Assembly: GCA_937936675.1 (NCBI GenBank)
Contig: CALDDL010000012.1
Coordinates: 2,670-66,669, forward strand
Origin: an uncultured bacterium
GTDB lineage: Bacteria > Bacteroidota > Ignavibacteria > Ignavibacteriales > Melioribacteraceae
Length of the DNA stretch: 64,000 bases
Direction: 5' to 3'
In this document: positions 1 to 64,000 of the stretch, one piece after another
Layout of the letters: every line of letters begins with the position of its first letter
Position numbering within the stretch: position 1 is the stretch's first letter
Position numbers and translations under genes: made by a program
The notes under the pieces: model-generated
What the model saw: only the letters and a program-made list of their open reading frames with translations
The model's database searches: none
Told to the model about the DNA's origin: nothing

Positions 1-1004
1 GGTGTATTAAAATCAAATCCATATTTTTCAGCAATTCCTTCTACCTGATTAAAAAACCAAGTTTTACGCGGTTTCCCGAGGGCAGTTATCCCTTCTTCTT
101 TAATACTCTTTTCCCAGTCGGGAATAATTAAGTTTATATCCAGTTCTCTTCTTTCACCAAGTCCATCGCAATCAGGACAATATCCATAAGGTGAATTAAA
201 AGAGAAAGAATTTGGCGCAAGTTCTTGGAATCCGATTCCGCAATAAAGACAAGCAAATTCTCTACTGAATAAATTATCGGATTTTCCATCATTAATAATA
301 AGATTACCATTCCCAAAATTTAATGCGGCTTCTACTGATTCACTTATTCTACTTCTTGCCTGTTCATTTATTTTAAGACGATCAATTACTATTTCAATAT
401 CATGAGTTTTATATCGATCAACTTTCAGCCCATCGATAAGTTCTAATACTTCACCATCCACTCTTACCCGAATGAATCCATCTTTAGATATCTCTTCGAA
501 AAGTTCTTTATAATGTCCTTTCCTGCCTCGAACTATTGGTGAAAGTATAGAAATTCGTTGATCATTATAATTTGTAAGGATTGTATCTATGATTTGATTA
601 GTCGATTGTTTTTGTACCGGTCTTCCACAGTTATAACAATGTGGTGTGCCTACCCTTGCATATAGAAGTCGAAGATAATCATATATTTCTGTTACCGTTC
701 CAACTGTAGAACGGGGATTACCGCCTGTGGATTTTTGTTCTATTGATATTGCAGGACTCAATCCTTCAATTAAATCGACATCCGGTTTTTCAAGTATATT
801 CAGAAACTGTCGAGCATAAGCCGAAAGCGATTCAATATATCTTCTCTGCCCTTCTGCATAAATTGTATCAAATGCCAAGGAAGATTTGCCAGAACCGGAT
901 AATCCGGTTATAACAATAAGTGTATCGCGCGGGATTTCGAGACTAATATTTTTTAGATTATGTTCTCTTGCGCCTTTTATTATAATTTTATTTTGTAATT
1001 CCAT
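1..1004 (-). CDS. uvrA: Excinuclease ABC subunit A, N-terminal part (partial, runs off the left edge)
   Basis: An open minus-strand frame starts at ATG 1004..1002. My translation reads MELQNKIIIKGAREHNLKNISLEIPRDTLIVITGLSGSGKSSLAFDTIYAEGQRRYIESLSAYARQF..., the UvrA N-terminal Walker A region. It is absent from the ORF track because it has no stop inside the window. Confidence 0.9.
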   Translation of the reverse strand, partial: MELQNKIIIKGAREHNLKNISLEIPRDTLIVITGLSGSGKSSLAFDTIYAEGQRRYIESLSAYARQFLNILEKPDVDLIEGLSPAISIEQKSTGGNPRSTVGTVTEIYDYLRLLYARVGTPHCYNCGRPVQKQSTNQIIDTILTNYNDQRISILSPIVRGRKGHYKELFEEISKDGFIRVRVDGEVLELIDGLKVDRYKTHDIEIVIDRLKINEQARSRISESVEAALNFGNGNLIINDGKSDNLFSREFACLYCGIGFQELAPNSFSFNSPYGYCPDCDGLGERRELDINLIIPDWEKSIKEEGITALGKPRKTWFFNQVEGIAEKYGFDFNT

Positions 1005-1084
1005 TTAGATACATTTGTAAAAGTTCAATCAAGAAGTTTACTTAATAACAGACCTAAAATCAATTTTATTTGTATTGAAAGAGT

Positions 1085-1711
1085 ATGAACGAATTAAATA
1101 AATCAATAAAAATTATAACATCGGAAAATGAATTTCGTTTCAAAGAAAAGGGAAGCGAATTCATTTCTTATGCTTTTTATATAGAATCTGAAGAAGAAGC
1201 ATTGGAAAAACTTCACTTTATTAAGAAAAAATTTTACGATGCTGTTCATCATTGCTATGCTTATTCAATTAATTATGAAATAAGTAAATATTCAGATGAT
1301 GGCGAACCAAACGGAACAGCAGGGATAAGAATTTTCAATGCGATTAATCATTTTGAAATAACTAATATAATTGTAATCGTAATTCGATATTTTGGCGGAG
1401 TTAAACTAGGGGTTGGTCCCCTCGGGAAAGCTTACTATTATGCCGCAGAACAATTACTTTCCGAAATAACTACTATTACTAAAAAACCATATCAAGTTTT
1501 AGAAATTTATTATAATTATGACCAAACAAGTAAAATTCACTATCTAATAAAACAAAATAATGCCATAATTGAATCAATGATATATGAACCGGAACTAAAA
1601 ATAGTATGTTTGGTATTAATATCAGAAATTAATAAATTTGTGGAGGAACTTATCGATTTTTCGGGGGGTTCGATTAAAATAAAAATAATAAATGGAATAA
1701 AGTACCTTTAA
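1085..1711 (+). CDS. YigZ / IMPACT family protein (UPF0029)
   Basis: 208 aa with motifs HHCYAY, DDGEPNGTAG and RYFGGVKLGVGPL, which are typical of the YigZ/IMPACT N-terminal domain. Confidence 0.8.
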   Translation: MNELNKSIKIITSENEFRFKEKGSEFISYAFYIESEEEALEKLHFIKKKFYDAVHHCYAYSINYEISKYSDDGEPNGTAGIRIFNAINHFEITNIIVIVIRYFGGVKLGVGPLGKAYYYAAEQLLSEITTITKKPYQVLEIYYNYDQTSKIHYLIKQNNAIIESMIYEPELKIVCLVLISEINKFVEELIDFSGGSIKIKIINGIKYL

Positions 1712-1830
1712 GGTCTTTTTTTATAACTAATTCTTGACAAAGCAGTACTATTTACTTAATTTCTATATTAAGATATTAATCTCCCGATAGTCTTAGTTAA
1801 TGTTTAATAAATAATTAGATTGAGAAAAAA

Positions 1831-2259
1831 ATGATTTATACTAAAACAGGTGAATATGCAATAAGAGCGATCTTGTTTTTGGCACGCCAACCAAAAGACA
1901 GTTTAATTATGTCTTCTGAAATTGCTAAAAGCGAAGATATTCCCTCTCATTATTTAGCAAAAATTTTACAAAGAATGGCTAAATATGGTTATGTTGATTC
2001 TTATAAAGGGCGAGGCGGGGGATTTAAAATTACTGAATTAGCCAAAAAAAGTTCAATACTTGAAATCGTTGAACGTGTAGAAGGTCCTGTTATTAATCTC
2101 AAATGCGTTACGGGTTTAAAAGAATGCTCAGATGAAAGTCCATGTCCGCTTCACGATGAATGGGCTGAATTAAGAAATAGAATATATAATCTCATCTCAA
2201 GTAAATCAGTTCAAGAGGTTGCTGAAAAATATTCTGAAACTTTAAGAAAAGCTAAATAA
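1831..2259 (+). CDS. Rrf2 family transcriptional regulator (Fe-S type, IscR/NsrR-like)
   Basis: 142 aa. The N-terminal wHTH reads YAIRAILFLA...IPSHYLAKILQRMAKYGYVDSYKGRGGGF. A Cys cluster CVTGLKECSDESPC (C-x6-C-x5-C) is present. Confidence 0.85.
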   Translation: MIYTKTGEYAIRAILFLARQPKDSLIMSSEIAKSEDIPSHYLAKILQRMAKYGYVDSYKGRGGGFKITELAKKSSILEIVERVEGPVINLKCVTGLKECSDESPCPLHDEWAELRNRIYNLISSKSVQEVAEKYSETLRKAK

Positions 2260-2287
2260 AAAAAAGCGGCAATAGCCGCTTTTTTTT
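2258..2287. terminator. Bidirectional rho-independent terminator between convergent genes
   Basis: The sequence is an A-run, stem AGCGGC (2265-2270), loop AATA, stem GCCGCT (2275-2280), then a T-run. It sits between the Rrf2 gene (+) and the methyltransferase gene (-). Confidence 0.7.
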
Positions 2288-2317
2288 ATGATCATTTATT
2301 TATAATCATTAATTTCT

Positions 2318-2965
2318 TTACTGTTTTATTCCGATACCGATTCCATCTCCAATAGGTAAAATAGTTGAAAATAGTTGTTCGTTCTCTAAAAAGTATTTAT
2401 TAAAATTTCTTATTGCTTCGGTAGAGTTTATATATTTTTCGGGCACTTCTTCTGAAGCAGCATAACCTTTCCATAAAAGATTATCAATAAAAATCACTCC
2501 ACCCTTATTTAATTTCTTTAATGAGTAATCAAATAATTTTTCATAATCTTCTTTATCGGCATCTAAAAATATCAAATCATAATTATTTTCTAAATTCGGA
2601 ATTATGTCTAAAGCATCTCCTTTGATAATATTAATTTTTTCATCGAAGCCGGATTCTTCAATATATTTCAATGCTAATTCAATGTTATCTTTACTTTTTT
2701 CTATTGTATCAATAAAACCTTTTTTTCTTATCGAACGGGCAATTCGAATTGATGAATATGCAATAGCAGTACCAATTTCTAAAACGTTTTCCGGGCGAAG
2801 AGCCTGAACTAATGTTTCTAAAAATTCAGCCGATTTCCAATCCAGAATAGGAACATTATTCTTAAGTGCAAAATCTTCCATTTTAAGAATCAGTTCACAT
2901 TTCTCTTTTCTTAAACTCTCTAAATATTTTATTTGTGATTTATGCAGTATTCCATTCATATTCAC
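2318..2965 (-). CDS. Class I SAM-dependent O-methyltransferase (family 3, caffeoyl-CoA OMT / YrrM-like)
   Basis: 215 aa with the SAM motif VLEIGTAIAYSS and the downstream IFLDADKEDY, as in O-methyltransferase family 3. Confidence 0.8.
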   Translation of the reverse strand: MNMNGILHKSQIKYLESLRKEKCELILKMEDFALKNNVPILDWKSAEFLETLVQALRPENVLEIGTAIAYSSIRIARSIRKKGFIDTIEKSKDNIELALKYIEESGFDEKINIIKGDALDIIPNLENNYDLIFLDADKEDYEKLFDYSLKKLNKGGVIFIDNLLWKGYAASEEVPEKYINSTEAIRNFNKYFLENEQLFSTILPIGDGIGIGIKQ

Positions 2966-2967
2966 CT

Positions 2968-4962
2968 TTATTTTAGATATAAAAGTTTTTTATTTAGAAC
3001 CGTACCATTTATTTTTAATGAATAGATATAAGAGCCCGAAGAAATGGATTCACCTAAATCATTCGTACCGTTCCAATAGATGTTATTTCTTCCTACCGAA
3101 GCGATTCCGGAAAATAGTGTTTTTATTTTCTCACCTAGTACATTAAAAACTTCCACTTCGGCATAAGTATTATCTTTCGATAAAAAAGTTATTAAAGTAG
3201 AACCATTGAATGGATTAGGATAATTTTGAACTAGAATATATTCTTCCGGCAGGACTACTTCTTCTTCGCTCTTTGCAGAGGTTAAAATATTGAGTTTCCC
3301 GCCAAACATTTTATAGCTTTTTTCCGAATTTGCCGGTTCACGCTTGCTAAGACCTTCACTAGATTCATAGGTGAAATAAAAAATAATTGATTCATCATTT
3401 ACGAATTGAGGTAAATTAGATGTAAAGATAAAACCACCTTGATAATTCATTGCAATCACCTGCTCAATACCGCTGCTCCCCTTAAAGTGTAATTTAAGAG
3501 TTTGAAGATTCATTTGGTTCGGATTCTGAAAAGCTTTTGTAAGAACGATATTCCCATTTGATTCTCTTAAATGTGGATAAGTAATTGCCTTTAATGCTGA
3601 AACAATTCCCCAACCGATATCATTATTCGGAGATTCAGAATTGCTAGCCGATTGCATCATTATCTCACGAACTTGAGTATTTTTAAGATAGGGATAAGCT
3701 GACATTAATAGAGCGGTAACACCCGCAGCAATAGGACAAGAAAAAGAAGTCCCACTGCCATAGCTATAATTTCCTGAAGTCGTTACACGATAAGTATTAG
3801 AACCTTGCGCAGCGATCTCAGGCTTTATTCTTCCATCAGAAGTTGGTCCAAAACTACTGAAATAGGATATGCCTCCGGATCCTGTAACCGAACCAACCGA
3901 AAGAATATTAAAAGCATCTGCCGGAGTGGTAATATAACCCCAAGAAGTACTTCTTTCATTACCTGCCGAAGTAAAAGTAACTACACCCTTTCCAAATGCA
4001 ATATCCGTTGCTTTAGATACTAATGAGGTGGACCCATTCATATCAGAATAAGAATAAGAACGTTGATCTTTATCGAAAGTGGAATAACCTAAAGAGCTGC
4101 TTGTTAAATCAACTCCCATGCCTTCAAGCCATTCCATTGCTGCTACATAATTATCTTCTTCTATATTAGTTTCCGTGGGGACGTATTCAGTTTTTGCTAA
4201 GGCATATTGTGCATTAAACGCCGGTCCTATCATTTCGCCATTTTGAAATCCGCCTATTAATGAAAATACAGAAGTGCCATGGCTATCTTGATCCAGGACG
4301 TCTCCGCTTTCATTTGACGTTACGCCATCTTTTTGAACAAAATCATATTCGGCAACTACATTTCTACCTTTTAGAGGAGGATTCGATTTCCATCTAAATC
4401 CTGTATCTAATAAACCAATAAAAACTCCTTCGCCAGTTATTCCCATATCGTGAACAAAAGGCACATCGGATAATATATTTTGATTTAATGACGAGCCATA
4501 ATCATAAGTAAAGTTAGGAGAAGATTTATCATTACCTTCTGGTATTGTACCAATTAGATACGAATAATTGGATTCACTTTTAAGTGTTTTTATTATCTCA
4601 ATTTTTTCTACAAATGGTAGTGAAAGCAATTCATTATATTCATCAGAAGTTAAAAAGGCAGATACCGCATTAAACCATTTTAGTTTATGAACAATCTCAA
4701 TACCTTTTCCTGATATCTGATCAATATAATCGCTATTAATTTTAATATCCGAATAATCTATATAATCTTCGCCAAGAACTTTTTTCCTTCTTTCAATAGC
4801 TTTAGAAGAAAGCTCTTTTTCGGCTTCTTTATAATATTCGGAAGTTTTATTTAATCTATCTTTATAATCTATTCCCTTGTCTTTGAAATAGATCATATAT
4901 TTCGTTTGGGCAGATATACTTATTGAAACAAAAAAGAAAATAAATAGAATAGTTCTTTTCAT
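2968..4962 (-). CDS. Secreted S8 (subtilisin-family) serine peptidase with T9SS C-terminal sorting domain
   Basis: Signal peptide MKRTILFIFFFVSISISAQ. Catalytic triad contexts are GLLDTGF (Asp), SHGTSV (His) and GTSFSCP (Ser). The C-terminus reads NYPNPFNGSTLITF....NKKLLYLK, a Por_Secre_tail-like CTD. Confidence 0.85.
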   Translation of the reverse strand: MKRTILFIFFFVSISISAQTKYMIYFKDKGIDYKDRLNKTSEYYKEAEKELSSKAIERRKKVLGEDYIDYSDIKINSDYIDQISGKGIEIVHKLKWFNAVSAFLTSDEYNELLSLPFVEKIEIIKTLKSESNYSYLIGTIPEGNDKSSPNFTYDYGSSLNQNILSDVPFVHDMGITGEGVFIGLLDTGFRWKSNPPLKGRNVVAEYDFVQKDGVTSNESGDVLDQDSHGTSVFSLIGGFQNGEMIGPAFNAQYALAKTEYVPTETNIEEDNYVAAMEWLEGMGVDLTSSSLGYSTFDKDQRSYSYSDMNGSTSLVSKATDIAFGKGVVTFTSAGNERSTSWGYITTPADAFNILSVGSVTGSGGISYFSSFGPTSDGRIKPEIAAQGSNTYRVTTSGNYSYGSGTSFSCPIAAGVTALLMSAYPYLKNTQVREIMMQSASNSESPNNDIGWGIVSALKAITYPHLRESNGNIVLTKAFQNPNQMNLQTLKLHFKGSSGIEQVIAMNYQGGFIFTSNLPQFVNDESIIFYFTYESSEGLSKREPANSEKSYKMFGGKLNILTSAKSEEEVVLPEEYILVQNYPNPFNGSTLITFLSKDNTYAEVEVFNVLGEKIKTLFSGIASVGRNNIYWNGTNDLGESISSGSYIYSLKINGTVLNKKLLYLK

Positions 4963-5020
4963 AAGAGAGACTGTCCTTTCAATAATTAATTAATAATTAT
5001 ATGGAATCAACCATTTATAA

Positions 5021-5908
5021 TCAATGAACTAATTTTGCGAGACGGTTTAATCTCACAGAACCTAAAAGTTCAAAGAAATCAGAAAATGGGATTGCAGGAT
5101 TCCAAGACCAATATATAAAAAATGCTTGACCCACAACTTTATCACGAGCAACAAAACCCCAAAATCGGCTATCTAAACTATTATCTCGATTATCACCCAT
5201 CATAAAATAATAATCTTTGGTAATTTTATAATTTGTTACAGGTTTTTTATCAATTAAAATTTGATCTCCTTCAATAGTAACTACTCTTCTATCATATTCT
5301 CTATCAATAATTGTACGCCATTGCTCTACATTATTTCTATTTAGCTGGATGATATCCCCTTTCTTAGGTACGACTACGGGTCCATAATTATCTTCATTAA
5401 ATTGCGCGCCGGAAGGGAAAATCCGTGGATTTGTAACTGTCTTTGGCATTGCATTTGAATTTAAATATTGAATATGAGGAGGAATATCTGCTTCTTTTCC
5501 ATTGATAAAAACTACTTTTTCTTTAATTACAACAGTATCCCCTGGTTCACCAATCAATCGCTTGACATAGTTATCTATATTTACCGGTTTTAATTCATCT
5601 TTATCCCCCGGAAATTCAAAAACAACAATATCACCTCTTTTAGGTTCCCTTACTGCCGGCAACTGAAAATATGGGAGTGCAATATTTGTGAATGGAATAC
5701 TTCTAGGAGAAGATGATCCATAAAGAAATTTATTCACGAAGAGGAAATCTCCTACCATAATAGTTTTTTCCATGGAAGGAGTAGGTACTCGCGATGTCTC
5801 TATTATAAATGTCTTTAAAATTAATGCTGCAATCGCAGCGAAGAATAAATTTTTCAAAAACTCAAGAAATTTTTTGAATTGAGTTTTTGGTGTTTCATTT
5901 TTAGTCAT
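5021..5908 (-). CDS. lepB: Signal peptidase I
   Basis: 295 aa with an N-terminal TM segment and motifs PSMEKT, KRLIG and GDNRDNSLDSRFWG. It lies immediately downstream of lepA, the conserved lepA-lepB order. Confidence 0.9.
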   Translation of the reverse strand: MTKNETPKTQFKKFLEFLKNLFFAAIAALILKTFIIETSRVPTPSMEKTIMVGDFLFVNKFLYGSSSPRSIPFTNIALPYFQLPAVREPKRGDIVVFEFPGDKDELKPVNIDNYVKRLIGEPGDTVVIKEKVVFINGKEADIPPHIQYLNSNAMPKTVTNPRIFPSGAQFNEDNYGPVVVPKKGDIIQLNRNNVEQWRTIIDREYDRRVVTIEGDQILIDKKPVTNYKITKDYYFMMGDNRDNSLDSRFWGFVARDKVVGQAFFIYWSWNPAIPFSDFFELLGSVRLNRLAKLVH

Positions 5909-5925
5909 AAGATTACCAAATTCCT

Positions 5926-7719
5926 TTAGTCATCAATTTGTAAAACAGCTAAGAAAGCTTCCTGAGGAATTTCAACATTACCAACTTGTTTCATTCTTTT
6001 TTTGCCTTCTTTTTGCTTCTCTAATAATTTTCTTTTTCTTGAGATATCACCGCCATAACATTTAGCAAGCACGTTTTTTCTCATAGCTTTTATATTTGTT
6101 CGTGATATAACTTTAGCACCAATCGAAGCTTGAATGGCAATTTCAAACATCTGTTTAGGAATCAAGTCCTTTAATTTCGTTGTAACTTTTCTACCCCAAT
6201 CATAAGCTTTCTTTTCGTGAACAATCATAGAAAGAGCATCGACTTTTTCACCATTAAGCATTATATCCAACTTCACTAGATCTGAAATCCTATATCCAAT
6301 ATATTCATAATCAAATGAAGCATATCCTCGTGAAATCGATTTTAATTTATCATAGAAATCAAAAATTATCTCCGATAAAGGGAATTCAAATTGCAAATCC
6401 GCACGTGTTGGGTCTATATAAGAAGTATTTATATATATACCTCTTTTTTCAATTGCAAGCTGCATTAAGTTCCCGACATATTCACTTGGGGTAACAATTT
6501 GTGCTTTTACATAAGGTTCTTCAACATGATCAATATCTCCAAGAGCAGGCATATCGGCTGGATTATCTACAACAATCTTTTCACCTTTTTTATTAATTAC
6601 CCAATACTCAACGTTAGGGAGAGTGGTAACAATAGATTGATCAAATTCTCTTTCTAATCTTTCCTGTACAATTTCCATGTGGAGCATACCTAAGAAACCA
6701 CAACGGAATCCAAATCCAAGAGCAACTGAAGTTTCGGGTGAATATGAAAGAGCCGAATCGTTTAACTTAAATTTTTCTAAAGCATCGCGAAGGTTTTCAT
6801 ATTCATCAGTATTTGTAGGATAGAGTCCGCTATAAACCATCGGTTTAATATCTTTATATCCGGGCAAAGGTTTTTCTGCTCCATTACGTGCGTGGGTTAC
6901 AGTATCGCCGACTTTAGAATCAGCAAGATCTTTTATTCCGGAAATTAAATAACCAACGTTTCCGGCTTGTAATTCACCGGTTCTAATCCTACCTAATCGA
7001 AGAGTACCTACTTCTTCTGCAAGATATTGATTCCCGTTTACGAAATAACGTATCTGATCTTTCTCTTTTAGTTTGCCATTAAAAATTCGAACATAAGAAA
7101 CTGCTCCTCGATATGAATCAAAAACAGAATCGAATACTAACGCCTGAAGCGGAGCATTTTCATCTCCGGTTGGTTGAGGTACTTTTGCAACAATATCCTC
7201 CAAGATCAAATCGATTCCCGTTCTGGTTTTAGCACTTGCTAAAATTATATCCTCATCTTTACATCCAATTAGCTCGATTATCTGATTCTTTACTACATCA
7301 ATCATAGCACTTGGAAGATCGATTTTATTTATTACCGGGATTATCTCTAATCCGGCATCGATCGCCATATAAAGATTACTTATTGTTTGAGCTTCAACTC
7401 CTTGAGCAGCATCTACGACTAAAATGGCACCTTCGCATGCAGCTAAGGATCGAGAGACCTCATAAGTGAAATCTACGTGTCCGGGAGTATCGATAAGATT
7501 AAGTATATATGAATTTCCGTCATTAGCTTTATATTTCATCTGGATTGCATGGGATTTGATAGTTATACCTCTTTCCCTCTCCAAATCCATGCTATCTAAA
7601 AGCTGCTGCTTAGATTCGCGTTCGCTAACGGTTTTTGTGTATTCGAGTAAACCATCAGCAATTGTTGATTTCCCGTGGTCTATATGTGCTATTATGCAAA
7701 AGTTTCTTATTAATTCCAT
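5926..7719 (-). CDS. lepA: Elongation factor 4 (LepA)
   Basis: 597 aa with GTPase motifs [17 protein letters not shown] and NKID, plus the LepA-specific C-terminal domain. Confidence 0.97.
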
Positions 7720-7831
7720 ATTCCATCTTAAATTTAACCAAGTAATATAGGCATAGAACTGGCTAAATTCAATTTAACTTGATGCTCATTTTTACTATTT
7801 TAGTTAATTAAATAATTTAATTGTCTGCAAA

Positions 7832-9658
7832 ATGAAAAATCTATTTTTAATTCTACTCTTATCCTCCTTTATTATACATGGTCAGGGTAAAAATATTGCT
7901 TTGATATCTAATATTGAATCAGGTAATAATGATAATTTACAAAAACTTAGCATACTTATCGATTCATTGAATAATAGAAATAATATTGATTATTTAATAA
8001 TAACTGGTAATTTATCATATTCAAATGATGATAATGATTATGTACTTTTAAATGAATTGTTAAATACGCTTAAGTTTCCTTATGCAATCTTAACTGGTAG
8101 TAATGATAACAAAAATTTCCCTTATGACTGGACAGAATATTTCGATAAAATTGAAGGAGATAATTTATTAATAGAGAATGAGCAATTCCTAATTACAGGA
8201 ATAAATAGTTATCTCCCATATTCAAAATATCCGCATTTCTCAATTGAGAATCTTAAATGGTTAGGCAGCATATTGAAAGAAAATGGAAAAAATCGGTCAA
8301 TAATTTCTATTGCCCCAGTACCAACAACCAGTGAAATTTCGAATAAAGATAGCTACTTATCAATATTGAAAAATAATAATACTAAAATTCTTATTAGTCC
8401 AGCACATGAAAAAAGTTCAAGTGAAATAATCGAAGGTATAAGAACCATATTTCTGCAAGAGGGCTTTATCGATTCAAAAGGAAATATCTTCTATTATCTT
8501 ATGTCATTGGAAAAAAATTCCGCTTCTTTTTCAAAAATTATGCTTGAAGGAATTGAAGAGAAAATTGATAATATCGATTTATCGATTGATATATCTGCTT
8601 CTGAAGTGAAATCCGCTCCTCAAGAAGAAATATTATCAGATAGGATATTACAGATAGAAACAAATTCTTCAACTTATTCTCGACCAATAAGAACTAAAGA
8701 TAAGATCCTATCATTTTCTGAAGAAGGAATTATTAGCTGCTATGATACGACAGGAAGACAAAAATGGGATTACGATTCGTATGGGAATTCACTTTCCTCA
8801 CCTGTTTCTGAAAATGGAATCATAACGATTGCCAATCTTAATGGGGACCTTTCTAGTGTTAGTCAATTAGACGGTGAACAAATCCAGACTATTGGATTTT
8901 CCGAACCGATCATCACTGATTTATTGACTATCGAATATAAAGGCGATAAAGAATTAATGATTCCAAAATTGACTAAATCAAAAACTGCAATAGTATTTGG
9001 ATCAATCTCCGGTAAACTTTCTTGTTATGATTTAGAAACTCTTCAAGAATATTGGGTTAATAATTCTGCCAAAGGTTTAATACTTAATAAACCATTGGAC
9101 ATCGATAATAAAATTTTCTTTACGAGTCGCGATGGGTTTCTATATTCGATCGACTCAAGAAACGGACTTATGATTTGGAAATGGAGAGAAGGAAATAACA
9201 ACAACGTAACAGATGGTTCGCCTATTACCGATGGAACTAAGATTTTTGTATTATCTGAAGATGGCACTCTTTCTGCGGTAGATTTATTACTAGGGAAGAC
9301 CGAATGGAAACTTAGCAAACATAACATAATTGATAAAATCGCTATATCATTAGATAAAAAAAATATATTCGCTAAATCTAATGATAATAAAATTTTAATA
9401 ATTAGCTGTAATAAAGGGACAATAGTAAAAGAAATTAAATTGAATTTTAATCTTGATGACTATCCTTCCGATATTGTGCAAAATGGAAATGCAGTGTATT
9501 TTTCTTCAGGCGAAAATCTCTATTCAATAGATAATAAATATAAGGTGAATAAAATATTCTCCAATGAAAACGGAGTAATTAATTATTTGGAATTATTTAA
9601 TAACAAAATTATGATCTCTGACTTGAATGGACGTATTACAATAATAAATGAACCTTAA
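7832..9658 (+). CDS. Secreted protein: degenerate metallophosphoesterase-like N-domain fused to a PQQ-like/BamB-like beta-propeller
   Basis: Signal peptide present. The N-domain keeps calcineurin-like motif spacing but with substituted ligands (ISNIESG, ITGNLS, TGSNDN). The C-half has repeated G-x-L/I-x-x-x-D-x-x-x-G-x-x-x-W propeller repeats (GIISCYDTTGRQKW, GKLSCYDLETLQEYW, GFLYSIDSRNGLMIW, GTLSAVDLLLGKTEW). Confidence 0.6.
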   Translation: MKNLFLILLLSSFIIHGQGKNIALISNIESGNNDNLQKLSILIDSLNNRNNIDYLIITGNLSYSNDDNDYVLLNELLNTLKFPYAILTGSNDNKNFPYDWTEYFDKIEGDNLLIENEQFLITGINSYLPYSKYPHFSIENLKWLGSILKENGKNRSIISIAPVPTTSEISNKDSYLSILKNNNTKILISPAHEKSSSEIIEGIRTIFLQEGFIDSKGNIFYYLMSLEKNSASFSKIMLEGIEEKIDNIDLSIDISASEVKSAPQEEILSDRILQIETNSSTYSRPIRTKDKILSFSEEGIISCYDTTGRQKWDYDSYGNSLSSPVSENGIITIANLNGDLSSVSQLDGEQIQTIGFSEPIITDLLTIEYKGDKELMIPKLTKSKTAIVFGSISGKLSCYDLETLQEYWVNNSAKGLILNKPLDIDNKIFFTSRDGFLYSIDSRNGLMIWKWREGNNNNVTDGSPITDGTKIFVLSEDGTLSAVDLLLGKTEWKLSKHNIIDKIAISLDKKNIFAKSNDNKILIISCNKGTIVKEIKLNFNLDDYPSDIVQNGNAVYFSSGENLYSIDNKYKVNKIFSNENGVINYLELFNNKIMISDLNGRITIINEP

Positions 9659-9666
9659 GGAAAAAT

Positions 9667-10317
9667 GTGAAACAATTTGATGGAATTATTTTTGATATCG
9701 ATGGGACTTTAACTTCTACTTTCGATTTAATTTTTGCTTCTTTTAATCATGTAACTGATAAGTATTTTGGAAAGATTTTTACTAACGAAGAAATACAAAA
9801 AGAATTTGGACCTACCGAAGACGTTATATTGAAAAAATGGTTTAAAGACAGATATGATATTGCTAGAGAAGACTATTATAAATTCTATGACAACAAACAT
9901 CATGAGATGGCGGACATCTTTCCGGGTATGCCGGATTTATTAAAGAAAATTAAAGAGAAGAATGTTATACTTGCCACAAATACCGGTAAAGGAAGAGACT
10001 CATCTATAATTACGTTAAATAAGATCGGGGTCTTTGATTATTTCGATGAAATTATTACGGGTGATGAAGTAGTGAACCATAAACCTGCGCCGGATGGCAT
10101 TTTTCTTTTTTTAGAAAAATATAATCTCCCAAAAGAAAAAGTACTAATGATTGGGGATTCATGGGTCGATATTGCAGCAGCTCAATCAGCAGGAGTAAAA
10201 TCAGCAGCAGTTCTATATGATGAATATTCTAATAAGGATTTTAAAGAATATAAACCCGACTATTCATTTCATACAGTTGGAGAGTTAAGCAAATTTATTT
10301 TAGAAAATATCGAATAG
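9667..10317 (+). CDS. HAD-superfamily hydrolase (phosphoglycolate phosphatase / PpaX-like)
   Basis: GTG start. HAD motif I is IIFDIDGTL and motif IV is MIGDSWVDIAAAQSAG. Confidence 0.85.
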   Translation: MKQFDGIIFDIDGTLTSTFDLIFASFNHVTDKYFGKIFTNEEIQKEFGPTEDVILKKWFKDRYDIAREDYYKFYDNKHHEMADIFPGMPDLLKKIKEKNVILATNTGKGRDSSIITLNKIGVFDYFDEIITGDEVVNHKPAPDGIFLFLEKYNLPKEKVLMIGDSWVDIAAAQSAGVKSAAVLYDEYSNKDFKEYKPDYSFHTVGELSKFILENIE

Positions 10318-10318
10318 T

Positions 10319-11656
10319 TTAGAAAGATATTGGATAGATTAATGATATCCGTGGCTCAATTCTTTTCTGAGGCTTGTAACCGATAATATTATCTAAGTCA
10401 TCTCGAATAGGTGTAAAGTTCCAATGATACAGGATCGAAGCGAGTAAAAAGGGATTGATTTTATATCCTAACTCTGCAAACAGATATGAATGCTCATCAG
10501 TCGTTAAAAGATCACCAAAGTTTCCAATATTAATTTTGTCATAACCAACATTAAAAAGAAACTGCATTGATTCAGGAGCTAATTGTCCTCGAAGGTGTAA
10601 TATTCCGCTATTACTTATTCGATCAAGTTTTTGATAACTACCTAATACTTTGAATAAGCCTAGCGCACTTCCATATAATTCTCCATAATAACCATTGCTT
10701 TGATCAGTTGAATATTCTAACTGTTGAACTTTACTTTTTATTTCTCCTGTACTCTTATTTAGATTAAATCTTTCTACTTCATATAGGGCATTAAAATAAG
10801 TTGGAATATATTTATCGCCATTGAACTGTCTTTCTATCTTTGCCTTTATGTCAAAAATACCTAATCCATTAAAATCTGCCATCAAACCGATAGCCAATCC
10901 GGAGCCAAAATTAATTATCTTATTAAAATCAGAATATAAATCTAAATCAATTAATTTAGTGGAAAGTAGCGGGAGTCCAATATCAACACCTATAAAAGTT
11001 AAGCTTCCTTTGTCATTTGTAGGTTTTAATATATCAAGATCGTGATAATATGCTGCTTCTAAAATCCCCGCATTTTCATTCATATCAGTTGCAATAGAAA
11101 TACCAGCTTCTAACATTCCAAGAATAGGAGTTTCTCTTAGATTTGTAAATTGAAGCGGACGAGTATAACCTCTAGCTGCAAATATTCCAGCTCGTGCAAA
11201 ATTGCCATAAATAGTTTCAAATCCAAAACTGTTAAAATCCATATCAAACTCTAATCCTATCTTCTTCGAATCAAAACTTGTATTATTATTATAAAGTCCG
11301 ACTATTGTTCCATGCCCAATTGTAGCATAATCTAATGCTCCGATTCGAGCATAAACATTATCTCCTTTATGACCATATCTAATAAATCTGATTATACTAA
11401 TATAGTCTGAAGCCTCATTAAAATTTTCAGTTCTTATATTACCATCCGAATTCCAATCAAGATTAAGATCTAGACCAAAACCAAAATTTGCGAATTGGAA
11501 TTCAGGGAAAAAGCGAAGCGAATAATTTGGATTTCCGTCTATCCAAGTCATTCCGGCTGCTCCGCCAATAAAACTTTTATCACCATTCATTAAAAAATAT
11601 TGTGCATCAATTTTACCGACACATAAAAGAAGAATTAATAAAATTATTTTTTTCAT
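10319..11656 (-). CDS. Putative outer-membrane beta-barrel protein (unknown family)
   Basis: The likely start is the internal Met (MKKIILLILLLCVGKIDAQ signal peptide). The sequence has alternating beta-strand character and ends in an aromatic residue (...YPISF), a BAM beta-signal. Its start lies 1 nt after the stop of the upstream C25 gene. Confidence 0.5.
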   Translation of the reverse strand: MKKIILLILLLCVGKIDAQYFLMNGDKSFIGGAAGMTWIDGNPNYSLRFFPEFQFANFGFGLDLNLDWNSDGNIRTENFNEASDYISIIRFIRYGHKGDNVYARIGALDYATIGHGTIVGLYNNNTSFDSKKIGLEFDMDFNSFGFETIYGNFARAGIFAARGYTRPLQFTNLRETPILGMLEAGISIATDMNENAGILEAAYYHDLDILKPTNDKGSLTFIGVDIGLPLLSTKLIDLDLYSDFNKIINFGSGLAIGLMADFNGLGIFDIKAKIERQFNGDKYIPTYFNALYEVERFNLNKSTGEIKSKVQQLEYSTDQSNGYYGELYGSALGLFKVLGSYQKLDRISNSGILHLRGQLAPESMQFLFNVGYDKINIGNFGDLLTTDEHSYLFAELGYKINPFLLASILYHWNFTPIRDDLDNIIGYKPQKRIEPRISLIYPISF

Positions 11657-11657
11657 A

Positions 11658-14600
11658 TTACCGTATAATAGCAAGTTTATTTATGGAAGTAACCGATTTA
11701 TTATCTTTAATCGAAATTAGTTTGTACAAATATACGCCATTTGCCAATACTTCCCCATCTTCATCTTTACCATCCCAATAAATTCTATTAAAATCATTTT
11801 GCAAGTCAGAACTTGATAATTTTATTTCTTTGATTTTTCTTCCTGTAAGGGTGAAAATATTTACCATCATTTCATCCGGGATCTGTGTTAGCTTAAATGT
11901 GAAATAAGTTGCATCACTAAAAGGGTTGGGATAATTATATACATTATGAATTTCTAAAGAATTAGTAACCTTAAAATTTTTCCGGAGTACCCATTCTTTT
12001 GAATTAATTAAATGACTTTCTTTTAGAGAAAATTCTAAAATATATTCACCATCATCCAATTTTGGTTGATAATTTATATCTACCATAGGGTATGTAAGAA
12101 ATTCATATTTTATTTGTGGATCATTTAGATGAATTTTTTTTCCATTTAGTTTTATTGAAATTAAAGAAGTATCATCCATTATAGTATTATATTGCTCTAA
12201 TACTTTTAAATTCATTTTAGGATTACTGCTTATATAATCCCCATCATAAACTTCATTACCATCAATTTTCAAATCGAGTTTAATAATCAATGGTTCTAAA
12301 TAAAAATGAACTTCCTGCATCAATGTATTATTGTCTTTATATAATTCAGCAATTTGATTTTCAGGATCGATTTCAAAGAATAAAGTTTTTCTGCCCGGTT
12401 GAATTGTAGGAAGATAAATTGAGAATAGACCCTGCTTTGCTGAATGAGGGGATATTAAAGGAATTGTAGATTCAAAAATTCCTTCCGTCTTACCATTATC
12501 ATCCAAGACAGAGCATTTTACCAAAACATTTTCTGCTTTTACCTCTCCAATATTAGCTAATCGAAATGAATAAGAATTTCCATTAATTATTTTTAGTGAG
12601 TCTCCCATTAATTCCTGAAATGTAATATCAAAAGTTAATTCGGGACAAGATTCATATTTTGCTGCAATTGAATAGATTTCTGGTGCCGTAGAAGCATCTT
12701 CACTTGTTAATTGAGATACTAATTTTATGTAACGATATTTCTTTGAATCAATATTGGAGATATCCAATAAAGATAAATCTGAGAATGTATTCAAAGTATC
12801 ATAAACATTCTCACCGTTTTTGCCTAATAAGAAATTATTTATTCGACTATTATTAACTGATTTGGCATTAATCTCCAATGATTTCCATTTAGTCGCAGGC
12901 CCGATATCAATAGTTTTTAATTCCCCCTTGGAGGATTTTAATGAATAATCAGAACTTATCTCTATAGCTCCCTCTGCAGGTGAAGAATAATTTTCTTTGA
13001 CTTCTGATGAATTAGCATTTTTCCATCCTATCATTGCCCAAGAACTTCGGAATTTTAATTTATCTATGTAGCAGCTACCAAAGGACTTTATTTTTGTTAT
13101 TAATTCTTGGTCAGTAATTTTTCCATCATCAGAGATGGCGAATGCCATCAAATAATTTGATGAAAGAGTATCCAATAATTTCTTATAATTTTCTATTACT
13201 TCTTTTCCACCTCCGTAAGTATTAAAATAATAATAATTTATAAAGCGAATATCTTTTTTATCGAAGACAGCAATATGATGCCCTACCTTATAATTTTCCG
13301 GGACATAGTTGGTATCATTCTTTAGAATCAATGCACTTCTTCCATCATGGAATCCCGCTGATTTTACTACTAATTTAATATCCTTGTTCGATAAAATAAG
13401 AGCTTTATTTTTATAACTGAGATTTGAAATCTGTTGTTTTTCAAACCCAGTCGAATCGGAAATTAAAAAATCATATTTATCTGTTTTTATAAATGAGTAA
13501 ATCGGACTAGTAAAATCTTTATCCGCTACTTTAATCCAATATCGTTCTTCCTCCGGAAATTGATTTAATGGAATTACTGTATATGGTTTACTCAAAAATG
13601 AATTATAAACTTTATGATTGGTGAAGTCTGATTTTGCAGAAATATAATATTGAGCTTTAGAGAAATCAATGTTTGGGGGATTAATGAAATATATTGAATC
13701 CTTTATACAATTTTCATAACTGTAGTCGAGAATTGGAAGATACTTGCTCATATTAACAAAAAAACTATATTCAAATGAATTATCATTTTCATCAAACTCA
13801 TCTATTTTATTTGCAGAATCTAAATTAAAAATTAGTGTATGTTTACCGGGTCGATTTTTAATAGGTACAAAAAAACTTATTGAATCTTTTAAGATTGGCA
13901 GAGACAGAAAATAATTTCTTGATGTTGTTTTATCATAAATGTATGATAGAATTAATTGAAAAGAATCTTTTAAAGCACGTCCAATATTTTTATAGACTAG
14001 ACTAAATTGAACCGAATCTTCCAATTCAGATAAATTATTTAAATCCTTTTCCGATGTAAGTTTTTCAATTTTCAAATTTGGTTTGTCTGGAAGCCGTAAT
14101 TGAATAATTGGATCGCCTATTATTATACTAGTAAGAGAAAACAGTTTAGCAATTTCCGAATATCCACTATTTTTTATCAGTTCAGATTTTGTTTTAATAA
14201 GAGATTCCGAAATACAGTGAGATGAATCTTTAAGCAAAAATGTATAAAATAGTTTAGGGGCTTCTATCGCAGTAGAAATAAATCCTGCCGATGAATTACC
14301 TATATATGAAATTGCACTGCTATTTTCTCCTACAGTCATTAGCTCTGCAAATGATGTTACATCTGGTTCTGCGAATTTTGCAGTTACACATCCAAAATCA
14401 GTAACTAACGAAGCTTTATCAAATTTGTTTTTTAACTGAGCTGGTTCTGTGATTGTATTATCCCAAGTTCGTGTCCCACTATGTCCTATATAAGATATAA
14501 ATAATCCACCATCCTGAATTTTTTCGGATACATATTCCGGTGAGTAATTACCAAAATTTGTTAAGGGAGAAATGGTTTTATAGAAATGATAATATTCACC

Positions 14601-16373
14601 TCCGATTGGAGAAGGTGCAACGAGACTATCAATTACATAAGAATTTACATTTCTTAATTTATCCAATTCTGCTTGGCTATCACCTTTCCCACCCGAAAAG
14701 AAAAGAAATCTTTTATTCCAATCTGTATATTCTGAATTAAGATATTCTTTATGTCTCTGAAAGTATCGATCAAATTCTTCTATACTTTTTATTGGTAATC
14801 GACCGATTTTGATTCCCTGAACGAGTGGATTAGAATCAAGAATGCCAAACCAATTATCACTTACCGGTGCTCCATAAGACGCGACATAATTTTTCACTTC
14901 AGAGAATCCACCATTAATATGCCGGTAACTATAATAATCATGAGTAGCCGAGCCTACAAGTAACAGATATTCTATTTTGGGAGATGACCAATATTTATAT
15001 GCATGTCGAATAAAGCTCCTAATAGATTCAGGGTTAAATTCTCCATAAGAAAATTGGTCATAAATATTTTCGACATCTACTACTTTTACTATTTTGTTAT
15101 AATTATTTTTTATAAAGTCAGAATATTCTTTTGATTTTGGAATAAAGGGCTCGGCAGTTAATATTATATATTCTGCCACATTTGAGCTATTGAATAAATT
15201 TTCAATAAAAGAACTTATTCCAACAATACGGGGTTTAGATATTCTTGATTCAGATTTTATGAAGACTTTAATACTATCCGAAACATAAATAGGAAATTCT
15301 ATAATTCTATTAGTGGAAATAACAGAATATTTTTTAGTGCTATCACCTACTAACCATATTGAATAATTATCGGAAATTGCATTCTCAATAGATACTGAAT
15401 GTCTTTCTTTAATTCTTGTTAACTGAAAATGTAGAGAATCATTTTTTAATTTTATTCGACGAGGATACTCAATTTCAAACCAATCAAATAAAGTTGAGTT
15501 TAGTAATCCACCGGTCGGGAAAGAGTATATTTGTATCGAATTACTCCCCTCTTTTAAAAGATTAGCTTTATCCGATGAATTAAGTACTACATGCTTCGCT
15601 TTATTTATATAAGTTGAGTCATAATATTTATTTTGATTATTAATGCCAAGAGCAACAAGATGCGAATTTGTTTGAAGATCAGTCCCGAAGCTTTGAAGTT
15701 TTGCATAGAAATAAAATGGCTTATCTTTCATAATATCTGAGCATATAAAATTTTGACTAATTTTACCACCTGCATTTAGTAACCCTTGCGACCACGTCTC
15801 ATTCTCAATCCAGTCCGGCAATTCTTTTCTTACCAAATTATCTACCGAATAATCGAATACATTATTCTGTTCTAAATGAATTATGGAATAATAGGAATCA
15901 AGAAGTGGATAATTTCTTATTTCCGGCAGGTATGAACCAATATGATTTCCCGGCTCTCCTTCCCAACTAATAAAGTATGTCGTGGAATCTGTATATCTAT
16001 TTAGATACTCATTATATGGATGATTGTACTCTGCAACCTCTCTATGCTTGCCACCATAGTTCCGATAGCCAATAAATTCAATAAAATCATTTTCTTCTAA
16101 CCACGGATAGCCGTCATCTTTCACATAAATTGGAATTTGCTCTCCATGATAAAATATTTTTAATTTAGAGCAATCAACTGAAGATAGATTTATCCCGAGC
16201 TTCTTAAAATCTTCCCCATATATTCGATAAATATCATCGGCTCCCACTTTTAATTTAATATAGGTAGAATTTTCATTAAACCACTTCGTCTGAGCAAATC
16301 CTAAATTAATAATGATGAAAAACAAAAGTAGGGTTGTACCGAAACTTCTATGATTAATTTTGAAATAGCTCAT
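11658..16373 (-). CDS. Very large C25-family (gingipain/PorU-like) cysteine peptidase with T9SS C-terminal domain
   Basis: The preferred start is Met28 of the track ORF (MSYFKINHRSFGTTLLLFFIIINLGFAQ signal peptide). A His/Cys dyad context, YIGHSGTRTW...(about 28 aa)...DFGCVTAKF, resembles the C25 catalytic pair. The C-terminus reads NYPNPFSDATYFTF...NKLAIIR, a T9SS CTD. Confidence 0.7.
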   Translation of the reverse strand: MSYFKINHRSFGTTLLLFFIIINLGFAQTKWFNENSTYIKLKVGADDIYRIYGEDFKKLGINLSSVDCSKLKIFYHGEQIPIYVKDDGYPWLEENDFIEFIGYRNYGGKHREVAEYNHPYNEYLNRYTDSTTYFISWEGEPGNHIGSYLPEIRNYPLLDSYYSIIHLEQNNVFDYSVDNLVRKELPDWIENETWSQGLLNAGGKISQNFICSDIMKDKPFYFYAKLQSFGTDLQTNSHLVALGINNQNKYYDSTYINKAKHVVLNSSDKANLLKEGSNSIQIYSFPTGGLLNSTLFDWFEIEYPRRIKLKNDSLHFQLTRIKERHSVSIENAISDNYSIWLVGDSTKKYSVISTNRIIEFPIYVSDSIKVFIKSESRISKPRIVGISSFIENLFNSSNVAEYIILTAEPFIPKSKEYSDFIKNNYNKIVKVVDVENIYDQFSYGEFNPESIRSFIRHAYKYWSSPKIEYLLLVGSATHDYYSYRHINGGFSEVKNYVASYGAPVSDNWFGILDSNPLVQGIKIGRLPIKSIEEFDRYFQRHKEYLNSEYTDWNKRFLFFSGGKGDSQAELDKLRNVNSYVIDSLVAPSPIGGEYYHFYKTISPLTNFGNYSPEYVSEKIQDGGLFISYIGHSGTRTWDNTITEPAQLKNKFDKASLVTDFGCVTAKFAEPDVTSFAELMTVGENSSAISYIGNSSAGFISTAIEAPKLFYTFLLKDSSHCISESLIKTKSELIKNSGYSEIAKLFSLTSIIIGDPIIQLRLPDKPNLKIEKLTSEKDLNNLSELEDSVQFSLVYKNIGRALKDSFQLILSYIYDKTTSRNYFLSLPILKDSISFFVPIKNRPGKHTLIFNLDSANKIDEFDENDNSFEYSFFVNMSKYLPILDYSYENCIKDSIYFINPPNIDFSKAQYYISAKSDFTNHKVYNSFLSKPYTVIPLNQFPEEERYWIKVADKDFTSPIYSFIKTDKYDFLISDSTGFEKQQISNLSYKNKALILSNKDIKLVVKSAGFHDGRSALILKNDTNYVPENYKVGHHIAVFDKKDIRFINYYYFNTYGGGKEVIENYKKLLDTLSSNYLMAFAISDDGKITDQELITKIKSFGSCYIDKLKFRSSWAMIGWKNANSSEVKENYSSPAEGAIEISSDYSLKSSKGELKTIDIGPATKWKSLEINAKSVNNSRINNFLLGKNGENVYDTLNTFSDLSLLDISNIDSKKYRYIKLVSQLTSEDASTAPEIYSIAAKYESCPELTFDITFQELMGDSLKIINGNSYSFRLANIGEVKAENVLVKCSVLDDNGKTEGIFESTIPLISPHSAKQGLFSIYLPTIQPGRKTLFFEIDPENQIAELYKDNNTLMQEVHFYLEPLIIKLDLKIDGNEVYDGDYISSNPKMNLKVLEQYNTIMDDTSLISIKLNGKKIHLNDPQIKYEFLTYPMVDINYQPKLDDGEYILEFSLKESHLINSKEWVLRKNFKVTNSLEIHNVYNYPNPFSDATYFTFKLTQIPDEMMVNIFTLTGRKIKEIKLSSSDLQNDFNRIYWDGKDEDGEVLANGVYLYKLISIKDNKSVTSINKLAIIR

Positions 16374-17430
16374 AATACTGTTCGGCGACTGTTTTCCAAT
16401 TATACTTTTCATTAATATATTCCTTTGCAAGAATTTTAATTTGACTATAATCAACTTTGTTGGATTCTATATTATTTATTTGATTGGTAAATGTTTTTTT
16501 TTCAAATAACAATCCATATTTATCAGAAATTACTTCTTTATTATAAATAGTATTAAGTGCTAAGGTAAGTGCTCCGTTTCCTAGTGCTTGAAGCAATATT
16601 GGATTTGTACCACCAAATTCATGTCCATGTAAATAACAAAAACAGTTTTTTAATAAATGATTTATTCTGCTAATGCTTGTTACCAATCCCAATTTGACTA
16701 TTCTATTATCTTCTATCTGAATAATTTCATTATGATAATTATCTGATTTTTTTAATTCCCCAACAACTACTAATCGCTTATTAGTGTTAGATTTGAGCAA
16801 CTGTCTTATTAAAAAAAGTATATTATTATCAGGAATAATTCTTCCAATTATTAGATAATATGAATTAGTTTCAAACTCAATCGCCTCACTTTCAGAGATA
16901 TAAGTATTTGCTCCATAACTGATATTTTTTGTATCTATTTTGAATTGATTTTTATAGAAAGAGGATATTTCTTTTGAATCGGCAATTAGATGATGAGCAC
17001 AAATTTTTGAGATTCGAGCAGAAATATAAAAATAACCTTTCCCAATTATATTCCATTTCTTGCGCCTCCATTCAATTCCGTCAACGCAAATAATTATTTT
17101 TCTGGAAGTAAATACTTTCTGCAAAAAAGCAAAAGGTGCATTTGCAATATTGACATAAAGGATAATATCACATTTAATAAAAAAAGAATGAAAAGTTGAT
17201 TTGAAGGAATGAATAAATTGGGCAAGATTTTTTCTTTCTAATGTACTTATATTTATTCTTGAAATTTTATTTGAATCATAAGATTCCAAGAGTTTTATAG
17301 TATGCGGTCGTTCATACACAATAAAATTAATATCTCTATCAGACATATTAATTATAAGTTCTCTTATAAAGGTTTCAAATCCTCCATAGACAACATTGAA
17401 TCCATGAGAACCGATAATGGCTATATTCAC
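16354..17430 (-). CDS. Glycosyltransferase family 4 with N-terminal DUF1972-type domain
   Basis: GTG start. The N-terminus NIAIIGSHGFNVVYGGFETF matches the DUF1972 signature (IIGTRGIP..YGGFET). The C-terminal EFGGTNPILLQALGNG is GT-B/GT4-like. Confidence 0.8.
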   Translation of the reverse strand: MNIAIIGSHGFNVVYGGFETFIRELIINMSDRDINFIVYERPHTIKLLESYDSNKISRINISTLERKNLAQFIHSFKSTFHSFFIKCDIILYVNIANAPFAFLQKVFTSRKIIICVDGIEWRRKKWNIIGKGYFYISARISKICAHHLIADSKEISSFYKNQFKIDTKNISYGANTYISESEAIEFETNSYYLIIGRIIPDNNILFLIRQLLKSNTNKRLVVVGELKKSDNYHNEIIQIEDNRIVKLGLVTSISRINHLLKNCFCYLHGHEFGGTNPILLQALGNGALTLALNTIYNKEVISDKYGLLFEKKTFTNQINNIESNKVDYSQIKILAKEYINEKYNWKTVAEQYYELFQN

Positions 17431-17447
17431 AAAATTTTATATGAATT

Positions 17448-18326
17448 ATGAGTAATATCAAAAAGAAAAAAACTCTTTCACTTATAATGCCATTTTATAA
17501 TTCAGAACGATTTATAAAGCAATCCAGCTCTTCACTATTAAATCAATCATTCGATAATTTTAATCTATTCTTAATCAACGATGGTTCGACTGATAATTCT
17601 TTAGAAATCATTAAGTCGTTCAAAGATAATAGAATAATTTTACTTAATAAAGAGCATAGTGGGATAATTGACTCTTACAATTACGCATTAAATTTTGCAG
17701 ATACTCCGTTTGTGGCAAGAGTTGATTCTGATGATATATATCTGAAAGATAAATTTAATCATCAAATTGCATTTTTAGAAAATAATAAAAATATCGATGC
17801 AGTAGGAACAGGAGTAAAATATATAGGAGAAAATAACAGAATTTTCCCGAAAAATATTTCACCTCCGACTGAACATAATCATATTATTAAAAATCTTTTT
17901 AATCTATCTCCTTCACTTTATACTCCCACGATAGTTTTTAAGAATAATAATATTGATGAACTGAAATTAGAGAATGATTTTTACCCCGAAGACTTGAACT
18001 TTTTTCTGAGATTTGGTGCCACACATAAATTTTCAAATATACCAACGGTTTTAACTCATATTAGAATTACACAAAATGGATATTCCTCACAGCATTTCAA
18101 TCAATTAATAAATGATTTTATAATTAAAAGAAAAGAGTTCCTAACCATGGACCATTATTCAAATATTGCATTTAAAGAGATCGATTTAGAAGAATTTATA
18201 ATCAAACGTGAATTGCTTTCTGCATATCTCAATTCACCATTATTGAAGTTACCAGAGATCTTTATTAAAACCATTAGAACTAATCCAAAAATATTTATAA
18301 AACTATTTAGAAAATTAATTTATTAA
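17448..18326 (+). CDS. Glycosyltransferase family 2
   Basis: SLIMPFYNSERFIKQSSSSLLNQSF..LINDGSTDNS plus a DSDD acceptor motif. This is the only + strand gene in the locus. Confidence 0.85.
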   Translation: MSNIKKKKTLSLIMPFYNSERFIKQSSSSLLNQSFDNFNLFLINDGSTDNSLEIIKSFKDNRIILLNKEHSGIIDSYNYALNFADTPFVARVDSDDIYLKDKFNHQIAFLENNKNIDAVGTGVKYIGENNRIFPKNISPPTEHNHIIKNLFNLSPSLYTPTIVFKNNNIDELKLENDFYPEDLNFFLRFGATHKFSNIPTVLTHIRITQNGYSSQHFNQLINDFIIKRKEFLTMDHYSNIAFKEIDLEEFIIKRELLSAYLNSPLLKLPEIFIKTIRTNPKIFIKLFRKLIY

Positions 18327-19502
18327 TCTGGAAATCTCATCCACGCTCAATTCATATTTTTCATCCCAGAAATCAATATTTAGAAGAAAAGATTCTATAT
18401 AAGCAGGCAAATTATGCGAGTCTAATTTATCGAAATATGTATTTCCGATAAAAATTACTTCCTTACCGATAATTTTAGCTAATAATCCGACCGATGAATT
18501 TATGGTAATGATAAATTCACACTCCTCAATTAGCTCATATATATTATTATTCGTTATATTAAAGCCAAGTATTTCTTTAAGACGAAAAACTTCTTCTATG
18601 AAATTAATATTTTCTTCAGCGGGATGAATTTTCACAACTATATTCATCCCTTTTTCAATCGCTATTTTATTTGCTGCATTTATTAAATCGAAATTGTCAA
18701 ATGAAGAATGAAATAAGAGTTGAGAATCATCAGGAATTTGTAATGGGACTAGTATATATGGTTTTATAATTTGAGATTCATGTTTATCACTTCTATATAG
18801 AGAGCTAAGGAATAATTTAGTTTTAATTTTTTCTTTTATGCTTTTATTTGAAAGACGATGAATGCTATGAAACCAATAACCATATAAATCAATCATGTAC
18901 AAATAGTTAATATTTTTCACTCTCCTTTCTTGAGGCAATAATGTCTCTGACTTTAATGTATTTATATAATTCTTGCGCCATTCATTATAATGAGATGTGT
19001 TAACTTGTAGATGAGACAATTGATCAATATCTGAATAAAGAGAGGAATTTGCATTAGTCCCTGTATTATCAATAAACATCTTCCCTTTGATATTGGACAA
19101 TTCAAAATATTTGCAGTTAAGTCCAACATCAGATGCAAAATCTTCTAATGCTCGATCAATCACTCCAAGTCCATTAAAAATATAAGTTAATCTGAAAAAA
19201 TATTTTTCATTCAACAGATGGAATAATTTTTTTGAATCCCGATAAATTAACGAGGCAGTGTGTTCATCTATCATACCTGAGTTAACTTCAAGGAACTCCT
19301 TTCTATTATTATCAACTGAGTCTGAACTCTTATTTTTTTTTACTAGATAGATTTTTCTGCCTGAAGATCTTCCTATCAAATAAACAGAAAGGCGTATCGT
19401 TACAAATACAATTTCACACGAATATGATTTTAATACACGATTTAGTTTATCGAAAAATCTGTATTTCTGAATCGAATCTACGCTTGTAAGAATATATTTC
19501 AT
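18315..19502 (-). CDS. Capsule polysaccharide biosynthesis protein, KpsC/KpsS-like (Capsule_synth family candidate)
   Basis: 395 aa. The segment ILVPLQIPDDSQLLFHS resembles the PLQ-x-x-D-S-Q motif of the KpsC/KpsS beta-Kdo transferase family. The gene sits within a polysaccharide locus. Confidence 0.5.
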   Translation of the reverse strand: MKYILTSVDSIQKYRFFDKLNRVLKSYSCEIVFVTIRLSVYLIGRSSGRKIYLVKKNKSSDSVDNNRKEFLEVNSGMIDEHTASLIYRDSKKLFHLLNEKYFFRLTYIFNGLGVIDRALEDFASDVGLNCKYFELSNIKGKMFIDNTGTNANSSLYSDIDQLSHLQVNTSHYNEWRKNYINTLKSETLLPQERRVKNINYLYMIDLYGYWFHSIHRLSNKSIKEKIKTKLFLSSLYRSDKHESQIIKPYILVPLQIPDDSQLLFHSSFDNFDLINAANKIAIEKGMNIVVKIHPAEENINFIEEVFRLKEILGFNITNNNIYELIEECEFIITINSSVGLLAKIIGKEVIFIGNTYFDKLDSHNLPAYIESFLLNIDFWDEKYELSVDEISRLIN

Positions 19503-20386
19503 GTTATGGGATACTCTTTTTTCAATAGAATTTTTCTTCTTGATGTAATACTCCCGATTAATAAACCCTCAACGAAAGAAAGTATATTATTAGGTTGATA
19601 TTTTATTATACCTAATAGTTCAAATAGTATTACTCGTAGTAAATTCCTAATTGTAAAATTTCTATGAGTCTTATATATAAATAAAATATTTCGAATAAAT
19701 ATTTTCTTTTTGAATTGCTTCATCATTGGGTATTTATAGTTATAACGGAAAATGCTTAATAGTCTATAATTTTGTTTTGGATGATAGATAATAGATTTAG
19801 TAATTGTAACGGAGGGAATTCCCTTTTCAATTGCTTCAAGATAATAATCAAAATTATCACCTTGTTCCCAATAGTAAGGATTCGGAAAACCAATAACTTT
19901 AATCGCACCCCGAGGAATTAATGTACCATTAAAATAATTTGCCGATTCAAGCATTTCATAATTTATTATTTCTTTTATATCAAGAGACAATTTACCATTT
20001 ATATACAATCCAAAACATGGATCGTTAGTTGACTTCTCGAGACATAATGAATTATAGATTTTGTTATTATCATTCACCCATTCAAGTAAATATTTTAATG
20101 AATTATGTTCAGGTTCATTGTCATCATCCATACACCAGGTTAAATCATAACCGGCGAAATAAGCATGCTTAATACCCGCAAAGAAACCTCCCGCACCTCC
20201 GCTATTCTTTTGTCTTATCGCTTCAACATATTCTTGACTTTGCAAATACTCCCAAGTTCCATCATCGCTGGAATTATCTATAACGAATATCTTATCAATT
20301 TGATGACTTTGATTACATAATGAATCAATACATCTCTTTAAATATTCGAGTCGGTTATATGTTACAACTACAGCTGCAATTTTCAT
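19499..20386 (-). CDS. Glycosyltransferase family 2 (possible galactofuranosyltransferase by context)
   Basis: KIAAVVVTYNRLEYLKRCIDSLCNQS plus VIDNSSDDGT and MDDDNEP motifs. A 4-nt overlap with the upstream glf suggests translational coupling. Confidence 0.85.
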   Translation of the reverse strand: MKIAAVVVTYNRLEYLKRCIDSLCNQSHQIDKIFVIDNSSDDGTWEYLQSQEYVEAIRQKNSGGAGGFFAGIKHAYFAGYDLTWCMDDDNEPEHNSLKYLLEWVNDNNKIYNSLCLEKSTNDPCFGLYINGKLSLDIKEIINYEMLESANYFNGTLIPRGAIKVIGFPNPYYWEQGDNFDYYLEAIEKGIPSVTITKSIIYHPKQNYRLLSIFRYNYKYPMMKQFKKKIFIRNILFIYKTHRNFTIRNLLRVILFELLGIIKYQPNNILSFVEGLLIGSITSRRKILLKKEYPIT

Positions 20387-21483
20387 TTATTATAGACTAT
20401 ATTTTTATAAATATTTAAGGAATTCAAAACTGCTTGATCGATATTAAAGTATTTATACTCTCCTAATCTTCCTGCGAAATGAATGTTTTTATACTTTTTC
20501 GATAATCGAACATATTTTCTAAATTTTTCCAGATTATTTTTATCTCGTAATGGATAGCAAGCTTCTCCATTATCAGCAGGATATTCATAGCTAATTGTTG
20601 TTGAATCCGATTTCTGTCCGGTCATATATTTATATTCACTAATGCGTGTGTAATTATTTTTTAGCTCGGGATAATTTATAACAGCGACGTCTTGAAAAAA
20701 TTGAACAGGTATATTTTTTAAACGAATCTTAAGTGAACGATAGAATAATTCTCCGTAAGTGAAATCAAAGTATTCATCAATCTTACCAGTAAATATTAAT
20801 CTATTAAATGAAATATTATTTACAATTTTGGAATAATCTGTGTTGAGTAATAGTTCGATTTTTTTACTAGAGACCATTCGATTAAACATTTCTGAATATC
20901 CTTGCGCAGGCATAATCTGATATTTATCAGAAAAGTAATATTCATTATTATTTAATCTTATTGGTATTCGAGAGCAAATTGATTTCGGCAATTCAGAAGG
21001 ATACTTACCCCATTGTTTGTAACTATAATTTTTATAAAATGCTTCATATAGTTCCTTAGGTATTCGGTTTAGTAGATATTCCTCCGAATTATTTTCTTGC
21101 TTAAAATTCAAGACCGAAGAGATGAGAAACTTTTTTACTTCATTTATATTATTGAGTTTACATCCATAGAACTTATTTATTGTATCTCTATTAATCGGGA
21201 AATGGTATAATTTCCCTTGATAATTAATTTTAACTTTATGGTTATATGGGGTCCAAAGTGTGAAAAGTGAGAGGTATCTTTTTACTTCGATATTATTTGT
21301 GTGAAATATATGCGGGCCATATTTATGGATCAAAATATTATGAGAATCATAATAATCATAGCAGTTGCCTCCCAAATGATTTCTTTTATCAATTAGCAAA
21401 ACAGAAGCTCCCCTATCATTTGCGAGCCGCTCTGCCAGTGAAATCCCCGATATACCCGCCCCCACTATTAAATAATCATACAT
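20383..21483 (-). CDS. glf: UDP-galactopyranose mutase
   Basis: 366 aa. YDYLIVGAGISGISLAERLA is an FAD-binding fold. GGNCYD and GPHIFHTNN are Glf hallmarks. Confidence 0.93.
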   Translation of the reverse strand: MYDYLIVGAGISGISLAERLANDRGASVLLIDKRNHLGGNCYDYYDSHNILIHKYGPHIFHTNNIEVKRYLSLFTLWTPYNHKVKINYQGKLYHFPINRDTINKFYGCKLNNINEVKKFLISSVLNFKQENNSEEYLLNRIPKELYEAFYKNYSYKQWGKYPSELPKSICSRIPIRLNNNEYYFSDKYQIMPAQGYSEMFNRMVSSKKIELLLNTDYSKIVNNISFNRLIFTGKIDEYFDFTYGELFYRSLKIRLKNIPVQFFQDVAVINYPELKNNYTRISEYKYMTGQKSDSTTISYEYPADNGEACYPLRDKNNLEKFRKYVRLSKKYKNIHFAGRLGEYKYFNIDQAVLNSLNIYKNIVYNK

Positions 21484-22720
21484 CAGTTACTATTCTCCGT
21501 TTATAAATAATAAATAACATAATGAGTGAAATAAATGATTCAGTAATTAGGACTGAATATGCAGCACCAAAAACCGAGAGCAATGGAATTAAAATTAATA
21601 GTAAAGAGATATTTAATATTCCTCCGCACCAGATTATTTTATTAAATATTTTAGTCATTTCTAAATTTAGCATAATTTGTATTCCAAGAATATTGCTCAC
21701 AAACACTGTAAATGGAATAAAGCAAATTATCTCAAATACTTTTATCGCCGGATAATAATTTTTTCCTGCAATCAGATGAATTATATTTTCCGAAAATAAA
21801 TAGGCAATTATCGTAAGCAACAAAACTAATGAAGCTCCGATATACATAAAGAGTAAAAGTTCATTTATCGTTTTTTCTTTTTCGATTTTTATATTTCTGG
21901 ATACTTGCGGAAAAAGCGATTGCCCAATAATTGTAACCCCGCTCTGGAAAGCCAATCTAATTTTATCGGCGGCATTAAAAATTCCGACCATAGTATTATT
22001 TGTAATTATTCCCAATAAAAGATTATTAGATGCAGTATATAGAGTTATTGCCCCTATACCTTTATATATTTTGAAACTATCAAATAATTCACTTTGAATT
22101 TCTTTTAACCGTGGAAGGATTATTTTAATTCGATAATGCCGAATGATAAATATTGTACTGATAGTCATAGTCATAAAAGATGAGAACAAATTTATTTGCA
22201 TTAATTCAATAACTGAATTGTCGTCTATAACTATACTGAAAATTAGTATAATAGATATTATTCTTATAGGGGCAATTATGAAAGTAGAATAATGCGTTAG
22301 TTCTTTCCCTAATAAAAACCATGTGGGATAGAGCGAATTATTGATAGCTATAAAAACTGAATATATTATAACAATAAGTAGTAAATACGATATATTCAAA
22401 AAGAATAAGATCAGTGATAATATAATAAGCGATAAAACCGAAGATATTAATTTTACGAATTGTACCGTGGAGAACAATTTTGATATGTAAGATAAATCAT
22501 TAGTGATGGCAATTTTTTGATTGGCTGAATAATTAAATCCAAGGTCAATGAAATTCGCGAAATAGCTCGCTATCGCAGTAGAAAATATAACAAGCCCATA
22601 ATTTTTTGGACCAAGAGTTTGAAGTAGATAAGGGAAGGTTATAAGTGGAGCTAAATAATTAATTAATTGTAGAGAAGTAAGAGACGTGAAACTACGGAAT
22701 AAAATTCTGTAATTAAACAA
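21476..22720 (-). CDS. wzx: Oligosaccharide/polysaccharide flippase (Wzx, MOP superfamily)
   Basis: 414 aa and highly hydrophobic, with about 12 predicted TM segments. The N-terminus is typical of polysaccharide biosynthesis (Wzx) proteins. It overlaps glf by 8 nt. Confidence 0.8.
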   Translation of the reverse strand: MFNYRILFRSFTSLTSLQLINYLAPLITFPYLLQTLGPKNYGLVIFSTAIASYFANFIDLGFNYSANQKIAITNDLSYISKLFSTVQFVKLISSVLSLIILSLILFFLNISYLLLIVIIYSVFIAINNSLYPTWFLLGKELTHYSTFIIAPIRIISIILIFSIVIDDNSVIELMQINLFSSFMTMTISTIFIIRHYRIKIILPRLKEIQSELFDSFKIYKGIGAITLYTASNNLLLGIITNNTMVGIFNAADKIRLAFQSGVTIIGQSLFPQVSRNIKIEKEKTINELLLFMYIGASLVLLLTIIAYLFSENIIHLIAGKNYYPAIKVFEIICFIPFTVFVSNILGIQIMLNLEMTKIFNKIIWCGGILNISLLLILIPLLSVFGAAYSVLITESFISLIMLFIIYKRRIVTDV

Positions 22721-22724
22721 TTAA

Positions 22725-23933
22725 TTACCTACGAACTAACCACACTTCCGGATTCTGGAAATTTCGTTCATTCCAAATTTCGAAATGGAGAATTTTTCCT
22801 TCTAAACTTTCACTTATAGAGCCTAATATATCTCCTCCTTTTACTTTATCTCCTTCTCTTACCTTTATATCTTTAATATGCCCATAAACAGTTCTAAATT
22901 CATTTTTATGAGTAATTATGAGTACAGTACCAAAGCCGGGGATATAATCTATGACAGACACGATACCTTCGCCGACATTATAAATATTGTCATCTCCTTT
23001 AACATTAATATCAATACCGTAATTGAGGGTTACCGTATTCAATCTTTCATTTTTAATTTCGCCGAATTTACGAACGATTTTCCCGTCTCGTATAGGCCAA
23101 AGAAGTCTTCCCTTAAGCTGTCCAAATTCAGCGAGATTAGCATAATCATAATTATAATTAACTACCGGTTTGCCTTCTGCTTTTTTCTCTAATAATTTTG
23201 ATTTCCTTTCTCGTTCTTTCTCTATTAGTTTTGAAATCAAATTCTTGATTTCAATTTCTGCTTTTCTTTTTTCGTCTATTTCTTCAGAGATAGCAACTTG
23301 ATTTTTTTTCAATTTTGCAATTAATTCTTTCCTGTCGTTTTCTTTTTCGACCAGCGTTCCCTGTTCTAATTTTTTCTGATTTACCAAAAATTCTTTCTCA
23401 TCATATTCTGAGTGAAGCTTCGATTTTAATGATGCTAATTCCTTTCGATTATTTTTTAGATTCTCAATTGTTTTCTCATTACTCTCAGATATATATTGTA
23501 GGTATCTGATACGCATTACAGCCTGATTTAGAGAGGAAGAACTCAAGAGAAATTTGAATGGAGAAGAACCGATATTCTGATAAACCCAAACCAAATATTT
23601 AGAATATTTCTCACGCATTAAAGAAATTCTTTTTTCAATTATTGCAATTCGATTCTCAATACCTTTTATTTCTTTTAATTTAAGTTTTTCTTCACTTATG
23701 AGTGTATTAATTACTTTATTTAAGAGGAGATTCTGTTTGGAAATTTTTTGAAGTGCATTGAGCGATTCTTTTTCTTTACTGCTGATCGAACGCAATTCTC
23801 TTTCTAAGGATACTATATCGTTGCGGAGTTGATTTAGCTCCTTATTCTTTACTGCCACACTATCTTTGCCTTGACCAAATAGTACAGCAGAAATTAAAAC
23901 TGTTATTAAAAATAATTTTTTAATTATTTCCAT
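22725..23933 (-). CDS. Murein hydrolase activator EnvC-like (coiled coil + degenerate LytM/M23 domain)
   Basis: Signal peptide and a long coiled coil. The C-terminal LytM domain has NYGIDI in place of H-x-G-x-D and ILHFEIW in place of HLHFE, so metal ligands are partly lost, as in EnvC-type activators. Confidence 0.85.
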   Translation of the reverse strand: MEIIKKLFLITVLISAVLFGQGKDSVAVKNKELNQLRNDIVSLERELRSISSKEKESLNALQKISKQNLLLNKVINTLISEEKLKLKEIKGIENRIAIIEKRISLMREKYSKYLVWVYQNIGSSPFKFLLSSSSLNQAVMRIRYLQYISESNEKTIENLKNNRKELASLKSKLHSEYDEKEFLVNQKKLEQGTLVEKENDRKELIAKLKKNQVAISEEIDEKRKAEIEIKNLISKLIEKERERKSKLLEKKAEGKPVVNYNYDYANLAEFGQLKGRLLWPIRDGKIVRKFGEIKNERLNTVTLNYGIDINVKGDDNIYNVGEGIVSVIDYIPGFGTVLIITHKNEFRTVYGHIKDIKVREGDKVKGGDILGSISESLEGKILHFEIWNERNFQNPEVWLVRR

Positions 23934-24715
23934 TCAATTTTTTCTACATCAGAAGGTAGTTTTATAGTTAAATCAGGTAATTCATTATTTACGGTCATAG
24001 TTCTATAATTTATTTTGAGTCTCTGATCGCTAATAGGATAATTCAAATCAATAGTAGAAGGAAGCTGAACCGAATTAAACTCTCGAAACATACTATAATT
24101 ACCTTCTAAAATACCTTCACCATTCTGACTAGTAATTCGATATTCTCTTATGGCAAGATTTCCTTTATTAGCGATGTATAGTTCTTCTTTTTTTGTGATC
24201 GGGTCTTTATAGATAAATGAGAAAAGATCGCTTGTTACTTCAAAACGATCAGGTTTTAATTGTAATTTATCTGAAAAATTAATTGAGCCTACTAATCCAT
24301 TAGTTAAATCATCAAGCTCTATATCTATTTTCAATAATTTTTTTATTATTCCTTTTTTTACTTTTCCATAATAAAGTTGATTATTCATAACATCAAAATA
24401 TTGGAAATTGTTTTCTGCTATTAAAATCTGTGCGAGATCGATTCCAAAAGGACCGAATAATGATATTTTTAATGAATCGGGTTTTTTAACCAGTACTTCG
24501 ATATTACTTGTAGCATTTATGGCATCAGTCCTAATAGTTATCGAACCTACACCTCGGAATGTCCTTATGTTTCTTCTGTTCGATTCCAACCTTCTCATTA
24601 ATCTATCGGTTGACATACTTGCTTCGGGTGAGCTTTGCTGTTCAGGAACACATGCAACCATAAATAATAACATTGCGAAATAAAGCATAATTCTTCTTAT
24701 TGAAAAAATTTTCAC
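23924..24715 (-). CDS. Lipoprotein, DUF4292/LolB-like (by size, lipobox and conserved neighbourhood)
   Basis: Lipobox LFMVAC. About 260 aa. It sits between a TPR lipoprotein and the M23/EnvC-like gene, with 4-nt and 10-nt overlaps, an arrangement I recall as conserved in Bacteroidota. No diagnostic motif was verified. Confidence 0.5.
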   Translation of the reverse strand: MKIFSIRRIMLYFAMLLFMVACVPEQQSSPEASMSTDRLMRRLESNRRNIRTFRGVGSITIRTDAINATSNIEVLVKKPDSLKISLFGPFGIDLAQILIAENNFQYFDVMNNQLYYGKVKKGIIKKLLKIDIELDDLTNGLVGSINFSDKLQLKPDRFEVTSDLFSFIYKDPITKKEELYIANKGNLAIREYRITSQNGEGILEGNYSMFREFNSVQLPSTIDLNYPISDQRLKINYRTMTVNNELPDLTIKLPSDVEKIEWK

Positions 24716-26508
24716 AATTCTCCTTTTTCAATTTTTGTTTTCAAATTCTCTAAATTTGGATCGAGTTCAAAAGCATTTTTCCAATACTCCATTGCCTTTT
24801 TCCTATTACCTTTCTTATAATAAACATCACCGAGATGATCCAATAATGTAGCGTTATTCTTATCTTTTTCAATTGCTTTTTTAATATAAAACTCAGCCTC
24901 TTTATAGTTCCCGATTTTGAAATAAATCCAACCTAATGTATCAAGATAGGAAGGATTTTCAGGTTCTATCTCTACCGTTTTGCGGGACATCTCCAATGAT
25001 TCATCCAATTTTATTCCTCGATTTGAAAGCGAATAAGCATAGTTATTCATTATAAGAATATTTTCAGCATCTAAAGATAATGCTTTTTGATACAAAGAAT
25101 CTGAAATCGCAAACTCATTTCGATTTTCATAAATCATTGCAAGAACGCTTAATGATTGAAGGTCATCAGGGGCTATTATCAATGCTTTCTTGAGATAAAT
25201 AATAGCTTCATCATCTTTCTTTAATTGGTTAAGAGTAAATCCGTATGCTGAAAGAGCCATCAAATCATTTGGATTAATTTTAACGGCATTAAGAAGATAC
25301 TTACTCGCCGCCTCCGGATCACTTGCTTGAGATAAACTTAATCCATAGATAAGGTTAATTGCATAATCATTTGGGAATTTATCGGCTACATCTTTCATCA
25401 AATCAATTACTTGAATATAATGACCGGAATCAAAAAGGAGACCGCCAAGTCTAACCCATAATTGAGGATTCCAATTTGCTAATTTAGCAGCATCCTTAAA
25501 ATACTCTATCGCCAAAGAGTCTTTTTTCTTTTGTATTAAAATTTCGCCGATATATGCCGGGACTTCCCAATCAACCGAATCAGTCTTTATTTTGGAAAGT
25601 ATATTAAAAGCATAGTCAAGATTAGTGCTATCCTTTTGGGCAAGTCCAAAAAATCTCTGACCTATTTCGATTTTTTTTTGATTAGAAACTTCAATGCTTT
25701 CAGCTAGCTTATAAAATAATTGAGCCGCCTCTTTATATTTATCTGATTTAAGATATAGTTCGCCTTTATAATTAATCAAATCCATATCATCCGGATAGCT
25801 TATCATTGCCTCTTCAATCTGATAAAAAGCTTTATCAACATTATCGCTTTTTATATATGCTTGAATTAGCATCTTTCTAAGCTCAAGACTTGAAGGATTG
25901 ATATCCAATAAATCTTCAATAGTATTTATAGTCTCTTTAATATTACCGAGTCGTTCATTAATATCTGCAATCTTTATTAAAACGCTCCATTCAGGACCAA
26001 TCATATCGATTACTTTTTTATAAAGTTTCAAAGACTCCGAAGGCTTGGTTACTTCTAACTGCTCAGCCAAATTAAAATAGCCGCCTGAATCGTTAGAATC
26101 TATTTTGATTATATTCTCATAACAAATAACAGCAGAATCATTTTGATTACTATTAGAAAATATAGCACCTAATAAATAAAGGTAATCTTTATTAAGTGAA
26201 TCAAGAGCTACTGCTTTTTTAGAATTAAGAAGTGCCAAATCTAATCGATTGAGATGAAAATATGATTTTGCTAAACTATAATAAATCCCGGCACTTGGGT
26301 CATATTTAACGGCTTCAGAATATTCCCGTACCGCTTGATCATATTTATCTTGCAAATCATAAGTATTGCCTTGAATAAACCGCTCCATTGCATATCTTTT
26401 AAAATCTCTAGGGATGAATTGTTTTTCACTTTCATTTTTTACTGTTTCATTCTCTATCGAGCAGGCAGTAAGAATTATAATTAATATTAATGATACAAAT
26501 TTTCGCAT
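24712..26508 (-). CDS. Tetratricopeptide-repeat lipoprotein
   Basis: The preferred start is the internal Met (MRKFVSLILIIILTACS lipobox). There are many TPR-like repeats (A..Y..A......P....YY.LG...). Confidence 0.85.
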   Translation of the reverse strand: MRKFVSLILIIILTACSIENETVKNESEKQFIPRDFKRYAMERFIQGNTYDLQDKYDQAVREYSEAVKYDPSAGIYYSLAKSYFHLNRLDLALLNSKKAVALDSLNKDYLYLLGAIFSNSNQNDSAVICYENIIKIDSNDSGGYFNLAEQLEVTKPSESLKLYKKVIDMIGPEWSVLIKIADINERLGNIKETINTIEDLLDINPSSLELRKMLIQAYIKSDNVDKAFYQIEEAMISYPDDMDLINYKGELYLKSDKYKEAAQLFYKLAESIEVSNQKKIEIGQRFFGLAQKDSTNLDYAFNILSKIKTDSVDWEVPAYIGEILIQKKKDSLAIEYFKDAAKLANWNPQLWVRLGGLLFDSGHYIQVIDLMKDVADKFPNDYAINLIYGLSLSQASDPEAASKYLLNAVKINPNDLMALSAYGFTLNQLKKDDEAIIYLKKALIIAPDDLQSLSVLAMIYENRNEFAISDSLYQKALSLDAENILIMNNYAYSLSNRGIKLDESLEMSRKTVEIEPENPSYLDTLGWIYFKIGNYKEAEFYIKKAIEKDKNNATLLDHLGDVYYKKGNRKKAMEYWKNAFELDPNLENLKTKIEKGEL

Positions 26509-26620
26509 CGTAACCTTTATTTTGAAGCAAAAAATACCTTTATTGATTTTTAATAACAAGCTAAAAAAATTGAACTATACTTACTATTTCAATATCTTTA
26601 GACTAACCAAAAATTAAAAA

Positions 26621-27523
26621 ATGAAAAATTACAATTTAGCAATATCATTCCAATGGATATTCGATATTGATTTTATCGAAATGACCGAAAATATCTTTCA
26701 GCAAGATGGATTAACTACGTTCATTATTGGTAAATATAATATCACTGAAGTTACGGAAGATATTCGCAATAGGAAAATTTCATTTGATTTTTATTTAGAT
26801 CGAGCCTCAGATGTTGATTCAGATTTTGAACCATTAGTTAAGCTACTCGAAAAAAGAAAAACATACTTAATAAATCCGTACTCAAAAGTAAAAAAAGCAA
26901 TCGTCAAATCAGAAATGCACGATAGATTAATAGCACAAGGTCATAGCGTCCCGGATACAATAATTTTGAAACCTTTTGACCATACACCGATACTCCCATT
27001 AAGTAATGAAGACTTATCAAATATCGGAATACCATTCGTTATTAAACCATCTTTTTATACCGGTGGCGGAGATGGAGTAGTAGTGGATGCACAGTCATTA
27101 CACCAAGTGCATGAAGCTCGACTTCAATTCACTGATGATCACTTTTTAGTTCAAAGAAAAATCTTCCCAAAAATTTTTAATGGAAGAAGAGCATGGTTCA
27201 GAGTTTTTTATGCTTTCGGAAAAGTAATACCGGTATGGTGGGATGATACTACTCATATTTATCACTCTTTTAAACCGCATGAAATAAAAGAATTAAAACT
27301 CGATCAATTGCAAAAAATCGTATCAAAGATAGCAAAGATTGTCGATCTTGATTATTTCTCAACAGAGATTGCACTTACCGAAAATGATGAGTTCATATTA
27401 ATCGATTATGTAAATGATCAATGTGATATGCGTCTGAAGAAACATCATTATGACGGAGTGCCGGATGATGTGGTTCAGAAATTTATTTTATCGATGAAAT
27501 CTTTTATAAAAAAACATCAATAG
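26621..27523 (+). CDS. ATP-grasp-like domain protein (function unknown)
   Basis: IPFVIKPSFYTGGGDGVVV and the distal STEIALTENDEFILIDYVNDQCD resemble ATP-grasp nucleotide-binding and Mg-binding strands. This is a weak call made by eye. Confidence 0.45.
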   Translation: MKNYNLAISFQWIFDIDFIEMTENIFQQDGLTTFIIGKYNITEVTEDIRNRKISFDFYLDRASDVDSDFEPLVKLLEKRKTYLINPYSKVKKAIVKSEMHDRLIAQGHSVPDTIILKPFDHTPILPLSNEDLSNIGIPFVIKPSFYTGGGDGVVVDAQSLHQVHEARLQFTDDHFLVQRKIFPKIFNGRRAWFRVFYAFGKVIPVWWDDTTHIYHSFKPHEIKELKLDQLQKIVSKIAKIVDLDYFSTEIALTENDEFILIDYVNDQCDMRLKKHHYDGVPDDVVQKFILSMKSFIKKHQ

Positions 27524-28362
27524 TTCATATCCTCTTCGATAGTGTTTAGTATAGTCAAATAACTTTCATATCTATCGATAGATATTTCTCCTTTTTCCAA
27601 AGCTTCTAAAACAGCGCATCCCGGTTCATGGTTATGGGTACATCGATTAAACTTACACTCGTTTAAATATTCCTGAAACTCAACAAAATAGTGAGATAGG
27701 TCTTCTTCAGTTAAGCCATAAGGATCAATCTCCCTAATTCCCGGAGTATCTATGATAAAAGTATCGGCATCTACTTTATGCATAACGCTCGTTACAGTTG
27801 TATGCTTTCCCTTCGATGTATAATCACTAACCTCGCCAATCTTTAAATTCAATTCAGGAAATAAATAATTTAGAATAGAGGACTTTCCAACACCTGAATT
27901 TCCCCAGAAAAGATTTTTCTTATCTTTAATTTCCTCTGCTAATCTATCAAGACCAATATTAGAAACAGTGCTTGTAAGAATAACTTTATAACCGATAGAA
28001 GAATAAAGGTCTCGCCATAATTCCACTTCTCCCGGATCCGTCAAATCAATTTTATTTAATACAATTACGGAGGGTATATGAGAACTTTCTGATGACACTA
28101 AAAATCGGTCTAAAGTTTTATTATTAAATCGAGGCATGTCCGATGAAGTGATAATAACGTTTTGATCAATATTAGCTGCAATTACTTGTTCTAGTCTTTC
28201 TCCTCGAGTACTTGCACCTTTCATACGAGGAGCTTTTCTAGAAATATAATTTTCTCTTTCTTCAATGTAATTTATTACTCCTGTCCCATCTTGATTTAAT
28301 TCATATTCCACATAATCTCCGACAGTTGCAATATCTAACTTAAAAAGTTTCCCCCTTTTCAA
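27517..28362 (-). CDS. rsgA: Ribosome small-subunit-dependent GTPase A
   Basis: Circularly permuted GTPase motifs LNKIDL, then GNSGVGKSS, then DTPG. C-terminal zinc motif CKFNRCTHNHEPGC. The track start is a TTG. The OB-fold N-terminus appears to lie further upstream (see finding), so the true 5' end is probably near 28470-28481. Confidence 0.85.
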   Translation of the reverse strand: MKRGKLFKLDIATVGDYVEYELNQDGTGVINYIEERENYISRKAPRMKGASTRGERLEQVIAANIDQNVIITSSDMPRFNNKTLDRFLVSSESSHIPSVIVLNKIDLTDPGEVELWRDLYSSIGYKVILTSTVSNIGLDRLAEEIKDKKNLFWGNSGVGKSSILNYLFPELNLKIGEVSDYTSKGKHTTVTSVMHKVDADTFIIDTPGIREIDPYGLTEEDLSHYFVEFQEYLNECKFNRCTHNHEPGCAVLEALEKGEISIDRYESYLTILNTIEEDMNY

Positions 28363-28483
28363 ATTAAAATCTTTTTGGAATTTGCCCCTGAGCGAACATC
28401 GAATAATTTCGTAATTATCATCAAAAAGAAAATAGTCTTTACTTTCTACTCTTGAAACTAAACCTCTAATATTACCTCCATAT

Positions 28484-28517
28484 AAAAAAAAAGCGGTTCA
28501 TATAAAATAAACCGCTT
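28484..28517 (-). terminator. Rho-independent terminator of the FadL/PorV-like OMP gene
   Basis: 8-bp stem AAGCGGTT (28491-28498) / AACCGCTT (28510-28517) with an 11-nt loop, followed on the minus strand by a run of 7 T. Confidence 0.7.
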
Positions 28518-28540
28518 TAGGAGTGTTGTCAATATAGGAA

Positions 28541-29977
28541 TCAAAATTTGAATGATACCGTAAACATTAAATTATTGACAGAAACTTCCTGAAAAGTTCT
28601 TGATAAGTTAGAGCCATAATTATCTCCAAAATCATTCCACCAGCCATGTGCATAAGCAATATTAATAGATAAGTTTTTATCAGTAGCAAATCCAATACCG
28701 GCAGTAACATATTTTTTATCGAAATCGCTTTGATCGCCTTTAAAAGCAGATGGGTAATACATGAACCCGCCTCTTAGTGCAATTCCGGTATAAGGTATTT
28801 TATATTCCATACCTAAATTAAAATTAGTAACACTTTGCAAAAGATCTTTGATATCCAAGTTTTTATCTTTCATTGCTCTTTCGCCTAATCCATCGGTAAA
28901 TTCCATTTGAGTATAATCAATTATTTTTGCATCACCGCTTAGAGTCAGGTCTTGATAATGAATTGCAGCACCTAAATAAAATTCAAATGGTGTTGTAATT
29001 TCGTATTGTATTGCTGTCTCATAAGGCGGATCTAAATAATAATTAGCATTGGTGAAAAAGCTTTCGGCATCTTCTCTATAAACTTCTTTTATTGTATAAT
29101 TTCTTGGAAATTTGATAGAAGCACCTAAATTCACAAGGTCATTGGCTTTATAAAGGATTCCTAGTTGTGCATCATAACCACTCAAGTCCCATGTAAGTAT
29201 ATCGTTATAATAAAAACTTTCGAAACCTCGTGTAAATTCATCCTCAGGGTCTAATGCCAAATCATTTCCGTAATTATCCTTTGTATCAATTTCATTATAT
29301 TCTCGGTTCTTTGTGTATTCACCACTAATAATATTAAGAGAACCACCGATAAATAAATTCTTTTGAACTTCAATAGCACCGGCGAAACTCCAAGCACTTA
29401 TATCCCCTTCTTGAAGAATCGTTCCGCTCTGATTTAGTTTTCCATTTATTCTTGTTTCATCTCCTGCATAATCTGCACCATTATATGTGGGGTAACTTAA
29501 TCCCAGTTCATAGGCAATATCATCATTATAAGAAACCATATCCTGAATCATTGAATTATTAGCACTATTATAACCATCGAACTTAATTACTCTATTAAAA
29601 TCTTTGTATCTATTGTATCCTAGCGCAAAAACTAAACTACCTTGATATGTAGGAAAAGGGAAAACAAATCCAAATTGATTAAAACCTGTATTACCATTAT
29701 CATAGGTGGTAGTATTTTTAAACAATTCCGTTGATGTCGATTGATTGTTATAATTAAGAGAAGCATCGAGCTGCAATTTTTTTATTAAACCTAATCCGGC
29801 AGGATTGAATGCAATACCGGAAAAATCATTGCTTAATGCTGTATAAGCATTACCCATTCCAAGGGCTCGCGCTCCTGATAATATTCCATGTTCAGTCAAT
29901 CTTAAAGCATCATTATAGTTCTGTGCATTTATTGACACAGAAGCCAAAACCAAAATTAGAACTATTAATTTTTTCAT
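28541..29977 (-). CDS. Outer-membrane beta-barrel protein, FadL/PorV-like
   Basis: Signal peptide MKKLIVLILVLASVSINAQ. The N-terminal plug-like motif GARALGMGNAYTALSNDFSGIAFNPAGLG is typical of FadL/TodX/PorV-type barrels. The C-terminus ends ...TVSFKF (aromatic). Confidence 0.6.
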   Translation of the reverse strand: MKKLIVLILVLASVSINAQNYNDALRLTEHGILSGARALGMGNAYTALSNDFSGIAFNPAGLGLIKKLQLDASLNYNNQSTSTELFKNTTTYDNGNTGFNQFGFVFPFPTYQGSLVFALGYNRYKDFNRVIKFDGYNSANNSMIQDMVSYNDDIAYELGLSYPTYNGADYAGDETRINGKLNQSGTILQEGDISAWSFAGAIEVQKNLFIGGSLNIISGEYTKNREYNEIDTKDNYGNDLALDPEDEFTRGFESFYYNDILTWDLSGYDAQLGILYKANDLVNLGASIKFPRNYTIKEVYREDAESFFTNANYYLDPPYETAIQYEITTPFEFYLGAAIHYQDLTLSGDAKIIDYTQMEFTDGLGERAMKDKNLDIKDLLQSVTNFNLGMEYKIPYTGIALRGGFMYYPSAFKGDQSDFDKKYVTAGIGFATDKNLSINIAYAHGWWNDFGDNYGSNLSRTFQEVSVNNLMFTVSFKF

Positions 29978-30057
29978 AATCGTACCTTTATTTTAATTAC
30001 CTGAATAAGCTATTAATACTTACTCTACAATTTTTTTACAAGCTTATAACAGATTTA

Positions 30058-31113
30058 CTATCTACGAGATCTATCTCCGCCTCTGCTGCTACCGCTACTA
30101 TTTCCACTGCTGCCGCTTGATCTTGAAGGAGAATCGCTTCCTCTACTAGGTGCTGATGCAGGTGGAGGATTATAGCTTGGACTCGGGCTCGATGAAGGCG
30201 GTGGACTATAACTTCTTGGTGATTCGCTCGAACGTGATGAACTTCCTGAACTTCTCCTGCTCGCTCCATCGTTATCTCTTGTCCTAGGTCTTGTTGGTGT
30301 AGTTGACCTTCTATTACTTGGAGAATCCGATCTGCTGCTTGGTCTTTCTCTTTTTACTGCTTCACCTTTTTTAGGAATTTGAGTTTTATTATCTTTATCT
30401 CTTATAGTACCACTTTTAGAAGTATTTCCTCCACTTCTTGAAACTCCGCTTCTGTTTAAATCGACAGTATTACCATCTCTTCCGCTGCTTCTTCTAAATG
30501 AACCATTAGAAGTATTTCCGGCAGTTCTATCGCTGCCTGTTCTATTTCTCCTCGTGTCATAATTTCTCTCACCGTCTCTACCTCTCGTACGAGCAAAATC
30601 ATTCGTGCGGTATTTATATGGCGATTTAGCGGTATAGTTATTCCAATTATTATAATGAGGATAGTACCATGGTGAATAATAAGAATATGGGTAATACCAA
30701 GGTGCATAATATCCCGGTGTCATATAATATGAGTAGCCCCAATAAGTATCATAATAATTATAATAACATGGATCATAACCCCATGACAATGATACCCCTA
30801 CCGATGGATAATATCCATAAAGATATCTTCTATAAGGCATGTAACTATATGTATTCGAATTTAATATTGATACATTTCCATAAGAATCAATATAAATATC
30901 CTGACCGGTAGAATAATCATCATAATACTGATCATCATCGTAGTATTCTTCAGAATATTCATCGTTTTGGTAATCACTATTTTGATCGTTACTATCTTCA
31001 TAAGCATAACGGTCATTACGTTCCGGTCTCTCTCCCCTCATTGCCACTTGGGTATAACATCCGGTAGCAAATATGGAAAGTGCAACTATTAATATTTTCA
31101 ATGAGGTCTTCAT
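30058..31113 (-). CDS. Low-complexity lipoprotein: Tyr/Asp-rich middle, Ser/Arg/Pro-rich C-terminal half (no recognised family)
   Basis: Lipoprotein-type signal MKTSLKILIVALSIFATGC. Residues about 35-165 are extremely Tyr-rich (YYNYYDTYWGYSYYMTPGYYAPWYYPYSYYSPWYYPHY). Residues about 170-351 are S/R/G/P/N-rich and end GGDRSRR. This is the only long frame with a signal peptide in the region. Confidence 0.6.
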   Translation of the reverse strand: MKTSLKILIVALSIFATGCYTQVAMRGERPERNDRYAYEDSNDQNSDYQNDEYSEEYYDDDQYYDDYSTGQDIYIDSYGNVSILNSNTYSYMPYRRYLYGYYPSVGVSLSWGYDPCYYNYYDTYWGYSYYMTPGYYAPWYYPYSYYSPWYYPHYNNWNNYTAKSPYKYRTNDFARTRGRDGERNYDTRRNRTGSDRTAGNTSNGSFRRSSGRDGNTVDLNRSGVSRSGGNTSKSGTIRDKDNKTQIPKKGEAVKRERPSSRSDSPSNRRSTTPTRPRTRDNDGASRRSSGSSSRSSESPRSYSPPPSSSPSPSYNPPPASAPSRGSDSPSRSSGSSGNSSGSSRGGDRSRR

Positions 31114-31256
31114 TTTAATCCCCTTTTTTAAAACTCCTATTATAATATTATCAAAATTTATGCCTTATAAAAAGGCAAAAAGAAGGTCAAATTCGACTTA
31201 TTTTGGTAGGATTGTAGATTTTTTTAGACTAATATGTATATTATTTTGTACAAAAA

Positions 31257-32024
31257 TTAAAAAATGCCTCTTACGAACTCAATATATAGACCTCTATCTG
31301 CTTTATTTCCGATGAGCTTTTTATTTGATAACATATCTCTTAGATTTAGTCCAATCGTAAGCCCATTACCTATAGTCCATCTAATACCAAGATTAAGATA
31401 TCCCGATCCATCACCTATCGATTTTGATCCATTATCATTTATTGCAAAATCATATTCTCCAATAATTGAAACCTGCGTACCAATGGTTTTTTCAATTCCC
31501 AAACCCATATTTAAGTCTTTATCGCCATCTTGTCTTTCAAAGGAATAATTAAGTAATCCATGGAAACTGATATATCCGAGAAATTCAAAATTTTTGGAAG
31601 CAGCAACGAAAAGTCCCGGAGATTTTAATTCGTATCTTTTATCATTCTTATCGTAAAAACCTTTCCCTTGGGAATCAAAGCCGATAGTAATAGCCGGAAC
31701 GGACTCAGTCTCGTCAAATAATCTTCCTCTTACGTTCACACCGGGTAATTCATACATCGTTACTTTGCCAGTACCGATAATATTGCTTCCGCCATAAGAA
31801 ATGCCGAAGCTAAAATTCTCGAACACGCCAACTTCCAATTTAGTAACTACTGTACCGAAGGGCATAAAATCAGTAGAAATTCCTGCATAGCCTTTTTCTA
31901 ATATTCCCGCAGTAGGAAGATCAATTAAATAACGATATTCAAACTTAGCATCCGTACCTCCGGAACCTTGTCCGCTAATAAGAGTAACAGCTATTAAAAG
32001 AAATGCCAATATTTGCTTTTTCAT
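31257..32024 (-). CDS. Small outer-membrane beta-barrel protein (unknown family)
   Basis: Signal peptide MKKQILAFLLIAVTLISGQ, alternating hydrophobic beta-strand pattern, and C-terminal ...FVRGIF. Confidence 0.5.
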   Translation of the reverse strand: MKKQILAFLLIAVTLISGQGSGGTDAKFEYRYLIDLPTAGILEKGYAGISTDFMPFGTVVTKLEVGVFENFSFGISYGGSNIIGTGKVTMYELPGVNVRGRLFDETESVPAITIGFDSQGKGFYDKNDKRYELKSPGLFVAASKNFEFLGYISFHGLLNYSFERQDGDKDLNMGLGIEKTIGTQVSIIGEYDFAINDNGSKSIGDGSGYLNLGIRWTIGNGLTIGLNLRDMLSNKKLIGNKADRGLYIEFVRGIF

Positions 32025-32056
32025 ATTCTTTCCGGTTTAATTAGAAATTATTAATG

Positions 32057-33463
32057 CTAACTTTTTTTGAATGTAGAACCAGTTTTACCATCCTGTATTT
32101 GAATACCGAGTTTACTCAATTTATCTCGAATTTCATCTGCTAACTGATATTGCTTTTCTTGTTTTAATCTTATCCTTAATTCAAGGAATAATTGAATTAG
32201 TGCATCTTCAATACCTGATTCTTTTCCTTGGCTAAGATTCTCAATATGTAAAATTCCAAGTACGTCTTGAGCAGTCTTCTTTAGGAATTCAATTATTCCT
32301 TGATAAAAATTTTTGCCGGGATTATTATCTGCAATATACTTATTAGCGTCTTTAATAAACTCAAAAATAACTGCTAATCCTTTCGGAGTATTAAAATCAT
32401 CATCAACTGCTTTTTCAAAATCAGAATAATATTTTTCAAATATAAATTCACTCTTGTTCTCATTAAGTGACGGATTCTTTAAAAAACTAAGAGAACTAAG
32501 AACAAGATTATTTAGTTTCTCTAGTCCTTTCTCGGCAGAAGCTAATAAATCATCCGAGAAATTTAATGGTCCAGAATAAATTGTTTGAGCGAAAAAGAAT
32601 CTTATAGTTTCTGCAGAATATTTTTTTAGTACATCACGAGCAGTAAAAAAATTACCAAGTGACTTGGACATCTTTTCATTATCTATATTAAGGAAACCAA
32701 AATGAATCCAATATTTGGCAAATTGCTGATTTGTGGAAGCTTCGCTTTGTGCAATTTCATTTTCGTGATGCGGGAAAATTAAGTCGCTTCCACCGGCATG
32801 GATATCGATCGATTTACCTAAATGTTTCATCGCCATAGCAGAGCATTCAATGTGCCAGCCGGGACGTCCCTTACCCCATGGACTTTCCCATGATGGTTCT
32901 CCTTCCTTGACTTTTTTCCATAAAGAAAAATCGAGCGGATTTTTTTTCTCTTCATTAATTTCCACTCGAGCACCAGATTCTAAATCGTCTATATTCTTAC
33001 CGCTTAATTTACCGTAAGAAGGGAATTTCTTTACATCATAAAAAACATTTCCATCAACGTTATAAGCTATATTCTTCATCTCTAAATCTTTTATCAACTT
33101 GATCATTTCTTCTATGTGATCAGTAGCGTAGGGATAAATATCGGCTTTTTTTATTTTTAATTTTTCGATGTCAATAAGGAATTCCCCCGAATATTTTTTA
33201 GAAAATTCCGATGCACTTATTTTTTCTTCATTGGCTTTTTTGATTATCTTATCATCCACATCCGTTATATTCATTGCGAAGCGAACTTTGAAACCTTTAT
33301 ATATAAGATAGCGCCGAATCATATCAGAAACTATAAATGTTCTTGCATTTCCGATATGGAAAAAATCATAAACGGTCGGACCGCATACATACATTGTTAC
33401 ATTTGGCGGGTTTAAGGGTATAAATTCTTCTTTTTTCCTAGTAAGCGTGTTATAAATTTGCAT
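32057..33463 (-). CDS. cysS: Cysteine--tRNA ligase
   Basis: 468 aa with the HIGH-type motif GPTVYDFFHIGNAR and KMSKSLGN. Confidence 0.97.
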   Translation of the reverse strand: MQIYNTLTRKKEEFIPLNPPNVTMYVCGPTVYDFFHIGNARTFIVSDMIRRYLIYKGFKVRFAMNITDVDDKIIKKANEEKISASEFSKKYSGEFLIDIEKLKIKKADIYPYATDHIEEMIKLIKDLEMKNIAYNVDGNVFYDVKKFPSYGKLSGKNIDDLESGARVEINEEKKNPLDFSLWKKVKEGEPSWESPWGKGRPGWHIECSAMAMKHLGKSIDIHAGGSDLIFPHHENEIAQSEASTNQQFAKYWIHFGFLNIDNEKMSKSLGNFFTARDVLKKYSAETIRFFFAQTIYSGPLNFSDDLLASAEKGLEKLNNLVLSSLSFLKNPSLNENKSEFIFEKYYSDFEKAVDDDFNTPKGLAVIFEFIKDANKYIADNNPGKNFYQGIIEFLKKTAQDVLGILHIENLSQGKESGIEDALIQLFLELRIRLKQEKQYQLADEIRDKLSKLGIQIQDGKTGSTFKKS

Positions 33464-33602
33464 TTTTTACCTGAAATTGAACTTAAAAATATACAAATAG
33501 AGTAATTTGTAATCAACTATTAAAAAAAGAAGATTTATTTCGATAATACAAAATAGGATAAAAGGATAATAAAGATTTTTTATTTTTTTTGTTATTTAGA
33601 CT

Positions 33603-33630
33603 TTGACATCTTTATATTTTTTTATAGATT
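33603..33630 (+). promoter_or_regulatory. Candidate sigma-70-type promoter for the cytochrome gene
   Basis: TTGACA at 33603-33608, a 16-nt spacer, then TAGATT at 33625-33630. A strong AGGAGG SD precedes the ATG at 33728. The region is AT-rich, so a chance match is quite possible. Confidence 0.3.
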
Positions 33631-33727
33631 AAACGAGTAAATAAGAAAATATTAGTCAAATGTCTTTTTATAGTAAAAAACAAGATTTTAATATCGAATT
33701 AACAATACAAACCCCAGGAGGAGCTGT

Positions 33728-35725
33728 ATGATTAGAAGGTTAACTGCATTTACCTTGATCTCTTTGCTTCTAACCACAGTTGTTTATTCACAGACAATGA
33801 GTCTAACAACTTACGGTGTATCACCAAGAGAAGCGAATTTAAACGCAACTGATATTTTTACCGTTCAGTATAACGGATTAAAGAATGTCGGCGTTAATAG
33901 TAAAATCTATTTAAAAGCAACACTAAGCGGTGCAAGATTAAAAGCACCGGTATTTTCAATAGTAGAAAAACCTGCCGGTTCTACTGCTGCTTATGGCGGA
34001 ACAATTGAAGGCGGTTTAGATTCTTCAAATACTGTGATTCCATTTACCCCTGATGTTGTGGGTAAATATATCCTTAGAGTTAAAGACGGCAGCTATCAAG
34101 CAGATATCATTATCAATGCCGCTAAATATGTTGGTGTTGAAAAATGTAAAGACTGTCATAAATTTGCAGGCTTTGGTGGAGAAATTGTTGAAGCATGGCA
34201 AAAAACCGGACACGCAAACCAGATGAAAGAAGCATTCAATGGTGAATATAGCAGTCATTTCCAAGAATTTTGTTTAGCATGCCATGCAACCGGTTATGAT
34301 AAAAAAGCCGCAAATGATGGTTTTGATGATTTCCCGTTCGTATATCCGGCAGTATTAGCTCCGGGCGTTTATGATCAAACAGCTGCTATGTATCCTGAAG
34401 CTATGAAATTAGCAAACGTTCAGTGCGAAGCTTGTCACGGTCCAGGAAGTGTTCATGCTTCTTCACCTCTTAACTCAAAAGAAAATTCAAAAATCTCCGT
34501 AACAATGAGCTCAGATAATTGTGCTTACTGTCATGATAATGGTGCACATCACGTATTTGCTGAACAATGGGATTATTCTGCTCACGCAAACCCAACTAGC
34601 TACCCTGCTGGTCCTGGTCGTGAAAGCTGTGTTAGATGCCACACAGGTTCAGGTTTCAAACAATTCGTTGATGGCGTTCCTACAACCAGTACAGATCCAA
34701 CTTTTGATGCAATCTCATGTGCAAGCTGTCATGAACCTCATAGCAATGCTAATTCTCATCAATTAAGAAAAACAAGCGTTAAATTAGGAAATGGCGAAGT
34801 TGTTGATGGCGGTGGAAACGGAAGACTTTGCATGAACTGTCATCAGAGCCGTCAAAATGCTGCTACATATACAGTAAAATCGGCTTCTCATTATGGACCA
34901 CACTATGCTACACAAGCTGACGTTCTTGTAGGTACAAACGTTGTAACTTGGGGAGCTACAATTCCAAGTACGAAGCATTTCAATGTTACAGAAGATGCAT
35001 GCGTTACATGCCACATGTATCCTGATCCTGCAGGCGCTGCTAAAAAAGCAGTTCATCAAGGAGCTCACACATTCAGTATGAGAGATATAGATACAGGCGT
35101 AGCTAATATGGATGCTTGCGCAACTTGCCACGGTGGTTCTCTAGGTCTTGATTTCCATGATGTTAAGTTCTTCTATAAAGGAACTGGCGATCATGATGGT
35201 GATGGTGTTACTGAAGGATTACAGGAAGAAGTTCATGGTTTAATTGAAAAAGTTAGTGCTTTATTACCAAATCCTGATCCACATGCTGAAACTTCAACTG
35301 CATGGACTAAAGTTCAATTAGAAGCTGCTTATAACATCAGAACAATCTATTATGATAATAGCTGGGGAATTCACAATCCTAAGTTCACTATTGAATTATT
35401 AAATACAACTTGGAAAGCATTAAATGGTATTACTGACGTTGATGAAAACGAACTAATTCCTACTGAATTTACAGTTTATCAGAACTATCCGAATCCATTT
35501 AATCCAACTACGAATATTAAATTCTCTATTCCAAAAGCATCTAATGTAAAAGTTATTGTTTATGACGCTATCGGTAGAGAAGTTAGACAATTAGTAAATA
35601 ATGAATTGAACGCAGGAACACATACAATTCAATTTAACGCTTCTAACTTAGCTTCAGGTATCTATCTATACAGAATCGAAGCAGGCGACTTTACTAAAGT
35701 TAACAAGATGTTATTAATAAAATAA
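33728..35725 (+). CDS. Multiheme (nine CxxCH) c-type cytochrome with T9SS C-terminal sorting domain
   Basis: Signal peptide present. Nine heme-binding motifs: CKDCH, CLACH, CEACH, CAYCH, CVRCH, CASCH, CMNCH, CVTCH, CATCH. The C-terminus reads NYPNPFNPTTNIKFSIP....VNKMLLIK, a Por_Secre_tail-type CTD. Confidence 0.9.
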   Translation: MIRRLTAFTLISLLLTTVVYSQTMSLTTYGVSPREANLNATDIFTVQYNGLKNVGVNSKIYLKATLSGARLKAPVFSIVEKPAGSTAAYGGTIEGGLDSSNTVIPFTPDVVGKYILRVKDGSYQADIIINAAKYVGVEKCKDCHKFAGFGGEIVEAWQKTGHANQMKEAFNGEYSSHFQEFCLACHATGYDKKAANDGFDDFPFVYPAVLAPGVYDQTAAMYPEAMKLANVQCEACHGPGSVHASSPLNSKENSKISVTMSSDNCAYCHDNGAHHVFAEQWDYSAHANPTSYPAGPGRESCVRCHTGSGFKQFVDGVPTTSTDPTFDAISCASCHEPHSNANSHQLRKTSVKLGNGEVVDGGGNGRLCMNCHQSRQNAATYTVKSASHYGPHYATQADVLVGTNVVTWGATIPSTKHFNVTEDACVTCHMYPDPAGAAKKAVHQGAHTFSMRDIDTGVANMDACATCHGGSLGLDFHDVKFFYKGTGDHDGDGVTEGLQEEVHGLIEKVSALLPNPDPHAETSTAWTKVQLEAAYNIRTIYYDNSWGIHNPKFTIELLNTTWKALNGITDVDENELIPTEFTVYQNYPNPFNPTTNIKFSIPKASNVKVIVYDAIGREVRQLVNNELNAGTHTIQFNASNLASGIYLYRIEAGDFTKVNKMLLIK

Positions 35726-35750
35726 TTCATCTTAAGAATAAAGTTGTAAT

Positions 35751-35784
35751 AAAAAAGCTGCCTCAAAAGGGCAGCTTTTTTTTG
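35751..35784. terminator. Rho-independent terminator (bidirectional form) after the cytochrome gene
   Basis: An A-run, stem AGCTGCC (35756-35762), 7-nt loop, stem GGCAGCT (35770-35776), then a run of 8 T. It lies between convergent genes. Confidence 0.8.
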
Positions 35785-35949
35785 TTTAAAATTTATCTTT
35801 CCTAAAATAAATTAACGGTAAAAGACCTATTTCATGGAGGAAATTTTTGAATGTATAAGAATTCTTGAGTAATAAATAAAATTAATATCTGACATGAAAA
35901 ATTTAATGAAGGTAATTAGGATTAAAATTTTAGTGAAGGAGAATAGATT

Positions 35950-36933
35950 TTATCTTTTTAATTTCTTTAAGAGCAGTTTAAAGTCTTCAGGGAGTTCCGA
36001 TTCAAAGAAAAGTTTTTCTTTTGTTCTGGGGTGTATAAAACCCAAGGTCTTTGCATGAAGTGCCTGTCTTGTCATAATATCTAATAAATTATCTACACGA
36101 GTCTTCATCTTGGGAAGCTCAAGTCCATAAGCAATTCTTCTTCCACCATATACAGGGTCGCCAAATATGGGTCTATTTATATGCGATAGATGCACTCTAA
36201 TTTGATGTGTCCTGCCGGTTTTTAATTTTAATTTTACCAGTGAAGCAAATTCAAATTCTTCTAATACTTCATAAAATGTATGGGCATGCTTACCTTCTGT
36301 TTCGCTTACTGTAAATACTTTTCTATCTTTATTGCTTCGTGTAATATTAGCAATTATTTCACCCTTCGGTTCTTTGAATATACCCCAACAAACTGCCCAA
36401 TATTCTCTTTCGATTGTGTGATGAAAAAATTGTTTTGCTAATTGCGCATGCGTCCACTCATCTTTTGCCACCAGCAGAATACCGCTTGTTTCTTTATCTA
36501 TACGATGTACTATTCCCGGTCGGGTCTGTTCATCATTTAATTTGCTAAGCTTATTTGTATGGTGAAGAAGTGCATTTACTAACGTACCCGTAAAATTTCC
36601 TAATGAAGGATGAGCTACCATTCCTGCGGCTTTATTTACCAATAAAAGATATTCATCTTCATAAATAATATCCAATGGAATATCTTCCGCTTCTGTAAAT
36701 TCGGGACGAGGTGAAGTGGGAATTACAACATCAATTATATCGCCGGCATTAACTATATAATTTGACTTAATTATATCTCCGTTTACACGGACGCATTCTG
36801 CTTTTATTAATTTTTGGATTCTTGTTCGGGATGCATTTTCAATAGAATTTGTAAGGTAAAGGTCTATTCTTTCCTTCTTTTTGCCTGCCGGAATTTCAAT
36901 ATGTATTTTTTTTTCAGTTACTAATTTTGCCAT
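35950..36933 (-). CDS. rluD: 23S rRNA pseudouridine synthase, RluD subfamily
   Basis: N-terminal S4 domain, catalytic motif HRIDKETSGILLVAK, and RTHQIRVH. Confidence 0.9.
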   Translation of the reverse strand: MAKLVTEKKIHIEIPAGKKKERIDLYLTNSIENASRTRIQKLIKAECVRVNGDIIKSNYIVNAGDIIDVVIPTSPRPEFTEAEDIPLDIIYEDEYLLLVNKAAGMVAHPSLGNFTGTLVNALLHHTNKLSKLNDEQTRPGIVHRIDKETSGILLVAKDEWTHAQLAKQFFHHTIEREYWAVCWGIFKEPKGEIIANITRSNKDRKVFTVSETEGKHAHTFYEVLEEFEFASLVKLKLKTGRTHQIRVHLSHINRPIFGDPVYGGRRIAYGLELPKMKTRVDNLLDIMTRQALHAKTLGFIHPRTKEKLFFESELPEDFKLLLKKLKR

Positions 36934-37576
36934 CTTCTCTTGTTGTAGAAGCTCCTGTCGATCCGTTTATACTTTCAAAATTAGTTTCTTCAACAGGTGA
37001 TTCAACAGAAGGTTCTGTTATCGGTTCTGCGCTTTTTGAAGGAATGGATTTATGGAAAATTAATAATATAATCACACCGATCGTAACACTTGCATCGGCA
37101 ACATTAAAAATAGGCCAGCGGTCATAAGTATGACCTAAAATTGTAAAATCCCAAAAATCAACATTGAAGAAATCTACTACTTTCCCATAAAATAAAGGTG
37201 CATATCCATACAAAACACCATAAAACATTCTATCTATCAGATTACCAACTGCTCCGCCAAGTATAAAAGCCAACGCCAGTTTAAGTGGGAGATTCTCTTT
37301 TCTTACTTTATATAAATATACTAAGATTCCGATACTTGCAAATAAAGAGAATAAAGAAAGGAGTAATTTTGAATTATCACTTACATCAATACCAAATGCC
37401 ATTCCCGGATTTTCTACAAATGTAATCTTAAAAAAATCACCAATTACCGGAATGCTGTCGCCATAGAACATTCCATCATGTGATATATTAAGTATTGGTA
37501 TCCTTCCTCCCTTAACTAAAAATTTAGTTAATTGATCGACAACAACTAAAACAGCAGATATAATTAAAACTCTCAA
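36914..37576 (-). CDS. lspA: Lipoprotein signal peptidase (signal peptidase II) with acidic/Ser-rich C-terminal extension
   Basis: Motifs NPGMAFGI, GGAVGNLIDR and FNVADASVTIG. There are about 45 extra C-terminal residues. It overlaps the rluD start by 20 nt. Confidence 0.9.
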   Translation of the reverse strand: MRVLIISAVLVVVDQLTKFLVKGGRIPILNISHDGMFYGDSIPVIGDFFKITFVENPGMAFGIDVSDNSKLLLSLFSLFASIGILVYLYKVRKENLPLKLALAFILGGAVGNLIDRMFYGVLYGYAPLFYGKVVDFFNVDFWDFTILGHTYDRWPIFNVADASVTIGVIILLIFHKSIPSKSAEPITEPSVESPVEETNFESINGSTGASTTREDGKISN

Positions 37577-37591
37577 TAGTATTCCGAATAA

Positions 37592-38293
37592 TTATTTTTT
37601 CATTTTTTGTTTAACTTGAAGACAATGCTGAGTATGAGGGACAGCCATTAATCTTTCTTTTGGTATTAATGGACATGTAGCACAAAGATGCTGTGGTTCA
37701 TCAATACATTCAATACAAATGCCATAAGTGCCATTATCGATCCTCTGAAGAGCATCATCTAAATAACCGAGGAACTTATTCTCTCTTTGAGCCCATAGAT
37801 AGAGTTTTTCTCTTTCCATTGCATCTGTTCCTTGCTCTGCCATATGAAGCGAATAAGGAGAATTTTCATTGACGTACTGACCGGTTGTAGGGTCCATCAT
37901 TTGATCTTTGAGAATTTGAAGTTGTTCGATGATTTCGTTTCTCTTATCGAAAATAACTTTTTTAAATTCTTCAAGATCCTTTTTAGAATATCCTTGAATT
38001 TTTTTTACTTTCTTAGAAGGAGAAATTACTTCAACATGTTCCAAACTTTTCGCATTAGATTTCTTCTTTGATGATGTTTTTGCCGGTGCTTTAGCTTTTG
38101 CTGCCGGTTTGGTTTTCACCGGTTTAGAAACAGCAACTTTCTTAGTAGTAGCAGATGCTTTAGTTGCTTTAGAAGTAACTTTAGCAACGGGTTTCTTCTT
38201 CTCTACTTTTGCTTTAGCCGGTTTTGGAGCTGCTTTTGATGCAGTTTTTGCTCCACTTTTTTTCACCGTTTTTTTAGCTTCTGTTTTTGCCAT
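37592..38293 (-). CDS. DksA/TraR-family zinc-finger protein with N-terminal Lys/Ala/Pro-rich (histone H1-like) extension
   Basis: The C-terminal two-thirds is a DksA-like coiled coil followed by YGICIECIDEPQHLCATCPLIPKERLMAVPHTQHC. The position between ileS and lspA is typical for the FCB-group TraR/DksA gene. The first 85 or so residues are AKKxxAKPxA-type repeats. Confidence 0.75.
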   Translation of the reverse strand: MAKTEAKKTVKKSGAKTASKAAPKPAKAKVEKKKPVAKVTSKATKASATTKKVAVSKPVKTKPAAKAKAPAKTSSKKKSNAKSLEHVEVISPSKKVKKIQGYSKKDLEEFKKVIFDKRNEIIEQLQILKDQMMDPTTGQYVNENSPYSLHMAEQGTDAMEREKLYLWAQRENKFLGYLDDALQRIDNGTYGICIECIDEPQHLCATCPLIPKERLMAVPHTQHCLQVKQKMKK

Positions 38294-38314
38294 TACTTGC
38301 CTCCAGTTAAACTT

Positions 38315-41300
38315 TTAGTTCGATTTTGCTACTAATATTCGTAATTTATGTTCGCCAATTTCAAATTCCTGCTCATGACCATCGGCACCTTCGATTCCGC
38401 TATAAAAAATTCCATCAGCGAGGATTTCATTACAAATATAATCTTTGAATTGGTTAACATAATCAATTAATTTCAAATCTGCATCAATAAAAACTCTAAT
38501 CCGGTCGATTACGTCAAATCCGGCATCTTTTCTCATATTCTGAACTCTATTTACAAATTCACGGGCATAACCCTCGGCTATTAGAGCTTCTGTTAATTCT
38601 GTATCTATCGCAACAGTTACACCTTCCTCGGACTCTACTAACCAACCTTCAATTTCATGACTAACAATTTCCACTTCTTCTTTTGTAATCACTACTTCAG
38701 TATTTTCGATAGTCAAAGTAAGAGTGCCATTATGCTCCAATACAGAAATTTGGTCTTTATTTAGTTCCTTAATTGCGTTTGTAAGGGGCTTAACTAATTT
38801 ACCATATTTGGGACCAATTGCTTTGAAATTTGGCTTAGCAGTTTTATTTACTATTTGAGTATCATCTTCCACTACGATCAATTCTTTTATGTTTACTTCC
38901 TCTAAAATCACTTCTCTCATACTATTAACAGCTTCACGTTTATTATGTTCTACAACTACCATCATTTTAAGAAGAGGCTGGCGAACTTTTAAATTATGTT
39001 TAGCGCGCATTGATCGGGAGAGGTAAACTGCCTTTTGAGCAATATCCATCTTCTCTTCGAGTTTTGTTTCAAAATAATCATTTTTAGAAAATTCCACTAA
39101 ATGAATCGATTCAGCACCTTCTTTTTTTGTAACTGAATTTAGATTCTGATATATCTCTTCGGCAATAAATGGAGAAAATGGAGCAGTAATTTTGCATACT
39201 GTTACCAAGCATTCATATAATGTTTGATAAGCAGAGATTTTATTTTTATTTATTTCTGATTTCCAGAATCTTCTGCGGCTTCTTCTAACATACCAATTAG
39301 AAAGCTGATCGATTGTGAATGATGATATAGAGCGGGCGGCTCTGGTAACATCATAATTATCCATCATCGTTTCATAATCTTTGACGAGTGTATTTAATTT
39401 TGAAATAATCCATCTATCTATTTCAGGTCTCTCTTCGTAAGGGATTAGTTCTTCACTGAAATCAAATTTATCGATATTAGCATAGAGTGCAAAGAAATTA
39501 TATGTATTTAATAGAGTACCAAAGAATTTTCTTTGAACTTCTAAAATTCCTTCCTCATCGAAAAGAGTAGATTTCCATGGAGGTGATGTGGTAACAAGAT
39601 ACCACCTTGTGGCATCAGCACCATATTTATCGAATAGTGAAAATGGATCAACTGTATTTCCTTTCGATTTGGACATCTTCTGACCGTCTTTATCCAGAAT
39701 TAATTCATTGACAATCAAATTCTTATAAGCAACTTTATCGAAAAGCATCGTCCCGATAGCATGAAGTGTATAGAACCAGCCCCTTGTTTGATCAATTCCT
39801 TCACAAATAAAATCTGCGGGATAATTTTTTTCAAATAATTCTTTATTCTCAAATGGATAATGGTACTGTGCAAAAGGCATCGCACCGGAATCAAACCAAA
39901 CGTCAATTAATTCGGGAGTACGTGAATAAATTTTTCCGTTACGCTCAAACTTAACTTCATCAACGTATGGTTTATGTAAATCTATATTTTCTAATTCTCT
40001 TACAGAAATTCGTTTACCATCTTTTTCAATGAAACCTTCCTTAAATTCTTCGATAGAACCAACAGCAAAAGTATCACCATCGACACTCACCCAAATAGGA
40101 AGTGGTGTAGCCCAGAAACGATCACGGGATAGAGCCCAATCTTTATTTTCTTCTAACCAATTGCCAAATCTTCCGCTTCCTACTTCAGGCGGATACCAGT
40201 TTATTGTTTTATTCAATTGAACCATTTTATCAGCAATTGCAGTAGTTCTAATAAACCAAGATTCACGAGCATAATAGATAACCGGGACATTATCAAATCT
40301 CCAGCTAAATGGATAGGAGTGAATGATTGTCTCTTTTTTATAAAGACTTCCCTGCTCTTTTAATTTTAATATAATCTCTTGATCAGCATCTTTTACGAAT
40401 TGCCCTTTGAAATCAGTTACCTCTTCGGTAAAGAGCCCGCCACGTGTAACCGGCTGCAGGAATGGCAAATCATATTTCTTAGATATTTCATAATCATCAG
40501 CACCAAATGCAGGAGACATATGAACAATTCCAGAACCGTCACCAATACTTACAAAATCTGCTTCCACTGCATAAAAAGCTTTTTTATCTACCTTCAGATA
40601 ATGGAAAAGTTGTTCATATTCTAATCCGGCTAACTCTTTTCCCTTAAATTCGCCGATTATTTCGTAGTCCCCTTTTAGAACCACTAATCTTTCTTTGGCA
40701 AGAATTAAATATTTGTCCTCGGTCTTCACCTTCACATAATCTATATCTGGTCCTACGGCAATAGCAACATTTGAGATCAAAGTCCATGGTGTTGTTGTCC
40801 ATACTAAAAAGTAAGTATTATCATCTTTAGAGAATTTGGAATCCTTAAGTTTCAGCATGACATATACCGATGGGTCTTTAGTATCTTTATAACCTAGAGC
40901 CAATTCGTGTGATGAGAGTACAGTTTCTGAACGTGGGCATTGAGGAACAATTTTATAATCTTTGTAAATTAATCCTTTATCGAAAAGAGTTTTGAGTGCC
41001 CACCAAACCGATTCAATATAATTATTATCGCATGTAATATAGGCATCTTCTAAAGTTACCCAATATCCCATGCGGGTAGTCATTCTTTCCCAAATATCTT
41101 TATAAGTAAAAACCGAATTCCTGCAAGCTTCATTATATTTTTCTACTCCGAAAACCGGTATCTCGCTTTTACTCTTTATACCGAGAGCCTTTTCTACTTC
41201 TATTTCAACAGGCAGTCCATGAGTATCCCATCCTGCTTTCCTGTTTACTCTAAATCCTTGTGTGGTTTTATATCGGCAAATGAGATCTTTCAATGTACGA

Positions 41301-41482
41301 GCCATTACATGATGAAGCCCCGGTTTCCCATTAGCAGTCGGAGGTCCTTCATAAAATGTAAATGGCTTACCTTCCGGTCGGTTAGTAACACTTTTTTCAA
41401 ATATCTGATTCTTTTCCCAGAATTCCAGTATCCTTTCTTCAATCTCAGGATAGTTTACTTTGTCAGAAAATTGTTTAAACAT
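38315..41482 (-). CDS. ileS: Isoleucine--tRNA ligase (type 2, eukaryote-like architecture)
   Basis: 1055 aa with PPTANGKPGLHHV (HIGH region) and KMSKSKGN. The C-terminus lacks the Cys-rich zinc-binding tail of type 1 IleRS. Confidence 0.97.
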   Translation of the reverse strand: MFKQFSDKVNYPEIEERILEFWEKNQIFEKSVTNRPEGKPFTFYEGPPTANGKPGLHHVMARTLKDLICRYKTTQGFRVNRKAGWDTHGLPVEIEVEKALGIKSKSEIPVFGVEKYNEACRNSVFTYKDIWERMTTRMGYWVTLEDAYITCDNNYIESVWWALKTLFDKGLIYKDYKIVPQCPRSETVLSSHELALGYKDTKDPSVYVMLKLKDSKFSKDDNTYFLVWTTTPWTLISNVAIAVGPDIDYVKVKTEDKYLILAKERLVVLKGDYEIIGEFKGKELAGLEYEQLFHYLKVDKKAFYAVEADFVSIGDGSGIVHMSPAFGADDYEISKKYDLPFLQPVTRGGLFTEEVTDFKGQFVKDADQEIILKLKEQGSLYKKETIIHSYPFSWRFDNVPVIYYARESWFIRTTAIADKMVQLNKTINWYPPEVGSGRFGNWLEENKDWALSRDRFWATPLPIWVSVDGDTFAVGSIEEFKEGFIEKDGKRISVRELENIDLHKPYVDEVKFERNGKIYSRTPELIDVWFDSGAMPFAQYHYPFENKELFEKNYPADFICEGIDQTRGWFYTLHAIGTMLFDKVAYKNLIVNELILDKDGQKMSKSKGNTVDPFSLFDKYGADATRWYLVTTSPPWKSTLFDEEGILEVQRKFFGTLLNTYNFFALYANIDKFDFSEELIPYEERPEIDRWIISKLNTLVKDYETMMDNYDVTRAARSISSFTIDQLSNWYVRRSRRRFWKSEINKNKISAYQTLYECLVTVCKITAPFSPFIAEEIYQNLNSVTKKEGAESIHLVEFSKNDYFETKLEEKMDIAQKAVYLSRSMRAKHNLKVRQPLLKMMVVVEHNKREAVNSMREVILEEVNIKELIVVEDDTQIVNKTAKPNFKAIGPKYGKLVKPLTNAIKELNKDQISVLEHNGTLTLTIENTEVVITKEEVEIVSHEIEGWLVESEEGVTVAIDTELTEALIAEGYAREFVNRVQNMRKDAGFDVIDRIRVFIDADLKLIDYVNQFKDYICNEILADGIFYSGIEGADGHEQEFEIGEHKLRILVAKSN

Positions 41483-41511
41483 TATCTCTTACTTTTAGTT
41501 ATTGATATATA

Positions 41512-42132
41512 TTAATTATCGTTTTTTTCATCTTCATAAGATTTCAATAAATCTTTTTCCACTGCAATAAATTCTTTTAGTTTTCTTTCAATATTCTTCT
41601 TTCGTTCAGTTATGTCGGTCAAATTTTTCTGTGCTTCAAATAAAATTTTATTAGCATTCAACTGGGCTTCTTCTATAATAATTTTAGCATCCCTTTTGGC
41701 ATCATTAAGAAGTTTTTTATGTTCTTCTGTGTCTATCTTTTTTTCAGTCTGGTTATTTTGGAGTAAAAAAACTTCACTGACTGCCATTCCAAAAAATGCA
41801 TAAGCTCCTAATGTAATATTTCTTAGTGTATAAAGTATAATGTTTTCAACCATCATATCGGATAAACCAAAATATCCATTAAGAACAGAAACCATAATAG
41901 AAGAGATAAAAGCAGATGCGACAATTACAGCAAAAATAATCTTTCCCCCATGAACCCATCCAAGAGTTTTATTTATTAACCATCCACATGCGAACGCAAA
42001 AAGAGAAAGAACAAACCAAACCGAAAAATCCTGATAACCCGCTTTGAATACATCAGTACTTAGGAAATTTGATGCAAAGACAATGAAAGTCAAAAGTGCC
42101 GCAGTTAAATAATATTTATTCGCTTTTATCAA
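41512..42132 (-). CDS. Membrane protein (about 4 TM) with C-terminal charged coiled coil, unknown function
   Basis: Four hydrophobic segments are followed by KKLLNDAKRDAKIIIEEAQLNANKILFEAQKNLTDITERKKNIERKLKEF. It overlaps the PNP gene stop by 4 nt. Confidence 0.5.
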   Translation of the reverse strand: MIKANKYYLTAALLTFIVFASNFLSTDVFKAGYQDFSVWFVLSLFAFACGWLINKTLGWVHGGKIIFAVIVASAFISSIMVSVLNGYFGLSDMMVENIILYTLRNITLGAYAFFGMAVSEVFLLQNNQTEKKIDTEEHKKLLNDAKRDAKIIIEEAQLNANKILFEAQKNLTDITERKKNIERKLKEFIAVEKDLLKSYEDEKNDN

Positions 42133-42953
42133 TTTATTCTCTTTATTACTTCTTTCATTAATAAAGTCAATTTTGGTTCCGCACTCATAGCAGTTTCGAT
42201 AATTTCTTTTACGTCCACTGCTCTTAAAGTTTCAGGAAAACATTCATCTGTAATAATACTTAATCCAAGGACTTTCATTCCCATGTGGTTTGCTACAATG
42301 TTTTCAGGCACGGTGGACATACCCACAACGTCTGCACCCGTGGCTCTTAAAAATCTATATTCTGCTTTTGTTTCCAAATTTGGACCCGGCACGGCTACAT
42401 ATACACCTTTTTGAATTTTTATTTTATTGTCTAACGCCACTTCTTCTGCAATATTAATTAATTCTAATGAATATGGCTCGCTCATATCGGGGAATCTAGG
42501 TCCCAGTTCATCTTCGTTTTTACCTATCAATGGATTATCTCCGAGCAGATTAATATGATCTACCATTAGCATTAAATCACCCCTTCTATAAAGAGGATTC
42601 ATTCCGCCGCAGGCGTTAGATACAACTAACGTTTTTACTCCGAGAAATTTCATCACTCTTATAGGATATGTAATTTCCTTCATTGAATATCCTTCATAAA
42701 AATGAAAACGTCCCTGCATGGCAACAACATTTTTTCCTGAAAGTTTCCCTAATATTAATTTCCCTCTATGTGATTCAACAGTCGATAAAGGGAAATGAGG
42801 TAATTCTTCATAATCAAATTCATGCTCTATCTCAATTTCATTTACTAATCCGCCAAGACCCGTCCCAAGTACAATCCCTATTTCATAGTCATCTTTTGTT
42901 TTTTTTCTGATTACTTCTAAAGTTTCATTAACAAATTTTAATAGTTCGTTCAT
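42129..42953 (-). CDS. Purine nucleoside phosphorylase (trimeric PNP/PunA type)
   Basis: 274 aa with GIVLGTGLGG, VAMQGRFHFYEGY, VVSNACGGMN and GMSTVPE motifs. Confidence 0.9.
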   Translation of the reverse strand: MNELLKFVNETLEVIRKKTKDDYEIGIVLGTGLGGLVNEIEIEHEFDYEELPHFPLSTVESHRGKLILGKLSGKNVVAMQGRFHFYEGYSMKEITYPIRVMKFLGVKTLVVSNACGGMNPLYRRGDLMLMVDHINLLGDNPLIGKNEDELGPRFPDMSEPYSLELINIAEEVALDNKIKIQKGVYVAVPGPNLETKAEYRFLRATGADVVGMSTVPENIVANHMGMKVLGLSIITDECFPETLRAVDVKEIIETAMSAEPKLTLLMKEVIKRIN

Positions 42954-43507
42954 AAGAGTTTCCCTAATATATCATCGACATTAATTTCGTTTTCTTCATT
43001 TAAATCATTTCTTTTTGGAATATTGACTTCTATTTTTTTCTCTGCTTTCGGTTCTATATAATTAGAGACATTCCAATCAAGCAGTTCAGCTTGAGAATTA
43101 ATAATAGCTTTCAATTTTGCAATTAGAACCCGTTTTTCTTCCTTAAGTTTCAAGACCGAGTTTAGAGTATCATTAGCATTTTCTTTAGCCTTTTCAATAA
43201 TCTGTTGAGACTTAAGTTCGGCTTCTTTTATCATAAGAGAACTTTGTTTTTTAGCAGAATCCACAGCTTTGGTTGTTGATTCAGTAGCGGATAAAAGAGC
43301 GTTTTGAAGATTTTTTTCTATTCTCCTAAATTCTTTTAATTGATCCTCCATAGAATCGAAATCATTTTTTAATTTTTCGTTCTCATTCGATATTCTTTCA
43401 AATTCATCGGATAACCGTTCTAAGAAGGCACGCACTTCATCTTTATCATAACCACGTACTGCCTTATTAAAATCCTGATTCTTTATTCCAAAAGGTGTAA
43501 ACTTCAT
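42950..43507 (-). CDS. DivIVA domain-containing protein
   Basis: The N-terminus MKFTPFGIKNQDFNKAVRGYDKDEVRAFLERLSDEF matches the DivIVA signature, followed by a coiled coil. Confidence 0.85.
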   Translation of the reverse strand: MKFTPFGIKNQDFNKAVRGYDKDEVRAFLERLSDEFERISNENEKLKNDFDSMEDQLKEFRRIEKNLQNALLSATESTTKAVDSAKKQSSLMIKEAELKSQQIIEKAKENANDTLNSVLKLKEEKRVLIAKLKAIINSQAELLDWNVSNYIEPKAEKKIEVNIPKRNDLNEENEINVDDILGKLL

Positions 43508-43519
43508 TTTTACTCTCTA

Positions 43520-44203
43520 TTAATTGTAATTACGGTCTCCGAAAAGAGCCGTACCAATTCTAATCATTGTAGCACCTTCTTCAATGGCAATTTCATAATC
43601 GTTAGTCATTCCCATTGATAGTTCGGTTAATTCATACCCTTTTTCTCGGGCTTTCTCTCTTAATAATCTAAGTTTCTTAAAACTTTCTCTTATTACTTTT
43701 TCGTCATCGGTATAAGGAGCCATAGTCATAAGACCTGCCGCTTTAATATTTGCCAATTCTCTTACTTTATTAATCAATTCAAAAAAATCATTTTCGTTTT
43801 GAATTCCGAATTTAGATTCTTCAGAAGAGGTCTTAATTTCAAAGAGTATTTTCTGCACTTTACCAATAGCTTCAGCTTTTTTATTTATCTCTACGGCGAG
43901 CTTAAGAGAATCAACAGAATGAATATATTCCGCAGAATCAATAACATACTTCACTTTATTAGTTTGAAGATGACCAATAAAATGCCAGTGAATACCTGAA
44001 CTGATAATAGAATTTTTATCCCGTAATTCTTGTGCTTTATTCTCACCAAAGTGAATAAGTCCCACTTTTAATGCTTCCTCGATTGCAGCAATTGGTTGAG
44101 TTTTTGATACAGCAACTAAGGAAATATCACTTCTATTCCGACCTGCTCTTAAGCAAGCCTTCATAATTCTTTCTTCAACAATATGAAGGTTGTCTATTAT
44201 CAT
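43520..44203 (-). CDS. yggS: YggS-family pyridoxal-phosphate homeostasis protein
   Basis: 227 aa with LVAVSKTQP (PLP lysine), HFIGHLQTNK and SMGMTNDYEIAIEEGATMIRIGTALFG. Confidence 0.9.
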   Translation of the reverse strand: MIIDNLHIVEERIMKACLRAGRNRSDISLVAVSKTQPIAAIEEALKVGLIHFGENKAQELRDKNSIISSGIHWHFIGHLQTNKVKYVIDSAEYIHSVDSLKLAVEINKKAEAIGKVQKILFEIKTSSEESKFGIQNENDFFELINKVRELANIKAAGLMTMAPYTDDEKVIRESFKKLRLLREKAREKGYELTELSMGMTNDYEIAIEEGATMIRIGTALFGDRNYN

Positions 44204-44256
44204 TTTTTTTTAATCAAGAAGTAGAATGTATTAAAAAACTGAATCTCTTACAAATC

Positions 44257-44283
44257 AAAAAAGGCTCATAAAGAGCCTTTTTG
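44257..44283 (-). terminator. Rho-independent terminator downstream of nrdJ
   Basis: Stem AAGGCTC (44261-44267) / GAGCCTT (44273-44279) with a 5-nt loop. On the minus strand it is followed by TTTTTTGATTT. Confidence 0.7.
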
Positions 44284-44317
44284 ACTTAAATCTTCTAAAA
44301 ATGCACATTAAATCTTA

Positions 44318-47300
44318 TTAACTACACCCTGTAGTAGCTCCACAGGTATTACATTTTAGACAGGTACCATTTCGTACCATAGTCATACTCTGACATTCCG
44401 GACAGATATCACCCGTGTAACCTCTTTCACGTGCTTTCATTACTGTTTGATGCTGCATTAATTTTTTATCCATTTCGTTTTTACCGTTGCCATTGGAAGT
44501 ATCTACCATGATCGGTTTTCTTCTAGTAGTATCAGGCTCAACGAATACTTCGCTTATAATTTCTTCACCAACGAAATCAGGTTCGCTCATTGAGCGATGT
44601 TCTTTATTCTTTATAATATCAGTTTCATCGACATGAGCCAAATCGTTTCTTCCAAGATAAGATACAGCCAACTCACGGAAAATATAATCAATTACCGAAG
44701 TAGCCATTTTAATTCGGCTATGACCTGTAAGCACACCGCTTGGTTCAAATCTCGTAAAGACAAAAGCGTCAACAAATTCTTCGAGCGGAACACCATGTTG
44801 TAGTCCAAGTGATATCGAAATTGCGAAGCAGTTTAATAAACTTCTGAATGCCGCACCTTCTTTGTGCATATCGATAAATACTTCACCAATCTGTCCGTTA
44901 TCATATTCACCTGTTCTTACATAAACAGATTGACCATTAATTTTCACTTTTTGAGTGTATCCTGTTCTTCTATCCGGAAGTCTTCTTCTTTTTGCTATGT
45001 ATCTATGGATAATTCTCTCGGCAACTTTTATAATATCGTTTTCTTCTTTCTTCTCTAAGAGGTCTTCCACTTCTTCTTCACTCATTGAATTAAGCGGTTG
45101 GCTAAGTTTAGAACCATCACGATAAAGAGCGTTTGCCTTAGTTCCAAGTTTCCAAGACATCATATAAGCATGCTTAATATCTTCAATATCTGCATGATTA
45201 GGAAGATTTATAGTTTTAGAAATTGCACCTGAAATAAAAGGCTGTGCCGCTGCCATCATATATATATGAGCATCTGCTTTTATATAACGAGTACCTTTTT
45301 TGCCGCACTTATTAGCGCAATCAAAAACTGAGTAATGTTCATGCTTTAAGAATGGAGCACCTTCGATTGTCATTGTGCCGCATACATAATCATTAGCGAC
45401 CGTAATTTCATTTTTAGTGAATCCGAGAGCAGATAAAAGATCGAAACTAAAATCATCTATTTGATCAGAATTAAATCCAAGATTATTAATCAAGAATTTA
45501 TCTCCGAGAGTATATCTATTAAATGCAAAACTTAATTCAAAAACAGATGGGAGAGCCGATTCAATTTTCGCAATCGCTTCATCATTAAATCCTTTTGAAC
45601 GCAAAGTTTCTGGATTGATATAAGGGCAGCCAATAAGTGAACCAGAACCTTTGGCATATTTAACTATTTCAGTTATTTGTTCTTTATTATATCCAAGCAC
45701 TTTTAATGCTGGTGGTATGGACTGATTAATGATTTTGAAATAACCGCCACCTGCCAATTTTTTGAATTTTACTAAAGCAAAATCGGGTTCGATTCCTGTG
45801 GTATCACAATCCATAACCAACCCGATTGTACCTGTCGGAGCAATTACTGTTACTTGAGCATTTCTAAAACCAAACTTTTCACCGGCATCCAAAGCCAAAT
45901 CAGCATCTTCACGTGCTGCTTTTAATAAGTCCGAGGGACAGTGTTCAGGATTGATCCCCATAGGATGAATCGATAGTCCTTCATATTCTTCCTTAGGAAC
46001 GTTATATGCAGCTCGTTTATGGTTCCTGATTACACGAAGCATTGCCTCTTTGTTCTTTTCGAATTGCGGGAATGGTTTATGTTCCTTTGCCATTTCGGAC
46101 GATGTGGCATAAGAACGCATATGCATAATTGCCGTCAATGCACCTGTTATTGCGAATGCTTCCTTACTGTCATAAGGTATTCCTTGACGCATTAATAACG
46201 AACCGAGATTAGCATAACCTAAGCCGAGAGTTCTATATTCATAACTTAATTGAGCAATCTCCTTGCTCGGATATTGAGCCATCAATACGCTTATCTCCAA
46301 TACCATAGTCCAAAGACGTGTGGCATGGCGATAGGCATTGATATCAAACTTAGCTAATTCATCATTATAAAATTTAACAAGATTAAGTGAAGCTAGATTA
46401 CATGCAGTATCATCTAAGAACATATATTCGCTGCAAGGATTTGATGCTCTTATCCTACCGCTATTAATACATGTATGCCATTCATTAATTGTAGTATCAT
46501 ATTGTAGTCCGGGATCCGCCGAAGACCAAGCTGCATAAGCAATCTCTTCCCATAGATCAGCTGCTTTTAGTGTCTTACAGGGCTTAGCATCTCTTCCCTC
46601 TTTAGTAGCTTTCTTCTTTTCATTTCGCCAGTATAAGTTCCAATCATTATCATTTAGTACTGCTTGCATGAAATCATTAGTTACTCTTACCGAATTATTA
46701 GAGTTCTGTCCTGCAACAGTATTATATGCTTCCGAATTCCAATCTTCATTATAAACAGGAAATTCAATACTCTTAAATCCAAGCTTAGCTAATTTGATTA
46801 CACGTTCAATATAATTTTCGGGGATATGAAGTTTGCGAGCTTCTAGTACCGCTTTCCTAAGTCGAAGATTTGTTCTTTTATTAAATCTGTCATTCTCGGG
46901 ATGCTCTTCAAAGCATGTTTTCATTATATTATTTAAATGGTAATTACAGATTTTAGAGCCGGTTACTAATGCCGCAACTTTTTGCTCTTCCACAACTTTC
47001 CAATTTATATATTCTTCAATATCGGGATGATCAATATCGAGAGTAACCATCTTAGCGGCTCTGCGCGTTGTTCCACCTGATTTTATTGCTCCTGCCGAGC
47101 GATCGCCAATTTTTAAGAATGACATTAAACCGGATGATTTACCACCTCCGCTAAGTGGTTCGTTTACACCCCTGATATCAGAAAAATTCGATCCCGTACC
47201 AGAACCGTACTTGAATAAGCGGGCTTCTCTAACCCATAGATCCATTATTCCGCCATCATTAACCAAATCGTCTTTAATCGATTGAATAAAACATGCATGC

Positions 47301-47887
47301 GGTTGAGGATGTGTATATGCATCTTCGGATTGAGTTAATTCACCGCTTTGATAATCCACATAATAATGTCCCTGTGCAGGACCATTAATTCCGTAAGCCC
47401 AGTTGAGACCGGTATTAAACCATTGCGGACTATTAGGTGCGGCATATTGTGCAGCAAGCATATATGCAAGCTCATCATAAAAGGTGCGTGCGTCATCTTC
47501 GGTATCAAAATATCCGGCTTTCCAGCCCCAATATGTCCATGTTCCAGATAATCGCGTAAACACTTGTCTTGAATCAGTTTCGCTTGAATAACGTTCCTTC
47601 TCAGGAAGCTCTTCTAAGGTTTTTGTATCTGCTATTGATGCTTGAAGCCATTTCGGAACTCCGGCTTCTTTCACTTTCTTAAGCAGGCGTGGAACGCCGG
47701 CTTTTCTAAAATATTTTTGCGCTATTACATCTGTCGCTACTTGCGACCATTCTTTTGGTACTGAAACATCTTCCATCCTAAAGACTATTGAGCCGTCAGG
47801 ATTCTTTATTTCTGATGTTCTTTTTGTAAATTCTAATGACTCGAAGGGGTCTTTACCGGCTTCAGTAAAAAGTCGATTTATTTTCAT
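44318..47887 (-). CDS. nrdJ: Adenosylcobalamin-dependent (class II) ribonucleotide reductase
   Basis: 1189 aa. Active-site loop [22 protein letters not shown] and the typical N-terminal FxKRT...DGS region. C-terminal Cys-rich tail [28 protein letters not shown]. Confidence 0.93.
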
Positions 47888-48018
47888 TTACTGCTCCAGA
47901 ATTACAGTTGAAAAAATTTATTTGATTAAAAAACGAAATTGCCCTGAATTTTGCTTGTCGGAAATAGCAAGTTATATAAAAATTTTTTTTATAGCAAAAT
48001 TATAATTATAGGGGTGAA

Positions 48019-48040
48019 TTATAAATCAATTGATTTATAA
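48019..48040. promoter_or_regulatory. Perfect 22-bp palindrome (candidate operator) in the nrdJ / malQ divergent intergenic region
   Basis: TTATAAATCAA|TTGATTTATAA. A third copy of the half-site core AATTGATTT follows at 48039-48047. Function is unknown, and AT-rich context raises the chance expectation. Confidence 0.3.
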
Positions 48041-48152
48041 TTGATTTCACACACCAATAATTCCAAAACCAAAATAAAAAATTTTTGTTATAACAAAACA
48101 GTTGTTTTTATTTATTTTTATTTTATGTGAAATTAATTTTTGAGGATTGCTT

Positions 48153-49697
48153 ATGCATTTAGGAAGATCAGCAGGAATATTACTACACCCAACTTCTTTA
48201 CCGGGTAAATATGGAATCGGAGATTTGGGTAATGAAGCTTACCATTTTATCGATTTTATGGAACATTCAGGTCAAATTCTTTGGCAGACTTTTCCTTTAG
48301 GACCCACCGGATATGGAGATTCTCCTTATCAATGTTTCTCTGCTTTTGCAGGAAATCCAATGCTTATCAGTATTGATAAACTTCTTGAGATGGGACTTTT
48401 ATATCAAAGCGACCTTAGCGACTATCCCGATTTTGGAAGCGGTGATATAGATTATGGACCATTAATTATTGCGAAAAATAATATTCTTCAAAAAGCTTTT
48501 AAGAATTTTAAAAGTTCAGGGAATACAATCGATAATTTTTGCCATAAATTTATTAAAGAAAATAAATACTGGTTAGAAAACTATGCACTATTTATGGCAG
48601 TGAAGGAATATCATAATGGTGTTCGCTGGACTGATTGGGATAAAGAAATTGCATTTGGTAAAGGAGAAATTTTAGATAAGTGGAAAGAAAAAGTAATTGA
48701 TAAATATGAATATCAAATTTTTATTCAGTATCTATTCGATGAACAGTGGCAAAATCTTAAAGAATATGCTCATAAAAAAGGGATTAAAATAATTGGCGAT
48801 ATGCCGATATTTGTTGCCTATGATAGTGCTGATGTTTGGGGAAATAAAGAACAATTCTCCATTAATCCAAAGGATGGTTCTGCTGAGTTTGTTGCAGGAG
48901 TGCCGCCGGATTATTTTAGTGCCACCGGTCAACTTTGGGGGAATCCATTATACAAATGGAAAGTAATGGAGAAGGATAATTTTAGTTGGTGGAAATCAAG
49001 AATTAAAAAATTATTAACTCTTTGTGATATAATACGGATTGATCATTTCAGAGGATTTGATGCATATTGGGAGATTCCCGGAGATGCCGAAACAGCTATA
49101 ACTGGCAGATGGGTAAAAGCTCCCGGAGAAAAACTCTTTAATTCCATTCGAGAAGAATTAGGAACACTCCCTATTATTGCCGAAGATCTCGGAGTAATTA
49201 CAAAAACTGTGGAAGAACTCCGTGATAAATTTGAATTCCCCGGAATAAAAATTATGCAATTTTCATTCGGAGATGAGGGAGAGAAAAAATTCCTGCCACA
49301 TAATTATATACCGAATTGCGTGGTTCATACTGGTTCTCATGATAATGAAACAACACGCGGATTTATTGAATCTGAGATTAAGAAAGGTGAAGGAATTTAT
49401 GAGTGGGCTCAAAAATATTTGAACTACTATGGAAACGATATAGTGTTCGAAATGATTAGAACAGCTTACGCATCGGTAGCTGAAATTGTTGTTATCCCAT
49501 TACAGGATATGTTGAACTTGGGAAACGAAGCAAGGATGAATTTCCCGGGACGTCTCGGAGGTAATTGGATGTGGCGCTTTAGATGGGAACAAATTCCACC
49601 TCAGCTTGCTGCAACTTATAAAGAGATGTGCAAAATCTATGAACGTCCGAAAACTAAAGTAACTGAATATGAGAAAATAGTAGAAGAATTAGAATAG
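48153..49697 (+). CDS. malQ: 4-alpha-glucanotransferase (amylomaltase, GH77)
   Basis: I prefer the ATG at 48153 (GAGGA SD at 48142-48146) over the track TTG at 48147. The sequence reads RSAGILLHPTSLPGKYGIGDLG and has downstream GH77 motifs (IIGDMPIFV, RIDHFRGF, IAEDLG). Confidence 0.93.
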   Translation: MHLGRSAGILLHPTSLPGKYGIGDLGNEAYHFIDFMEHSGQILWQTFPLGPTGYGDSPYQCFSAFAGNPMLISIDKLLEMGLLYQSDLSDYPDFGSGDIDYGPLIIAKNNILQKAFKNFKSSGNTIDNFCHKFIKENKYWLENYALFMAVKEYHNGVRWTDWDKEIAFGKGEILDKWKEKVIDKYEYQIFIQYLFDEQWQNLKEYAHKKGIKIIGDMPIFVAYDSADVWGNKEQFSINPKDGSAEFVAGVPPDYFSATGQLWGNPLYKWKVMEKDNFSWWKSRIKKLLTLCDIIRIDHFRGFDAYWEIPGDAETAITGRWVKAPGEKLFNSIREELGTLPIIAEDLGVITKTVEELRDKFEFPGIKIMQFSFGDEGEKKFLPHNYIPNCVVHTGSHDNETTRGFIESEIKKGEGIYEWAQKYLNYYGNDIVFEMIRTAYASVAEIVVIPLQDMLNLGNEARMNFPGRLGGNWMWRFRWEQIPPQLAATYKEMCKIYERPKTKVTEYEKIVEELE

Positions 49698-49704
49698 GCA
49701 ATTG

Positions 49705-49767
49705 AAAAAAGGAGATGAAATGAATCCAATAGATTTTTTCTGTTGAATCAGTTCATCTCCTATTTCA
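49705..49767. terminator. Extended hairpin between convergent malQ and gpx (candidate terminator)
   Basis: 10-bp outer stem AGGAGATGAA (49710-49719) / TTCATCTCCT (49752-49761), with an inner 6-bp stem CAATAG/CTGTTG (one G-U pair) around a T-rich loop. A-run on the left, which reads as a T-run for the minus-strand gpx transcript. Confidence 0.4.
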
Positions 49768-49826
49768 ATTCCTTTATACCTAAATAAGAATCAAAATGTA
49801 TTTAGATATACTCTATTACAAATTAT

Positions 49827-50393
49827 TTATTTTTTTGCTAATTCTTTTTCAATAGCAGAAGTCATTTCTTTGCTTTCAGGTTCTACCTTGCTTCTGAATC
49901 TTTCTACAATTTTTCCATCTTTAGAAATTAGAAATTTTTCAAAATTCCATTTAATATCCCCCTTCTCGACAGAATCATTATTCGTAAGAAGTGCGTATAA
50001 TGGAGCTTTATTATCACCAAGAACTTTCACTTTATCAAATAAAGGAAACTTAACATCAAATGTAGATGAGCAAAATTCTTGAATCTCTTTATTAGTTCCG
50101 GGTTCCTGTCCGCCGAAATCATTGCAAGGGAAAGCCAATATCTCAAAACCCTTTGCTTTATATTCGTCATAAATTTTTTGAAGACCCGCATATTGCTTTG
50201 TGTATCCGCATTTGCTTGCAACGTTTACAATTAATAGCACCTTCCCCTTATAGTTAGAAAGTTTTACATCTTTGCCATCAATATTTTTCACCGTTAATCC
50301 ATAGACCGAATCCACTTTATTACCTCCGACACCTGCATTTATAAAACTTACCGCAAATAAAAATGTTATTACTAAAAAAAATATTTTTTTCAT
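49827..50393 (-). CDS. gpx: Glutathione peroxidase (Cys-type) with N-terminal signal peptide
   Basis: Motifs VNVASKCGYT, FPCNDFGGQEPG and KWNFEKFLI. The N-terminal MKKIFFLVITFLFAVSFINA suggests periplasmic export. Confidence 0.9.
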   Translation of the reverse strand: MKKIFFLVITFLFAVSFINAGVGGNKVDSVYGLTVKNIDGKDVKLSNYKGKVLLIVNVASKCGYTKQYAGLQKIYDEYKAKGFEILAFPCNDFGGQEPGTNKEIQEFCSSTFDVKFPLFDKVKVLGDNKAPLYALLTNNDSVEKGDIKWNFEKFLISKDGKIVERFRSKVEPESKEMTSAIEKELAKK

Positions 50394-50487
50394 GCTTCCT
50401 CCTGTTTTTTATCATTAACAAAGATAATTAAAAAAGAGTTCAAGTATTAATAAGTTTTTTTAAGTTCATCCATTTTATTAAAAAGCA

Positions 50488-50505
50488 ATACCAAAATTTT
50501 GGTAT
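50488..50505. promoter_or_regulatory. Perfect 18-bp palindrome upstream of the tandem paralogue pair
   Basis: ATACCAAAA|TTTTGGTAT lies about 140 nt upstream of the ATG at 50644, in the gpx / paralogue-A divergent region. Confidence 0.3.
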
Positions 50506-50643
50506 AGCTTTTAATTAATAATAATATAAATTAGCTATTGATTTCCTTTCTAAATGTTGTAATTATGAATGAGGGTTAATTGCATACATGTAAAATACTG
50601 CAGCATCTGAAAATATATTTTATATATAGCTCGAGGAGCATAT

Positions 50644-53232
50644 ATGTATAAAAAGATTACTATAATCAATAGCCTATTTCTAATCATATTTATTTTTACA
50701 TCAGTTCAAATCCTAGGTGAAGGAGGGAATAAAAAAAATTCTCCACTTCAAAAAACCAACGGCGTGCCATCTTATACAAAATTTAATATTAATAACATTT
50801 CGACATGGTTTAAGAACGATGGCGAATCTGATATTAATCAAAATGGGAACTCCGGATTTGAATATCCCAAAGGCAGCAGGAAGAATGCCATTTTTCAATC
50901 CGGTTTTTTATGGGGCGGTAAAGTAGATGGACAAGTAAGAGTAGGCGGATCTGCGTATCGGCAAGGAACGGTACCGGGTAGAGTTATTAAAAATGCTCAG
51001 AATAAATGGGAAGCCGTTAGGCCAAACGATCCTGATGTAAGAATTTATAGAGTAAGACCCGATTATAAAAAAGCTCATCTTAGTGCCGAGATAAAAGACG
51101 GTGATGGAAAAAACGAGAAGGAAATTAGAGCACAATATGAAAAAGATTGGAAGGAATGGCCGGCAGCTCAAGGTGCTCCATATAAAGATGTAAATAAGGA
51201 TGGTGTTTATGACCCTAATATTGATATACCCGGAGTAGAAGATTCTCATCAAACAATCTGGTTTATTTGTAATGATTTTGATAATAAAGCCACAGACTTT
51301 ATGTATGGTTCGCCTCCAATGGGCATCGAAGAACAGGTTACAATCTGGGGCTATAAAACTAAAGGTGCTCTTAACAATATGCTCTTTAGAAAATATATTA
51401 TTATAAATAAAAACATAGATGAAAAACCTTTCACTGATATGTATGTTTCGATGTGGAGCGATCCTGACCTTGGTAATGCAAGTGATGATTTATCCGGCTG
51501 CGATTCAACATTGAGCTTAGCATATATTTATAATGGAAATAATACTGATGCCGTGTATGGAGAAGATGTTCCTGCTGCTGGATTTGATTTTCTGCAAGGT
51601 CCTATTGTAACCGGACTTCCAGGTGATACTGCAATATTTAATAACAAATATATTTCTGGCAAAAAAAATCTTCCTATGACGGCATTTTATTTCTTTACTG
51701 GCGGTGATAACATTTATACTGATCCAGCACAAGGGGTCTATCAAACAGGTACACTATTATTTTATAATTATATGAGAGGATTAAGTCCGGCTACTAAGCA
51801 ACCTTATATTGACCCAATAACATTAAAGCCAACATATTTCCCTCTTTCAGGAGACCCGGTTAAAGGTACCGGCTGGTTAGATACTTATAAGGCAGACCGC
51901 CGATTTGGTATTGCTTCCGGTCCTTTTAATATGGCTTATGGTGATACACAAGAAATTATAATTGCTGAAATCGCAGCAGGAGCCACTCGAGGTGTTGATC
52001 GTTTAGAAGCAATTACTTTATTAAAAGACTATGATGGTGCGGCACAATTTGCTTATAATAATTTATTTAATTTACCGGGTACATCTGAGCAGCCCGAAGT
52101 TATTGCTACCGGTTTAGATAAAGAAATAATTTTATCTTGGGGAGCAGACTTTGAAGCCGTTAATAAAGGTGAAAACTATAATGCTGCAGGGTTCCGGTTT
52201 GAAGGTTATAACGTATATCAACTTCCCTCCTTTTTTGCTCTCGAAAGTGAAGCAAAAAGAATAGCTACTTTTGATATAAAAAACGGAGTGAAGACTATTA
52301 TTGGTTCAAATTATGATAATGAAAAAAATCTTTGGTTGGATTATGTTGCTGCTTTTGGATCGGACTCGGGAATCAAAAGATATATTTCTATTAAAAATGA
52401 TGCTTTTAATGGTAACCTTCCACTTAATAATGGACAAAAATATTATTTCGCAGTTACTTCATATACATATAATGACAATCCTCCTTTTAGTCCAAACACT
52501 TATGAGAATCCAATAAAAATAATTGAAGTGATTCCAAAATCAATGGACCCCGGAGTTAGGTATCCGGCAGAACAGGGAGCAATTATTCATGGTATTCATT
52601 CTTCAGGTACGAGTAGCGGTGATCTTAATGTAACGGTCATCGATCCTACTTTAGTAACCGGCGACAAGTATCAAATTTCATTTCAAGAAAATGGAGCATT
52701 GGGAATTACATACACAATTACAAATCTTTCAAAGGATACTGTTTTAGCATCGGAGGTAAATCAAAATCTTGGGGAAGCGTCTCCTTTGATAGACGGTTTA
52801 CTTATATCTGTTTTTAATCCATCTCAAATTGAAAAACAAAATAAAATTTCCGATATATTTGAGTTTACATCTCCTTCAATAATAAAAGACAATAAATTGG
52901 CAAAAGCAGATGTGGAAAATATAAACGTTTTTCCTAATCCATATTACGGATGCAATCCGCAGGAGATAAATAAATATCAGCGCTTTATTACAATAAATCA
53001 TCTTCCTGCAAAAGCTACGATACGCATTTTTAATCTTGCTGGACAGTTGATTACAACAATTGATAAGAACGATCCGAACACACAATTCCAGAGATGGACT
53101 TTGACAAATGACGGCGGATATCAAGTCGGCAGCGGAATTTATATTATTCATATCGATATGCCCGATCTAGGGGCAACAAAAGTGCTTAAAGCTGCTATAA
53201 TACAGGAGCAGCAGATTTTGGATAGATTTTAA
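50644..53232 (+). CDS. Large secreted protein of unrecognised family with FN3-like segment and variant T9SS-type C-terminal domain (paralogue A)
   Basis: 862 aa. Signal peptide MYKKITIINSLFLIIFIFTSVQILG, preceded by a GAGGAG SD. No catalytic family motif recognised. The C-terminus reads NVFPNPYYGCNPQEINKYQRF...TKVLKAAIIQEQQILDRF. Confidence 0.75.
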   Translation: MYKKITIINSLFLIIFIFTSVQILGEGGNKKNSPLQKTNGVPSYTKFNINNISTWFKNDGESDINQNGNSGFEYPKGSRKNAIFQSGFLWGGKVDGQVRVGGSAYRQGTVPGRVIKNAQNKWEAVRPNDPDVRIYRVRPDYKKAHLSAEIKDGDGKNEKEIRAQYEKDWKEWPAAQGAPYKDVNKDGVYDPNIDIPGVEDSHQTIWFICNDFDNKATDFMYGSPPMGIEEQVTIWGYKTKGALNNMLFRKYIIINKNIDEKPFTDMYVSMWSDPDLGNASDDLSGCDSTLSLAYIYNGNNTDAVYGEDVPAAGFDFLQGPIVTGLPGDTAIFNNKYISGKKNLPMTAFYFFTGGDNIYTDPAQGVYQTGTLLFYNYMRGLSPATKQPYIDPITLKPTYFPLSGDPVKGTGWLDTYKADRRFGIASGPFNMAYGDTQEIIIAEIAAGATRGVDRLEAITLLKDYDGAAQFAYNNLFNLPGTSEQPEVIATGLDKEIILSWGADFEAVNKGENYNAAGFRFEGYNVYQLPSFFALESEAKRIATFDIKNGVKTIIGSNYDNEKNLWLDYVAAFGSDSGIKRYISIKNDAFNGNLPLNNGQKYYFAVTSYTYNDNPPFSPNTYENPIKIIEVIPKSMDPGVRYPAEQGAIIHGIHSSGTSSGDLNVTVIDPTLVTGDKYQISFQENGALGITYTITNLSKDTVLASEVNQNLGEASPLIDGLLISVFNPSQIEKQNKISDIFEFTSPSIIKDNKLAKADVENINVFPNPYYGCNPQEINKYQRFITINHLPAKATIRIFNLAGQLITTIDKNDPNTQFQRWTLTNDGGYQVGSGIYIIHIDMPDLGATKVLKAAIIQEQQILDRF

Positions 53233-53283
53233 TGATGCAAAAGGGATTGATAAAACTTATGCATTTAGTTTGCAGGAGGATTT

Positions 53284-55533
53284 ATGAATAAAAGAATTAC
53301 AATCTCCGTAAATCTATTTCTTATAATAATATTTTTTTCGAATAATCAATTATTCTCTCAGAAAAAAGATGCCGGAATAAGTTCGCCTATTTTTAAAATT
53401 AATGGCGAACCATCTTACACCAAATTCAATATCAATAGAATATCTACATGGTTTAAGAATGATGGTGAATCGGATATACATCAAAACGGAAATTCGGGAT
53501 TTATCTATCCTAAAGGAAGCAATAAGGGGGCAGTTTTCCAATCCGGTTTTTTATGGGGCGGTAAAGTAGATGGAATAGTAAGAGTTGGCGGATCGGTTTA
53601 TCGGCAAGGGACAGTACCCGGAAGAGTAATTAAAAATTCAACCGGTAAATGGGAAGCTGTCAATCCAAATGAACCTGATGTAAGAATCTATCGAGTAAGA
53701 CCGGACTATGTAAATGCGAATCTTAAAATTGAAGTTAGTGATGGAGACGGTAAAGATCAAAACGAGGTGAGAGAAAAGTATAAAAAAGATTGGATGGAAT
53801 GGCCTGCGGATCAAGGAGCACCTTTTGACGATATAAATAAAAATGGAATTTATGAACCAAAGATCGATATTCCGGGAGTACCGGGAGCAGATCAAACAAT
53901 TTGGTTTGTCTGTAATGATTTTGATCCTAGGGCTACTGAATTTTTATATGGTTCGCCTCCTTTGGGAATAGAAGAGCAAGTAACAGTCTGGGGCTATAAT
54001 ACAGATGGTCCTCTCGGGAATATGCTTTTTAGAAAATATATTCTTATCAATAAAAATCTGGAAGAAAAATCATTTACAGATATGTATGTTTCTATCTGGT
54101 CGGATATTGATGTTGGTAATGCTAGTGATGATTACGTAGGTTGTGATACCACATTAGGTCTGGGATTCGGATATAATGGTTATTATAATGATGCTGTTTA
54201 TGGAATAAATGTACCTGCAGTGGGGTTTAAGATAGTTCAAGGTCCAATTATAGGAGGCACACCTTCAGACACTGCGATTTTCAAAAATAAATATATATCT
54301 GGGAAAAAGAATCTCGGGATGACTGCATTTTATTTTACGGTTAATGGTGATAATATTTATACTTATCCTTCACAAGAAGCATATCAAACCGGTACACTGG
54401 CTTTTTACAATTTATTTCAAGGTAAACTTGCCTACACAGGTGAATTTCCAATAAATCACAAGACAGGTCTTCCAACTAAATTCCCATTATCGGGTAATCC
54501 GATTGATAGAACGGGCTGGATAGACGGTCAGATACATTCACCCGGAAATCGAACGTTTGGATTGGCTTCAGGTCCATTTAATATGGCTTATGGCGATACT
54601 CAAGAAATTGTATTTGCTGAAATAGCTGCCGGTGCAACTAAGGGTATCGATAATTTACAAGCAGTAACATTATTGAAAGAGTATTCAAAAGTATCTCAAT
54701 TTCTATATAATCATTTTTTTGATTTCATTGCCGCACCTTCTAAGCCCCAAATTAATGTAACAACATCTGAAAGTGAAATAACATTATCATGGGATCAAGA
54801 CCCGACTGCCGTTATGCTAACCGAGAGTTATTCCAAGTATGGATATAATTTCGAGGGGTATAATATTTATCAGATCCCCGCTCCGGGCTTCTCCCTTTCT
54901 GAAGCTAAATTAATTGCTACTTTTGATATTAAAAACGGAGTAACTGCAATTATCGATAAAGAATTTGATGAAAGAAATAATGTCTTTATTGATAAGGTAA
55001 TTGCTTTTGGCACTGATTCGGGAATTAAAAGATCAATTACAATTAATAAAGATGCATTCAATGCTAACTTACCTTTGAATTATGGACAAAAATATTACTT
55101 TGCAGTTACAGCATATTCATATAACGAAAGACCACCTTTTGGTTCACATATTTTTGAAAATCCAATAGATGTAATTGAAGTTACACCACAATCCGCATTT
55201 ATTCAAGAAGATATTTCACGAATAAATGTATTCCCAAACCCATACTATGGAGCTAATCCACAGGAGATAAATAAATATCAACGGTTCGTTACTTTTTCTC
55301 ATTTGCCTGCCGAGGCAACCATAAAAATATTTAATTTAGCCGGACAATTAGTTGCTCACATTGAAAAGACAAATCCTGAATCACAATTCGTAAGGTGGGA
55401 TTTGAATAATGATGCAGGATATATGGTAGCCGGCGGTCTTTATTTAGCTTATATAGAAATGCCGGAACTCGGCAAAACGAAGGTACTAAAAATAGCAATC
55501 ATCCACGAACAACCGATCTTGGACAGATTTTGA
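53284..55533 (+). CDS. Paralogue B of the preceding gene (749 aa), same architecture minus one internal module
   Basis: AGGAGG SD and a signal peptide. It is colinear with paralogue A over about 620 aa, roughly two-thirds identical by eye. The two genes share an identical 36-nt run (50896-50931 = 53539-53574). The C-terminus reads NVFPNPYYGANPQEINKYQRF...TKVLKIAIIHEQPILDRF. Confidence 0.75.
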   Translation: MNKRITISVNLFLIIIFFSNNQLFSQKKDAGISSPIFKINGEPSYTKFNINRISTWFKNDGESDIHQNGNSGFIYPKGSNKGAVFQSGFLWGGKVDGIVRVGGSVYRQGTVPGRVIKNSTGKWEAVNPNEPDVRIYRVRPDYVNANLKIEVSDGDGKDQNEVREKYKKDWMEWPADQGAPFDDINKNGIYEPKIDIPGVPGADQTIWFVCNDFDPRATEFLYGSPPLGIEEQVTVWGYNTDGPLGNMLFRKYILINKNLEEKSFTDMYVSIWSDIDVGNASDDYVGCDTTLGLGFGYNGYYNDAVYGINVPAVGFKIVQGPIIGGTPSDTAIFKNKYISGKKNLGMTAFYFTVNGDNIYTYPSQEAYQTGTLAFYNLFQGKLAYTGEFPINHKTGLPTKFPLSGNPIDRTGWIDGQIHSPGNRTFGLASGPFNMAYGDTQEIVFAEIAAGATKGIDNLQAVTLLKEYSKVSQFLYNHFFDFIAAPSKPQINVTTSESEITLSWDQDPTAVMLTESYSKYGYNFEGYNIYQIPAPGFSLSEAKLIATFDIKNGVTAIIDKEFDERNNVFIDKVIAFGTDSGIKRSITINKDAFNANLPLNYGQKYYFAVTAYSYNERPPFGSHIFENPIDVIEVTPQSAFIQEDISRINVFPNPYYGANPQEINKYQRFVTFSHLPAEATIKIFNLAGQLVAHIEKTNPESQFVRWDLNNDAGYMVAGGLYLAYIEMPELGKTKVLKIAIIHEQPILDRF

Positions 55534-55633
55534 ATACCAAATAAGTTTGCTTATAACCTAATATTTTATTTAGATAATTAAGGTTAGACCCTGAATAATG
55601 ATTAACAAGGAAAGCAATAAAAATTTTAAAATA

Positions 55634-55685
55634 AAAAATCCCTAATGCAGAAAACTATTACTAATATTTTGCAAAAGGGATTTTT
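55634..55685. terminator. Long hairpin between convergent paralogue B and pta (candidate bidirectional terminator)
   Basis: 10-bp stem AAAAATCCCT (55634-55643) / AGGGATTTTT (55676-55685) with an A-run on the left and a T-run on the right. The loop is about 32 nt with partial internal pairing. Confidence 0.4.
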
Positions 55686-55703
55686 AATTTCTATGAAAAT
55701 TTC

Positions 55704-56684
55704 TTAAGACATTAGGGCAGCAATAGCAGAAGTATTTACAATATCTTCGACACTGCATCCACGGCTAAGATCGAAGAATGGTCTTTTCAAGCCTTGATTA
55801 ACTGGTCCGACTGCCTCTGCACCGCCTAATCTTTGAGCAATTTTATAACCGATATTTCCTGCATTCAAATCGGGAAATACCAATACATTTGCTCTTCCTG
55901 CAACACTGCTTTCAGGAGCTTTCTTCTTTCCCACACCTTCGACAATCGCCGCATCAAATTGAAGTTCACCATCCACATTTAAGTCCGGTCTTCTCTCTCT
56001 AACAAACTGGGTAGCTGCACGAACTTTATCGATCAATTCATGTTCGGCACTCCCCTTTGTGGAAAACGAAAGCATTGCTATATAAGCTTCGTCTCCCGTT
56101 AATGCTTTATGGTTATCTGCGGTAGAGATTGCGATATCAGCTAATTGACTAGCATCGGGATTAGGATTAACGGCGCAATCAGCAAAGCTATATGCTTTTT
56201 CGGGATATACCATTAAAAAGAAACTTGACAAAATCGAAATTCCTTCTTTCATTCCTACGCAAAAAATTCCTGCTCTTGTAATATCTGCAGTTGTTGCAAA
56301 CGACCCGCCTACACTTCCATCAGCCATACCTTCGGCTACCATCATTCCTGCAAAGAAGATATCTCTTTTAATTGTATCGCGTGCTTGCTCTATCGTAACG
56401 CCTTTATGTTTTCTCTTGTTATAAAAAATATTTGCAAAGTCGCTTAATTTTTCTGATTTTTCCGGATCAATTATTCTTACACCAGATAAATCCAATCCAA
56501 GTTTTTTAGCATCGGAGCGAATTTTTTCCTCATTGCCCAAAGTAATTACATTACAGGTTTTTTCTTTTATAAGTATCTCGGCTGCTCTTAAAACACGTTC
56601 GTCGTGCGATTCAGGTAATACAATAGTTTTTTTCTTTAGCGAAGCTTTTTCGCGTATTTGATTTAGTAGTTCAATATCTGCCAT
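55704..56684 (-). CDS. pta: Phosphate acetyltransferase (short PTA_PTB form)
   Basis: 326 aa. KKTIVLPESHDERVLRAAEILIKE..., the C-terminal GPVNQGLKRPFFDLSRGCSVEDIVNTSAIAA, and the overall Pta pattern. No ackA is adjacent. Confidence 0.85.
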   Translation of the reverse strand: MADIELLNQIREKASLKKKTIVLPESHDERVLRAAEILIKEKTCNVITLGNEEKIRSDAKKLGLDLSGVRIIDPEKSEKLSDFANIFYNKRKHKGVTIEQARDTIKRDIFFAGMMVAEGMADGSVGGSFATTADITRAGIFCVGMKEGISILSSFFLMVYPEKAYSFADCAVNPNPDASQLADIAISTADNHKALTGDEAYIAMLSFSTKGSAEHELIDKVRAATQFVRERRPDLNVDGELQFDAAIVEGVGKKKAPESSVAGRANVLVFPDLNAGNIGYKIAQRLGGAEAVGPVNQGLKRPFFDLSRGCSVEDIVNTSAIAALMS

Positions 56685-56812
56685 TTTTATCCTATGTTTA
56701 TATATTAATTTTATTACGTAAATATAAAAAAATGGGAAGTAACTTATCCCATATTTTAATTGAAATTATTATTATAAATCAGAATATTGCATAATATTAA
56801 TAAGAAGAAAAG

Positions 56813-57871
56813 ATGACAACGAAAGAATTATATATCAGGAAAATAATCCGGCTTTCCGGAATTGCTGTATCATTATTATTATTCCTTTATTTGGCATATA
56901 TTTTCATCGATATTATTGTAATCATTACAATCTCCCTTCTCATAGCAATGATATTTAATCCATTGGTTGATCTTCTTGAAGAGAGCGGTTTACCTCGATT
57001 ATTATCCGTCTTTATAGTTGTAATCTCAGCCGGTTTATCCATCGCTCTTGGAATTTGGGTTTTAATCCCAAAAATCATGGGACAATTTAATACAATACTT
57101 TCGACTTTTAGCCAGGAGAGCATTGATAATTATTCAGGTCAATTAGAAATATTTTTTAAGAAATTTGTTCCTTTCGTTAATTCCTCCGAATTGGTATTGA
57201 AGATTCAAAATCTTTTGACTAATTCGATTTATAATTTTGTTAATAACTTATCCACTTTTATCTCTAGCCTAATCTCTCTTCTTACTTTATTTGTAATTGT
57301 TCCGTTTATGATTTTCTTCTTCTTAAAAGATAAAAAAACTATTACGAAAGGTATTATAAACATTATGCCGAATCGTTATTTTGAAGTATCATATTGGGTG
57401 ATAAGAAAAATATCAATTCAACTTGGAAGATTCGTAAGGGGCTGGATACTAGATGCGTTTTTAGTTGGATTCCTTAGTGCATTAGGACTTTCGATTCTTG
57501 GAATCAATAATTCAGTCTCTATCGGAGTCATTGCCGGTATTGGGCATCTTATTCCTTATTTCGGTCCGATAATAGGAGGAATTCCGGCAATAATTATCTC
57601 AGTAGTTCAATTTGGCGATTTATCGATGCTGCCTAGTATAATTATTATGTTTTTAATTATTTATACAATTGATAATGGTTTTATTCAGCCAAATGTTTTT
57701 TCCAAAAGTACTGATTTTCATCCAATCGTGATAATCGTTTTAATAATAGCAGGAAGTAGTTTGATGGGAGTCATTGGAATGCTATTAGCAATCCCAACTG
57801 CTACTGTGGTAAAAACTGCAGCAAAGGAGATTTATAACGGATACAAAAACTATAAAATTATAAAGGCTTAG
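56813..57871 (+). CDS. AI-2E family transporter (PerM/UPF0118)
   Basis: 352 aa with about 8 TM segments, the characteristic FFFLKDKK loop, and the GLLGMLLAIP-type C-terminal TM (MGVIGMLLAIPTATV). Confidence 0.85.
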   Translation: MTTKELYIRKIIRLSGIAVSLLLFLYLAYIFIDIIVIITISLLIAMIFNPLVDLLEESGLPRLLSVFIVVISAGLSIALGIWVLIPKIMGQFNTILSTFSQESIDNYSGQLEIFFKKFVPFVNSSELVLKIQNLLTNSIYNFVNNLSTFISSLISLLTLFVIVPFMIFFFLKDKKTITKGIINIMPNRYFEVSYWVIRKISIQLGRFVRGWILDAFLVGFLSALGLSILGINNSVSIGVIAGIGHLIPYFGPIIGGIPAIIISVVQFGDLSMLPSIIIMFLIIYTIDNGFIQPNVFSKSTDFHPIVIIVLIIAGSSLMGVIGMLLAIPTATVVKTAAKEIYNGYKNYKIIKA

Positions 57872-57876
57872 AAAAA

Positions 57877-59274
57877 ATGAAAATTACTTTTGTGGGAGCT
57901 GCACGTACTGTTACAGGCTCTATGCACTTAATTGAAACAAACGGAAAAAAGTTTTTGCTCGATTGCGGGATGTATCAGGGTAAAAGAAAAATAGCATTTG
58001 AAATAAACAGAACATTTGATCTATTCGATCCAAAAGAACTTGATTTTATTATTCTTTCACATGCTCATATTGACCATTCAGGTAATCTCCCCACGATTGT
58101 AAGAAAAGGTTTTAAAGGAGATATTTATTCTACATTTGCTACGAGAGACTTGGCTGCTGTTATGCTTCAAGATAGTGCTCATATTCAGGAAAAAGATGTT
58201 GAGTATGTAAATAAAAGAAGAAAGAAGCGAGGGCAAAATCTTTTTGAACCCTTATATACACAAGACGATGCTCTGGCAACATTAGGAATGTTTGTAGGAA
58301 TGAATTACCATCGCGAAAGAGAAATTGCTCCCGGTATTAAATTAGCATTTTTCGATGCGGGTCATATCCTCGGTTCGGCTTCAGTTTTTCTTACAATAAA
58401 AGAAGATGATAAAATAATTAAACTTGGTTTCTCCGGAGATCTCGGAAGAAATAATCTCCCAATATTAAAAGACCCTGAACATATTCCGAATGTTGACCTA
58501 TTTATTTCGGAAAGTACTTACGGCGGAAGAATGCATGAGAACGCACTAAATTCAGAAGCCCAATTAGAAGAAGTCGTAAGACGTGCAATGAAAAATAAAA
58601 GCAAAATTATCATTCCTGCTTTTAGCGTAGGAAGAACTCAAGAGATCGTTTTCGCATTAAATAGAATTTATGACAGAACTAAATTAATTCCTATCCCAAC
58701 TTATGTTGATAGTCCTCTTTCTGTAAATGCTACTGATGTATTTAGAATGCACCCTGAATGCTTCGATTACGAAACTGTCCAATTCTTACTTAAAGAAGAA
58801 GACCCTTTCGGTTTCAAAAAACTTACTTATATTACTGACGTCGAGGATTCAAAAAGACTCAATGAAAAAAAGGGACCGCTAATTATTATTTCAAGCTCCG
58901 GAATGTGCGAAGCCGGTAGAATTCTGCATCACCTTGCAAATAATGTCGGTGATCCTAATAATATCATTTTAATGGTTGGATATTCGGCGGTTCATACATT
59001 AGGCAGAAGGATAATTGACGGTGAAAAAAGAATTAAAATTTTCGGTGATGAATATGATCTTAAAGCAGAAGTAGTTGTAATGGAATCATTCAGTGCTCAT
59101 GCAGATGCCGAAGAACTATATAATTATGCAGATAAGTTTGATAAAAGCAGAATGCAAAATTATATTTTGGTTCATGGAGAATATGAACAGCAGCAGATTT
59201 TTAAGGAAAAACTTCATTCACTTGGTTTCTTAAATGTTACAATACCCGCTCGCGGTGAAACGATTTCTATATAG
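57877..59274 (+). CDS. MBL-fold metallo-hydrolase, beta-CASP (RNA-metabolising) subfamily
   Basis: MKITFVGAARTVTGS, the HAHIDHSG motif, beta-CASP motifs (ESTYG, SVGRTQE) and the C-terminal SAHAD. Confidence 0.85.
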   Translation: MKITFVGAARTVTGSMHLIETNGKKFLLDCGMYQGKRKIAFEINRTFDLFDPKELDFIILSHAHIDHSGNLPTIVRKGFKGDIYSTFATRDLAAVMLQDSAHIQEKDVEYVNKRRKKRGQNLFEPLYTQDDALATLGMFVGMNYHREREIAPGIKLAFFDAGHILGSASVFLTIKEDDKIIKLGFSGDLGRNNLPILKDPEHIPNVDLFISESTYGGRMHENALNSEAQLEEVVRRAMKNKSKIIIPAFSVGRTQEIVFALNRIYDRTKLIPIPTYVDSPLSVNATDVFRMHPECFDYETVQFLLKEEDPFGFKKLTYITDVEDSKRLNEKKGPLIIISSSGMCEAGRILHHLANNVGDPNNIILMVGYSAVHTLGRRIIDGEKRIKIFGDEYDLKAEVVVMESFSAHADAEELYNYADKFDKSRMQNYILVHGEYEQQQIFKEKLHSLGFLNVTIPARGETISI

Positions 59275-61156
59275 CGCAATTCTATTTTTTGTATTTACTT
59301 CTGCTTCGTATTCGCAAGTGGAAGTAGATACATCTAAATTTCATCTCTCGGGATATAAATATAAAAGTGCTTCGGCTATTTTTGATAAACAGCTCAATAC
59401 TTATTTTTTCAATTATAGAATAAAATACTTTTTAGAAAAAGATAATTTTTTTACCGGAATAAAAGAAAATTTTACATCGACAATAACTAAAACTTCCGAA
59501 AAAAATATTAAAGATGAACAGTATTTAAGTGCAATAGGAGAATATAAATTTTCGGATATTTTCAGAGCCGGAGTATTAATAGATAATACTCTTTATTCCG
59601 ATGATAGAAAAACGGCTATAAATAAAGCATCGCAAATAAATCTTTCCGGTTATACAAAAATAAAATTTAATTCAAATATATCATTAACGCCTTATTTAGG
59701 TTTATCTAAGAATAAACAAATTAGTGAAGATGATAGCGGTTTATTATATGGAGCAGAAGGATTTATTGAGCAGCTCTCGTTAAATGATTTTATAATAAAT
59801 TCATCGGCACGATTTCAGAATGAAGACATTTCTCCGAGAAAAAATGCACTGAGAGTTATTAATACCGAAATAAATAACCAATTCGATTCGCAGTTCAGCA
59901 ATAAATTACTTGCAGGATATTCAGAGCAAAGAAAAGATTTTTATTTTGCGGCTGATCCAACTACTTCCGAAGAATTTGGAATCAATAATAATATCCAAAG
60001 CCGTACCGAATCCAATTATCTAATCCAAGAAAAATTAAATTATATCTCTCCTGATGATAATCTCCTATTTGATCTCTTGGGAAGAGTCTATTGGCGCGAT
60101 ATAGACCGTACCACTCGCTTTATTTCACTTAATAATAGCAATGTGAATCTCGATAATAAAATCAATGAATTCCGGCTGGAATTTGCAGGTAATATATCGT
60201 TCATTTCTGAAATCCTTCAAGCTAATTTAAGAGCATCTTATACTGAACGTGAAGAAAAACACGAGCCAAAGAGGATCGATGGTATTTCTGATTTTTCTTT
60301 TAATGAAAAAAGTATTCAAGAAGCTCAAAAAAATAATTTCTCTCAATTATCCACCGTTACTTTTCTTGGTAAAATTAATTTAACTCGAAAAGACTTGCTT
60401 ATTACAAGTGTATTTCATCGAAAACTAAGATATGATACACCAAGCGAGATTAATTTTGATGATAGAGATGAGCTGCTTACTATTGCACGAATCCAATACG
60501 AAAGAAAAATCAATGCGATTTTCACTGCATTTATAAACACAGAAGCGAGCTTAAATAAAACTGTATATATTTTTAAAGAGAGAAGCTCAAATAATAATAT
60601 CAATAGAATCATAAAATTAAGCGGTGGTGGAATTTTTAAGACTGACAGATTTGAATCAAAAAATAATGCCGAAGTCTCTGCTAATTATACAGTTTATGAA
60701 TTTGAAGAACTAAGTCCTAATTTTAAGAGTTACTCTTTTAGACAGCTTGCTCTTAGAGATTCATCTCAATTACATATTTCAAGAAGAATGAAATTGACAG
60801 GAACAGGATACTTAAAATTTAGTGAGCAAGGAGATTTTAATTGGGATGATTTTAAAAGCCGACCTATTAGATATTTAAGTGAAGCTTTTTGCGAAATTAA
60901 ATTATATTACACCTATAATATGATTTCACTTGGAGCAGGTATTCGTTATTTTAATTTAAGTACGTACGGATATGATAATGATAGTAATAAGAAACTGCTT
61001 TCAAGATACGAAAGTATCGGACCGGTTTCCGATATCACAATCGCCTTAAACTCAGTATCGCTCTCTTTTTATGGATGGTATGAATTTATTAAAACGGAAA
61101 ATGCAGTAAATAGAAATATGGCTAATATGAATTTAAAAGCAACAATAGCTTTTTAA
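59255..61156 (+). CDS. Putative large outer-membrane beta-barrel protein (unknown family)
   Basis: I prefer the GTG at 59255 (VKRFLYSAILFFVFTSASYSQ signal peptide). The track ATG at 59234 would overlap the upstream gene by 41 nt. The sequence has alternating beta pattern and ends ...LKATIAF. Confidence 0.5.
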   Translation: MKRFLYSAILFFVFTSASYSQVEVDTSKFHLSGYKYKSASAIFDKQLNTYFFNYRIKYFLEKDNFFTGIKENFTSTITKTSEKNIKDEQYLSAIGEYKFSDIFRAGVLIDNTLYSDDRKTAINKASQINLSGYTKIKFNSNISLTPYLGLSKNKQISEDDSGLLYGAEGFIEQLSLNDFIINSSARFQNEDISPRKNALRVINTEINNQFDSQFSNKLLAGYSEQRKDFYFAADPTTSEEFGINNNIQSRTESNYLIQEKLNYISPDDNLLFDLLGRVYWRDIDRTTRFISLNNSNVNLDNKINEFRLEFAGNISFISEILQANLRASYTEREEKHEPKRIDGISDFSFNEKSIQEAQKNNFSQLSTVTFLGKINLTRKDLLITSVFHRKLRYDTPSEINFDDRDELLTIARIQYERKINAIFTAFINTEASLNKTVYIFKERSSNNNINRIIKLSGGGIFKTDRFESKNNAEVSANYTVYEFEELSPNFKSYSFRQLALRDSSQLHISRRMKLTGTGYLKFSEQGDFNWDDFKSRPIRYLSEAFCEIKLYYTYNMISLGAGIRYFNLSTYGYDNDSNKKLLSRYESIGPVSDITIALNSVSLSFYGWYEFIKTENAVNRNMANMNLKATIAF

Positions 61157-61248
61157 TTGTATTATTTTGAATAATGTACTTGAAAAGCGATTCTATCCGT
61201 TATATTTTTAGAGTTAGATAACAATTAAGAACAGCCGGAGTTGAAAAA

Positions 61249-61662
61249 TTGCCCGAGAAAGTTTTTTATAAGGAAATACCAAGCGATCCATCCTACCTTC
61301 CCGAGGCGGAGGAATTTATTATTAATATCGCTCAAGCCAGTAATCTTGCTGAAGTTAAATACAATAGTTTGGCACTTTCCTTCTCGGAGGCTGCTTCTAA
61401 TTGTGTTGTTCATGGTAATAAAAATGATCCTAATAAAAAGGTAAGGATAAAGGTTGTTGTCGATGAAGAGAAAATCACTGTTATCTTAAAAGATGAAGGA
61501 AATGGATTTAATATTCAGAAAGTACCCGATCCTACAAAACCGGAAAATATACTAAAAGACAGCGGGCGCGGTATTCATATAATGAAATCTTTTTTGGATG
61601 AACTTAGTTATAGATCAACACCGGAAGGGACAGAAACAATTCTTGTAATAAAATTAAAATAA
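61249..61662 (+). CDS. Anti-sigma regulatory factor-type Ser/Thr kinase (RsbW/SpoIIAB-like HATPase_c)
   Basis: TTG start 8 nt after a GGAG SD. N-box SEAASNCVVHGN, G1 box DEGNGF, G2 box DSGRGIHIM. Confidence 0.7.
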   Translation: MPEKVFYKEIPSDPSYLPEAEEFIINIAQASNLAEVKYNSLALSFSEAASNCVVHGNKNDPNKKVRIKVVVDEEKITVILKDEGNGFNIQKVPDPTKPENILKDSGRGIHIMKSFLDELSYRSTPEGTETILVIKLK

Positions 61663-61687
61663 TTAATTAAATCTAAGGAGTTGGGAA

Positions 61688-62653
61688 ATGGGCAGAAAGA
61701 AAATTTCATTAATTGGCGGCGGACAGATTGGCGGAGTCTTAGCCCAATTAATTGCACTAAAAGAACTTGGTGATGTAGTTTTATTTGATATAGTAGAAGA
61801 TTTGCCACAAGGGAAAACTTTAGATATAGCAGAGGCATCACGTGTTGATGGTTTTGATATTTCATGCAAGGGAACTAACGATTATAAAGATATCGAAGGT
61901 TCTGATCTTGTCATCGTTACCGCCGGGCTCCCAAGAAAACCGGGTATGAGCCGTGATGATCTACTAGCCGTTAATGCTAAGATTATGAGATCGGTAGCAG
62001 AGAATGTAAAAACTTATGCCCCCGATTCTATCGTTATAGTTATATCAAATCCTCTTGATGCTATGGTAACATTATTTAAAAACGTTTCCGGATTTCCTAC
62101 TAATCGCGTAATTGGTCAAGCCGGCGTTCTTGATTCATCCCGATTCTCCACTTTCATCGCTTGGGAATTAGGAGTATCGGTGAAAGACGTAAATGCAATG
62201 GTGCTCGGAGGACATGGTGATACGATGGTTCCAATTATTCGATATGCAAACGTTAACGGAATTCCGGTGATGGAATTATTGGAAAGAAAATATAATGATA
62301 AAGCAAAAGCTAAAGAGGTGATGAATGCCATGGTCGAAAGGACAAAAATGGCAGGCGGTGAAGTGGTAAAACTTCTTAAAACCGGTTCTGCGTTCTATAG
62401 CCCTGCTTCATCTGCTATTGCAATGGCGGAAGCTATTTTGCACGATCAAAAAAGAGTCCTTCCTGCTTGTGCTTTTTTAAATGGTGAGTTTGGAATATCA
62501 GGTTATTATGTTGGTGTGCCGGCTATACTAGGTGCTAATGGAATTGAAAAGATTATCGACTTCGCTTTAGACGAAGAAGAGCAGAAATTATTCGATTATT
62601 CAGTAAATGCGGTTACTACTTTAGTCGCAGATATGGAAAGACTAGGTCTTTAA
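61688..62653 (+). CDS. mdh: Malate dehydrogenase (LDH-like MDH)
   Basis: [15 protein letters not shown] fold, [18 protein letters not shown]-type loop ([18 protein letters not shown]), and GGHGDTMVP. Confidence 0.95.
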
Positions 62654-62656
62654 AAC

Positions 62657-62686
62657 AAAAAAGCTGCCTTAGGGCAGCTTTTTTTA
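62657..62686. terminator. Bidirectional rho-independent terminator between mdh and rpmA
   Basis: An A-run, stem AAGCTGCC (62661-62668), loop TTAG, stem GGCAGCTT (62673-62680), then a T-run. Confidence 0.8.
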
Positions 62687-62705
62687 TGAAAACTAAAAAG
62701 AAATA

Positions 62706-62966
62706 TTAATTTGCGTTTTCTAAAACGTGAATATATTTTCTATTGTTTTTCTTAACGTCAAAATTTACGAATCCTTCGATAGTAGCAAATAAAGAATCAT
62801 CTTTACCTTTTTTCACATTAGTTCCGGGATGGAATTTTGTTCCTCTTTGTCTAACAAGTATAGAACCTGCGGTAACTCTTTCACCACCGAAAGCTTTAAC
62901 ACCGAGAAATTGCGGATTACTATCACGACCGTTCTTTGACGAACCTTGACCTTTTTTATGAGCCAT
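62706..62966 (-). CDS. rpmA: 50S ribosomal protein L27
   Basis: [24 protein letters not shown]... is the canonical L27 N-terminus. Confidence 0.97.
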
Positions 62967-62982
62967 TTATCTATCCTCCCGA

Positions 62983-63291
62983 TTAAGCTATTTTTGTAAC
63001 TTCAATTTTTGTTAATTCTTGTCTATGTCCATTCATCTTTCTATATCCAATTCTTCTCTTTTTCTTAAACACAATCACTTTATCATCTTTTGTATGTTCT
63101 AAGACTTTAGCATGGACTTTTACACCATCAACATAAGGTGTGCCTACTTTAGTAGAATCATCTTGTGTCAATACAAGGACATTATCAAATACAACTTCAG
63201 CTTCAAGGTCTGCCTTTAATTTAGGGACATAGTATTTACTATTTTCCTCTACCTTGAATTGCTGACCGGCTATATCAACAACCGCAAACAT
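62983..63291 (-). CDS. rplU: 50S ribosomal protein L21
   Basis: I prefer the ATG at 63291 (MFAVVDIAGQQFKV), preceded by GGAGG. The GTG at 63303 in the track lies inside the SD. Confidence 0.95.
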   Translation of the reverse strand: MFAVVDIAGQQFKVEENSKYYVPKLKADLEAEVVFDNVLVLTQDDSTKVGTPYVDGVKVHAKVLEHTKDDKVIVFKKKRRIGYRKMNGHRQELTKIEVTKIA

Positions 63292-63401
63292 TAATTCCTC
63301 CACGTAAAAAATTTTCGAGCTTCAAATATAGCTAAAGGATAACTCTATGTCAATAAATGATTTATGATAAAATTCTATTATATGCTTTAAACTATAATAT
63401 A

Positions 63402-64000
63402 TTATTTTTTGAGGGAAAATGAAAATTCAGTGCCAATTCCCGGTGTGCTACTAACCGATATACGAGATCCATGTGCTTCAATAATATGTTTTACAATAGC
63501 CAAGCCGAGTCCTGTGCCACCCACTTCTCGCGAACGATCCTTATCCACTCTATAAAAACGTTCAAAAATACGCTCTAAATCTTGACTAGAAATTCCAATA
63601 CCTGAATCTTTAACTGTAATTTTGCCCATTTTATCTTCTTCTGTAACTAAAATCTCAACTTTTCCTATTTCTGTATATTTTATTGCATTCATTATTAAAT
63701 TAACTAAAACCTGTTTTAATTTCTCTTTGTCACCAAAAAATTGAAGATTATGATGTACCGGATGTAATTCTAATATCAATCCTTTTGAATATGCATGCGG
63801 CTCTAATTCATTTATTATCGATTTTAAATATTCTTGCACATTAAAATAACGAAAGCTCATTTTCATCTGCCCGGACTCAATCATCGATATATCTATTAAA
63901 TCATTCAATAAATTGCTGAGATTAGAGGTATGGTTATTTGCTTTCTGAAGAAAATTGAGATTAACTTTACTATCGTTGATAGCTCCGTCTAAAAGGGTTT
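63402..64000 (-). CDS. Sensor histidine kinase, C-terminal part (partial, continues beyond the right edge)
   Basis: HATPase_c N-box NLIMNAIKYT, G1 box DSGIGI, G2 box GGTGLGLAIVKHIIEAHG. The frame stays open upstream of the track Met to the window end, so the HisKA His lies outside the window. Confidence 0.85.
   Translation of the reverse strand, partial: TLLDGAINDSKVNLNFLQKANNHTSNLSNLLNDLIDISMIESGQMKMSFRYFNVQEYLKSIINELEPHAYSKGLILELHPVHHNLQFFGDKEKLKQVLVNLIMNAIKYTEIGKVEILVTEEDKMGKITVKDSGIGISSQDLERIFERFYRVDKDRSREVGGTGLGLAIVKHIIEAHGSRISVSSTPGIGTEFSFSLKK

Follow-up and report, generated by a model that had tools for sequence, protein, structure and literature searches.

The window, that is, the whole 64-kb stretch of DNA analysed, was found to encode a 665-residue nonaheme c-type cytochrome on its plus strand. 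The gene, its domains and the surrounding features are collected in Table 1. It was the sole ORF of at least 80 aa in the window with any CxxCH motif. The two flanking genes, cysS and an rluD-like gene, are read from the opposite strand; therefore, the cytochrome gene forms its own transcription unit. Comparison of all 64 kb with Rfam gave no match.

Table 1. Coordinates of the cytochrome gene, its domains and signals, and other relevant genes in the window
Feature	Position	Strand	Basis or remark
S8 subtilase with T9SS type-A C-terminal domain (CTD)	2968..4962	-	Peptidase_S8 1.3e-44
PorU-related C25 peptidase, 1598 aa	11658..16454	-	Peptidase_C25 6.7e-55
cysS	32057-33463	-	Neighbour, upstream side of cytochrome gene
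Candidate promoter	33599..33630	+	Promoter scan: TTGACA-16-TAGATT
Shine-Dalgarno AGGAGG	33716..33721	+	6 nt 5' of ATG
Cytochrome ORF	33728..35725	+	ATG start, 665 aa
Sec (SPI-type) signal peptide, residues 1-21, MIRRLTAFTLISLLLTTVVYS before Q	33728..33790	+	Sequence inspection
N-terminal all-beta (Ig-like) domain, residues 22-131	33791..34120	+	AF2 model
Nonaheme core, residues 132-497	34121..35218	+	Nine CxxCH motifs, profile matches
C-terminal helical bundle, NrfA/OcwA type, residues 498-564	35219..35419	+	AF2 secondary structure
Flexible linker, residues 565-586	35420..35485	+	Low pLDDT
T9SS type-A CTD, residues 587-665, and stop codon	35486..35725	+	HMM matches
Intrinsic terminator hairpin AAAAAAGCTGCCC...GGGCAGCTTTTTT	35751..35781	+	Terminator scan
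rluD-like gene	35950-36933	-	Neighbour, downstream side of cytochrome gene
862-aa protein with CTD-like C-terminus	50644..53232	+	TIGR04183 23.3 bits, cut-off 23

In the candidate promoter, the -35 element TTGACA (33603-33608) lies inside a 14-nt block, GACTTTGACATCTT (33599-33612), and a spacing of 16 nt separates it from the -10 element TAGATT (33625-33630). When the cysS-cytochrome intergenic regions of relatives were aligned (proteins 48-96% identical), the block was invariant in all five regions, and each of the five carried a TAnnTT -10 element at the same 16-nt spacing. It was observed in the same alignment that the relatives likewise have AGGAGG or GGAGG. The TTGACA/TAGATT element is thus a candidate for the promoter of the cytochrome gene. 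The terminator hairpin has 13 pairs (5 GC) and is followed by a T-run; it possibly acts in both directions. An earlier note on this DNA had described the gene as monocistronic, with its own promoter, Shine-Dalgarno sequence and terminator, and the opposite-strand neighbours together with these signal sequences agreed with that description. The housekeeping-like context and the apparently sigma-70-type promoter suggested neither anaerobic nor metal-dependent regulation.

The same note had regarded the gene as inserted between the housekeeping genes cysS and rluD. This reading was rejected because the synteny of the cytochrome gene with cysS is conserved. The adjacency was kept in relatives at 48-56% identity, and the divergent pair was retained with the invariant promoter block down to 48% protein identity. 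The pair was found in both Melioribacteraceae and Ignavibacteriaceae, and a MAG of Calditrichaceae has it too. These results indicated that the pairing is an old synteny and ruled out a recent insertion among housekeeping genes.

Inspection of the signal peptide revealed MIRR, a hydrophobic core and then VYS/Q, with no lipobox cysteine. In the family alignment, at least 90% of members have Q22, which fits the Q-rule that has been reported for signal peptides in Ignavibacterium. The AF2 model of the N-terminal domain contains strands at residues 23-28, 53-55, 60-67, 75-80, 101-106, 112-120 and 123-132 (pLDDT about 76-96). Foldseek returned marginal Ig-like matches to SbsC, intimin and GbpA (E about 4e-3 to 1e-2), and L51, V54, G55 and G112 are among the residues of this domain conserved in the family. 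The in silico results supported a beta-sandwich as the predicted fold.

The heme core contains exactly nine CxxCH motifs (Cys positions 140, 182, 233, 265, 301, 331, 368, 425 and 464), which account for all 18 cysteines of the protein, and no CxxCK or Cx3-4CH motif was found in the 665 residues. Besides the CxxCH histidines, the core has eight near-invariant histidines and an HH motif at 274/275. In the family alignment, no more than eight of the nine hemes had an invariant candidate distal histidine. We compared the protein with known structures by a PDB profile search. The best matches were OcwA (6I5B, E 4.5e-18) and OmhA (6QVM, E 5.4e-10 over about 300 residues), followed by NrfA, ONR, MccA and c554. 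Heme motifs 1 and 3-9 aligned in order with OcwA, and motif 2 aligned with OmhA. The last hemes and the helical bundle (498-510, 528-543 and 551-564 in the AF2 model) fall within profile positions 418-569, for which the search gave NrfA chains (2J7A, 2VR0, 1OAH) with E-values near 5e-9; a three-helix bundle has also been described for OcwA (PMC6703420). On this profile evidence, the heme core is placed within the NrfA/c554 multiheme superfamily on the OcwA/OmhA branch.

Another match pointed elsewhere. The Pfam domain PF22113 (MtrC/MtrF domain) scored 61.6 bits, as a partial match in three stretches, the best at profile positions 69-170; it is common to all relatives and reflects heme-motif spacing. 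The hint of MtrC/OmcA membership was ruled out by the PDB profile search, in which no MtrC, MtrF, OmcA or UndA chain appeared at E<=0.1, and by the nine hemes and the missing lipobox. The comparison with multiheme families proposed in the earlier note thus led to OcwA/OmhA and not to MtrC/OmcA. In Foldseek searches with models that contain no hemes, OmhA 6QVM was the top match of the weaker model (E 1.5e-7, TM 0.34), whereas the better AF2 model (pLDDT 86.9) gave only marginal Ig-like matches and no cytochrome in the top 50. The structural match to OmhA was treated as non-robust because it was absent with the better model.

OcwA (TherJR_2595) of Thermincola potens is a terminal reductase with nine hemes at the cell surface, and OmhA is an S-layer undecaheme cytochrome of Carboxydothermus ferrireducens found at the cell-mineral interface; both are surface Fe(III)/electrode reductases, and they are the nearest relatives that have been characterised. 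Previous work noted that OcwA falls inside a clade of Gram-negative nonahemes. The window cytochrome shares with OcwA the nine CxxCH hemes, the C-terminal NrfA-like helices and a predicted (here) or known (OcwA) place beyond the cytoplasmic membrane, facing the exterior. In contrast, OcwA belongs to a monoderm host and has neither a CTD nor an N-terminal Ig-like domain; the identity is low, and structural likeness was not reproducibly detected. OmhA belongs to the same superfamily clade, but it has eleven hemes, an extra N-terminal diheme extension and an S-layer association, and it carries no T9SS tag.

Two penta-coordinated hemes of OcwA have the distal, non-bonding pairs HH281/282 and HH380/381, which are conserved in all OcwA/OmhA sequences (Soares 2022). 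HH274/275 aligned with HH281/282; H274 is present in 79% and H275 in 91% of 121 sequences. The second site is not HH here and reads R/H388, F/Y389, G390, P391, H392. The HH274/275 site probably belongs to one solvent-exposed, open-coordination heme. The His-Met heme 9 of OcwA is not conserved in the cytochrome family, and the invariant H417 adjoins the position of the Met in the OcwA sequence SVMYK. We guess that this Met is the heme-9 ligand of OcwA, a residue that the paper leaves unnamed.

The C-terminal domain scored above the curated thresholds of both models for T9SS type-A CTDs: Por_Secre_tail PF18962 scored 46.9 bits against a cut-off of 27 (residues 587-661), and TIGR04183 scored 44.9 bits against 23, with the match ending at residue 661/662 of 665. 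AF2 predicted a beta-sandwich with strands at 594-601, 605-612, 618-627, 630-637, 644-652 and 655-663 (pLDDT about 75-89), and Foldseek matched it to the CTD of mirolase (8QB1, TMt 0.69) and to PorZ (5M11). G616, in YDAIGRE, and K660, in NKMLLIK, were invariant in 101 sequences. A Gly in the beta3-beta4 loop motif and a Lys in the last strand matter in P. gingivalis CTDs (PMC11285876). Judged by motif position, G616 and K660 appear to correspond to these required residues (cf. FDMNGRR in RgpB). The NKMLLIK ending also resembles the KLIKK ending of Tannerella (PMC11285876). Overall, the protein shares its CTD models, fold, key residues and Sec signal peptide with type-A cargos such as RgpB, mirolase and HBP35. 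In both models, pLDDT fell below 50 at residues 570-589, and the linker is the probable region of CTD cleavage.

The earlier note had listed a Sec signal peptide, an Ig-like beta domain of about 130 residues before the first heme, nine canonical CxxCH motifs and a Por_Secre_tail CTD. All four were confirmed, respectively by sequence inspection with the conservation of Q22, by the all-beta AF2 prediction for residues 23-132, by the motif count and by the two curated models. In summary, the in silico evidence supported a conserved c-type cytochrome with nine hemes, export by the Sec route and a genuine type-A CTD of the T9SS.

The cytochrome is a member of a large conserved FCB family found in Ignavibacteriota, Calditrichota, KSB1 and Bacteroidota, with about 354 clusters (50% identity) at E<=1e-30. 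Among 120 close homologs, the CTD was kept in 119 and nine hemes in 111. Where a CTD is present in the family, it always forms the extreme C-terminus; some paralogs lack it (L088). Relative to the 96%-identical sequence of assembly GCA_034003865.1, dN/dS was 0.066, indicating purifying selection, and the CTD had a dN of 0 with no amino-acid change. One carrier of the gene is available in culture, Melioribacteraceae strain 4301-Me (protein WP_436271878.1).

We then considered the secretion genes of the window. The PorU-related protein reached 334 bits (E 1.6e-99) with NF052324 (PorU2 N-terminal), under the cut-off of 450, and 252 bits with NF033707 (PorU), under the cut-off of 420. Its only PDB match was P. 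gingivalis PorU (6ZA2, E 4.3e-9). Judged from these matches, the protein is a candidate for the T9SS sortase of the genome. The CTD of the S8 subtilase scored 29.8 bits with TIGR04183 against a cut-off of 23, and 7.7e-18 with a local CTD HMM. The 862-aa protein matched no Pfam family, and the PorZ model matched its C-terminal part only; by its C-terminus, it is probably another T9SS cargo. No SprA or PorK/L/M/N was found within the 64-kb window. Two genes were tried as PorV and rejected: the FadL-like gene at 28541-29977, which gave a weak PorV/PorQ score (55 bits, cut-off 90) and a weak TolC match in the PDB, and the ORF at 10319-11674 downstream of the PorU-like gene, which found no support in the profile or PDB comparison. 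At the level of the lineage, the T9SS has been reported as probably present in Ignavibacteriota (PMC11285876). Melioribacter has Por-domain CAZymes and, in culture, reduces Fe(III); papers on its genome and omics hold no data on the cytochrome protein.

The surroundings of the gene were also inspected for redox partners. The 64-kb window contains no partner cytochrome or porin gene. Likewise, no such gene adjoined the cytochrome gene in seven inspected Ignavibacteriota, Calditrichaceae and unassigned loci, except for a lipoprotein paralog in L088, and no further CxxCH ORF adjoined it in L081-L087 and L089. Scanning of contigs with the family alignment matched the cytochrome part in L001, L002, L003 and L020 only; L020 appears frameshifted and was left out of the analysis. 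In the same scan, the back-translated NYPNPFNP pattern pulled in the CTDs of unrelated cargo. Only one distant CTD-bearing member, at locus L002, is surrounded by a porin-cytochrome-like cluster. There, a beta-barrel-like ORF is accompanied by genes for two cytochromes with 12 and 14 hemes, the latter a lipoprotein, and for a membrane cytochrome resembling NrfH/NapC. The tie of the family to a porin-cytochrome module is therefore that of this single locus.

We give an even chance to the reading that the protein is a T9SS-delivered surface or extracellular cytochrome for terminal electron transfer, made, exported and sorted as follows. The protein would be synthesized with its Sec signal peptide, and its nine covalent hemes would be attached, and the protein folded, in the periplasm. 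The T9SS would recognise the C-terminal beta-sandwich domain and move the folded cytochrome across the outer membrane, where a PorU-type sortase would cut off the CTD at the flexible linker, leaving the cytochrome either attached to the surface or released. Once outside, it would carry out terminal electron transfer from respiration to insoluble or extracellular acceptors; the candidates are Fe(III)/Mn(IV) minerals, humics, flavins and electrodes, as for OcwA and OmhA. Electrons would reach it via a separate porin-cytochrome-type conduit or via shuttles encoded elsewhere.

The delivery of cytochromes to the cell surface is understood in few Proteobacteria, where it uses the T2SS (MtrC/OmcA) or a pilus-like machinery (the nanowire cytochromes of Geobacter). 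MtrC and OmcA of Shewanella are surface decahemes exported by the T2SS. By analogy, the window cytochrome may also fold as a holo-cytochrome in the periplasm, pass the outer membrane through a secretion system dedicated to this step, and act at the surface beside a trans-membrane conduit. The Shewanella proteins differ in their fold family, their ten hemes versus nine, and their T2SS and lipid anchor versus the T9SS. The earlier note had gone further and proposed a route different from the MtrCAB/porin-cytochrome paradigm, which did not hold. The T9SS would settle only localisation and would explain arrival at the surface, not how electrons cross the outer membrane, so it does not by itself constitute a non-porin-cytochrome route; it parallels the T2SS delivery of MtrC/OmcA.

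The same export could instead serve a catalytic multiheme reductase of soluble small molecules, detoxifying or respiratory, on the surface or outside the cell. Such an enzyme might act on nitrite, hydroxylamine, NO, sulfite, tetrathionate or polysulfide. We consider this role unlikely. It would suit the place of the heme core in the superfamily of NrfA, octaheme nitrite reductases (ONR), MccA and c554, as well as the alignment of HH274/275 with the distal pair at an open-coordination OcwA heme and the shortage of invariant distal histidines. OcwA itself reduced nitrite and hydroxylamine in vitro (PMC6703420), and OcwA/OmhA-related cytochromes have been proposed as sulfur-compound reductases in Dethiobacter. 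However, the nitrite turnover of OcwA was very low, with a kcat of 1 per min (PMC6703420). The CxxCK of the catalytic, active-site heme of NrfA/ONR is missing from the cytochrome. Because all its cysteines are in CxxCH motifs, there is none to spare for an MccA-type Cu site or a CX15CH heme. It also differs from NrfA, ONR, MccA and c554 by its nine hemes and by the additional beta domains at its N- and C-terminus. Furthermore, small soluble substrates enter the periplasm, so export of such an enzyme would bring no obvious advantage, and no NrfH-type partner adjoins the gene in Ignavibacteriota loci.

A second alternative, which we rate as quite unlikely, concerns the fate after export: the cytochrome would not be covalently anchored and would be released after CTD removal as a soluble shuttle or matrix cytochrome. 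Many type-A CTD cargos of Flavobacterium are released in soluble form, and we know of no A-LPS-type anchoring system shown for Ignavibacteriota; both points would favour release. OmhA is weakly bound and was found on the mineral surface, and the linker before the CTD, predicted to be disordered, fits either fate. Against release, a PorU-related sortase candidate is encoded nearby, and PorU in Porphyromonas couples cleavage with attachment (PMC11285876). In addition, the loss of a freely diffusing 60-kDa cytochrome would be costly.

Electron flow in the opposite direction, with the surface cytochrome taking electrons from Fe(II) minerals, cathodes or partner cells, is highly improbable. Multiheme chains are reversible, and related cytochrome sets are tied to Fe(II) oxidation in Dethiobacter, but the genome gave no hint of uptake, such as Cyc2 or an MtoAB-type neighbour, and the Fe(III) reduction of cultured Melioribacter argues against it. 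That the cytochrome stays in the periplasm, with a CTD that has lost its function or has a different one, is hardly credible: secretion of family members is so far deduced, and some paralogs lack the domain, but its near-universal retention with invariant functional residues, its lack of non-synonymous change and its constant place at the extreme C-terminus all speak against this reading.

T9SS delivery of a surface cytochrome for terminal electron transfer would have wider consequences. Known T9SS cargos are proteases, adhesins, glycanases and motility proteins, and this range would be extended to covalently cofactor-loaded redox proteins. In the searchable literature (subscription journals lie outside its coverage), no paper linking the T9SS with multiheme cytochromes or extracellular electron transfer (EET) was found. 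Enrichments on anodes and in systems that reduce Fe(III) have repeatedly yielded Ignavibacteria and their relatives, and an OcwA-like family with a T9SS address would offer a concrete candidate for their so far undefined outermost electron-transfer component. A CTD combined with four or more CxxCH motifs would then be a simple genomic marker of EET capacity in FCB genomes and metagenomes. Tentatively, and with slightly less than even confidence, we extend this reading to the whole family: the T9SS may be a general, previously unrecognised route for folded, heme-loaded multiheme cytochromes, and hundreds of clusters, including tandem 18-heme proteins, may be T9SS-delivered OcwA-type surface reductases of Ignavibacteriota, Calditrichota, KSB1 and Bacteroidota. 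They would provide the FCB group's own last EET step and form a Gram-negative stock related to the Gram-positive OcwA.

In relatives without a CTD, extracytoplasmic tags of other kinds were seen: lipoboxes, TSP3 repeats and PKD/filamin modules. These observations supported a modular view, in which one nonaheme core is combined with lineage-specific tags (CTD, lipobox, TSP3-repeat tail or S-layer association).

It was observed that a single ORF encodes the predicted signal peptide and nine CxxCH motifs that the earlier note had claimed for one 665-aa protein, and all nine motifs were verified. A sequence scan found exactly nine CxxCH motifs, which use up all 18 cysteines, and neither CxxCK nor a longer-spaced CxxCH variant; among ORFs of at least 80 aa in the window, the cytochrome was the sole CxxCH carrier. 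On inspection, the N-terminus (MIRR, a hydrophobic core, then VYS/Q) looks like an SPI signal peptide. Its predicted +1 residue, Q22, is nearly invariant across the family, which agrees with the "Q-rule" reported for Bacteroidetes and for Ignavibacterium album (77%). The C-terminal 75-80 residues scored above the curated cut-offs of both type-A sorting domain (CTD) models (PF18962, 46.9 bits vs 27; TIGR04183, 44.9 bits vs 23), so the proposed T9SS CTD was confirmed. Two residues shown to matter for secretion in P. gingivalis (PMC11285876) are kept in the CTD, namely the Gly equivalent to the RgpB beta3-beta4 loop Gly and a last-strand Lys; the CTD ending is similar to the Tannerella KLIKK motif.

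Features of the window, the cytochrome model and related loci
Feature	Position	Strand	Description
Cytochrome ORF	33728-35725	+	665 aa
cysS and rluD-like gene	flanking the cytochrome gene	-	
14-nt block GACTTTGACATCTT	33599-33612	+	
Shine-Dalgarno AGGAGG	6 nt upstream of cytochrome ATG	+	
Terminator	3' of cytochrome stop codon		13-bp hairpin, then T-run
Signal helix	N-terminus		better AF2 model
All-beta domain	residues 23-132		better AF2 model
Heme core	between all-beta domain and helices		better AF2 model
Three helices	residues 498-564		better AF2 model
Disordered linker	residues 570-589		better AF2 model
CTD sandwich	residues 594-663		better AF2 model
ORF ending ...ISF	10319-11674	-	451 aa
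PorU-related C25 peptidase	11658-16454	-	1,598 aa
FadL/Toluene_X-like outer-membrane protein	28541-29977	-	
Predicted lipoprotein	30058-31113	-	351 aa
Beta-barrel-like protein ending ...FVRGIF	31257-32024	-	255 aa
Tandem paralogous secreted proteins	50644-53232; 53284-55533	+; +	862 aa; 749 aa
L001 CTD-less relative	9929-12229		
L002 cluster (62%-GC MAG)	2103-14316		compact candidate EET cluster
L088 locus (Calditrichaceae MAG)	6301-16183		

To place the heme core, the family profile was compared with the PDB. OcwA of Thermincola (6I5B) was the best match (4.5e-18), followed by OmhA of Carboxydothermus ferrireducens (6QVM, 5.4e-10), NrfA chains (about 5e-9, spanning the last hemes and the helical bundle), and then ONR, MccA, c554 and TvNiR. 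No MtrC, OmcA, MtrF or UndA chain was matched in this search; the Pfam MtrC/MtrF match was thus taken as motif-level, and an MtrC/MtrF identity was dropped. OcwA has been noted in the literature to fall within a clade of Gram-negative nonahemes, to which the family very probably belongs. OcwA is a surface nonaheme terminal reductase in which six hemes are bis-His, one is His-Met and two, each lying beneath an HH motif, are open-coordination (PMC6703420), and OmhA is an S-layer undecaheme located both on the cells and on the magnetite they produce. Heme motifs 1 and 3-9 of the cytochrome align in order with those of OcwA, whereas motif 2 aligns with OmhA. HH281/282 of OcwA corresponds to HH274/275, conserved in 79% and 91% of 121 sequences; at the second HH site of OcwA the family has [R/H][F/Y]GPH instead. 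In an alignment of 101 sequences (44-96% identity), all nine heme motifs were invariant, as were His162, 243, 286, 338, 417, 447 and 549, with H392 at 99%. H417 adjoins the position of an OcwA Met, possibly the heme-9 ligand. Since an invariant candidate distal His is available for at most eight of the nine hemes, one open-coordination heme is plausible. An alternative to an electron conduit is an enzyme that reduces N- or S-oxyanions at the cell surface, as suggested by superfamily membership, the HH site, the side activities of OcwA (PMC6703420) and the sulfur-compound roles proposed in the literature for relatives; against it, the protein lacks the active-site hallmarks of NrfA and MccA.

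Structure prediction from the 101 sequences gave a better AF2 model with a pLDDT of 86.9 and a pTM of 0.77. The Ig-like beta domain anticipated before the first heme was modelled as all-beta, and Foldseek returned only marginal Ig-like matches for this model. With the weaker first model, OmhA was the top match (E 1.5e-7, TM 0.34), and the C-terminal domain matched the mirolase CTD and PorZ. Because the OmhA match was significant with the lower- but not the higher-confidence model, we took the structural link as non-robust and relied on sequence profiles; fold searches prove unstable when the query is a heme-free model of a coil-rich multiheme cytochrome.

More than 1,200 relatives were found in the database search, and the best 120 all had E <1e-177. 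The CTD was present in 119 of these 120, the sole exception being a 434-aa fragment, and exactly nine CxxCH occurred in 111. Six others (P0003, P0013, P0023, P0024, P0028 and P0038; 1,055-1,098 aa) carry 18 CxxCH with the CTD still at the end, and seem to have arisen by tandem duplication of the nonaheme module. The relatives are named only "T9SS type A sorting domain-containing protein", "multiheme c-type cytochrome, partial" or "hypothetical", and come from Ignavibacteriaceae, Melioribacteraceae, Calditrichaceae, KSB1 and Bacteroidota MAGs and one cultured isolate, Melioribacteraceae 4301-Me. Exhaustive searching without the CTD yielded 354 clusters (50% identity) at E<=1e-30; at the looser cut-off of E<=1e-10 there were 1,134. 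The CTD occurred in only 60 of 149 divergent representatives; the others joined the same core to lipoboxes, TSP3-repeat tails or PKD/filamin modules, indicating that the core is common while the localisation tag differs by lineage. Several high-GC CTD-less relatives (P0149, P0164, P0184, P0189, P0201, P0206, P0208, P0232 and the L001 protein) share a C-terminal tail, ...[RK]F[FY]RV...P, often preceded by bacterial TSP3 repeats; this tail may represent a sorting or anchoring module not yet characterised. OcwA-type cytochromes and T9SS CTDs are each known already; their combination is widespread and appears undescribed. No paper tying T9SS/Por sorting domains to multiheme cytochromes or EET was found in full-text literature mostly outside subscription journals, and a secreted-proteome study that reports multiheme cytochromes outside the cell in Bacteroidota and Ignavibacteria did not mention T9SS.

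The gene must be monocistronic, since it lies on the forward strand between two reverse-strand genes; this agreed with the earlier note, as did the Shine-Dalgarno sequence, terminator and candidate promoter. In the aligned cysS-cytochrome intergenic regions of the window and loci L081, L084, L086 and L087 (cytochromes 48-96% identical), the 14-nt block was invariant. It holds a perfect -35 TTGACA, and a TAnnTT -10 follows at 16 nt in every aligned sequence, which is good comparative evidence for a candidate dedicated promoter. Being wider than the hexamer, the block may be a regulator-binding site too. The supposed insertion between housekeeping genes did not hold, as the divergent cysS-cytochrome pair is kept where the cytochromes are 56%, 50% and 48% identical, together with an upstream block (TPR protein, RsgA, FadL-like protein and two unknown proteins). 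The predicted lipoprotein, of extreme low complexity (one half Tyr/Asp-rich, the other Ser/Arg/Pro-rich), and the adjoining 255-aa protein had no family match; both belong to the syntenic block beside cysS and the cytochrome gene, and are conserved there in relatives at as little as 48% identity. The FadL-like protein within this block gave weak matches to the PorV/PorQ family (55 bits vs 90), BamG and, in the PDB, TolC. In L088, from a different phylum, cysS is again near the cytochrome; on the flanks of this CTD nonaheme are single-domain response regulators and a sigma-54 two-component system, and after it comes a nonaheme paralog that lacks the CTD and is a lipoprotein (lipobox FFGGC).

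The cytochrome would probably be exported by Sec, acquire its hemes and fold in the periplasm, and pass through the T9SS translocon in a CTD-dependent manner; a PorU-type sortase would then take off the CTD at the linker, leaving the protein surface-attached or released. The translocon pore, as seen in the SprA structure, is wide enough for folded domains. MtrC and OmcA reach the surface by T2SS, and the delivery proposed here follows the same logic. Outside the cell, electrons would pass to extracellular acceptors, as with OcwA and OmhA. Release as a soluble shuttle is a rival to anchoring, and electron uptake a rival to outward transfer. That the protein stays in the periplasm and its CTD is vestigial is unlikely because the CTD is conserved: N586-P593, G616, K660 and K665 are invariant in the 101 sequences, and, against a 96%-identical relative, the CTD has zero non-synonymous changes (dN/dS of the whole protein, 0.066).

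For T9SS components, the C25 peptidase matched the PorU2 (E 1.6e-99) and PorU (8.4e-75) models, both below equivalog cut-offs, and P. gingivalis PorU was its sole PDB match. P. gingivalis PorU is much shorter; the peptidase additionally carries ILEI and CARDB domains and ends in a FlgD_ig/CTD-like region of its own. The 451-aa ORF after it, with no Pfam family and just a weak ImpL63 match, could be an unrecognised, perhaps PorV-like, sortase partner. Another CTD cargo in the window is an S8 subtilase. The tandem secreted proteins have no Pfam family; their likeness to the PorZ CTD is confined to the C-terminal 90-100 residues, one of the two passes TIGR04183, and they are possibly PorZ-like components or unknown cargo. 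SprA and PorKLMN were absent from the 64-kb window; T9SS is probably present in Ignavibacteriota according to the literature (PMC11285876), and Por-domain CAZymes have been described in Melioribacter.

T9SS delivery would not by itself make the cytochrome a route different from the porin-cytochrome paradigm, as the earlier note had proposed, since the T9SS carries no electrons. No neighbouring cytochrome or porin was found in the window or the Ignavibacteriota loci inspected, so the genes for the electron supply must lie elsewhere; Ignavibacteria are reported to have porin-cytochrome clusters. In L002, a distant family member with 34% identity, nine hemes and a CTD scoring above cut-off is clustered with a beta-barrel-like ORF (ending ...NHITFRW), a Sec-type 12-heme cytochrome, a lipoprotein cytochrome with 14 hemes, a fused MFS/spermidine synthase and an NrfH/NapC-like membrane cytochrome. 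This is the classical layout of an EET chain, though seen in a single case. A Big_1/invasin-like protein of 2,079 aa, whose end is CTD-like, is encoded close to the cluster.

What the first reader, a model, noticed from the sequence alone, without database searches (positions are those of the whole stretch)
50644..55533. Tandem pair of large, T9SS-tagged secreted paralogues with no recognisable family
Two adjacent same-strand ORFs (862 and 749 aa) are separated by 51 nt with no terminator hairpin. Each has its own strong SD and signal peptide. They are colinear over about 620 aa, roughly two-thirds identical by eye (not computed), and share an identical 36-nt DNA run (50896-50931 = 53539-53574). 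That points to duplication with divergence or local gene conversion. Apart from an FN3-like stretch (EIILSWGAD...GYNVYQ / EITLSWDQD...GYNIYQ), Asp-rich Ca-binding-like loops (DVNKDGVYD, WSDPDLGNASDD) and the C-terminal sorting domain, I recognise no enzymatic or adhesin family. The unit looks self-contained: a 250-nt AT-rich upstream region carries a perfect palindrome, and a strong hairpin follows it. It sits between unrelated housekeeping genes (gpx, pta).
Basis: partly seen in the sequence, partly recalled or inferred. Interest (0 to 1): 0.7.

Follow-up and report, generated by a model that had tools for sequence, protein, structure and literature searches.

The report
Orphan paralogues of Ignavibacteria's major surface protein
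The two genes are real, selectively maintained, short versions of an unnamed cell-surface protein family of Ignavibacteria; the full-length form sits between a TonB-dependent transporter gene and a PorQ-like anchor gene and is the second highest-scoring protein in the membrane proteome of Melioribacter roseus.

Summary
Two same-strand ORFs (862 and 749 aa) lie 51 nt apart. They are 63% identical over 637 aa, and each has its own Shine-Dalgarno site and signal peptide. No Pfam or NCBIfam family covers the 635-aa N-region.

They are not isolated oddities. The N-domain profile finds 7,080 protein clusters, and the closest relatives are all Ignavibacteriota. AlphaFold gives a confident head domain (pLDDT 92). 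Its core resembles the non-catalytic galactose-mutarotase-like beta-supersandwich of GH94, GH116, GH65 and GH15-type enzymes. An FN3-like domain, zero or one Ig-like stalk domain and a variant T9SS C-terminal domain (CTD) ending in ...ILDRF follow.

In 58 of 58 informative relatives outside the window-type clade and one copy lying just downstream of a complete cassette, the gene sits in a fixed cassette: TonB-dependent transporter, family protein, PorV/PorQ-family barrel. Published M. roseus membrane proteomics ranks the cassette proteins 1st, 2nd and 11th. It also detects the extreme C-terminal peptide, so the CTD is retained as in PorZ and PorU.

The window pair is an old, selectively maintained duplication (dS 1.4, dN/dS about 0.15). 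It has lost the stalk and both partner genes. The most likely role is ligand capture for transporter uptake; this is inferred.

The parts
50394..50643 (.). Divergent gpx / gene-A intergenic region. It contains a highly conserved block next to gpx (50394-50505), a perfect 18-nt palindrome (50488-50505) and the Shine-Dalgarno site GAGGAG (50633-50638).
   Evidence: Sequence. The palindrome is unique in the window. An alignment with orthologous loci L002 and L006 shows the gpx-proximal block nearly invariant and the palindrome imperfect there.
50644..53232 (+). Gene A, 862 aa: signal peptide, head domain, FN3-like domain, one Ig-like stalk domain, variant T9SS CTD.
   Evidence: ORF. AlphaFold model with pLDDT 83.5 and pTM 0.74. 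dN/dS is 0.14 against orthologues.
50764..52083 (+). Head (N) domain of A, residues 41-480. It has a beta-supersandwich core, Asp-rich calcium-type loops and a long C-terminal helix.
   Evidence: AlphaFold pLDDT 92.4 and pTM 0.92. Foldseek matches the N-terminal sandwich domains of 9ju0, 8rfe, GH116, GH94, GH92 and GH65. All 60 family-invariant residues of the N-region (head plus FN3-like domain) are kept.
52096..52533 (+). FN3-like beta-sandwich of A, residues about 485-630.
   Evidence: AlphaFold strands 487-629. Foldseek hits tandem FN3 domains. Relatives give weak fn3 HMM hits at the same position.
52576..52878 (+). Ig-like stalk domain of A, residues about 645-745. It is absent from B and is a remnant of the 350-500-aa variable stalk of cassette members.
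   Evidence: BLASTP gap. Occupancy map of alignment A1. AlphaFold beta strands 647-742.
52891..53229 (+). Variant T9SS C-terminal domain of A (residues 750-862), with a family-specific C-terminal extension QEQQILDRF (53203-53229).
   Evidence: NCBIfam TIGR04183 scores 23.3 bits (cut-off 23), and the PorZ C-terminal region scores 43.7 bits. There is no Pfam PF18962 hit. Tail comparison.
53233..53283 (+). 51-nt spacer with the Shine-Dalgarno site AGGAGG (53274-53279) and no terminator. The pair is probably co-transcribed.
   Evidence: Sequence. Fold energy -9.9 kcal/mol, z = -1.2. The same 51-nt spacing occurs in L004 and L007.
53284..55533 (+). Gene B, 749 aa: signal peptide, head domain (53407-54735), FN3-like domain (about 54748-55194), no stalk, variant CTD (55195-55530) ending HEQPILDRF.
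   Evidence: ORF. BLASTP against A. dN/dS is 0.12-0.17 against orthologues. All family-invariant residues are kept.
55629..55690 (.). Imperfect 29-nt-arm hairpin between the convergent genes B and pta; a likely bidirectional terminator.
   Evidence: Inverted repeat I4. Fold energies -18 and -22 kcal/mol, z = -4.5 and -5.8.

Best explanation
A and B are functional, probably co-transcribed genes for cell-surface proteins. [quoted passage not shown]

They belong to a very large family whose identified members are all Ignavibacteriota and which has no curated model. The architecture is a highly conserved, calcium-binding head with a galactose-mutarotase-like beta-supersandwich core, then an FN3-like domain, then a stalk of Ig-like domains that varies in length and sequence, then a variant T9SS C-terminal domain (CTD) that ends in an almost invariant ...ILDRF-COOH.

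The canonical gene is the middle gene of a fixed three-gene cassette: a CarboxypepD_reg/Plug/Oar-type TonB-dependent transporter, the family protein, and a PorV/PorQ-family 14-strand barrel. In that setting the CTD is not cut off by the sortase. It is kept, and most likely docks the protein onto the PorQ-like barrel, as PorZ is held by PorQ. The head most likely captures, or possibly trims, an extracellular ligand that the adjacent transporter imports. The ligand is probably a glycan or glycoconjugate. This would be a T9SS-assembled functional analogue of SusCD or RagAB.

The window pair descends from such a cassette gene by an old duplication. A kept one stalk domain and B kept none, and both lost the neighbouring transporter and barrel genes. 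Both kept the variant CTD, so they must use a PorQ-like barrel, and probably a transporter, encoded elsewhere in the genome.

Shown here: gene integrity, purifying selection, domain architecture, cassette linkage, and the association between CTD class and partner gene. Shown in published data for the M. roseus homologue: abundance and CTD retention. Inferred: docking to the PorQ-like barrel, ligand capture for the transporter, and use of partners in trans by A and B.
For: Reality and selection: the ORFs are intact with Shine-Dalgarno sites and signal peptides. dN/dS is 0.12-0.17 against orthologues in at least four other assemblies. The tandem arrangement and flanking synteny are conserved. 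All 60 residues that are invariant across 91 family members are kept in both A and B.

Family size: at least 1,975 hits in the word-indexed search. The N-domain profile finds 7,080 50%-identity clusters, 2,316 of them at E<=1e-30. The best 80 of 343 GTDB-species loci are all Ignavibacteriota.

Fold: the head model has pLDDT 92.4. Foldseek probability is 1.0 with TM 0.33-0.40 to the N-terminal supersandwich domains of dextran dextrinase 9ju0, GH116, GH94 and GH65-type proteins. The invariant polar residues are D, E, N, Q, Y, W, R and T only. Orphan relatives carry BACON domains.

Cassette: 58 of 58 variant-CTD genes outside the A/B clade and L063_6791 (which lies just downstream of a complete cassette) are followed by a PorV/PorQ-family gene. 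The 55 of 60 cassette loci with enough upstream sequence also show a transporter of about 1000 aa just upstream. The barrel scores 170 bits on NF033709 (cut-off 90), and PorQ is its best equivalog. The transporter domains are CarboxypepD_reg, Plug and OMP_b-brl_4.

CTD class tracks the partner: six orphan members with canonical tails (...KMLLIK...KMVLLK; the three tested hit PF18962 at 46-47 bits) have no PorQ-like neighbour. Cassette members and A/B give no PF18962 hit. The tail is confined to this family in 1.1 Mb of sampled loci. The CTD matches the PorZ C-terminal region better than the generic type A model. Foldseek's top full-length hits include PorZ 5m11 and PorU 6za2.

Experiment on a homologue 59% identical to A (MROS_0285 = P0010): in M. 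roseus membrane-fraction proteomes the transporter, the family protein and the barrel rank 1st, 2nd and 11th by score. Their emPAI values are similar under aerobic and fermentative growth. CTD peptides, including the extreme C-terminus VAIIQEQQILDRF, are detected (PMC5492636 supplements).

Precedents: PorZ is anchored by PorQ and PorU by PorV (PMC12365241). Orphan T9SS cargo use a shuttle encoded elsewhere (PMC12618676).

Phylogeny: the A clade and B clade are sisters, and together they are sister to the cassette gene of the closest relative genome, L008.
Against: There is no expression or localisation evidence for A or B themselves.

The window holds no transporter or PorQ-like gene. Use of partners in trans is assumed, and the MAGs that carry A/B-type genes are incomplete.

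The head is unusually conserved for a substrate-binding protein (median 60% identity between cassettes). That fits an enzyme, or a protein that contacts a conserved partner, as well as it fits ligand capture.

The structural match is at fold level only (8-10% identity, rmsd about 10 A) and is to domains that are non-catalytic and not always sugar-binding.

In about half of the loci the primary cassette lies next to lipid A acyltransferase and heptosyltransferase genes, which could point to an envelope-biogenesis role.

CTD peptides in a membrane fraction could partly come from precursor protein still in the periplasm.

T9SS has not been studied experimentally in Ignavibacteriota.
Confidence: 0.5

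Rival explanations
1. Structural surface coat. The family protein, with its transporter-like barrel and PorQ-like anchor, forms a constitutive protective or stabilising outer layer, similar to an S-layer or a major outer-membrane protein. It has no ligand-capture role. A and B would then be alternative short-stalk coat subunits.
For: The cassette proteins rank 1st, 2nd and 11th in the M. roseus membrane proteome, at similar levels under two very different growth modes. The termini are conserved and the exposed middle is hypervariable (26% median identity), as expected for an exposed coat under diversifying pressure. The cassette neighbours LPS-biosynthesis genes.
Against: The strictly conserved partner has the Plug and barrel domains of a TonB-dependent importer. 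RagAB in P. gingivalis is likewise very abundant and constitutive yet is an importer (my own knowledge). The head has a conserved acidic and aromatic residue set that looks like a binding site.
Confidence: 0.2
2. Surface-anchored enzyme. The head is a new catalytic domain, for example a calcium-dependent glycan hydrolase or lyase, that cuts a polymer at the cell surface. The neighbouring transporter takes up the products.
For: The head is very highly conserved (60% median identity; 60 invariant residues across the N-region of 91 sequences, including E229, D211, D434 and E437). The supersandwich fold also supports catalysis in aldose epimerases (my own knowledge). All structural neighbours are carbohydrate-active enzymes.
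Against: The matched domains are the non-catalytic N-terminal domains of those enzymes, and their (alpha/alpha)6 catalytic domain is absent. No HMM match to any CAZy-type Pfam family at E<=1. No invariant His, Ser, Cys or Lys.
Confidence: 0.15
3. T9SS attachment-complex analogue. The family protein plays PorZ's role in Ignavibacteriota: it binds a surface glycolipid and hands it to the sortase while held by a PorQ-like barrel. A and B would be extra copies.
For: The CTD matches PorZ's C-terminal region best (43.7 bits). The partner's best equivalog is PorQ. The CTD is retained. LPS genes lie nearby. The window carries a PorU2-like sortase.
Against: The full-length PorZ model scores 43.7 bits against a cut-off of 260, and the match is confined to the CTD. 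No beta-propeller domains are predicted. Genomes hold 1-3 cassettes plus orphans, and the protein's abundance far exceeds what a machinery component needs. This model does not explain the invariably linked transporter.
Confidence: 0.08
4. The similarity between A and B, and the 36-nt identical run, reflect recent duplication or ongoing gene conversion. One copy may be decaying.
For: The 36-nt exact run is the longest shared by far. The local identical-codon fraction rises to 0.72-0.79 around it, against 0.56 overall.
Against: dS between A and B is 1.37, close to saturation. A and B each have separate orthologue clades in several MAG species. The same nucleotide stretch is 29/36 identical in a 71%-identical orthologue from another genome. 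Both copies show dN/dS of about 0.15 and keep every invariant residue.
Confidence: 0.04

Closest known systems
PorZ-PorQ (and PorU-PorV) sub-complexes of the Porphyromonas gingivalis T9SS attachment complex
   Same: Both are T9SS-exported surface proteins whose C-terminal beta-sandwich is retained and serves to hold the protein on a dedicated PorV/PorQ-family outer-membrane barrel (PMC12365241). Here the CTD matches PorZ's best, the neighbouring barrel matches PorQ best, and C-terminal peptides are seen in the mature homologue.
   Different: There are no beta-propellers, and PorZ similarity is confined to the CTD (43.7 vs 260 bits). The CTD has an extra invariant ...QEQQILDRF tail. The cassette always includes a TonB-dependent transporter. 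The proteins are among the most abundant in the membrane rather than a low-copy machinery part. A and B lack the adjacent barrel gene.
SusC/SusD and RagA/RagB outer-membrane uptake pairs of Bacteroidota
   Same: In both, a TonB-dependent transporter gene is immediately followed by the gene for a surface-exposed partner. Genomes carry several copies. The pair is very abundant in the membrane, as RagAB is (my own knowledge).
   Different: The partner here is not a lipoprotein and is not the all-alpha, TPR-like SusD fold. It is a beta-rich protein anchored through a T9SS CTD and a third component, the PorQ-like barrel. The transporter is Oar-type rather than SusC (TIGR04056 scores 73.8 bits against a cut-off of 368, N-terminal part only). 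M. roseus also has a separate SusD/RagB pair, MROS_0760/0761.
Type B CTD cargo with cognate PorP/SprF shuttle genes in Flavobacterium johnsoniae
   Same: Cargo and the barrel gene that recognises its CTD are genetically linked. Orphan cargo share a shuttle encoded elsewhere (PMC12618676). That is the situation proposed for A and B.
   Different: The CTD here derives from type A (PNPYYG, GxY and KxLK motifs), not type B; there is no CHU_C or type B HMM hit. The barrel belongs to the PorV/PorQ family rather than PorP/SprF (TIGR03519 scores 21 bits against a cut-off of 90.55).
N-terminal galactose-mutarotase-like supersandwich domains of GH94, GH116, GH65, GH92 and GH15-type enzymes
   Same: The core of the head domain superposes on them with Foldseek probability 1.0, E down to 2e-6 and TMq 0.33-0.40. 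Viral GH65-like proteins give the same answer.
   Different: Sequence identity is 8-10% and rmsd about 10 A. The catalytic (alpha/alpha)6 barrel is absent. The head has extra helices and Asp-rich calcium-type loops. There is no HMM-level relationship.
Oar, the Myxococcus xanthus TonB-dependent transporter needed for PopC secretion
   Same: The cassette transporter has the same Pfam architecture: CarboxypepD_reg, Plug and the OMP_b-brl_4 (Oar-like) barrel (PMC6434023 listed).
   Different: Nothing suggests protein export through the transporter here, because the family protein carries its own T9SS signal. This applies to cassette relatives only; the window has no such gene.

Membership tests
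T9SS type A sorting domain (NCBIfam TIGR04183 / Pfam PF18962 Por_Secre_tail) | HMM score above the curated cut-off | tested here: inconclusive
   TIGR04183 gives A 23.3 bits against a cut-off of 23 (a bare pass) and B 18.3 bits (a fail). PF18962 gives no hit at E<=1 for A, B or cassette members. Orphan relatives with canonical tails, and the window's cytochrome, score 46-47 bits.
T9SS type A sorting domain | C-terminal beta-sandwich with PxP/G, GxY and terminal basic-strand motifs at the very C-terminus | tested here: inconclusive
   The beta-sandwich is modelled at residues 760-855. The FPNPYYG, G(I/L)Y and TKVLK motifs are present. However, there is a 10-residue insertion (NPQEINKYQR) and an 8-9-residue extension (QEQQILDRF) beyond the point where canonical CTDs of this genome end.
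T9SS type A sorting domain | CTD removed by the PorU sortase after export | tested here: not met
   This was tested only on published data for the homologue MROS_0285. Five CTD peptides, including the C-terminal VAIIQEQQILDRF, are detected. They make up at least 33 of 356 listed peptide matches, or 9%, for a region that is 11% of the length. A and B themselves were not tested.
T9SS type B sorting domain (CHU_C / TIGR04131) | HMM match | tested here: not met
   No hit for A or B in Pfam or NCBIfam at E<=1.
PorZ (NCBIfam NF052228) | Full-length equivalog score; two beta-propeller domains followed by a CTD | tested here: not met
   A scores 43.7 and B 43.2 bits against a cut-off of 260, and only model positions 666-757 (the CTD) match. 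The AlphaFold model shows a sandwich head, not propellers.
Fibronectin type III (PF00041) | HMM match; seven-strand beta-sandwich | tested here: inconclusive
   No fn3 HMM hit for A or B at E<=1. Relatives give weak hits at the same position (E 0.006-0.0075, below the cut-off). The fold-level match to tandem FN3 structures is strong (E 1e-6 to 1e-5).
Glycoside hydrolase / phosphorylase families GH94, GH116, GH65, GH15-type | (alpha/alpha)6 catalytic barrel with family catalytic residues; sequence-level family match | tested here: not met
   Only the N-terminal supersandwich is matched. The model is beta-rich with four short helices and no alpha-barrel. No Pfam or PDB sequence match.
SusD/RagB | Lipoprotein signal (lipobox Cys); all-alpha TPR-like fold; Pfam SusD models | tested here: not met
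   The signal peptides contain no Cys. The fold is beta-rich. No SusD Pfam hit.
Ignavibacteriota transporter / family protein / PorQ-like cassette (defined here) | Head domain with all family-invariant residues | tested here: met
   All 60 invariant positions are kept in A and B. The N-domain is 55-75% identical to members.
Ignavibacteriota transporter / family protein / PorQ-like cassette (defined here) | Variant CTD ending in [ILVM]-D-[RK]-[FY] | tested here: met
   A ends ...QEQQILDRF and B ends ...HEQPILDRF.
Ignavibacteriota transporter / family protein / PorQ-like cassette (defined here) | Transporter gene immediately upstream and PorV/PorQ-family gene immediately downstream | tested here: not met
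   tblastn finds neither gene anywhere in the 64-kb window. The neighbours are gpx and pta. In the closest relative (BRH_c32) a full cassette lies about 65-70 kb away on the same contig (loci L007 and L008).

The most novel reading that the evidence does not exclude
The family defines an undescribed three-component outer-membrane machine of Ignavibacteriota. An Oar-type TonB-dependent transporter is served by a T9SS-delivered surface protein. That protein carries a new CTD subclass, derived from type A, that is retained rather than cleaved and ends in an invariant ...ILDRF. The CTD docks the protein onto a dedicated PorQ-family barrel. The result would be a T9SS-assembled counterpart of SusCD or RagAB and the dominant outer-membrane complex of the phylum. 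A and B would then be stalk-less alternative heads that plug into the same anchor and transporter in trans, changing what is presented at the cell surface.
Probability: 0.35. Interest if true: 0.7.

Novelty: new variant of a known kind. Interest (0 to 1): 0.55.

Why it matters
T9SS cargo are usually thought to be either released or sortase-linked to lipopolysaccharide (type A), or held by PorP/SprF barrels (type B). This family suggests a third route outside Bacteroidota: a CTD derived from type A that is retained and co-inherited with a PorQ-family barrel, always next to a TonB-dependent transporter.

In the one cultured species with proteomic data, the cassette proteins are the top-scoring membrane proteins. 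The family therefore probably shapes the whole cell surface and nutrient uptake of Ignavibacteriota, which are common in anammox reactors, sediments and the subsurface. Yet it has no Pfam model, no name and, as far as the searchable literature shows, no description.

The window pair adds an evolutionary point. Stalk-less orphan copies keep the docking signal, which implies that partners can be shared in trans.

M. roseus is cultivable and the complex is abundant, so the hypothesis can be tested directly by native purification and cryo-EM.

Tried and rejected
- **HMM searches.** Pfam and NCBIfam scans of A and B found only weak FlgD_ig and CTD matches.
- **PDB sequence searches.** Single-sequence and profile searches found nothing except the PorZ CTD at E 0.39.
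- **Whole-protein Foldseek.** The hits were dominated by generic FN3 tandems and were uninformative for the head. I therefore modelled the head alone. Foldseek against viral structures only repeated the GH65-type sandwich result.
- **Gene conversion.** Rejected on dS, on phylogeny and on cross-genome conservation of the 36-nt run.
- **Palindrome as an operator for gene A.** It cannot be assigned. It sits in the gpx-proximal conserved block, is imperfect in orthologous loci and is unique in the window.
- **Promoter and terminator scans.** The sigma-70 and terminator consensus scans found no more sites than shuffled controls.
- **RNA searches.** Rfam and tRNA scans of the region found nothing.
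- **Literature searches.** Searches for MROS_0285, PorV/PorQ with TonB, Ignavibacteria with T9SS, and BRH_c32 found no description of the family or the cassette.
- **Cluster-name look-up.** Divergent representatives returned only 'T9SS type A sorting domain-containing protein' or 'hypothetical protein'.
- **Pseudogene reading.** Rejected because of purifying selection and retention of all invariant residues.
- **Cysteine peptidase idea.** An invariant-looking GCD motif in 23 sequences suggested it. I dropped it because C286 is not invariant in the 91-sequence set and there is no invariant His.
- **Not resolved.** The taxonomic range of the most distant of the 7,080 clusters is unknown, because only the best hits are listed.

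Full report
**1. The observation**

The window holds two same-strand ORFs, A at 50644..53232 (862 aa) and B at 53284..55533 (749 aa). BLASTP gives 63% identity over 637 colinear residues and 61% over the last 126. A has about 113 extra residues (about 634-746) between these two blocks. The 36-nt identical run is exact and is the longest by far. Both genes have AGGAG-type ribosome-binding sites and Cys-free signal peptides. The 51-nt spacer has no significant hairpin, and the same spacing recurs in relatives.

The upstream 18-nt palindrome (50488-50505) and the downstream hairpin (55629-55690; -18 and -22 kcal/mol, z = -4.5 and -5.8) both exist. The neighbours are a glutathione peroxidase gene and a phosphotransacetylase gene. 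Two details need correcting:

- The hairpin abuts the stop of the convergent pta gene and is probably a shared terminator.
- The palindrome lies in a block next to gpx that is better conserved than the coding sequence in orthologous loci, where the palindrome is imperfect. It cannot be credited to gene A.

**2. Both genes are functional, and the duplication is old**

dS between A and B is 1.37, with dN/dS 0.20. Against orthologues in other assemblies dN/dS is 0.12-0.17. In a neighbour-joining tree the 862-aa A clade and the 749-aa B clade are sisters, and each contains several MAG species. Together they are sister to a 1075-aa gene (L008) of the closest relative genome.

The 36-nt run encodes the most conserved motif, QSGFLWGGKVDG. 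It is 29/36 identical even in a 71%-identical orthologue from another genome. It therefore reflects conservation, not recent gene conversion. The tandem pair and its flanking genes (RNR, malQ and gpx on one side; pta, AI-2E and beta-CASP on the other) are syntenic in relatives.

**3. Curated libraries and structure**

Pfam gives nothing except a sub-threshold FlgD_ig match in the C-terminal domain. NCBIfam gives a borderline T9SS type A sorting domain (A 23.3 bits against a cut-off of 23; B 18.3) and a stronger local match to the C-terminal region of PorZ (43.7 and 43.2 bits against a full-length cut-off of 260). Sequence searches of the PDB are empty.

AlphaFold on a 23-sequence alignment gives a confident model of A (pLDDT 83.5) with these parts:

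- a signal helix;
- a disordered linker;
- a head of about 440 residues;
- an FN3-like sandwich (about 485-630);
- one further Ig-like sandwich (about 645-745, the part missing in B);
- a C-terminal sandwich.

Modelled alone, the head reaches pLDDT 92.4 and pTM 0.92. Foldseek against the PDB matches it consistently to the N-terminal beta-supersandwich (galactose-mutarotase-like) domains of dextran dextrinase 9ju0, the glycoside-phosphorylase domain of cyclic glucan synthase 8rfe, GH116 beta-glucosidases, GH94 phosphorylases and GH92 (probability 1.0, E down to 2e-6, TMq 0.33-0.40, 8-10% identity). Viral GH65-like proteins give the same answer. These are the non-catalytic domains of those enzymes, and the catalytic alpha-barrel is absent here. 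This is a fold-level resemblance with a carbohydrate flavour, not family membership.

Across 91 family members, 60 positions are invariant or have one exception, and both A and B keep all of them. The polar ones are D, E, N, Q, Y, W, R and T, with no His, Ser, Cys or Lys. The loop consensus D-V-D-G-N-G-x-Y-D fits the DxDxDG calcium-loop pattern (the assignment is my own knowledge).

**4. The family**

The word-indexed search finds at least 1,975 relatives. Where named, they are called 'T9SS type A sorting domain-containing protein' or 'hypothetical protein', from Melioribacteraceae and Ignavibacteriales. They include MROS_0285 of Melioribacter roseus. A head-domain profile finds 7,080 50%-identity clusters, 2,316 of them at E<=1e-30. 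In GTDB species genomes 343 loci match, and the best 80 are all Ignavibacteriota, with several copies per genome.

Lengths fall into classes of about 750, 860, 1100 and 1250 aa. The differences lie entirely between the FN3-like domain and the C-terminal domain.

**5. The conserved cassette**

In M. roseus and in a distant MAG the gene is preceded by a protein of about 1000 aa with CarboxypepD_reg, Plug and OMP_b-brl_4 domains, which is a TonB-dependent transporter of the Oar type. It is followed by a barrel protein of about 345 aa. That barrel passes the NCBIfam PorV/PorQ family cut-off (170 bits against 90), and PorQ is its best equivalog.

Across the fetched loci, 60 carry the complete cassette. 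Of these, 59 show the barrel at position +1 and 55 show the transporter at position -1; the rest run off the contig.

Median pairwise identity between 51 cassettes is as follows:

| Component | Median identity |
|---|---|
| Transporter | 55% |
| Head | 60% |
| FN3-like domain | 49% |
| Middle region | 26% |
| C-terminal domain | 69% |
| Barrel | 54% |

The pattern is a conserved head and a conserved anchor joined by a fast-evolving stalk of variable length.

**6. Two CTD classes that track the partner gene**

Canonical T9SS cargo in this same window end ...KMLLIK...LLYLK or ...LAIIR; these are a multihaem cytochrome, a subtilase and a PorU2-like sortase. A and B have a 10-residue insertion after PNPYYG and an extension ...QEQQILDRF.

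- Among family genes with enough downstream sequence, 58 with this variant tail are followed by the PorQ-like gene.
- The 10 variant-tail genes without it are the A/B-type clade plus one copy that lies just downstream of a complete cassette.
- The six orphan members with a canonical tail never have the PorQ-like gene.
- The three canonical-tail orphans that were tested hit Pfam Por_Secre_tail at 46-47 bits, whereas the three cassette members tested, and A and B, give no hit.
- In 1.1 Mb of sampled loci the tail occurs only in this family.

The variant CTD and the PorQ-like barrel are therefore co-inherited. This is the pattern expected if the barrel recognises that CTD.

**7. Experimental evidence for a homologue**

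Gavrilov et al. 2017 (PMC5492636) analysed membrane-associated proteins of M. roseus under aerobic acetate growth and under maltose fermentation.

- In Supplementary Table S6, sheet T931, the transporter MROS_0286 ranks first by score (22153; 38 unique peptides).
- The family member MROS_0285 (P0010, 59% identical to A) ranks second (16054; 28 peptides).
- The PorQ-like MROS_0284 ranks eleventh.
- The same top two appear in sheet T932.
- emPAI values differ only about 1.2-fold between the two conditions.

The peptide table lists five peptides from the C-terminal domain, including the extreme C-terminus VAIIQEQQILDRF (residues 1081-1093). They occur in about the proportion expected from the domain's length. 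The CTD is therefore retained in the abundant mature protein, unlike sortase-processed type A cargo. In this it resembles PorZ and PorU, which stay on the surface by binding PorQ and PorV (PMC12365241).

**8. Interpretation**

The best-supported reading is that the family protein is a surface-exposed partner of the transporter. It is delivered by the T9SS and held by its retained CTD on the PorQ-like barrel. Its calcium-binding head captures, or possibly trims, a ligand for import. This would be a functional analogue of SusCD or RagAB built from different parts. M. roseus also has an ordinary SusD/RagB pair, so this is an additional system.

A and B are derived copies. They keep the head, the FN3-like domain and the docking CTD, but they have lost most (A) or all (B) of the stalk and both partner genes. 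They would have to use a barrel, and probably a transporter, encoded elsewhere, as orphan type B cargo share a shuttle in F. johnsoniae (PMC12618676). In BRH_c32, the closest genome, a complete cassette lies about 65-70 kb from the orphan pair on the same contig. In the window organism the equivalent cassette would fall outside the 64-kb window.

Docking, ligand capture and use of partners in trans are inferences. Nothing is known about the expression of A or B.

**9. Rivals**

- **Structural coat.** Its constitutive, very high abundance and hypervariable middle fit this reading, but the invariably linked importer does not.
- **New surface enzyme.** The very high head conservation and the company of carbohydrate-active structural neighbours fit this reading. 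Against it, only non-catalytic domains are matched and no HMM supports it.
- **PorZ-like attachment factor.** The CTD and PorQ resemblance and the nearby LPS genes fit. The similarity stops at the CTD, and copy number and abundance argue against it.
- **Gene conversion or decay.** Rejected on the evidence in section 2.

**10. Novelty and verdict**

The window feature is a pair of T9SS-type surface proteins from a family without a curated model. The family-level picture is a retained, type A-derived CTD with an invariant tail, a dedicated PorQ-family barrel, and obligatory linkage to a TonB-dependent transporter that forms the top-scoring membrane proteins of a cultured species. I could not find this picture in the searchable literature.

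I rate it a new variant of a known kind and of moderate to good interest. It is more interesting at the family level than for the two orphan genes themselves.

Noticed in passing
window 11658-16454 (-): A 1598-aa protein with Peptidase_C25, ILEI and CARDB domains. Its best NCBIfam match is 'putative T9SS sortase PorU2' (334 bits, below the cut-off of 450), followed by PorU (252 bits). It ends in a canonical CTD (...LAIIR). This shows that the organism carries T9SS-type sorting machinery.
   Followed up: partly
window 33728-35725 (+): A 665-aa multihaem cytochrome (MtrC/MtrF domain II/IV, CXXCH motifs) with a canonical Por_Secre_tail CTD (46.9 bits). It looks like a T9SS-exported outer-surface cytochrome, possibly for extracellular electron transfer.
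   Followed up: no
window 2968-4962 (-): A subtilase (Peptidase_S8) with a canonical T9SS-type C-terminus (...LLYLK). I used it only as a comparison for CTD tails.
   Followed up: no
window 28541-29977 (-): A 478-aa FadL/Toluene_X-like outer-membrane protein with sub-threshold PorV/PorQ-family (55 bits) and BamG (51 bits) matches. It is not the cassette-type PorQ-like barrel.
   Followed up: partly
window 59234-61156 (+): A 640-aa ORF with no Pfam or NCBIfam hit. It is conserved at the same position in the relative locus L004.
   Followed up: no
window 50394-50505: An intergenic block next to the gpx start codon is almost invariant between genomes whose flanking genes are only about 71% identical at the protein level. 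It contains the palindrome TACCAAAATT(T/A)TGGTA. It may be an operator or promoter for gpx, for example for a redox regulator.
   Followed up: partly
L037 3429-8704; L048 3616-13343; L081 3364-10093: A separate clade of family members occurs in tandem arrays of two or three genes without transporter or PorQ-like genes. These members carry a canonical type A CTD (PF18962 46-47 bits). The L037 and L048 members tested also have BACON and InlB B-repeat domains in the stalk. The CTD appears to have been swapped when the partner genes were lost.
   Followed up: partly
L001 12468-15732 and about 33 of 60 cassette loci: The primary cassette has extended conserved synteny: adh_short, acyl-CoA dehydrogenase and thioredoxin upstream; a GWxTD-domain protein, a lipid A acyltransferase and a GT9 heptosyltransferase downstream. 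A link to envelope or LPS biogenesis is possible but was not tested.
   Followed up: partly
L039 6878-10663; L042 6878-10108: These cassette members have premature stops, and in L039 a separate 3' fragment still carries the ...ILDRF tail. They are either frameshifted pseudogenes or assembly errors.
   Followed up: no
M. roseus proteome (PMC5492636, Table S6): Another adjacent pair, MROS_1581 (TonB-dependent receptor, rank 4) and MROS_1582 (annotated 'Gingipain R', rank 9), is also among the top membrane proteins, as is the hypothetical protein MROS_0520 (rank 3). Pairings of a transporter with a T9SS-type protein may be a wider theme in this organism.
   Followed up: no
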